Virus record (IMG/VR): IMGVR_UViG_3300009941_000125
Coordinates: 1 to 31,539 of that record
Strand: one strand, 5' to 3'
DNA length: 31,539 nucleotides
DNA from: a virus
Taxonomy: Duplodnaviria; Heunggongvirae; Uroviricota; Caudoviricetes
Part shown: one piece after another, positions 1 to 31,539 of the stretch
How positions within the stretch are numbered: the first letter of the stretch is position 1
Layout: each line of letters begins with the position of its first letter
The notes under the pieces: generated by a model
The model's database searches: none
Seen by the model: the letters and a program-made list of their open reading frames with translations, nothing else
Told to the model about the DNA's origin: nothing
Position numbers and translations under genes: made by a program

Positions 1-138
1 AACTTCATTTTTCCATAAAGTTTTTATTTTCTGCAAGTTGTAGTTTTCTGTAATTCTTAATGACTGTAGATGACCAACTTCATGACCCGCAAAAAGAACA
101 ACCGCATTTGTAGAACTAATAACGTATTTTTGTCTCAT
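1..138 (-). CDS. Third tail tube-like paralogue, N-terminal 46 aa (runs off the left edge; not in ORF track)
   Basis: Manual translation from ATG at 138 (ATGA overlap with upstream stop): MRQKYVISSTNAVVLFAGHEVGHLQSLRITENYNLQKIKTLWKNEV. Aligns with tube N-termini (AEITFFGETVGEIQDFTLDENFNVQRV). Confidence 0.7.
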   Translation of the reverse strand, partial: MRQKYVISSTNAVVLFAGHEVGHLQSLRITENYNLQKIKTLWKNEV

Positions 139-758
139 AATCTCTGCCTAAATTTAATTGTTAAATCTTCCATAACGATAATATTACTGTTATTTACAGT
201 CAATCTTCTTCCATCAATTATACAGTCTTTATAAATATTAATAATCTCTCTACTAGTTGTGCTTTTAGTTCCTGAAGAATTTAAGACTAATTTATAAATC
301 TTAATATCAAAATAAACTACACTTGTTACTCTTTCGTTATCCGAAGGATATTTTAGGGAATTAGCAGCTAATCCTGTCAGCAAGGAGTTAGATATTAAAG
401 AATTAACGGAACCTGAAACTCCTTGCGTTTTTGTTTTATCAATAAAATTAGAATATTGGGTTAGCGCGTTTCTAACAGCAGGTAAAAATTCTTCAATTGT
501 ACCTGTGCCCCAAGGTTGGAATTTAGTAAAGAAGAAAGATGCTACTTCATTTAAATCAATAAATGCTTTTTTAGCACTAATAGAACCTTTATATAATCCA
601 GGGACAAAATCAGGAATTGGAGAACCGATCCCATAAACGTCAACGCTTCCAAAAGATTCGGTTATCCCTACATCCTGTAATGCTCCTATTGGAGTACCAT
701 CGAATTCTATTTCTATATTTAACGCAGAAGTGGCTGCGTCAAACCCTATTTGTGCCAT
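135..758 (-). CDS. Tail tube-like protein (paralogue 2), 207 aa
   Basis: Clear paralogue of 769..1332 (MAQI start, GxP, PGxY, AxxAFI, C-terminal NIIVMEDLTIKF); lies downstream of the sheath. Confidence 0.75.
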   Translation of the reverse strand: MAQIGFDAATSALNIEIEFDGTPIGALQDVGITESFGSVDVYGIGSPIPDFVPGLYKGSISAKKAFIDLNEVASFFFTKFQPWGTGTIEEFLPAVRNALTQYSNFIDKTKTQGVSGSVNSLISNSLLTGLAANSLKYPSDNERVTSVVYFDIKIYKLVLNSSGTKSTTSREIINIYKDCIIDGRRLTVNNSNIIVMEDLTIKFRQRL

Positions 759-768
759 TTAAGTTCCT

Positions 769-1332
769 TTATGTGCTGGTTGTTTGATTATTATATATCG
801 TTCTTGAGCGTGGGAAGACTGTTGCATTTTCAAAAATAATGACATTGGCAGAAGTAATATTAGTACTCCTACTGTTCATTGTACAATCATTTAACGTATA
901 TAGAATATCAGTTTGTTCTGCGCCGGCTTCGTCTAATCTTCGCTGTTTAATTTCAATATCAAAATTCAATGCGACGCCAAAAACACCTTTTGCAAGAGTG
1001 GTGCCTTGTAGTGCCTTGATTAAATTTTCAGGCGTAAACATCAAAGTATTACCAATTGACGCGTTAGCTGCTCCATCAATTTTAGAAGCATCAACTGTTG
1101 TCATTAAGGAGAAAACTTTACTTGCTTCAATGAAAGCTCTTCGAGCGGAAACTGTAGCTTGATAGATTCCCGGCAAATGCCGAATATCTACTGGTGAACC
1201 AATTGCCATTACTCGCTGAACATTAAAATTTTCATCAAGCGTAAAGTCTTGAATTTCACCAACAGTTTCACCAAAAAAGGTAATTTCTGCTGATATGGAT
1301 GTCCATGTTGGTTCGTAACTAATTTGAGCCAT
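769..1332 (-). CDS. Tail tube protein, 187 aa
   Basis: Directly after the sheath gene; tube-type pattern GEIQDFTLDENFNVQRVMAIGSP...PG...TLNDC...STNITSANVIIFENAT; strong AAAGGAGG RBS. Confidence 0.8.
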   Translation of the reverse strand: MAQISYEPTWTSISAEITFFGETVGEIQDFTLDENFNVQRVMAIGSPVDIRHLPGIYQATVSARRAFIEASKVFSLMTTVDASKIDGAANASIGNTLMFTPENLIKALQGTTLAKGVFGVALNFDIEIKQRRLDEAGAEQTDILYTLNDCTMNSRSTNITSANVIIFENATVFPRSRTIYNNQTTST

Positions 1333-1370
1333 TCTATTCTAACCTCCTTTAAGGTATCTGTTTATTTTTC

Positions 1371-2783
1371 TTACTGGATAATTGGAACAAGTTTTGTTGT
1401 AATAAAGATATAATTAATTGGAGAAATTGGAGCAACTTCATAATTAACATAAACAATTTGAGGATTACTTGTATCCCTCTTAACAATAACGTTTCTAAAA
1501 TCTTGAATAATTTCTGCTTCTCTTAATCTAACTAAAATTGATGTTGTTGAGCTCTGAATAGATGCTTCAATTCCAGTAACACCCTTTTTACCAATATACA
1601 TTGCTTCTAAATTATTTCTCATGTTATAGTTGATATAATCAGCAATTCTTCTTATAGAAATCTCCTTAAAGGGATTTTCAGTTGTAGTTGATAGATCTTG
1701 AGCTGTTGTTATTCCTCGAATAATTCTGCGTCCTTGAGGAACTTCTTCAACTGCACAAACACCATATGTAATTAAATCATCTTTTTCTGAATCAGTAAAT
1801 TTCATCTCGATAGATGTAGCACTTAATGTTTGATGCGTTATTGAAGTAGCAACATCAACTCCTGCTAACATACCTAATATTCTTGCAGCAGTATAACAAG
1901 CATCTTCATCATTTAATCCTGGAGAAGCAAGTACCATTCTATCACTATTTAAATCATAAGCTCTTTTAATAATCCCTGTGCTTGTGTCCCCTACTGATTC
2001 TCCTTTAGGACCACCAACAATACCTATTCTTTCTTTTCTATTATTCGACATTGTTGTACAATGAGCACTTAAATAAGCATGTTGTGTTGCACTTGTACAT
2101 CCTGCTAAATGCATCATATTTACTTCATATGTTTTATATAAATCAATAGCTGTAGACCATTCAGTCGCATCAGGGGTAGCATCATCAAAACCCCCTGTAA
2201 GATTGGTATAGGCAACATTAACTGGACGTGCTGTAGGTTTTACAGCAGTCATTGCTACTAAGCCTGCGGCATAATTTGCATCCCAATAAGCTTTAATTGC
2301 TGTAGCATCTGTTAATTCATCCCCTGTTTCAGTTATTGTTTCACCCGTTTCATCATTATAATATTGAACTGTAACTTTACATTTTGCTGGACCGCCAACT
2401 GTTGCATCTTCAACTTTTACTTTAATATCATCGCCCCAAACACCATAATCTTGAGCTGTAACTGTTAAAGTATTAGCAGCTACTGCATCAACAAAAGTAC
2501 CTGCAGATTGAAGCGGCGTTCCGGCCCTTGTCAAATAAATTTGATTAGCTCCTTGTGCCCATGCGTAATTTGCGGCATCAATTAATGCACCACCTCTATA
2601 TGTATCTTGGGCAGTTACTGGATCTGTAAATAACGTTACTTCGTCAGATTCGCCCCCTGTGGCAGGACCGATAATTGCGCAAACCCCTCCTGTTCCTAAA
2701 CCTATTGCCACCAACGATGTTGGATCTGTATAGGAATAAGCTCCCGGTTGTTTATATGCTCTTCCTTGAAATGTTGGACTCAT
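1371..2783 (-). CDS. Contractile tail sheath protein, 470 aa
   Basis: N-terminal PGAYS...AIIGPATGG and C-terminal GVCAVE...IIRGITT...EISIRRIADYI...VNYEVAPISPINYIFIT are typical of phage sheath proteins. Confidence 0.92.
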   Translation of the reverse strand: MSPTFQGRAYKQPGAYSYTDPTSLVAIGLGTGGVCAIIGPATGGESDEVTLFTDPVTAQDTYRGGALIDAANYAWAQGANQIYLTRAGTPLQSAGTFVDAVAANTLTVTAQDYGVWGDDIKVKVEDATVGGPAKCKVTVQYYNDETGETITETGDELTDATAIKAYWDANYAAGLVAMTAVKPTARPVNVAYTNLTGGFDDATPDATEWSTAIDLYKTYEVNMMHLAGCTSATQHAYLSAHCTTMSNNRKERIGIVGGPKGESVGDTSTGIIKRAYDLNSDRMVLASPGLNDEDACYTAARILGMLAGVDVATSITHQTLSATSIEMKFTDSEKDDLITYGVCAVEEVPQGRRIIRGITTAQDLSTTTENPFKEISIRRIADYINYNMRNNLEAMYIGKKGVTGIEASIQSSTTSILVRLREAEIIQDFRNVIVKRDTSNPQIVYVNYEVAPISPINYIFITTKLVPIIQ

Positions 2784-2801
2784 CTAAATTCTTACCTCCT
2801 T

Positions 2802-3050
2802 TTAGCTTTTCAGCATTTCCTTATATAATTTTTCCCATTCTTCTTTTGGCTTTTCTTCCATATCATGTTTTACATTAGAATAAACCTTTAAAGCAGCCGC
2901 CCATTCTGGAGATAACTTCATTTTAAATTCAGCAAAATTCATGCTTGGTTTAATTATTGGCTTTTGAGGCTGTTCTAATTTTTTAGGCTGTTCTATTTTT
3001 TTAACTATACTTTCTTTTTTATCTGATTCTTTTTTGAGTTGCTCTGGCAT
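2802..3050 (-). CDS. Small hypothetical protein preceding the sheath, 82 aa
   Basis: Fills the gap with an AGGAGG RBS; small genes at this position are common in myophages. Confidence 0.7.
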   Translation of the reverse strand: MPEQLKKESDKKESIVKKIEQPKKLEQPQKPIIKPSMNFAEFKMKLSPEWAAALKVYSNVKHDMEEKPKEEWEKLYKEMLKS

Positions 3051-3065
3051 TTAACTTAACCTCCT

Positions 3066-3611
3066 TTAGTTTGAAATAGATGAACTGTATAAATTCAATA
3101 CTGGTATAATACCTTCTACCAATTGATCTGTACTTTCCCTCTTAACTTTACTCATAATTACATATCGCAAAACTCCACGATAAATAACTGCAGGGATTTT
3201 AGACATATCTATTTCTTCGTCTGTTGCCCCTACTAAAATAACTTTTTGAAACCCAACAGAATTGTAATACATTCTTTTTTCAAACATAAGTTGTCTTGTT
3301 AAAATTAACAAATCATCTCTTATCTCAGACACTAACGACCAAATACTTAATTCAAAAATTTCTTGGTTTAAATATCCACTCGTTGTTGCAAAACTACTAT
3401 CAGTTGAGTTCACAGTTTCATTTCCAATTAAATCTTGAACCATCATTATTTCTTCTGCACCGCTTACTCTTGAGATAGAAATAATAGGTTTTTCCTCTAA
3501 TTGCTGAACTGTTTTGGGGTATTCTCTAAGAATTTTTATATCAACTTCATTTTCAGTAAATTGTTCTCTTAAAGTTTTCCATAAAATATATTTAACGTCT
3601 AATAGTGCCAT
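3066..3611 (-). CDS. Probable tail terminator/completion protein, 181 aa
   Basis: Position just upstream of the sheath; alpha/beta pattern (REYP...PIISISR...FELSIWS...RDDLLILTR) resembling lambda gpU/SPP1 gp17 folds. Confidence 0.6.
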   Translation of the reverse strand: MALLDVKYILWKTLREQFTENEVDIKILREYPKTVQQLEEKPIISISRVSGAEEIMMVQDLIGNETVNSTDSSFATTSGYLNQEIFELSIWSLVSEIRDDLLILTRQLMFEKRMYYNSVGFQKVILVGATDEEIDMSKIPAVIYRGVLRYVIMSKVKRESTDQLVEGIIPVLNLYSSSISN

Positions 3612-3613
3612 AT

Positions 3614-4141
3614 TTATTCCTCATCGAATAATTCTTTTATTGAATTTTGAACCTTTTTAACAATATTTGGAAGAACTTCATCTATTCCTTGTTTAAAAAA
3701 TAACTTTCCAGTATACCCTGGATGTCTCCATCGACTGGCATATCCTCTTGAACCTGTATTTTTTTCTGATATAGTCATAACATTTCCATTAATAGGAACT
3801 CTAATATATCGATAACCTTCTTTAGAAGTTTTAGCTTTAGGACTACCTAATAATCCTTTTTTCATATCAAATGGACTATAACCATCTTCTAAATATGCAG
3901 CATATGGAGCCTCTGTTGAATCAACAAATATTTTTGCATGAAGCATTCCTCTCATTTCATATTTAACAGAATTAGCTAATTTACCACTTTTACTTCTTAT
4001 TCCAACTGCTGGAATCATTGCTTTTATTGAAGCAACAATATCTTTAGCACCTTGTTCAACTTCCTTTGAAATATCAGCGAGTTCATCAATAGAAAAATTA
4101 TTAAATCGTGCCCATAAATCGCTTGAAGCTTTCTTTTTCAT
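3614..4141 (-). CDS. Probable neck/tail-completion protein (HK97 gp10-like), 175 aa
   Basis: SGKLANSVKY...APYAAYLEDG...RWRHPG...LFFKQGI pattern matches HK97 gp10/virion morphogenesis proteins; neck position. Confidence 0.6.
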   Translation of the reverse strand: MKKKASSDLWARFNNFSIDELADISKEVEQGAKDIVASIKAMIPAVGIRSKSGKLANSVKYEMRGMLHAKIFVDSTEAPYAAYLEDGYSPFDMKKGLLGSPKAKTSKEGYRYIRVPINGNVMTISEKNTGSRGYASRWRHPGYTGKLFFKQGIDEVLPNIVKKVQNSIKELFDEE

Positions 4142-4932
4142 TATGTAACACCTTGAATTAAATCAGTTATAGTTTCATCTTCTTTAATTTTTCTAATATG
4201 CACCTTGTGGGCCAAATATTCATTAGCTAATTGAATAGTTTCTGGCTTTGATAAAACTCTCCAAACTTGATTTTGGACTCCATCATTTATAACAATTATA
4301 TCTCTTATATATAGATGATCGTCTCCATAACCTTTCGCTACAATCTTATATAGAGATGTAGTTGTAAAAATAGCATCTCCCATTTCAAAAAATCCTATTT
4401 TACTTAATGGACTTTCATAATTAGGAATATGTAATAATCCTCTAATAACAGTTCCAGCAGTAGTATCATAAATGACTCCTCTACCTTGACATAAAGGACA
4501 ATCATATCTAGGATTTCCTGTTTCTGGATTAATACATGGTTGAGACCAAGAATAAGTAACTAAAATAGTCGCCCCTCTGGGAATGCTACTTAAATCATTT
4601 CTAATGATTTCTCCTAATTCATAATTAACTGTATAATCATCTGAAGAACCTTCAGTATATGTAATAGTTCCATCTGCGCTTTTAACTGTAACAGATCCAG
4701 AAACAACAGTAGTATCACTCGCTTCCCAATCTGTAGTTCTACCAATCATAGATTCACGACCTTTTAACGTACAATAATCATCAACATAAGTAGTTCTAGG
4801 TTCTAATTCACAAGATTCATTAGTGACAGATTTTCTATATCCAGGGCAAATAGTTGCTGGATACCAAGTTCCATCAACCCCGCCTCTATCAATTTGTCTT
4901 TTTACAATTTGTATTCTTTGCCCAAGACCCAT
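4141..4932 (-). CDS. Probable head-closure (stopper) neck protein with Cys cluster, 263 aa
   Basis: W..A.ICP...PC...CPLCQGRG motif and C-terminal GFFEMGDA..T...RD.I, as in neck proteins of large myophages. A ~70 aa beta-rich insert (TVVSGSVTV...YTVNYELGEI...ILVTYS) splits the Cys cluster. Confidence 0.6.
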   Translation of the reverse strand: MGLGQRIQIVKRQIDRGGVDGTWYPATICPGYRKSVTNESCELEPRTTYVDDYCTLKGRESMIGRTTDWEASDTTVVSGSVTVKSADGTITYTEGSSDDYTVNYELGEIIRNDLSSIPRGATILVTYSWSQPCINPETGNPRYDCPLCQGRGVIYDTTAGTVIRGLLHIPNYESPLSKIGFFEMGDAIFTTTSLYKIVAKGYGDDHLYIRDIIVINDGVQNQVWRVLSKPETIQLANEYLAHKVHIRKIKEDETITDLIQGVT

Positions 4933-7034
4933 TACTCACTCCTCAATTTTCCAAAAGCCTCTTTGACATCTTTTCCAACAACGGGCTTATTAAAAATATT
5001 GTAATCTCCTGAAGGATCAATATCTATAACTCCATTAGCAGGAGTTTTTCTTACCCAATCAGCAGCTCCCTTTATGTTATGCGCAGATGCTATTCTTCTA
5101 GCACTTCCACTACCTAAACTCATTACTGATCCCCAATTAGCTCCTCTTAATTTCTTAGAAGCTCCTCCGGGGGTTTGAGTATAAGCTGTAATAGGCATCA
5201 TATTTTTTCTTGAATCATTATTAATTAAACCCATTGTAGTTGTATAAAAATCTTTATCTAAAGTTTTATCTTTAGAAACCCATTTATTTAATAAATCAAG
5301 CTCATCCATATGTACGTCTACAGCATTTTCTTTATATTTACTATCTGCAAGTTTCTCTAATCCACCGCGTCTTGCGCTTTGTACTGCTTGATCTCTGTTT
5401 AATACGTTAAGTACTTCGTTGAAATAGTTTTTAAAGTTTGCATTTGTTAATTTATTCTCTTTTAATGTAGCTTGAGGAGAAAGGATTTTTAACCTTCCAT
5501 CTTTTATATAATTATTTAATTTATCTTTATATACCTTTTGATCAGGAGAAAGTTCTGCATCTCGTGCATATAACACTGAAAATGCTCCACCTACAGGATC
5601 AATAACAACTGCTTTGTAAGTATCATTAGGGTTTCCTTCTAATGATGCAAGAATGTTGCCTTCCATCATTTGAGTTTTTCCTTTACCTTTATCTGCATAC
5701 ACCATTCTAGAAACAGCACCAATATTACTTCCATCTAATGCTTCGAGTCTAGGAGAACCATCTGGATTAATTCCAACAGTTCTATAAGAAATAGAAGAGC
5801 CATCTTTTGTTTTATTTGCAATTGAATTAGCTGCATCAATAGCTGTTGTTTTCATTGGAGTGAATATATCATAGCCATTAACATTAGAAAATCTAACTTT
5901 AGCTGCTGGTTTATTTCCAATAATATCTCTAGATACAGAATAATGTAAATTAACGCCTTCTTTTTGAGCTGCTTTTTTAAGCTTATCAAGATTTTGATCT
6001 ATATTTTTTGTAAAAGAAATACTACCAGTTTTTGGATCAAGTCTATATCCGCCTGTTATTCCAATATTTTTCATTGCACTTTTAATAGTATTAGAAGTTG
6101 CTGCATAATATTGATCTAAAGATTTAAATTGAGATCTCATTTTAGGATTAATATTATCTTTTCTATCTTGATTAATTAAATAAAGCAAATAACTAGCAGA
6201 AGCCTTTTTATTTAAGTTTTGAATTTCAGGAGTTATATTTAAATTTTTAGCCTTAATTGTTTCAGTAGTAACATTGCTTTCTTTAGATGTAGCTTTTATG
6301 ATAGCATCTTGATATTTTTTTGCATTTTCTTTCTCTTTTTCTTTGCTTCTTACGTCTAAAAGAACATCTAATCTACGCTTAATACTATTAATAACTGATC
6401 CAGATTGAACACTTCCTGGCTTTTGAGCTTCGTCTAATAATGCTTGTGCTTCTCCAACACTTTGTAAAGAATTAATGTTTTCTTTACTATATTTATGTTT
6501 TGTTTTTACTTTTTCCCAAGGAGAAGTTTTTGTTACCTCATGAAACCTTTCTAATAAGCCTTGTAATTCATTAGCTTGTTTTAAAAGCTTTTCAGTTTGT
6601 TTAATATCATTAGCTTCTTTTGCCTGTCTAATTTTCTTACCAATAACACCAAAAGCATTTTTAATTTTATTAGAAACATTTTGAATAACATTTTGTTTAC
6701 CCTGTTTAGGCATTCCTTTAGCACTTTCTTTAGGAATTTTAGTTTTAGCTTCACTAGGAACCTTTTGGCCTTGTTGTTTTGTTTGATTTAAATCTTTTTT
6801 AGTCCCTAATTTACCATTAGGTAGTTTATACCAATATTTATAATTTCCAGGAGACCCAGTTCTCTTGACATATTTATGTGGTCTACTTCCGGCTTGCCGA
6901 GGCATACCACTAGATGAAGGCTTTCTAGAAGGAACTTTAACTTTTCCTGTTGGTATTCTAGGTTTTCCAGCGGCATAACTTATCGCTTTAGGAAATCCCT
7001 TATTTATGTTTGTGCTTTTAGGTAAATTAACCAT
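4932..7034 (-). CDS. Large basic hypothetical protein, 700 aa, possibly an internal/ejected head protein
   Basis: Uninterrupted ORF coupled on both sides by TAATG overlaps; very Lys-rich; N-terminal KS/KA motifs and HKYVKRTGSPGNYKYWY. Function not recognisable. Confidence 0.8.
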   Translation of the reverse strand: MVNLPKSTNINKGFPKAISYAAGKPRIPTGKVKVPSRKPSSSGMPRQAGSRPHKYVKRTGSPGNYKYWYKLPNGKLGTKKDLNQTKQQGQKVPSEAKTKIPKESAKGMPKQGKQNVIQNVSNKIKNAFGVIGKKIRQAKEANDIKQTEKLLKQANELQGLLERFHEVTKTSPWEKVKTKHKYSKENINSLQSVGEAQALLDEAQKPGSVQSGSVINSIKRRLDVLLDVRSKEKEKENAKKYQDAIIKATSKESNVTTETIKAKNLNITPEIQNLNKKASASYLLYLINQDRKDNINPKMRSQFKSLDQYYAATSNTIKSAMKNIGITGGYRLDPKTGSISFTKNIDQNLDKLKKAAQKEGVNLHYSVSRDIIGNKPAAKVRFSNVNGYDIFTPMKTTAIDAANSIANKTKDGSSISYRTVGINPDGSPRLEALDGSNIGAVSRMVYADKGKGKTQMMEGNILASLEGNPNDTYKAVVIDPVGGAFSVLYARDAELSPDQKVYKDKLNNYIKDGRLKILSPQATLKENKLTNANFKNYFNEVLNVLNRDQAVQSARRGGLEKLADSKYKENAVDVHMDELDLLNKWVSKDKTLDKDFYTTTMGLINNDSRKNMMPITAYTQTPGGASKKLRGANWGSVMSLGSGSARRIASAHNIKGAADWVRKTPANGVIDIDPSGDYNIFNKPVVGKDVKEAFGKLRSE

Positions 7035-7708
7035 TAAACAGCCCTCGCGTAAACCCGTTTGAATTTTGTAGTAACTTGATCAATATCTTTTTGCCAAGAA
7101 TTAATTAATCCTTCATACGGTAGTTTTCCAAAAGCTTCACTATAACCATCAATGCTTCTACTTGTCATGCCGGCGCTCATTTGCGCTCCATATGTTTTTA
7201 ATAGTTCTATAGAAACCCATTTTGTTGCAGCATATTGTATTTCCATTGGAGGTTCTGCAAAACCATAATCATAATCAACTTCTACGTTATAAATTCCAGG
7301 AATAAATATGTTTCCAAATATTGCTTGAAAGGGTTTGTCAGTAAGAAATGCAGGATAAATTGGGGGCAAAGCTATTTCCCCTCTTTCAGGATAAATTATT
7401 AATTCTGTATCTAAAAATACTCGCATTGCTTGTAAGAGTTGATTATACATAATAACCCTATTAATTCTAACAATAGGAAAAAAGTGAGTATTTAATAGAT
7501 TTTTACCATTACCGTTATGAAATTCTACTACACCACTATGTAATTTAAAATCCCTTTGGCACTCATTATCAAAATAAGCATCGCAAAACTTTAATAAAGT
7601 TTCATTTATTTTAGTAACTGTTACTAATTCATCTAATCCGAAACCATTTAAAAAGTCTCGAACTAAAGCATAAGATGTATAATGTGATGTGCTAATAATT
7701 TCTGTCAT
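7034..7708 (-). CDS. Head-tail adaptor protein, 224 aa
   Basis: CDAYFDNECQRDF...HNGNG...FPI...NVEVDYDYGF..PPMEIQYAA...SIDGYSE is typical of SPP1 gp15/HK97 gp6-like adaptors with a beta insertion. Confidence 0.75.
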   Translation of the reverse strand: MTEIISTSHYTSYALVRDFLNGFGLDELVTVTKINETLLKFCDAYFDNECQRDFKLHSGVVEFHNGNGKNLLNTHFFPIVRINRVIMYNQLLQAMRVFLDTELIIYPERGEIALPPIYPAFLTDKPFQAIFGNIFIPGIYNVEVDYDYGFAEPPMEIQYAATKWVSIELLKTYGAQMSAGMTSRSIDGYSEAFGKLPYEGLINSWQKDIDQVTTKFKRVYARAV

Positions 7709-7717
7709 AGTTTTTCC

Positions 7718-8479
7718 TTATTTTATCCCACAGGTACAATTAGGATGTGCTGGTGGATACATTTGCCCTGAAGAGAAAGCTTTATCTATTGGGATTTTAC
7801 CTTGCTTAGCATTCTCTTTACACACTTTACATGAACCTTCTATTGAACAAGCTCTACATAAAACCCATTCTTTTTTTACTGAACCTACACTTTTAAGAAA
7901 ATCCAATATACTTTGATTTTGAGATTTAGTTAATTCAGTTTTGCTAATTCTTTCTGCCCTATAATAAGACATATCTTTAAAAAGTTGTTTAATTTCTACT
8001 CTTGTTTTTCTTAAACTCCACTTTTTCTCACGTGCCTTATATAACGTATTAGAGATTCTATCTAATGTATGTTTATTTATATTTCTAACAACCTCTTGCA
8101 GTTCTTTTTTTTGAGACTTAGTCAATTCTTCCATTCTTGGTTCTTTGAAAATTGATTTGATTAAATTATATTGCTTTAAATATGTCTTAGACACTTTGTC
8201 GTAGAAAATTTTATCATCAGGAATAAAATTACTTTTAACATACTTTTTTATAAAAGCCTTTGGTAAATACCCTTTCTTTTTCCATAATTTTTCAATAATA
8301 GCACTTTTTTTAAATGCTATTCTTTGATCATCAAAAGACCTTCTTAGTTTTAAATAAAAAGGAACAAATAATGGTTCCATTTGTTGATATCTATATGTTT
8401 TTTCAATTTTACTTGATATATAGTTCTCAAATGATATTATCTTTGGTAGACTTTTAATTATTTGCGGTAGTTTACTCAT
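7718..8479 (-). CDS. MuF-family (SPP1 gp7-like) minor head protein, 253 aa
   Basis: RAERISKTE...KKEW...C..C...PPAHPNCTC is the Phage_Mu_F signature. Confidence 0.88.
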   Translation of the reverse strand: MSKLPQIIKSLPKIISFENYISSKIEKTYRYQQMEPLFVPFYLKLRRSFDDQRIAFKKSAIIEKLWKKKGYLPKAFIKKYVKSNFIPDDKIFYDKVSKTYLKQYNLIKSIFKEPRMEELTKSQKKELQEVVRNINKHTLDRISNTLYKAREKKWSLRKTRVEIKQLFKDMSYYRAERISKTELTKSQNQSILDFLKSVGSVKKEWVLCRACSIEGSCKVCKENAKQGKIPIDKAFSSGQMYPPAHPNCTCGIK

Positions 8480-8808
8480 GCATTTTTAGCTAAATCTTCT
8501 AATTTCAATCCTTTATTTTTTTCTTTTTCTTCAGCTTCTGCTTTTTTCTTTTCTTCAAATTCTTTAGTTTTTATAGCAGCTTTAGCTTTTATTTCGCTTA
8601 CATGTTCTTCAACAGTCTTTTTAGGAATATCTTTTTCTTCAAGAACATCAATTATTTTATCTTGATAATTATCTAAAACATATTTTGCAACATCTTTAGG
8701 TAAATTTGAAGAATATTCACCTGCAGTAAATTCATAAATATCACACTTATCTTTATCATCTTTTCTAGGCCAATTTATCATAGCAGCCTTATTCAATTTA
8801 ATTTTCAT
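8476..8808 (-). CDS. Small hypothetical protein after the capsid gene, 110 aa
   Basis: AAGGAGGAG RBS; charged C-terminal tail; position typical of small head accessory genes. Confidence 0.75.
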   Translation of the reverse strand: MKIKLNKAAMINWPRKDDKDKCDIYEFTAGEYSSNLPKDVAKYVLDNYQDKIIDVLEEKDIPKKTVEEHVSEIKAKAAIKTKEFEEKKKAEAEEKEKNKGLKLEDLAKNA

Positions 8809-8832
8809 TTCTTAACTCCTCCTTAAACTTTT

Positions 8833-8861
8833 AGAAAAGGGGCTAGAATTACCCAGCCCCT
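8833..8861 (-). terminator. Intrinsic terminator after the major capsid gene
   Basis: Minus strand AGGGGCT-GGGTAATTCT-AGCCCCT-TTT: 7-bp GC-rich stem, extendable by GU pairs, followed by a short U run, a few nt after the capsid stop. Confidence 0.75.
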
Positions 8862-8867
8862 ATTTGG

Positions 8868-9788
8868 TTATGCACCGATATTTTCAATCAAAACAGCGGC
8901 ATCTGGATACTGGGCAGCAAAAGCAAGTCTTTCAGAAGCAACTACCAGTAATTGGTCAGAACGAATCAAAACTTCGTCTGAAGATTTAATTGTGAACATT
9001 CTGCGATCACCGATGATAGCAGCATTACGATTAATCATAAGAGCGACGGATTCGTTGCCAGCCATACCAAGGTTAGTTGGTAATAGGTTAGTAGCAACAA
9101 CAGGAACACCCCAAACTTTACCGATCTCACCAGGAAGAGCAGTGCCTGTCAAACCTAATGCATTAACAGCTAAGTTAATACCTAGTAATTGACGAAGTCT
9201 ATTTTCTTCACGAAGTGAAACAACTAGTAATAGTTCGGATTTGTCGCGGCCATATACGCCTAAGTTCTGAATGGAACTGGAAACATTTGCGAGAGTCAAA
9301 GCAGCACTGGCTGCATCAACAGAAGTACCCGTGGCAATAGTCCTTAGACCATTAAAAGCAAACTTTGGATCGTTTGCACCCCAAGCACCCGCAGTGTCAC
9401 CATTTAACATAACATCTTCTTCAGCTAAAGCAAAAGCCTTAGCCATATCGTCTCTTACAACCGGAACGATCGGTAGAATTGCATCTTCTTGCAACTCTGA
9501 ACTGATAGCCAAAGCAACCATAAGTTTTTTAGCAACCATCTCAACTGTACCAGTAGCCATAAGTGATTCTGGGGAAGAAATGGCTTCACCAACGTAATAA
9601 ACGTTGTTACCAGTTGTGAGTTTAGGAAATCTATATGTCTGCGAAGGCATAACAAATGAAGGAAGGAACTGACGTAGATAGCTCTTTTGACGAATATAAG
9701 GAATAATTTGATCAGCTAAGCGAGGGATGATAGTATCACCACCTGTACCTGCTGTCGTATTGAGAGCTTTTTCGAATGTAGTACTCAT
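8868..9788 (-). CDS. Major capsid protein (HK97 fold), 306 aa
   Basis: KALNT..G.GG..IP..AD.II...S.LR...P...YYVGE...KKL...ISSEL.ED...FALAEED..LNGD...FNGL...G.V.GVPVV...IGDRR...ER.AF; relatively GC-rich codons; follows the protease. Confidence 0.95.
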   Translation of the reverse strand: MSTTFEKALNTTAGTGGDTIIPRLADQIIPYIRQKSYLRQFLPSFVMPSQTYRFPKLTTGNNVYYVGEAISSPESLMATGTVEMVAKKLMVALAISSELQEDAILPIVPVVRDDMAKAFALAEEDVMLNGDTAGAWGANDPKFAFNGLRTIATGTSVDAASAALTLANVSSSIQNLGVYGRDKSELLLVVSLREENRLRQLLGINLAVNALGLTGTALPGEIGKVWGVPVVATNLLPTNLGMAGNESVALMINRNAAIIGDRRMFTIKSSDEVLIRSDQLLVVASERLAFAAQYPDAAVLIENIGA

Positions 9789-9838
9789 TTTATTTTCTAT
9801 CCACCTTTTTTCCCTAATTTACTGTTTATTTAATATTC

Positions 9839-9959
9839 GAGGTTCAGTTGGGAAACTAACCTCTGCACGTGGTAAAAACCACCTTAATTTTTTTAATAAT
9901 CTTCTTTATGCATAAAGTATCTTATTTCGTTGCTATTGCAACTGAGTTATCACTCAATT
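9839..9959 (-). promoter_or_regulatory. Hairpin-dense intergenic leader upstream of the capsid gene
   Basis: Five inverted repeats read directly, at 9839-9863, 9869-9882, 9904-9917 (perfect 14-bp palindrome), 9929-9942 and 9940-9959. Function inferred only. Confidence 0.55.
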
Positions 9960-9963
9960 TAAA

Positions 9964-11664
9964 TTACTGGTCGTCGCCGAAACCTTTACATAGGGCATGT
10001 GCAAACAATGCATCTTCAGTTAAACCTTCGCCTTGAGACTTTTCAATTTTTTCATTAGTGGCTATAACGCCTTTTCTACCTTCAGAAACCTCTAATGATT
10101 TTTGAATAGGGGCTACTGCAGCTCTAACAGCTTTTTCTACGAGAGATTCAATATCAACAGATTTAGTTCTGTCTTTACCATAATTTTTCATAGGTTCTTC
10201 ATCAGCAGCACCAGCTAATTTCTTAAAAGGAGCATTTTGAGGAACAGAAATATCTTCTGGGCTTGTTCTTTTACCTGTTGATGGTTTAATGTAATTCTTA
10301 CCTTCAAATTCTTGGATACATTCACCTGAATCTTCAGAAGCACCTGTTTTTAGGACTTCAAGATTCTTTTCAACGGTTTCGTCAGCTTCATCTAAATATT
10401 TACAAAGTTCAACATAATCTTGTTCATCTAATTCTGGCAAATTTGATTTTTCCATTTCTTCATCAGCTTCAAAGTCTTGAGAAAAATCGTACCCACATTT
10501 AGGGCAAAATTTAACTTCATAATCTACATCACCCATTTCAAAATTTGTATTACAACTCTTACATTTCATTTTTTTGTTCACCTCCTCTTTTTCTTCTTCG
10601 TTCTCTTCGTTATCATCTTCACTATCATCGTCTCCAACAATCTCTTCTGTATTATCATCAGTTGAACCGTCTTCTGGAGTTTCCTCCTCGCCAACAGTTT
10701 CTTCTTCAATTGTCTTTTCTGCGTTATTATCTTCTGTTTTTTCACCAGCTAAGATTCTATCTATTTTTGAAGAAACATCTTGTAACAATGCTATCACATT
10801 AGAATCACCACTTGTACTAGAATCAGTTACAGTACCAGTATCAACACCAACTGCGGTATCTTCTACAGCACCAACATCAGCAATTCCCTCACCAGGTTCT
10901 TCAGTAGTTGCTACTGTCGCTTGTTCTGCAACGCCTGGAACAGCAGGAACTTGTCCAGTAGGAACTGCTCCTTCTGGTTTTATACCAAGTAAGCTTTCTA
11001 AATTATCTAAGGCTCCTTTGATTCTTTCAACATCTTCTGGTCCTAAATTTCCTTCTGCAGCTTTTTCTATGCTGCTTATTGCATGCTCTACTTTCAATGC
11101 TTTTTCAAGTTTATTCACAGTATTTTTCACCTCACTCCCTTCTATATTTAAACTTTTCGCCATGGAAAAAACTGCTTCCGGGTTTACTGGAAGTCCAGTT
11201 AGTGACAATTCTCTAATTGTCATTTTTTTAATTCTTCTTATTTCTTTACTTGTGACGCTATCAACATCAGGAATAGTTTCTAAAGCATCTCCACCCATTG
11301 AACACCCTCTTAAAATTCCTTGTTCGATTAATTCCCAAATAGGATCTCCTAATCTACCTTTAGCAACTTCAGCTTTAAACCATATTCCCTGTGGTTTAGC
11401 TTTTGCCTCAATAACACTTCCAATAGGTAAGGAAAGTTCTTTTCTTCTATGCTCAATAAACAGTGGAATTGGATTTCCCTCTGTATTCCTTGTATTAATT
11501 TCATCTGCAGCAAAAGGATATGCTGCTGGATCTGTTATTTCATTCTCTAAATCTAAAGCAGGCGTTGTCATATATCCTTCTATATATCTATGACCAGAAG
11601 ATTTCAATTTGTTTTCAATGGCCTTATTAATATCTAGACTAATATTACCTTTTAATGATCTCAT
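9964..11664 (-). CDS. HK97-type prohead protease fused to an acidic scaffold-like region with a Zn ribbon, 566 aa
   Basis: YIEGYMTTPALDLENE...LFIEH...PIG...GIWFKAEV...GCSMGG...ELSLTGLPVNPEA is a prohead protease domain (His and Ser motifs present). It is followed by a D/E-rich linker, CKSC..CPKC and several EKS/EKA motifs. Confidence 0.92.
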   Translation of the reverse strand: MRSLKGNISLDINKAIENKLKSSGHRYIEGYMTTPALDLENEITDPAAYPFAADEINTRNTEGNPIPLFIEHRRKELSLPIGSVIEAKAKPQGIWFKAEVAKGRLGDPIWELIEQGILRGCSMGGDALETIPDVDSVTSKEIRRIKKMTIRELSLTGLPVNPEAVFSMAKSLNIEGSEVKNTVNKLEKALKVEHAISSIEKAAEGNLGPEDVERIKGALDNLESLLGIKPEGAVPTGQVPAVPGVAEQATVATTEEPGEGIADVGAVEDTAVGVDTGTVTDSSTSGDSNVIALLQDVSSKIDRILAGEKTEDNNAEKTIEEETVGEEETPEDGSTDDNTEEIVGDDDSEDDNEENEEEKEEVNKKMKCKSCNTNFEMGDVDYEVKFCPKCGYDFSQDFEADEEMEKSNLPELDEQDYVELCKYLDEADETVEKNLEVLKTGASEDSGECIQEFEGKNYIKPSTGKRTSPEDISVPQNAPFKKLAGAADEEPMKNYGKDRTKSVDIESLVEKAVRAAVAPIQKSLEVSEGRKGVIATNEKIEKSQGEGLTEDALFAHALCKGFGDDQ

Positions 11665-12095
11665 TATTCTTCCCCTCCTAGGGCTTTTTCTATAATTTTT
11701 GGTAAACTTTTTATTAATGTTTTTTCCATAGACTTAATCATTCTTGTTACTAACACTTTATTAATCATTTTTTCTGGATCAGTTATTCCTTTAATTCCAT
11801 TTTTATAACTTTTAACCCAATTTTTAGCATCTTTTAAATACCAATGTTTAATGCCATATGCATTTTTACTTTTATTAAAAATTAATGTTTGTATTTTTCT
11901 TACATCAGGGCTATTTTTAAAACCACCGGTTACCGCTAACACTCCACCTTCAAGGCTCAAGATAATGGTCTTCATTGTGCTTTTATCAAATTTATCTACT
12001 CTTCTTTGTCTAACTCTTATTCCGGAGTTAATTATGGACTTAAAAAATTGCTTTACCTCTTCTTGGCTTCTAACTACTTTTTCTTTATTAAACAT
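11664..12095 (-). CDS. Head-region hypothetical protein, 143 aa
   Basis: Coupled to the protease by TAATG; IRVRQR..DKF...KTI...GVLAVTG...IQTLIFNK...AKNW resembles a small domain I recall from phage head regions (unverified). Confidence 0.7.
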   Translation of the reverse strand: MFNKEKVVRSQEEVKQFFKSIINSGIRVRQRRVDKFDKSTMKTIILSLEGGVLAVTGGFKNSPDVRKIQTLIFNKSKNAYGIKHWYLKDAKNWVKSYKNGIKGITDPEKMINKVLVTRMIKSMEKTLIKSLPKIIEKALGGEE

Positions 12096-13033
12096 TTCTT
12101 TATCCTTTTAAGTTTTTCTTTCAACTCTAAATTTCTGTCTAACTCTTCTTTTGTTCCAGGGATAACACCATATGGTTCTTCAAGTGTACTATCAACGTAT
12201 AAAGTATTATTGTAATTCTTACTAAGTAAACTCTTCATTCTCTCTATCGAATTTTTAACTTCATAATCAACAAACTCTTTTCCTCTAAAAATATGATTCT
12301 TTAAAAATTCAAACCTCTCCGGCTCTAATTTCCTAAACAAAGTTGGATTTAAAACATAGTTAACATAACTTTCTGCAAAATCTTCTCGAGGGCTAGTAAC
12401 TCCATACCAAGATATTTTCATTCTTTTATCTGGTTTTTGATAAAACCCTTCGTGTTTAATTCTACTTTCAATAAATTTAACATCATCATCTTCAACAGTT
12501 GTTAATCTTTCTCTAGGGATCTCTCTAAACGAATTTAAGGCGTATTTAAAGCCTTGATTTCTTAATTTTTTATGCCCATTCTTATTATTAGCGATTGCCC
12601 ATCCAAAATGTTTATAAAAATTTTCCATATCATTTTCATCTCTACGCTGATCAACAGCATGTCCTATTTCGTGTATTAATAACTCATAAAAAGAGGGAAC
12701 ATGCTTAATTCTATGAAATGGATGAATTTTTCTAAACTCTGGAGAAAATAGTTGATTACTCAAAGTTATAGTCTTAGTTTTTCTATTATGTTTACTATAA
12801 AAACTATCATTATCCTCAATATTAATGTGTTTAATATCTGGATTCTTTTTTATGTGCCAATCCGGTAGGTTTGATTGTAAGATAACATTAGCTACTGCTT
12901 TTAAACGAGGGTAATCATCAATATCAATACTTATTCCATAATTATTTCTTATTTTTTTTTGTAGCTCGAAGACTTTTGGATCTAGCGCTTTTTTTATTTG
13001 TTGTATTCTTTCTAAAACCTGTCTTTTGGACAT
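12074..13033 (-). CDS. Zincin-like metallopeptidase (HExxH), 319 aa
   Basis: LIHEIGHAVD zinc motif plus downstream SWYGVTSPREDFAES third-ligand motif and LEPERFEFL, as in anthrax lethal factor-like/MuF-associated peptidases. Confidence 0.85.
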   Translation of the reverse strand: MSKRQVLERIQQIKKALDPKVFELQKKIRNNYGISIDIDDYPRLKAVANVILQSNLPDWHIKKNPDIKHINIEDNDSFYSKHNRKTKTITLSNQLFSPEFRKIHPFHRIKHVPSFYELLIHEIGHAVDQRRDENDMENFYKHFGWAIANNKNGHKKLRNQGFKYALNSFREIPRERLTTVEDDDVKFIESRIKHEGFYQKPDKRMKISWYGVTSPREDFAESYVNYVLNPTLFRKLEPERFEFLKNHIFRGKEFVDYEVKNSIERMKSLLSKNYNNTLYVDSTLEEPYGVIPGTKEELDRNLELKEKLKRIKKCLIKKK

Positions 13034-13337
13034 TGTTAGCGTGTTCCTTTAGTAAATTTATTTGATAATCTATATCTTTCTTTAAGTTTTCTAAGCTCTT
13101 AATCTTTGTTTTTGTTTTAAAATTAAATGCTTTAGTTCTATTTTCTATTGCTTCTTTGCAAAATTCATTAAATATCCAACTTTCTACATCTTCAATAGTT
13201 CCACAAATATGAGCAACTTCGCCAAAACCAATAACTTTTTTGTCTGTAATCTTCATCCAAAAGGCATTATTATACCCAATATCTGGTAATATTAATTCTT
13301 CTTGAGTATTTGCTGTAATTTCATTATAATTTTTCAT
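12942..13337 (-). CDS. Hypothetical protein after the portal, 131 aa
   Basis: Fills the portal-peptidase gap; overlaps the portal by 14 nt and the peptidase by 92 nt, so the 3' end is uncertain. Confidence 0.6.
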   Translation of the reverse strand: MKNYNEITANTQEELILPDIGYNNAFWMKITDKKVIGFGEVAHICGTIEDVESWIFNEFCKEAIENRTKAFNFKTKTKIKSLENLKKDIDYQINLLKEHANNVQKTGFRKNTTNKKSARSKSLRATKKNKK

Positions 13338-14865
13338 TGCTATCTTTTACGAATTTATTGTAAATTAAAGCTCTATAAATTTCATACTTTAATTGCTGAA
13401 ACATTTTTGAAAGAGATTTGTTATTGCCTTGCGCGTTTTTATCAACAGCATTAATTACTTCTTTCTTTAATAAATTAAACGCTGAAGGAAGATCTTTTGA
13501 AGCCTCTTCAATTTCTAAATCTATAGATGGTTCACCTTCAAGATTTCCTTCTTCTTCACCAAGCTGTGGTCCACCGAAAGGAGATTGGCTGCCATCATTT
13601 TGTAGCGGTTCAAGTCCTTCTTCTTTTCTAACCTCATCAGCTGTAACAACACCAGACATTATTCTTATGTTATCATATTGAGCTTTTTGCATTTTATCTT
13701 GTAAAGATTGCTCTTCAATAAATTCAAACTTTAAATTTTCAAAGCCAAACTCATCCCAAATAATATCTCTTGTTAAATAATAAGAAATTTTATCCATCAT
13801 TGGGTAGATAGCTTTATTTTTAAAAGCTTGAGATTGTAGTAATTGTCCTGTAGCAGGGGCACCTTTAACATCTTCTGTCCAGCCGACTTCTGAAGGAGTT
13901 ACTCCAAATACTGCTAAAATAAGTTTTAATAACCAATTCATATAGGTATTAAATTCCATATCTTTAGGTGTAATAGCAATAGGAGTCCATTTAGTTCCAC
14001 TTGAAGCTCCACCTACAACAAATGTTCTATGTGGTTGCTGTTGGTTCTCTGCCTGCCAATATGTTCTAAATCTATCTAGCTGATCTTCTTGAATATTAGG
14101 CCCTAAATCTAATACCCCTCTTGGAGTTGAACTGTTTTCAAAATATTTAAGGTTGTAAGTTTCTCCGTATAAAAATCCAGATACAATATTATTTAAAGAC
14201 TCTAAGGGAGACATACCGTATAGACTATCTGTTCGAGGGTTCATCATTAAATAAATAATATTTCTATTTTCAAACTGTTGAGGTTTTATTCCCTCTTGAT
14301 TTAATTCTTGCCAATAACTTTTAATTGTTCCATGTCTATCTGCATCAATCGTTATGGTTCCGCCATCAATAGCGTAAAGCTCACTTATTTTACCAGCTTT
14401 ATTTCTAACTTTTTCAAACACTCCAGAATCTAAAATAAGTAAATCTCGCATCATCTTTTCAAGAATAGTCCTAAAGTTTTCATTATTATGATTAGGATTT
14501 TCAAAGAAATGTTTTACTTCTTTTATTTGTTTTTCTTGTGCTGCTTTTTGTGTTTCATCTAATTTCTGATCTTTCTCTTTAGGCATAATATCCCAATTAG
14601 CGGAAGTAACTTCATTAATAATTGTATCTACGGCTACTCTAACAATAACGTTATATTGATACATTAATCTAGCAGCTTGTGGTGCTAGTTGTCTTGCAAC
14701 TGTAGTTTTGTTTTGGCCATATCTATTATAACTTTTGTAGCCAGGAAGCCAAGCTTTCATAGATTTCTGCATTGGTGTTTGTTGCTCTTCTTCTACGCCA
14801 TATTGCGCTTTAAAAGCTTTTTCTATTCCAGCATTAAATTTTTCTCTAAAACTTTTGAATACCAT
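13324..14865 (-). CDS. Portal protein (HK97-type), 513 aa
   Basis: VRVAVDTI...RDLLILDSG.FEKVRN..G.ISELYAIDG.TI...YGMSPLE...YF.N.STP.GVL...DMEF...I.AVFGVTP.E.G...GVVTADEVR..EGL.P are hallmark portal motifs. Confidence 0.95.
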   Translation of the reverse strand: MVFKSFREKFNAGIEKAFKAQYGVEEEQQTPMQKSMKAWLPGYKSYNRYGQNKTTVARQLAPQAARLMYQYNVIVRVAVDTIINEVTSANWDIMPKEKDQKLDETQKAAQEKQIKEVKHFFENPNHNNENFRTILEKMMRDLLILDSGVFEKVRNKAGKISELYAIDGGTITIDADRHGTIKSYWQELNQEGIKPQQFENRNIIYLMMNPRTDSLYGMSPLESLNNIVSGFLYGETYNLKYFENSSTPRGVLDLGPNIQEDQLDRFRTYWQAENQQQPHRTFVVGGASSGTKWTPIAITPKDMEFNTYMNWLLKLILAVFGVTPSEVGWTEDVKGAPATGQLLQSQAFKNKAIYPMMDKISYYLTRDIIWDEFGFENLKFEFIEEQSLQDKMQKAQYDNIRIMSGVVTADEVRKEEGLEPLQNDGSQSPFGGPQLGEEEGNLEGEPSIDLEIEEASKDLPSAFNLLKKEVINAVDKNAQGNNKSLSKMFQQLKYEIYRALIYNKFVKDSNEKL

Positions 14866-14874
14866 TTTCGCTCC

Positions 14875-15255
14875 CTACCCCCTTGTTATATAGTAAAAAA
14901 CTAAGACAAAGACTCCTGCCCAAAACCAAGTAACTCCAAACCAAGTAATTAGTGCAAGCATAAATAAAGATAAACATGAAAATAGAGTAATTTCAGTTAA
15001 AACAAAATCTCTAGTTCTCTTTGTTGCTACCCAAAACTTAATTCCTTCAACTAATATAATTGAAATAACAGAAGTTATCTTATCTACTAATGACAAGCTA
15101 TTGTTTTTTAATATGCCCCAAAAATCTAACTTATTTTCATCTAAATTAATGATTTTAGTTTCACCACATTTAGGACATTTAATTTCTTTCAATTGTTCTT
15201 CACTTAACTCTTCTTTTTTAAATATATTTCCACAAACAAAACATTGTAATCTCAT
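14875..15255 (-). CDS. Zn-ribbon plus membrane protein, 126 aa
   Basis: CFVC...CPKC at the N-terminus; hydrophobic C-terminal helices (LFSCLSLFMLALITWFGVTWFWAGVFVLVFYY). Confidence 0.8.
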   Translation of the reverse strand: MRLQCFVCGNIFKKEELSEEQLKEIKCPKCGETKIINLDENKLDFWGILKNNSLSLVDKITSVISIILVEGIKFWVATKRTRDFVLTEITLFSCLSLFMLALITWFGVTWFWAGVFVLVFYYITRG

Positions 15256-15270
15256 CTTTACTCCTCCCTA

Positions 15271-15681
15271 TTAACGATATAATGGATCCGTATTGTATCT
15301 ACTCACTGTGTTGCTAGCAATCTTTGCATCAATAAATTTATTTACATCATCCATTATTGATTTAACGACTGTAGCTTCACCTTCATCATCTGGATTGTAA
15401 GATTTAGTTCTCTCCGCTAATGCTCTCATAACACTTCGTTCTACCGTAAACACATCTGCATATGTTAGTGCTGCTAAATCTGTATACTTTCTACCAATCA
15501 TTGGTTCAGGACCTTTTGTAACTACATCATCTTTATCAACCCAAAGTCTACATCCATGCAACCATTTTAAATCTGCTTCTCCGCCATACTGAGTGATTGA
15601 TTTGTCTATTTTTTGAGACTTTTCCATATTAATCCCTTCAACAACTTTCATTCCACTCTGATCTGATATGTATTGTTTCAT
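15271..15681 (-). CDS. Hypothetical protein with KS motifs, 136 aa
   Basis: GAGGGTGA RBS; N-terminal leader ending NMEKS/IDKS. Confidence 0.75.
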   Translation of the reverse strand: MKQYISDQSGMKVVEGINMEKSQKIDKSITQYGGEADLKWLHGCRLWVDKDDVVTKGPEPMIGRKYTDLAALTYADVFTVERSVMRALAERTKSYNPDDEGEATVVKSIMDDVNKFIDAKIASNTVSRYNTDPLYR

Positions 15682-15746
15682 TACTTTTTTTCACCCTCTT
15701 TATTTATTAATTCTTCTATTATAATAAAATGTTCTCTTAATGTCAT
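15681..15746 (-). CDS. 21-aa mini-ORF MTLREHFIIIEELINKEGEKK (not in ORF track)
   Basis: Exactly bridges the gap (TAATTATG upstream, TAATG downstream); the first 9 codons are identical to the start of 20933..21784. Confidence 0.55.
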   Translation of the reverse strand: MTLREHFIIIEELINKEGEKK

Positions 15747-15754
15747 AATTATTT
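15719..15754. repeat. 36-bp exact direct repeat, copy 1 (copy 2 at 21757..21792)
   Basis: TTATAATAAAATGTTCTCTTAATGTCATAATTATTT is present at both positions. Confidence 0.9.
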
Positions 15755-18085
15755 CTTTTTATTAAATATTTGATTACTTATTTTTTCAACTTGATTATAC
15801 TCATTTTTTAATTGTTTATTAAGAAAATTATATTCTTTTGCATTTGTTCCTTCTTGAGAATATTCCATTTCTTCTTGTTGAAAATCATCTCTAATATTAC
15901 TTGCGTTTCCAGCTATTTCTATCATTTTATCAATAAGTTTATTTTTTTTAGGAAACGTATTTTTTAATTTTTTAGTAATATTATTAATTTTATCATTATC
16001 CCATTTATCAAATATTTGTGAATAAATAAAATTATCAAATTGTTTTTTAGTTGATTTTTTTTCTTTCTTAGCGTAAGGTTTTTCTTTGATTTGAGCTACT
16101 TTACCAGTTTTAGTAGTTCTTTGATAGGCTTTATGACCGGCAGGTTTTTGTCTAGACTTACAGAAATAAGCAGGTTCACCTTGTCTAACTGGGTTTTCTA
16201 TTCCATATCTTTTTAAAGTATCTCTTTCTGCTTCATGAATATCTGATTCTGGTTCCATTTCTAAAACAGGGGTTTCTTCTCTTTGTCCTGCCCAATAGGG
16301 TTTACCAGCTCTTGTTCTCACGTGTCTTCTTGATTGTTTTTTAGATTTTTCTAGATCATCTAATTGAGTTAGTTTTTCTCTTTTTAACTCTTTCATTTTT
16401 TTTGCTTCTAAAGAGTTTTTTCCATATACTTCTATTGCTTCTTTTAAATTTTTAACTTTTCTTTTCTGTTTATCTTTAGCGCCATGGGTTCTTGCTTTCT
16501 CTAAATCTTCAGGTGTTTCACAACCAGCTACAGACTTTTTAATTAGCTCTCCTGCATGAATCCGTTGCATTTTTCCTGTATGACCTTGTTTAATAAGAAC
16601 TAGTTCAGAGTTTACTGCATCTCTTTCTAATACTCTCCAATCTCCTGAACTTCCAACAACTTGAACAGTATCTCCAAATTTAATTCCTGCTCTTTTCTTT
16701 CTTTTTTGTTTATCTTTAGCACCCTGTACGCGAGATTTCTCTAAATCTTCTGGTTCTTCTTCATAATTATAAGTATCAGTAATTTCTACAACTTCTGGAG
16801 ATGTCAATTCTATTCCCACTCTAGCAGCAAAAGCGGCTACAAAATTTGGACTAATATATTCACTACTTATTCCATCTTTTTCCATTAATCTTTGTACTTC
16901 TATAACTTTATTAGTATTAATAGTTTCAGCGTCTTCTTTAAAGCTTTCAAATTCATCTCTTCTTCTTTCTAATTCTTTTTTAGCTAGTCCTCTAAAAATA
17001 TCAACATATTCTGGTTCATCTTTAGTTACTGGAGATTCAATAATGTCTTTTAATTCATTAAAACTCATTCCTCTAACTTTTGGTAAATTTTCTTCTGTAA
17101 TTGACTCTTGAACAATAGCTTTTGTTCCTTCATCAGCGGGTGTTAACCCAGCAATTCTCTCTTGAATTTCAACAACTTCTTCTGAAGAAAATATTTCTCT
17201 AGCAAATTCTTCTATATCCATTTTTCTAGCGCCACCACCAATATGCCAATCAGTTACTTCTTCCTTTGGTGTGTTTTCTTTATAATCATATATTGTCATT
17301 ATTCCAACTGGAGTATCAAATACCCATTGAGCTTTAACTTTATCATCAGCACTTCCTAGAGTATGCGGTTCTCCCAATAAAGAAACTAATTCGCTATATG
17401 ACATTTCCACTCGACTAACAAAAGATGTTCCTATTGCCTTCCTAGAAGGGACTTTAGTAAGTTGATGTTCTTGTAAAAACGATTTTCCAGTTTCTTTTAG
17501 ATTATTAAATTTTATTTTGCTTTCTTTTTTAGCACCGCTTCCAACACTAATAACTTTTCCACTTCTTAATCGTCTTTGATGCCGTTCAGGTTTCTTTCTA
17601 GATTTTTCAAAATCGTCTTGTAGCATTTCATATCCACTTTTAGCTCCTTGTCTAAGAATTTCTTTTACTTTACCATCAAGTTTATCATAATATTTATGTT
17701 GTGCATCTTCATTGTTTGATATTCCTAGTTTTTCAAAAAACTCTTCTGCGTCTTCACTAATATCAATATTATTAATATCATTCATAACTTCTTTTAAAGA
17801 ATAGCCAGCATTAAATCCATCTGCAACAATATTATCAGTTAAAATACCTGCGATTTGTTTTGCAAATTTGTTAGTCACTTTTTCTTTTAACTCAACTTTT
17901 TTAGTATAAGGTTTTTCTTTAATTTGAGCCACTTTGCCTGTTTTTGTAGTTCTTTGATATGCTTTGTGTCCGGCAGGTTTTTTTCTAGATTTTTCAATTT
18001 CTTCTCTATCAAGGCCTAGACTTTTTTCTAGATCAAAATAGTCTTCTTTTTTAAATTTATCTTCAAATTCAAATTTAAATATCAT
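15749..18085 (-). CDS. Modular 778-aa protein with repeated K-S/K-A sites and basic peptide modules (putative processed head polyprotein)
   Basis: Eight candidate sites: DLEKS, EIEKS, DFEKS, DLEKS, LIKKS, DLEKA, DLEKS, FCKS. Six are followed by one of two basic motif families; distinct small domains lie between them. Confidence 0.8.
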   Translation of the reverse strand: MIFKFEFEDKFKKEDYFDLEKSLGLDREEIEKSRKKPAGHKAYQRTTKTGKVAQIKEKPYTKKVELKEKVTNKFAKQIAGILTDNIVADGFNAGYSLKEVMNDINNIDISEDAEEFFEKLGISNNEDAQHKYYDKLDGKVKEILRQGAKSGYEMLQDDFEKSRKKPERHQRRLRSGKVISVGSGAKKESKIKFNNLKETGKSFLQEHQLTKVPSRKAIGTSFVSRVEMSYSELVSLLGEPHTLGSADDKVKAQWVFDTPVGIMTIYDYKENTPKEEVTDWHIGGGARKMDIEEFAREIFSSEEVVEIQERIAGLTPADEGTKAIVQESITEENLPKVRGMSFNELKDIIESPVTKDEPEYVDIFRGLAKKELERRRDEFESFKEDAETINTNKVIEVQRLMEKDGISSEYISPNFVAAFAARVGIELTSPEVVEITDTYNYEEEPEDLEKSRVQGAKDKQKRKKRAGIKFGDTVQVVGSSGDWRVLERDAVNSELVLIKQGHTGKMQRIHAGELIKKSVAGCETPEDLEKARTHGAKDKQKRKVKNLKEAIEVYGKNSLEAKKMKELKREKLTQLDDLEKSKKQSRRHVRTRAGKPYWAGQREETPVLEMEPESDIHEAERDTLKRYGIENPVRQGEPAYFCKSRQKPAGHKAYQRTTKTGKVAQIKEKPYAKKEKKSTKKQFDNFIYSQIFDKWDNDKINNITKKLKNTFPKKNKLIDKMIEIAGNASNIRDDFQQEEMEYSQEGTNAKEYNFLNKQLKNEYNQVEKISNQIFNKKK
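16073..16159. repeat. 87-bp intragenic repeat, copy 1 (29-aa KSRxKPAGHKAYQRTTKTGKVAQIKEKPY; copy 2 at 17906..17992)
   Basis: Codon-by-codon comparison: 11 differences, 10 synonymous. Confidence 0.9.
17906..17992. repeat. 87-bp intragenic repeat, copy 2
   Basis: See 16073..16159. Confidence 0.9.
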
Positions 18086-18530
18086 CTCGTACTCCTTCTT
18101 GTTGCATTATTTTCTCTTCTTCTTGCAAACCTTCACTTTGTTCTAATATTTTTATCAGAGTGTTAAAAGCAGCACCATAATATTTAAAATCTGGTTCATA
18201 TCCAATTTTTTGCTTATAACTTGTTAGAATAATTTCATATTGAAGTGCTTTATCTTGAATAATAATTCTAACTTCCTCTATTGGATTTTTATATACTTCA
18301 AATTGATCAGCTGCATATTCAACAGCTATTTTGATTCCGTTCAATTCATCAATTTTTTCCTGATCAAATTCAAGTAAGTCTCCACCTAATAAATCAATAG
18401 CTCTTCCAACCTGTTTTGATATAGAGCGTAGAAAGATAATAAATTTACCTCTAGACTCCCAATTAGCAACTTTATAATAGGGGTCCGCAAAGTTAAAATA
18501 TATTGATTTTCCTAAATTTTTTAATACCAT
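18075..18530 (-). CDS. Hypothetical helical protein, 151 aa
   Basis: Fills the gap; overlaps the next gene by 11 nt; no recognisable motif. Confidence 0.75.
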   Translation of the reverse strand: MVLKNLGKSIYFNFADPYYKVANWESRGKFIIFLRSISKQVGRAIDLLGGDLLEFDQEKIDELNGIKIAVEYAADQFEVYKNPIEEVRIIIQDKALQYEIILTSYKQKIGYEPDFKYYGAAFNTLIKILEQSEGLQEEEKIMQQEGVRDDI

Positions 18531-18533
18531 TTG

Positions 18534-18818
18534 TTACCCTGCTTTATATAATTCATATCGTAAATCTCTTACTGTTAATCCTGGGCCATATATTGGGTCT
18601 AAAAACTCAAACCATAAATCATCTGGATTTATTGCTGTGCTTGGTATAGCGGCTTGTACTGCAGCTATCTCTAAATCAACAGTAGTTAATTCTTCTAATG
18701 CAGGAGCCCCACCAAGAACTGCAATATACCATGCTCTTTCTCTATCTAAAAGTGTGCCTGCTACAATGCCACGGTTAATATACCATTGCATTTCATAATC
18801 TTCAAAAGTTTCGCTCAA
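18534..18818 (-). CDS. Small acidic hypothetical protein, 94 aa (TTG start)
   Basis: TTG start overlapping the upstream TGA; AGGAGA RBS; aromatic/acidic composition unlike the Lys-rich neighbours. Confidence 0.7.
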   Translation of the reverse strand: MSETFEDYEMQWYINRGIVAGTLLDRERAWYIAVLGGAPALEELTTVDLEIAAVQAAIPSTAINPDDLWFEFLDPIYGPGLTVRDLRYELYKAG

Positions 18819-19348
18819 AGTAAGTCTCCTCTATTCTTCCAGCCAGCTAATGTAGAACCTAATTTGTTCATTGATAAACCTACTGGAGGATAATAATGCT
18901 CTGCTTTATATGTATAGTCGCCTAAATCTTCAAATGCATCTATACCTTGTTTATCTGGATATATCTGAGTAATCCAAGCTCCATAATCTATTAATAATTC
19001 TGTTGGATAGAATATAGCCCAATGTCCTGAAGGCTGGTCAACTTCTCTAGCATTTTCAGCAGGAACATCTGTATTAGGTGGCTTTAATAAGCCTAATTCT
19101 ATTACATAGTTCCATAAACTTGTTTGTTGCCAAAGATCTGGCATAGGGTCTGTAGTATTTTCTGTTACTTGACTGACTCCACCAACCCAGCCGGTTCCAC
19201 CAACGTTTGATAACCCTTCTCCAGGCACTGCAAATTCTTTTGCTGTCCATTTATTTTCAAACAACCAATCTGATAAATCTGGATGGATTACCGGCGTTCC
19301 ATACCCCGTGATTTTTTCTATTGGAGCCCTTCCGTCAAGATACGCCAT
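18815..19348 (-). CDS. Acidic, Pro/Gly/Trp-rich hypothetical protein, 177 aa
   Basis: Uninterrupted ORF; composition suggests a structural protein; no motif recognised. Confidence 0.75.
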   Translation of the reverse strand: MAYLDGRAPIEKITGYGTPVIHPDLSDWLFENKWTAKEFAVPGEGLSNVGGTGWVGGVSQVTENTTDPMPDLWQQTSLWNYVIELGLLKPPNTDVPAENAREVDQPSGHWAIFYPTELLIDYGAWITQIYPDKQGIDAFEDLGDYTYKAEHYYPPVGLSMNKLGSTLAGWKNRGDLL

Positions 19349-19350
19349 AG

Positions 19351-20190
19351 TTATTTACTTTCTTTTTTCTTTTTCTTCTTGTTCTTAAAACTCCAAGATT
19401 GATTCTTTGTACCCATACCAACACCAACAACTCCTGCACCGCCGTCGCCCGTTGTCATACTCTTTTCACCTTTAATCATATTTAACGCTGTTTGAGTGGG
19501 TTTTTTTGTTACGTGCTTACCAATAAGATACCTTTTAAAAGCTTCTTTTTCTTTATCTGATTTTAAAAACTTTTTTGCAGCTTGATACTTTGATTTCATA
19601 AGCTTTAAAGAATCTTCAACTGGGGCCTCAACTTCTACAGAAGCTTTAGCGCTTTTTTCTGTATAATCTTGACCAAGTTTAGCTTTAACAGCCTTTTCAA
19701 TAACATCAATTAAGTTCTTATCAGATGATTTAATAACAAGACTATAAGATTTCTTTGCTGATTTTCTTATTCCAGGTTTAGGAATGTTATTTTCTTCTTC
19801 TTTAAAATATTCTTTATTCCCAGGTGTCAATTCTTTATCATAAATAATATCTCCAGAAGCTCCCTTGTTTGCTGTCTTGCCTATAGTAGTATCCATATTG
19901 TCGCCAATATCTTCATACTGTTCATCTGTTCCTGCTTGAGGAATTGTTGAAACCTTTTCCCCAATGTCATCCCATTGTTCCTCATTTTTTGGTTGAGGAA
20001 TCTCTTCAATTTTATCCGGCGTAACATCTTCCCATTGAGCTGTACTTCCTGCTTCTTTCTTTGCTTTTTCCCTCACACTTTTAGTTAGAGAACTTATTTT
20101 TGTTTTTACTTCCCCTTCTGCTTTCATTTTAACTAATTCTTTTTTAAAATGTTCTTTTGGGTCTGGTGTACTAAATGAAAAAATTACCAT
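19351..20190 (-). CDS. Hypothetical protein with internal acidic repeats and KS/KA motifs, 279 aa
   Basis: Three Q[WY][ED]D[VI] repeats at 19-20 aa spacing; multiple KS/KA motifs; poly-Lys C-terminus. Confidence 0.8.
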   Translation of the reverse strand: MVIFSFSTPDPKEHFKKELVKMKAEGEVKTKISSLTKSVREKAKKEAGSTAQWEDVTPDKIEEIPQPKNEEQWDDIGEKVSTIPQAGTDEQYEDIGDNMDTTIGKTANKGASGDIIYDKELTPGNKEYFKEEENNIPKPGIRKSAKKSYSLVIKSSDKNLIDVIEKAVKAKLGQDYTEKSAKASVEVEAPVEDSLKLMKSKYQAAKKFLKSDKEKEAFKRYLIGKHVTKKPTQTALNMIKGEKSMTTGDGGAGVVGVGMGTKNQSWSFKNKKKKKKESK

Positions 20191-20442
20191 TTATTCTTCT
20201 ACCTCCTTTATATCTAGAAACATCTGCGCCAATCTTTCGTCAAATTCTTCTTTCGTCATTACTTTGTTTGTGAATTGGTCTATAAAATACATTTTCATAG
20301 CCTTTTCTATTTCTTCTCTTGAAGGGTTATCCCTTGAAGAGAATTTGCTTAAAGCGTCTCTATACGGATTGCCGGATTTACAATTCTTTAAAAACTTTAA
20401 AACCCTACCATCTTTAGAGACAACATAGTGATTTAGTGTCAT
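20191..20442 (-). CDS. Hypothetical protein, 83 aa
   Basis: AAGAGG RBS; MTLNHYVVSKDG leader, then NCKSGNPYRD basic motif. Confidence 0.75.
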   Translation of the reverse strand: MTLNHYVVSKDGRVLKFLKNCKSGNPYRDALSKFSSRDNPSREEIEKAMKMYFIDQFTNKVMTKEEFDERLAQMFLDIKEVEE

Positions 20443-20466
20443 ATTTATTCCTCTTAATAGTTATTA

Positions 20467-20529
20467 TTACTTCAATGCAGAAAGTTCACCAGGGGTGACC
20501 CAGCAATCACTGGTATATGCTCTAATCAC
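20467..20529 (-). CDS. Possible 20-aa mini-ORF MIRAYTSDCWVTPGELSALK (GTG start)
   Basis: GTGA overlap with the upstream stop, AGAGG upstream, ends in tandem TAA codons. Could instead be a structured non-coding spacer. Confidence 0.35.
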   Translation of the reverse strand: MIRAYTSDCWVTPGELSALK

Positions 20530-20933
20530 TTCAAAAGGCCTCTTTCTTTAAGCATATGCCATGTATTACCCATTTCGTACCCTGAATTATCTTTAGGTTG
20601 ATCTTTTTCTACAACTTGTGGGACGAACGTATCTCCAGTTATATTAGGAGTATTTAATAACGGCCCTTGCCTACCAGATTGTTCAAAGGCATGATTATCT
20701 AATTCTGCTCTATCAACTTTTCTATAAGTTATTCCATCAGCATCAACATATCTATCTGGATATGGAGTAGGAACACTTAACGATTCTGGGGTATATAACA
20801 TACCAGAATTCCAAGTCCAATAATCTCTGAAAACTTCTCCATTGTTATAATAGTTTCCTCTTTGAAGAGGATCTAATAGATTTAATGTTTGTTTATATTC
20901 GTCTACGCCCAAACATTCGTAGAAAATAGTCAT
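20526..20933 (-). CDS. Hypothetical protein, 135 aa
   Basis: TAATG-coupled to the upstream gene; Tyr/Trp/Pro-rich; no motif recognised. Confidence 0.75.
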   Translation of the reverse strand: MTIFYECLGVDEYKQTLNLLDPLQRGNYYNNGEVFRDYWTWNSGMLYTPESLSVPTPYPDRYVDADGITYRKVDRAELDNHAFEQSGRQGPLLNTPNITGDTFVPQVVEKDQPKDNSGYEMGNTWHMLKERGLLK

Positions 20934-21784
20934 TACTTACCTACTTTTTCAGGTAAATCCTTTCCCTTAGGGGTTTCTTTTGCCCATTTTTTAGCCATTT
21001 CTGGTTCTTGAGAATACATCCATCTTCGTTGTGCATCACTTTGAAATGGTTTTTCAATTATCTCAAGGTCTTCTTCAGGATAAGTAGTAACATCAGGATC
21101 AACAGTTGGCCATTGAGTTTGCGATTCTTGTTTCCATTTTTTAGTGGCTGCATAATTTTTTTCAATCTTAGTTCCAAATAAAACTTCATTAATCTCTTCT
21201 CTCATATCTGCTAACTCATTTAGATCTCCAACTAAATCAGAAATTCCATCTACGCCTTCTGATTTATATGTGACTCTATAGTGAGCATTAACTTTTTTCA
21301 TCTTCTCTTTAATTACATCAAGTTTTTTCTGTGCATTTTCAGTTAAAGTTTTATATGCTTCAGAATAAAGAGCTTTATATGGAAAACTAGGAATTTCAAC
21401 ATGCACTAAACCCATAACAGCATCACCTGTTTGGATTCTTGATGCATTTAGTCTATTAAATACTGGTTGCAATCTATCGGCAAATTCTCTTCTTGTTTCT
21501 TTCAAAGAAGCTGCTTGTGCTTCTAGTACTTTAATCTTTGCGTCAATGTTAGCTAGTTTACCAAATTCTTTTTTAAAATCTTTTAGCTTAGGTTCATTTG
21601 CGTGAAATGTAATATGCTTCTTACCGCCAGTCATTCTTTCTTCAATAGGAGCAGGAGCTTTACCGGCCCAAAAGACTTTACCTTTTTTAGAGGTTCTTTT
21701 ATGTTTTTTAGGCTTTTTGGCTTTATCTAAAGAGCGAGTAATAACTGTATTTTCGTTTATAATAAAATGTTCTCTTAATGTCAT
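20933..21784 (-). CDS. Modular hypothetical protein, 283 aa (leader, basic module, coiled-coil domain, short C-terminal module)
   Basis: LDKA-KKPKKHKRTSKKGKVFWAG matches a module in the 778-aa protein; C-terminal PFQSDAQRRWMYSQEPEMAKKWAKETPKGKDLPEKV. Confidence 0.8.
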   Translation of the reverse strand: MTLREHFIINENTVITRSLDKAKKPKKHKRTSKKGKVFWAGKAPAPIEERMTGGKKHITFHANEPKLKDFKKEFGKLANIDAKIKVLEAQAASLKETRREFADRLQPVFNRLNASRIQTGDAVMGLVHVEIPSFPYKALYSEAYKTLTENAQKKLDVIKEKMKKVNAHYRVTYKSEGVDGISDLVGDLNELADMREEINEVLFGTKIEKNYAATKKWKQESQTQWPTVDPDVTTYPEEDLEIIEKPFQSDAQRRWMYSQEPEMAKKWAKETPKGKDLPEKVGK

Positions 21785-21792
21785 AATTATTT
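21757..21792. repeat. 36-bp exact direct repeat, copy 2
   Basis: Identical to 15719..15754. Confidence 0.9.
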
Positions 21793-22638
21793 TTTACCTT
21801 GTCTTTTTACTTCTTGTTTTAAATTTTTAAACGAAGAACCTTTAGGTTTATTTTCTAACTCATCTAAAGTATCCCAAATCCTTTTTCGACTAGAAGTTAA
21901 AGGTGATTTTCTTTTATTTTTATCCTTAGCTCCAGTTGTTCTAGCTTTAATAAAAATAGATTTATCTAATAATGTAAATGTTGATTTTTCTTTTTTAGTA
22001 GAAGTTTTATTAGCTTCTCGTTTATCTATTTCTTTTTTATATTCTTTTCCTAACTTAGAATCTGTTCCCCATCTTCCGTCTTGTTTTTCCAAATCGGCAT
22101 ATAATTCTTTTAATTCATTAGTGCTTAACTTCTTTAAATCAACTTGATAATTATTTAATTTCCCTTTATCTCTAAATCTATTTATAATTTTAACAGATTC
22201 TGGATTAACTGTTGTATGAAATTTATAAGATCTCAAAAACTGATTAGCTAAATTTCTATTAACTCCCATTTCTTTTTGTAAAGTTTCTAATATCTGGTCT
22301 TCATCTACTTTAAAATTAATGGGAGACTTATCTTGATTGTGTACTTGATTTACTCCTTTAGTCTTTCTTTTTTTCTTATCTTTAGCACCAGTAGTTCTTG
22401 ATTTTTCTAAATCTTCTGAAATAGATTTTTCGCCACGTTTATATGCCGCTAATTCTTTACTTTGTTCTTTAATTAGCTTATCTAATTTTTTGTCTCTTTT
22501 AGGCATTCTAGCTTGATGTTCTTTTAAAGTATCAATTAGACCTTCATGCTCTTCAACAATTTCTTCTTGTGTAAAAGAGATTGTATCAGATTTTTTAAAA
22601 ATCTTTTCTCCATCTGTTTTATAAATGTTTAATACCAT
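21787..22638 (-). CDS. Modular basic hypothetical protein with two GAKDK modules, 283 aa
   Basis: DLEKS-RTTGAKDKKKRK and FIKA-RTTGAKDKNKRK, the same module as in the 778-aa protein. Confidence 0.8.
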   Translation of the reverse strand: MVLNIYKTDGEKIFKKSDTISFTQEEIVEEHEGLIDTLKEHQARMPKRDKKLDKLIKEQSKELAAYKRGEKSISEDLEKSRTTGAKDKKKRKTKGVNQVHNQDKSPINFKVDEDQILETLQKEMGVNRNLANQFLRSYKFHTTVNPESVKIINRFRDKGKLNNYQVDLKKLSTNELKELYADLEKQDGRWGTDSKLGKEYKKEIDKREANKTSTKKEKSTFTLLDKSIFIKARTTGAKDKNKRKSPLTSSRKRIWDTLDELENKPKGSSFKNLKQEVKRQGKK

Positions 22639-22642
22639 ATTT

Positions 22643-23068
22643 TTATTTTCCTTCTTCTACTAATCTCTCCCAAACATTTCCATATTCATCTTCATAAATA
22701 GCAGGCATTTGTTCTTTAGCAAAATTACTTTTTTTAAATAAGTCTTCCGCTGATATAAAATCTCCAAACTTATAATCCTTTACTGTAGATTTGTTAATGC
22801 CATTCTTTTTCCAATGAAGTCTACGATATTCATCTACTCCAGCTTTTCTGTACTTAGTGACTTCTAGTTTAGGGATTTCTGGAATTGTATAATTATTATC
22901 TTTCTTTTCCATTGAACCTCTCATATACTCCCTTGCTGTATTAATTTGCATTACTTTATCATAAGGAGAGGAGTCTTTGAAATCATCTGCATCGAGCCCA
23001 AGCATTTCTGCTGATAGCTCTACGCGCAATCCTCTCGTAGCCTTATTGAATAAATTATAATTAACCAT
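22643..23068 (-). CDS. Hypothetical protein, 141 aa
   Basis: Fills the gap; FNKA, INKS and FKKS motifs. Confidence 0.75.
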   Translation of the reverse strand: MVNYNLFNKATRGLRVELSAEMLGLDADDFKDSSPYDKVMQINTAREYMRGSMEKKDNNYTIPEIPKLEVTKYRKAGVDEYRRLHWKKNGINKSTVKDYKFGDFISAEDLFKKSNFAKEQMPAIYEDEYGNVWERLVEEGK

Positions 23069-23207
23069 CTTTCGATTCTTCGGTCGGTTTATAATTATCT
23101 TGACGTGTTACTTCTTTAAAATCTTCTGGGGATTTAATTAACTTATCTTCTTGTGATATATCTTTATATATCTTTTCGCCGTCTGTTACAAATGACTTTA
23201 ATGTCAT
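23061..23207 (-). CDS. 48-aa ORF MTLKSFVTDGEKIYKDISQEDKLIKSPEDFKEVTRQDNYKPTEESKDG (not in ORF track)
   Basis: Manual translation; AAAGGAG RBS upstream; fills the gap; shares TDGEKI[YF]K with the N-terminus of 21787..22638. Confidence 0.75.
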   Translation of the reverse strand: MTLKSFVTDGEKIYKDISQEDKLIKSPEDFKEVTRQDNYKPTEESKDG

Positions 23208-23229
23208 ATTTAGTCTCCTTTTTACTTTA

Positions 23230-23496
23230 CTAGAACAATAACTGTAAACAATCTTCTATTTCTTTTTTCATTGCATTACAAACTTCGGCGACCATACTAT
23301 TATAAAGAGATTTTGTGGGTTCTAATCTTGAATCTGATTTATCCCACGAACTTTCTAAAATTGTTAAGCCTTTTCCTTTAAGTTTTGCAAATGCCCTGGT
23401 TGAAATAGATGAAAGCATCTCTACAGCATCTTCTTTAGTTGTTGGTTTATCATATGATTTCTTTGATCTATTTTCATCAACTATGTGAGCTATCAT
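23230..23496 (-). CDS. Hypothetical protein, 88 aa
   Basis: GGAGGAAGG RBS; helical; ends in TAG TAA. Confidence 0.7.
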   Translation of the reverse strand: MIAHIVDENRSKKSYDKPTTKEDAVEMLSSISTRAFAKLKGKGLTILESSWDKSDSRLEPTKSLYNSMVAEVCNAMKKEIEDCLQLLF

Positions 23497-23532
23497 CTTA
23501 CCTTCCTCCTATTCTTTACGATTTAATTTATA

Positions 23533-31539: not shown

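What the first reader, a model, noticed from the sequence alone, without database searches (positions are those of the whole stretch)
15749..18085. Putative protease-processed polyprotein: repeating [K-S site + basic tag + cargo domain] units
Seen: the 778-aa protein has eight K-S/K-A motifs (DLEKS, EIEKS, DFEKS, DLEKS, LIKKS, DLEKA, DLEKS, FCKS). Six are followed immediately by one of two basic peptides: R..GAKDKQKRK (x2) or K.K.p..H...R....GK (x4). Unrelated small domains lie between them: helical segments, a GTS...SYSELVSLLGEP...W...TIYDYK...WHIGG domain (17234-17431) and an SH3/KOW-like beta barrel (16532-16687). Established: HK97 protease cleaves gp5 at Lys103-Ser104, T4 gp21 processes internal head proteins, and this phage's capsid starts MSTTFEK-A. 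Inference: one gene is packaged into the prohead and cut by the prohead protease into several tagged mini-proteins, possibly DNA-bound and ejected. This would be a eukaryotic-virus-style polyprotein strategy in a phage head.
Basis: partly seen in the sequence, partly recalled or inferred. Interest (0 to 1): 0.85.

Follow-up and report, generated by a model that had tools for sequence, protein, structure and literature searches.

The report
Phage head cargo polyprotein with cut-sites
A 778-residue phage gene next to the portal gene looks like a string of small proteins, each preceded by the same sequence motif that marks the phage's head-protease targets and by a short basic peptide, so it is probably loaded into the head and cut into pieces there; this is computational evidence only.

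Summary
The gene is on the minus strand (15749-18085) and encodes 778 aa.

Bare K-S/K-A is not enriched in it (16 seen, 12.6 expected, p=0.17). The real motif is hydrophobic-E-K|[S/A]: six copies against 0.3 expected (p about 1e-5).

In an unbiased scan, EKS and EKA are the two tripeptides most enriched in the head-module ORFs against the rest of the 113-kb genome, even without this gene. The motif ends the capsid leader (MSTTFEK|A, conserved in relatives behind leaders of 2-9 residues). It also occurs five times in the S78 protease-scaffold and near the portal N-terminus.

Six K|S/A junctions are followed by one of two basic, predicted-disordered tags, then by separately folding segments. One segment (205-305, pLDDT 91) is a free-standing phage protein elsewhere. 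In one relative it is a separate gene upstream of the portal, with its own leader, site and basic peptide.

Related phages carry the same site-plus-tag units on different cargo. One syntenic relative has 14 tag A and 2 tag B copies upstream of its head module.

Best reading (about 0.65): a head-loaded polyvalent protein cut in trans by the HK97-type prohead protease. Virion presence, cleavage, DNA binding and ejection are untested. I class it as a new variant of known kinds.

The parts
15749..18085 (-). Whole gene, 778 aa (P0001): predicted head-loaded polyvalent or polyprotein precursor
   Evidence: ORF list and translation. No Pfam or PHROG family. It lies two genes upstream of the portal. 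The positional counterpart P0107 in a relative has the same place.
17990..18085 (-). N-terminal leader (aa 1-21, ends DLEK|S) plus an 11-aa acidic spacer (aa 22-32, ends EIEK|S)
   Evidence: The same double-site leader is seen in P0048 (ELEK|SLG...TIEK|A) and shorter ones in P0144 and P0107. HK97 gp5 reads TFNK|SLGSD at its known maturation site.
17603..17989 (-). Unit 1, aa 33-161: tag A (29-aa form, aa 33-63, nt 17897-17989) plus a helical bundle (aa 62-161); ends DDFEK|S
   Evidence: AF2 gives pLDDT 82-93 for residues 70-160, while the tag is below 50.
16736..17602 (-). Unit 2, aa 162-450: tag A (short form), domain X (aa 205-305, nt 17171-17473) and a helical region (aa 330-425); ends EDLEK|S
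   Evidence: Domain X matches hundreds of ~100-aa free-standing phage proteins. It folds alone at pLDDT 91.4 and pTM 0.82. Fold matches are uncharacterised proteins, including entries labelled DUF6900 or YopX.
16496..16735 (-). Unit 3, aa 451-530: tag B (SRVQGAKDKQKRK) plus a small beta domain (aa 467-518, nt 16532-16687); contains the doubtful LIKK|S; ends EDLEK|A
   Evidence: The ESM Atlas model of 451-520 resembles SH3/KOW-type barrels (MSSS, YajC, Spt5 KOW; TM 0.69-0.75, short stretch). AF2 confidence here is low.
16346..16495 (-). Unit 4, aa 531-580: tag B (ARTHGAKDKQKRK) plus one long helix; ends DDLEK|S
16157..16345 (-). Unit 5, aa 581-643: tag A (short form, ...GKPYWAG) plus an acidic stretch and an AER..RY segment; ends YFCK|S (non-canonical)
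   Evidence: The unit is conserved in P0107 and P0048, which end at FEK|A and FIK|S respectively at the aligned position (P0048 also has NEK|S five residues earlier).
15752..16156 (-). Unit 6, aa 644-778: second copy of the 29-aa tag A plus a C-terminal helical domain
   Evidence: The copies differ by 11 synonymous and 2 non-synonymous codons. AF2 gives helices 679-777 at pLDDT 72-85.
9964..11664 (-). Prohead protease (S78, aa ~20-170) fused to an acidic scaffold-like tail, with five h-E-K|[S/A] sites (K188, K201, K406, K511, K542): the presumed processing enzyme
   Evidence: Pfam PF04586 and phrog_80. H72 and S122 align with HK97 gp4 H65 and S114. Sites. Predicted fragments are acidic (net -44 and -11) and lack basic N-termini.
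8868..9788 (-). Major capsid protein with a 7-residue leader MSTTFEK|A (nt 9768-9788)
   Evidence: PF05065. About 30 homologues with intact N-termini show leaders of 2-9 residues followed by a conserved [F/I]-E-K-A-L.
13324..14865 (-). Portal protein with an N-terminal GIEK|A site (K16)
   Evidence: PF04860. Site. Portals of relatives carry the motif 30-55 residues from the N-terminus.
21787..22638 (-). 283-aa protein of the same gene array with two tag B copies (SEDLEK|SRTTGAKDKKKRK; SIFIK|ARTTGAKDKNKRK)
20933..21784 (-). 283-aa protein with an N-terminal leader ending SLDK|A followed by tag A (AKKPKKHKRTSKKGKVFWAG)
   Evidence: tag A HMM domain E=5.6e-13.
15271..15681 (-). 136-aa protein between the polyprotein and the portal, with an N-terminal site NMEK|S (K21)
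   Evidence: The syntenic 145-aa gene in relative G003 has IFEK|S at K20.

Best explanation
P0001 is a late, head-associated polyvalent protein built as beads on a string: a short leader followed by six units. Each unit has an acidic stretch ending in hydrophobic-E-K, then S or A, then a basic disordered tag of 17-30 residues, then a small folded cargo segment.

The most likely mechanism has five steps.

1. The protein is made with the head proteins. This is inferred from its position two genes upstream of the portal, in one co-directional gene block.
2. It is incorporated into the prohead. This is inferred, and the loading signal is unknown: leader, or basic tags against the very acidic scaffold tail.
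3. The HK97-type (S78) prohead protease encoded at 9964-11664 cuts it after the Lys of each h-E-K|[S/A] site. This is the same motif that ends the capsid leader, sits near the portal N-terminus and dissects the protease-scaffold. The step is inferred from motif statistics and conservation.
4. The cut yields pieces of about 15, 33, 9, 6, 7 and 16 kDa, each with a strongly basic N-terminus. That basic end would keep the piece on the packaged DNA, whereas the acidic scaffold fragments leave. This is speculative.
5. The pieces enter the cell with the DNA. This is speculative.

The cargo functions are unknown. One segment belongs to a widespread family of small free-standing phage proteins.
For: Motif statistics
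- P0001 has six [LIFVM]EK[SA] against 0.32 expected; 1 of 100,000 shuffles reached 6.
- Genome-wide, 18 of 22 occurrences lie in the 17 ORFs of 8868-22638 (4,504 aa). Four lie in the other 148 ORFs (30,836 aa). Fisher p=3e-13, or 3e-9 without P0001.
- In an unbiased tripeptide scan, EKS (p=3e-9) and EKA (p=3e-5) rank first and second for enrichment in the head module. This also holds without P0001.

The motif marks classical protease substrates
- It ends the capsid leader MSTTFEK|A. It also occurs at portal K16 and five times in the protease-scaffold.
- Capsid homologues have leaders of 2-9 residues followed by an invariant-like FEK-AL.
- In relatives the motif sits near the N-termini of the portal and of many small head-side proteins, and 2-7 times in each protease-scaffold.

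Protease family and specificity
- Peptidase_S78 domain. The aligned His and Ser are conserved with HK97 gp4.
- HK97 gp5 reads TFNK|SLGSD at its known K103|S104 site; here the first site reads DLEK|SLGLD.
- An HK97-like staphylococcal phage cuts after R or K (PMC8569155).

Modularity
- AF2 of the whole protein gives pTM 0.36, with confident islands (62-163, 201-310, 330-425, 680-778) separated by low-confidence tags.
- Domain X folds alone at pLDDT 91 and is a free-standing ~100-aa protein in hundreds of phage clusters.
- In relative L026, domain X is a separate 147-aa gene five genes upstream of the portal, with its own leader, a T-E-K|S junction (EK|S, Thr rather than a hydrophobic residue at P3) and a basic peptide.
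- P0048, P0107 (syntenic) and P0144 share the site-plus-tag units but carry different cargo.
- Upstream of its head module, relative G003 has 14 tag A and 2 tag B copies in 9 ORFs, mostly straight after K|[S/A].

Selection and charge
- The two tag A copies differ by 11 synonymous and 2 non-synonymous codons.
- Every predicted P0001 fragment after the leader carries +6 to +8 charge in its first 20 residues. Scaffold fragments do not.
Against: - There is no proteomic, structural or expression evidence. The phage lineage is uncultured: the nearest cultured capsids are about 28% identical or less.
- Site and tag travel together as a repeat unit. The six sites in P0001 are therefore not independent events, and that count alone cannot separate a cleavage site from part of a repeated module.
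- In G003 about 4 of 14 tag A copies lack a preceding K-[S/A].
- K530 and K580 lie in predicted helices, K580 at pLDDT about 80. The HK97 delta domain is helical and is nevertheless cut.
- Conservation of FEK-AL in the capsid could partly reflect N-arm structure rather than a cleavage site.
- The protein matches no family known to be in virions.
Confidence: 0.65

Rival explanations
1. P0001 is processed by the prohead protease but is disposable. It acts as an accessory scaffold or core protein that helps build or fill the prohead. It is then chopped into small peptides that leave the capsid, as with the long propeptides of giant-phage head proteins or T4 core proteins. The fragments have no later function.
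For: - In SPN3US, long N-terminal propeptides are cut at several sites and mostly cleared (PMC10052503).
- P0001 is largely helical and Lys/Glu-rich, like scaffolds.
- A helical segment gave a weak structural match to a T4 scaffold family (TM 0.57).
Against: - Domain X is an autonomously folding domain found free-standing in unrelated phages, among small non-structural genes.
- The tags are under purifying selection and are repeated before every unit. That repetition makes sense only if each piece needs its own tag after separation.
- The phage already has a scaffold, fused to the protease.
Confidence: 0.15
2. P0001 is not cleaved. It acts as a full-length protein, in the virion or in the cell. 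The [acidic-EK-S/A-basic] unit would then be a repeated nucleic-acid- or protein-binding module spread by internal duplication and recombination among the array genes.
For: - Motif and tag co-occur as one repeat.
- Some tags lack a site.
- N4 vRNAP and several plasmid polyvalent proteins are transferred uncut (PMC5512222).
Against: - The h-E-K|[S/A] motif also occurs without any tag, exactly where prohead proteases are expected to cut: the capsid leader, the portal N-terminus and the protease-scaffold junctions. It is nearly absent from the other 148 ORFs.
- Leaders of variable length before a fixed FEK-A in capsid homologues are typical of removed propeptides.
Confidence: 0.12
3. P0001 is cleaved, but by another enzyme. 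Candidates are the stand-alone HEIGH zincin encoded between portal and protease (12074-13033), as proposed for embedded metallopeptidases of polyvalent proteins, or a host protease.
For: - An HExxH protein lies inside the head module.
- Iyer et al. 2017 propose metallopeptidase-driven release in polyvalent proteins.
- Host-protease processing of phage heads is known for staphylococcal phage 80alpha (mentioned in PMC8569155).
Against: - Relatives that keep the motif in capsid, portal and scaffold have no zincin at that position. L003 and L005 have a sigma-like gene there instead.
- P1 Lys with P1' Ser matches HK97-type proteases.
- The zincin has only a sub-threshold M90 hit.
Confidence: 0.05

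Closest known systems
HK97 prohead protease gp4 (MEROPS S78) and its substrate gp5
   Same: Same protease family, by Pfam and by the aligned His/Ser. Cleavage is after Lys and before Ser: HK97 reads TFNK|SLGSD and this gene DLEK|SLGLD. Several further K|S/A junctions occur in the HK97 delta domain and in gp4 itself.
   Different: In HK97 the only substrates are the capsid delta domain and the protease, and the fragments are discarded. Here the motif has a fixed Glu at P2 and a hydrophobic residue at P3. It is spread over many extra head-side proteins, including a multi-unit one.
T4 internal proteins (IPI-III, Alt) with capsid-targeting leaders removed by gp21
   Same: Small, partly basic proteins are loaded into the prohead, lose an N-terminal leader to the prohead protease at a short consensus, stay with the DNA and are injected (established knowledge; summarised in PMC5512222).
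   Different: In T4 there is one gene, one leader and one cut per protein. The protease family and motif differ (after Glu). There is no sequence similarity. Here several cargo units sit in one ORF and a basic tag stays on each product.
Multi-site processing of head and ejection proteins in giant phages (SPN3US gp245, phiKZ gp175; A-x-E motif)
   Same: Many head proteins share one short cleavage motif. Some are cut at several sites, and motif scanning predicts the substrates (PMC10052503).
   Different: There, the multiple cuts dismantle long N-terminal propeptides and leave one mature C-terminal product. Here every inter-site piece has its own conserved tag and, in most cases, its own folded segment.
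Polyvalent proteins of phages and conjugative elements (Iyer, Burroughs, Anand, de Souza, Aravind 2017)
   Same: A multi-domain protein encoded beside virion genes, predicted to travel with the DNA and to be released into separate domains. The authors themselves draw the polyprotein analogy. Domain X of P0001 also occurs in 1,266-1,442-aa proteins with InPase and pentapeptide domains of that class.
   Different: P0001 has no embedded peptidase and none of the catalogued enzymatic domains. Release would be in trans by the prohead protease, at a motif shared with the structural proteins. The repeated basic tags are not described there.
Adenovirus core precursors (pVII, pX/mu, pTP) cut by the viral protease inside the capsid; encapsulin cargo-loading peptides
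   Same: These are functional analogies only, from established knowledge. In the first, basic DNA-bound peptides are generated by in-capsid proteolysis. In the second, short peptide tags direct cargo into an HK97-fold shell.
   Different: The proteins and proteases are unrelated. Nothing was tested here beyond charge and predicted disorder.

Membership tests
Substrate of an HK97-type (S78) prohead protease | An S78 protease with catalytic His/Ser is encoded in the same head module | tested here: met
   PF04586 at E=4.3e-6, above the cut-off; phrog_80. H72 and S122 align with HK97 gp4 H65 and S114. That these are the catalytic residues of gp4 is from memory.
Substrate of an HK97-type (S78) prohead protease | Carries the same site motif as the phage's capsid maturation site and protease self-processing sites | tested here: met
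   h-E-K|[S/A] occurs in the capsid leader, the portal, five times in the protease-scaffold and six times in P0001. Enrichment statistics are, conservation in relatives.
Substrate of an HK97-type (S78) prohead protease | Physically present in proheads and cut there | not testable with these tools
   Uncultured phage; no proteome available.
Polyvalent proteins (Iyer et al. 2017) | Two or more disparate domains in one polypeptide, encoded beside packaging or virion genes | tested here: met
   AF2 gives separate folded islands at pTM 0.36. The gene is two genes upstream of the portal.
Polyvalent proteins (Iyer et al. 2017) | Contains catalogued effector or anchor domains (MuF, ParB, MPTase, ART, SNF2, methylase and others) | tested here: not met
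   No Pfam or PHROG hit. Only domain X is shared with InPase-bearing giant proteins. A separate 472-aa protein of the same genome has ParB_N-like domains plus the same site and tag.
Polyvalent proteins (Iyer et al. 2017) | Embedded peptidase for self-release | tested here: not met
   No peptidase domain in P0001. A zincin is a separate gene.
T4-type internal proteins with a capsid-targeting sequence | Sequence relationship to IPI/IPII/IPIII/Alt, or cleavage by a gp21-type protease after Glu | tested here: not met
   No match in phage genomes, PHROGs or Pfam. The protease is S78 and the motif ends in Lys.
MuF / SPP1 gp7 minor head proteins | MuF domain | tested here: not met
   P0001 has none. 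The MuF-like gene of this phage is 7718-8479.

The most novel reading that the evidence does not exclude
This uncultured myophage lineage uses a portable cargo grammar: [acidic stretch, h-E-K|S/A, basic tag]. The grammar lets any small protein be loaded into the head, cut free by the HK97-type prohead protease, held on the DNA by its new basic N-terminus and co-injected. The units exist either as single genes with short leaders or fused into true polyproteins such as P0001, which carries six cargo units. Gene fusion and fission between the two forms would be ongoing.
Probability: 0.35. Interest if true: 0.8.

Novelty: new variant of a known kind. Interest (0 to 1): 0.65.

Why it matters
If confirmed, this would be a clear example of a phage polyprotein resolved in trans by the prohead protease. 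It would show that HK97-type proteases, usually thought to trim only capsid and scaffold, can service a large and variable set of internal cargo proteins.

It would also define a short, transferable site-plus-tag signal, potentially useful for loading foreign proteins into HK97-fold capsids. A family of small, widespread phage proteins (domain X) would be flagged as likely first-minute effectors delivered ready-made.

The motif itself gives a simple way to predict the head proteome of an uncultured phage lineage from sequence alone.

Tried and rejected
Searches that returned nothing useful
- Pfam and PHROGs on P0001 and on its relatives P0048, P0107 and P0144 gave nothing.
- megablast and tblastn against 50,697 phage records gave nothing.
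- The word-indexed homologue search of the whole protein found only an identical fragment. The same search with residues 570-778 found nothing.
- The portal as a single query found no related viral loci. An alignment of capsid homologues was needed instead.

Structure searches
- A PDB profile search with the domain X alignment gave only a marginal hit to a BLIP-like protein (E=0.07).
- Foldseek against the PDB gave no match at E<=0.001. The BamE/BLIP-like resemblance is too weak to use.
- The protease-scaffold has no sequence relative in the PDB.

Other checks
- The promoter and terminator scan of 8-24 kb found no more sites than shuffles give, so it says nothing about operon structure.
- In the complete 178-kb relative G001 the motif clusters only moderately in the head region. 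It is also diluted by an unrelated YG[ILV]EK-A motif of a repeated gene family.

Ideas considered and dropped
- Tag B as an AT-hook relative and tag A as a ribosomal-protein-L34-like peptide: these are recollections only, and no tool result supports them.
- Complex prediction was not used. A protease-substrate pair is a poor case for it, and no specific tag partner could be named.
Full report
WHAT IS THERE

The finding lies on the minus strand. ORF 15749..18085 encodes a 778-aa Lys/Glu-rich protein, P0001. The window is the first 31.5 kb of a 113-kb IMG/VR virus record, about 73% complete and about 31% G+C. Almost all of its genes are on one strand.

The neighbourhood is a myovirus morphogenesis block, listed here from high to low coordinates:
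- an array of unannotatable genes (23.5-15.3 kb);
- the portal (13324-14865, PF04860);
- a 319-aa HEIGH protein;
- a Peptidase_S78 prohead protease fused to a very acidic scaffold-like tail (9964-11664);
- the HK97-fold capsid protein (8868-9788);
- a MuF-like protein (7718-8479);
- tail completion and sheath genes.

P0001 sits two genes upstream of the portal.

CHECKING THE OBSERVATION

All eight K-S/K-A pentapeptides and both kinds of basic peptide are present as described. The dipeptide itself is not remarkable: 16 K[SA] against 12.6 expected (p=0.17). The significant signal is hydrophobic-E-K-[S/A], with six copies (K21, K32, K161, K450, K530, K580) against 0.32 expected. Only 1 of 100,000 shuffles reached six.

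FCK|S (K643) is non-canonical. It is followed by the same 29-aa tag as K32, and it aligns with K|S/A junctions in two relatives: FEK|A in P0107 and FIK|S in P0048, which also has NEK|S five residues earlier. LIKK|S (K517) has no tag and remains uncertain. Double sites around a short acidic spacer do recur in this family.

IS THE MOTIF A PROTEASE SITE?

Four lines of evidence, none depending on P0001 alone, say it probably is.

First, distribution within the genome. Among 165 ORFs, 18 of 22 motif occurrences lie in the 17 ORFs between 8868 and 22638. The other 148 ORFs hold four, against about seven expected. Fisher's test gives p=3e-13, or 3e-9 with P0001 removed.

Second, an unbiased scan. 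Among all tripeptides, EKS and EKA are the first and second most enriched in the head-module ORFs. This again holds without P0001.

Third, position within proteins. The motif sits where prohead proteases are known to act:
- the end of the 7-residue capsid leader (MSTTFEK|A);
- portal K16;
- the C-terminal tip of a 143-aa basic protein;
- five places in the protease-scaffold, including just after the protease domain and around its acidic tail.

Fourth, conservation in relatives. Among 48 capsid homologues, those with intact N-termini have leaders of 2 to 9 residues followed by a conserved [F/I]-E-K-A-L. In related contigs the motif appears as follows:
- 30-55 residues into the portals;
- two to seven times in each protease-scaffold;
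- at the ends of short N-terminal leaders of many small proteins upstream of the portal, for example MYKLPIEK|SRKQ and MLRLPIEK|SKKT.

The enzyme fits. The S78 domain aligns with HK97 gp4 with His and Ser conserved. HK97 gp5 reads TFNK|SLGSD at its known K103|S104 cut, against DLEK|SLGLD here. A basic P1 residue was measured for another HK97-like phage (PMC8569155).

IS IT A STRING OF SEPARATE PIECES?

AlphaFold2 on the whole protein gives no global fold (pTM 0.36). It gives confident islands at 62-163, 201-310, 330-425 and 680-778. Low-confidence stretches coincide with the tags: 43-61, 167-197, 429-481 and 588-677. The ESM Atlas model is similar, at pTM 0.21.

Residues 205-305, called domain X here, fold alone at pLDDT 91.4. 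An exhaustive profile-free search found 667 representative clusters at E<=0.001 for the whole protein. Nearly all of the 150 listed match this segment, and most are ~100-aa free-standing proteins. Atlas clusters with this fold are viral. No function is known. Fold neighbours are uncharacterised proteins, including entries labelled DUF6900 or YopX, and the PDB gives nothing convincing.

In one unrelated phage, domain X lies among small non-structural genes. In a relative of the present lineage (L026) it is a separate 147-aa gene five genes upstream of the portal. Its N-terminus reads ...NTEK|SQKPRIGKPY..., that is, its own leader, a K|S junction (EK|S with Thr, not a hydrophobic residue, at P3) and a basic peptide. 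This is the single-gene form of what P0001 carries internally.

The segment 451-520 resembles SH3/KOW barrels in the Atlas model (TM about 0.7, over a short stretch), but AF2 confidence there is low.

THE TAGS

Tag A comes in two forms. The long form is KP-GHKAYQR-T-TGK-AQ-KEKPY. The short form is KKP--H-R----GK----AG-G. Tag B is [S/A]R--GAKDK-KRK. Both are strongly basic, with +6 to +8 charge in the first 20 residues of every predicted fragment, and both are predicted disordered.

The two long tag A copies in P0001 differ at 11 synonymous but only 2 non-synonymous codons. The peptide is therefore under selection and is not a recent duplicate.

The tags occur elsewhere in the same genome:
- two tag B copies in the 283-aa protein at 21787-22638;
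- tag A after SLDK|A in the 283-aa protein at 20933-21784;
- tag A after DDFEK|A between the two ParB_N-like domains of a 472-aa protein outside the window.

They also occur in relatives. P0048, P0107 and P0144 share the leaders, sites and tags but carry different cargo. P0107 is the positional counterpart of P0001, two genes upstream of the portal.

Upstream of the head module of the phage that carries P0107, 14 tag A and 2 tag B copies are spread over nine ORFs. Most follow K|[S/A] directly; about four do not. Site and tag are therefore frequently coupled, but not obligatorily.

By contrast, the predicted fragments of the protease-scaffold are acidic (net -44 and -11) and have no basic N-termini.

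MECHANISM PROPOSED

- Shown by sequence: a shared, head-specific motif; an S78 protease; modular architecture; conserved tags.
- Inferred: P0001 is loaded into the prohead and cut after each motif Lys into pieces of about 15, 33, 9, 6, 7 and 16 kDa, plus two small acidic peptides.
- Speculative: the basic N-termini hold the pieces on the DNA while acidic scaffold fragments leave, and the pieces are injected with the DNA.

The repetition of a tag before every unit is easiest to explain if the units separate, because a single loading signal would suffice for an uncut protein.

RIVALS

I considered three alternatives:
- a disposable scaffold-like protein;
- an uncut multi-domain protein with a repeated binding module;
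- cleavage by the neighbouring zincin or by a host protease.

They are weighed in the Rival explanations section. Together they hold about a third of the probability.

COMPARISON WITH WHAT IS KNOWN

The nearest precedents are these:
- HK97 protease and capsid processing: same enzyme family and P1/P1'.
- T4 internal proteins: leader removal and co-injection.
- Multi-site processing in giant phages (PMC10052503).
- Polyvalent proteins, which Iyer et al. [quoted passage not shown]

P0001 is not a member by homology of any of these substrate families. It lacks an embedded peptidase and all catalogued effector domains.

Three things are new here:
- trans-release by an HK97-type prohead protease at the same motif as the structural proteins;
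- a conserved basic tag retained on each product;
- the coexistence of single-gene and fused forms of the same unit within one phage lineage.

I therefore class it as a new variant of known kinds. It is of clear interest to phage assembly specialists but is wholly computational at present.

This scan's earlier first-reader notes on the same stretch are titles only. They cover shared K-S-tagged modules, shared leaders and the duplicated 29-aa module, and they point the same way. I checked the purifying-selection and shared-module claims myself.

PRACTICAL CAVEAT

The cut is after Lys, so tryptic or semi-tryptic proteomics cannot reveal it. Non-tryptic digests, N-terminal labelling or top-down MS are required.

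Noticed in passing
window 12074-13033 (-): A 319-aa protein with an intact HEIGH zincin motif lies between the portal and the prohead protease. It has only a sub-threshold Peptidase_M90 hit (E=0.016). Relatives L003 and L005 have a sigma-70-like gene at this position instead.
   Followed up: partly
G000:C1:37293-38711 (-), outside the window (L037:1294-2712): A 472-aa protein with two ParB_N-like DGHHR/DGIHR segments. It has a leader MTLKVISK|S and an internal VIEK|RDDFEK|A followed by tag A (QKRHQRVSKLGKPYWAG). It is a second multi-domain protein with the same site-plus-tag unit, encoded away from the head module.
   Followed up: partly
L003:6672-7946; L005:6579-7913; and the 178-kb relative (G001): Relatives encode a 424-478-aa sigma-70-like protein (Sigma70_r2/r3/r4 hits) between the portal and the prohead protease. 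In L003 it starts ...KIPIEK|G, resembling a protease leader. It may be a virion-packaged sigma factor.
   Followed up: no
L005:10001-12882; L016 region; G001: The major capsid genes of some relatives are split into two or three Phage_capsid pieces, separated by HNH, DUF559 or Vsr-like endonuclease genes. This suggests introns or homing-endonuclease insertions in the capsid gene.
   Followed up: no
proteins P0038 (1442 aa) and P0030 (1266 aa): These are giant pentapeptide/InPase polyvalent proteins that contain domain X. They carry 8 and 3 copies of a K-L-S-W-like motif between their domains, possibly the linker or cleavage motif of another phage lineage.
   Followed up: partly
window 4932-7034 (-), N-terminus; L018:14370-17390: The 700-aa protein downstream of the capsid starts with a very basic region containing HKYVKRTGSPGNYKYWY. 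Its 1006-aa positional counterpart in a relative starts MTKLPK|QSRHQRISKLGKPFQAG (tag A). L026 has ELEK|AIRLRHAPVKYLRKEGRKYIY. A wider family of H-x-R...G...Y basic hairpin-like motifs seems to mark head-internal proteins.
   Followed up: partly
window 10480-10580 (-), protease-scaffold residues ~365-392: A CxxC...CxxC zinc-ribbon (CKSCNT...FCPKCG) is embedded in the acidic scaffold tail of the protease. It is conserved in relatives, where h-E-K|S sites often flank it (FEK|SEYDVNYCPKCG).
   Followed up: no
window 14875-15255 (-): A 126-aa protein immediately upstream of the portal has an N-terminal zinc-ribbon and a hydrophobic C-terminal half. A membrane-like protein in a head module is unexplained.
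   Followed up: no
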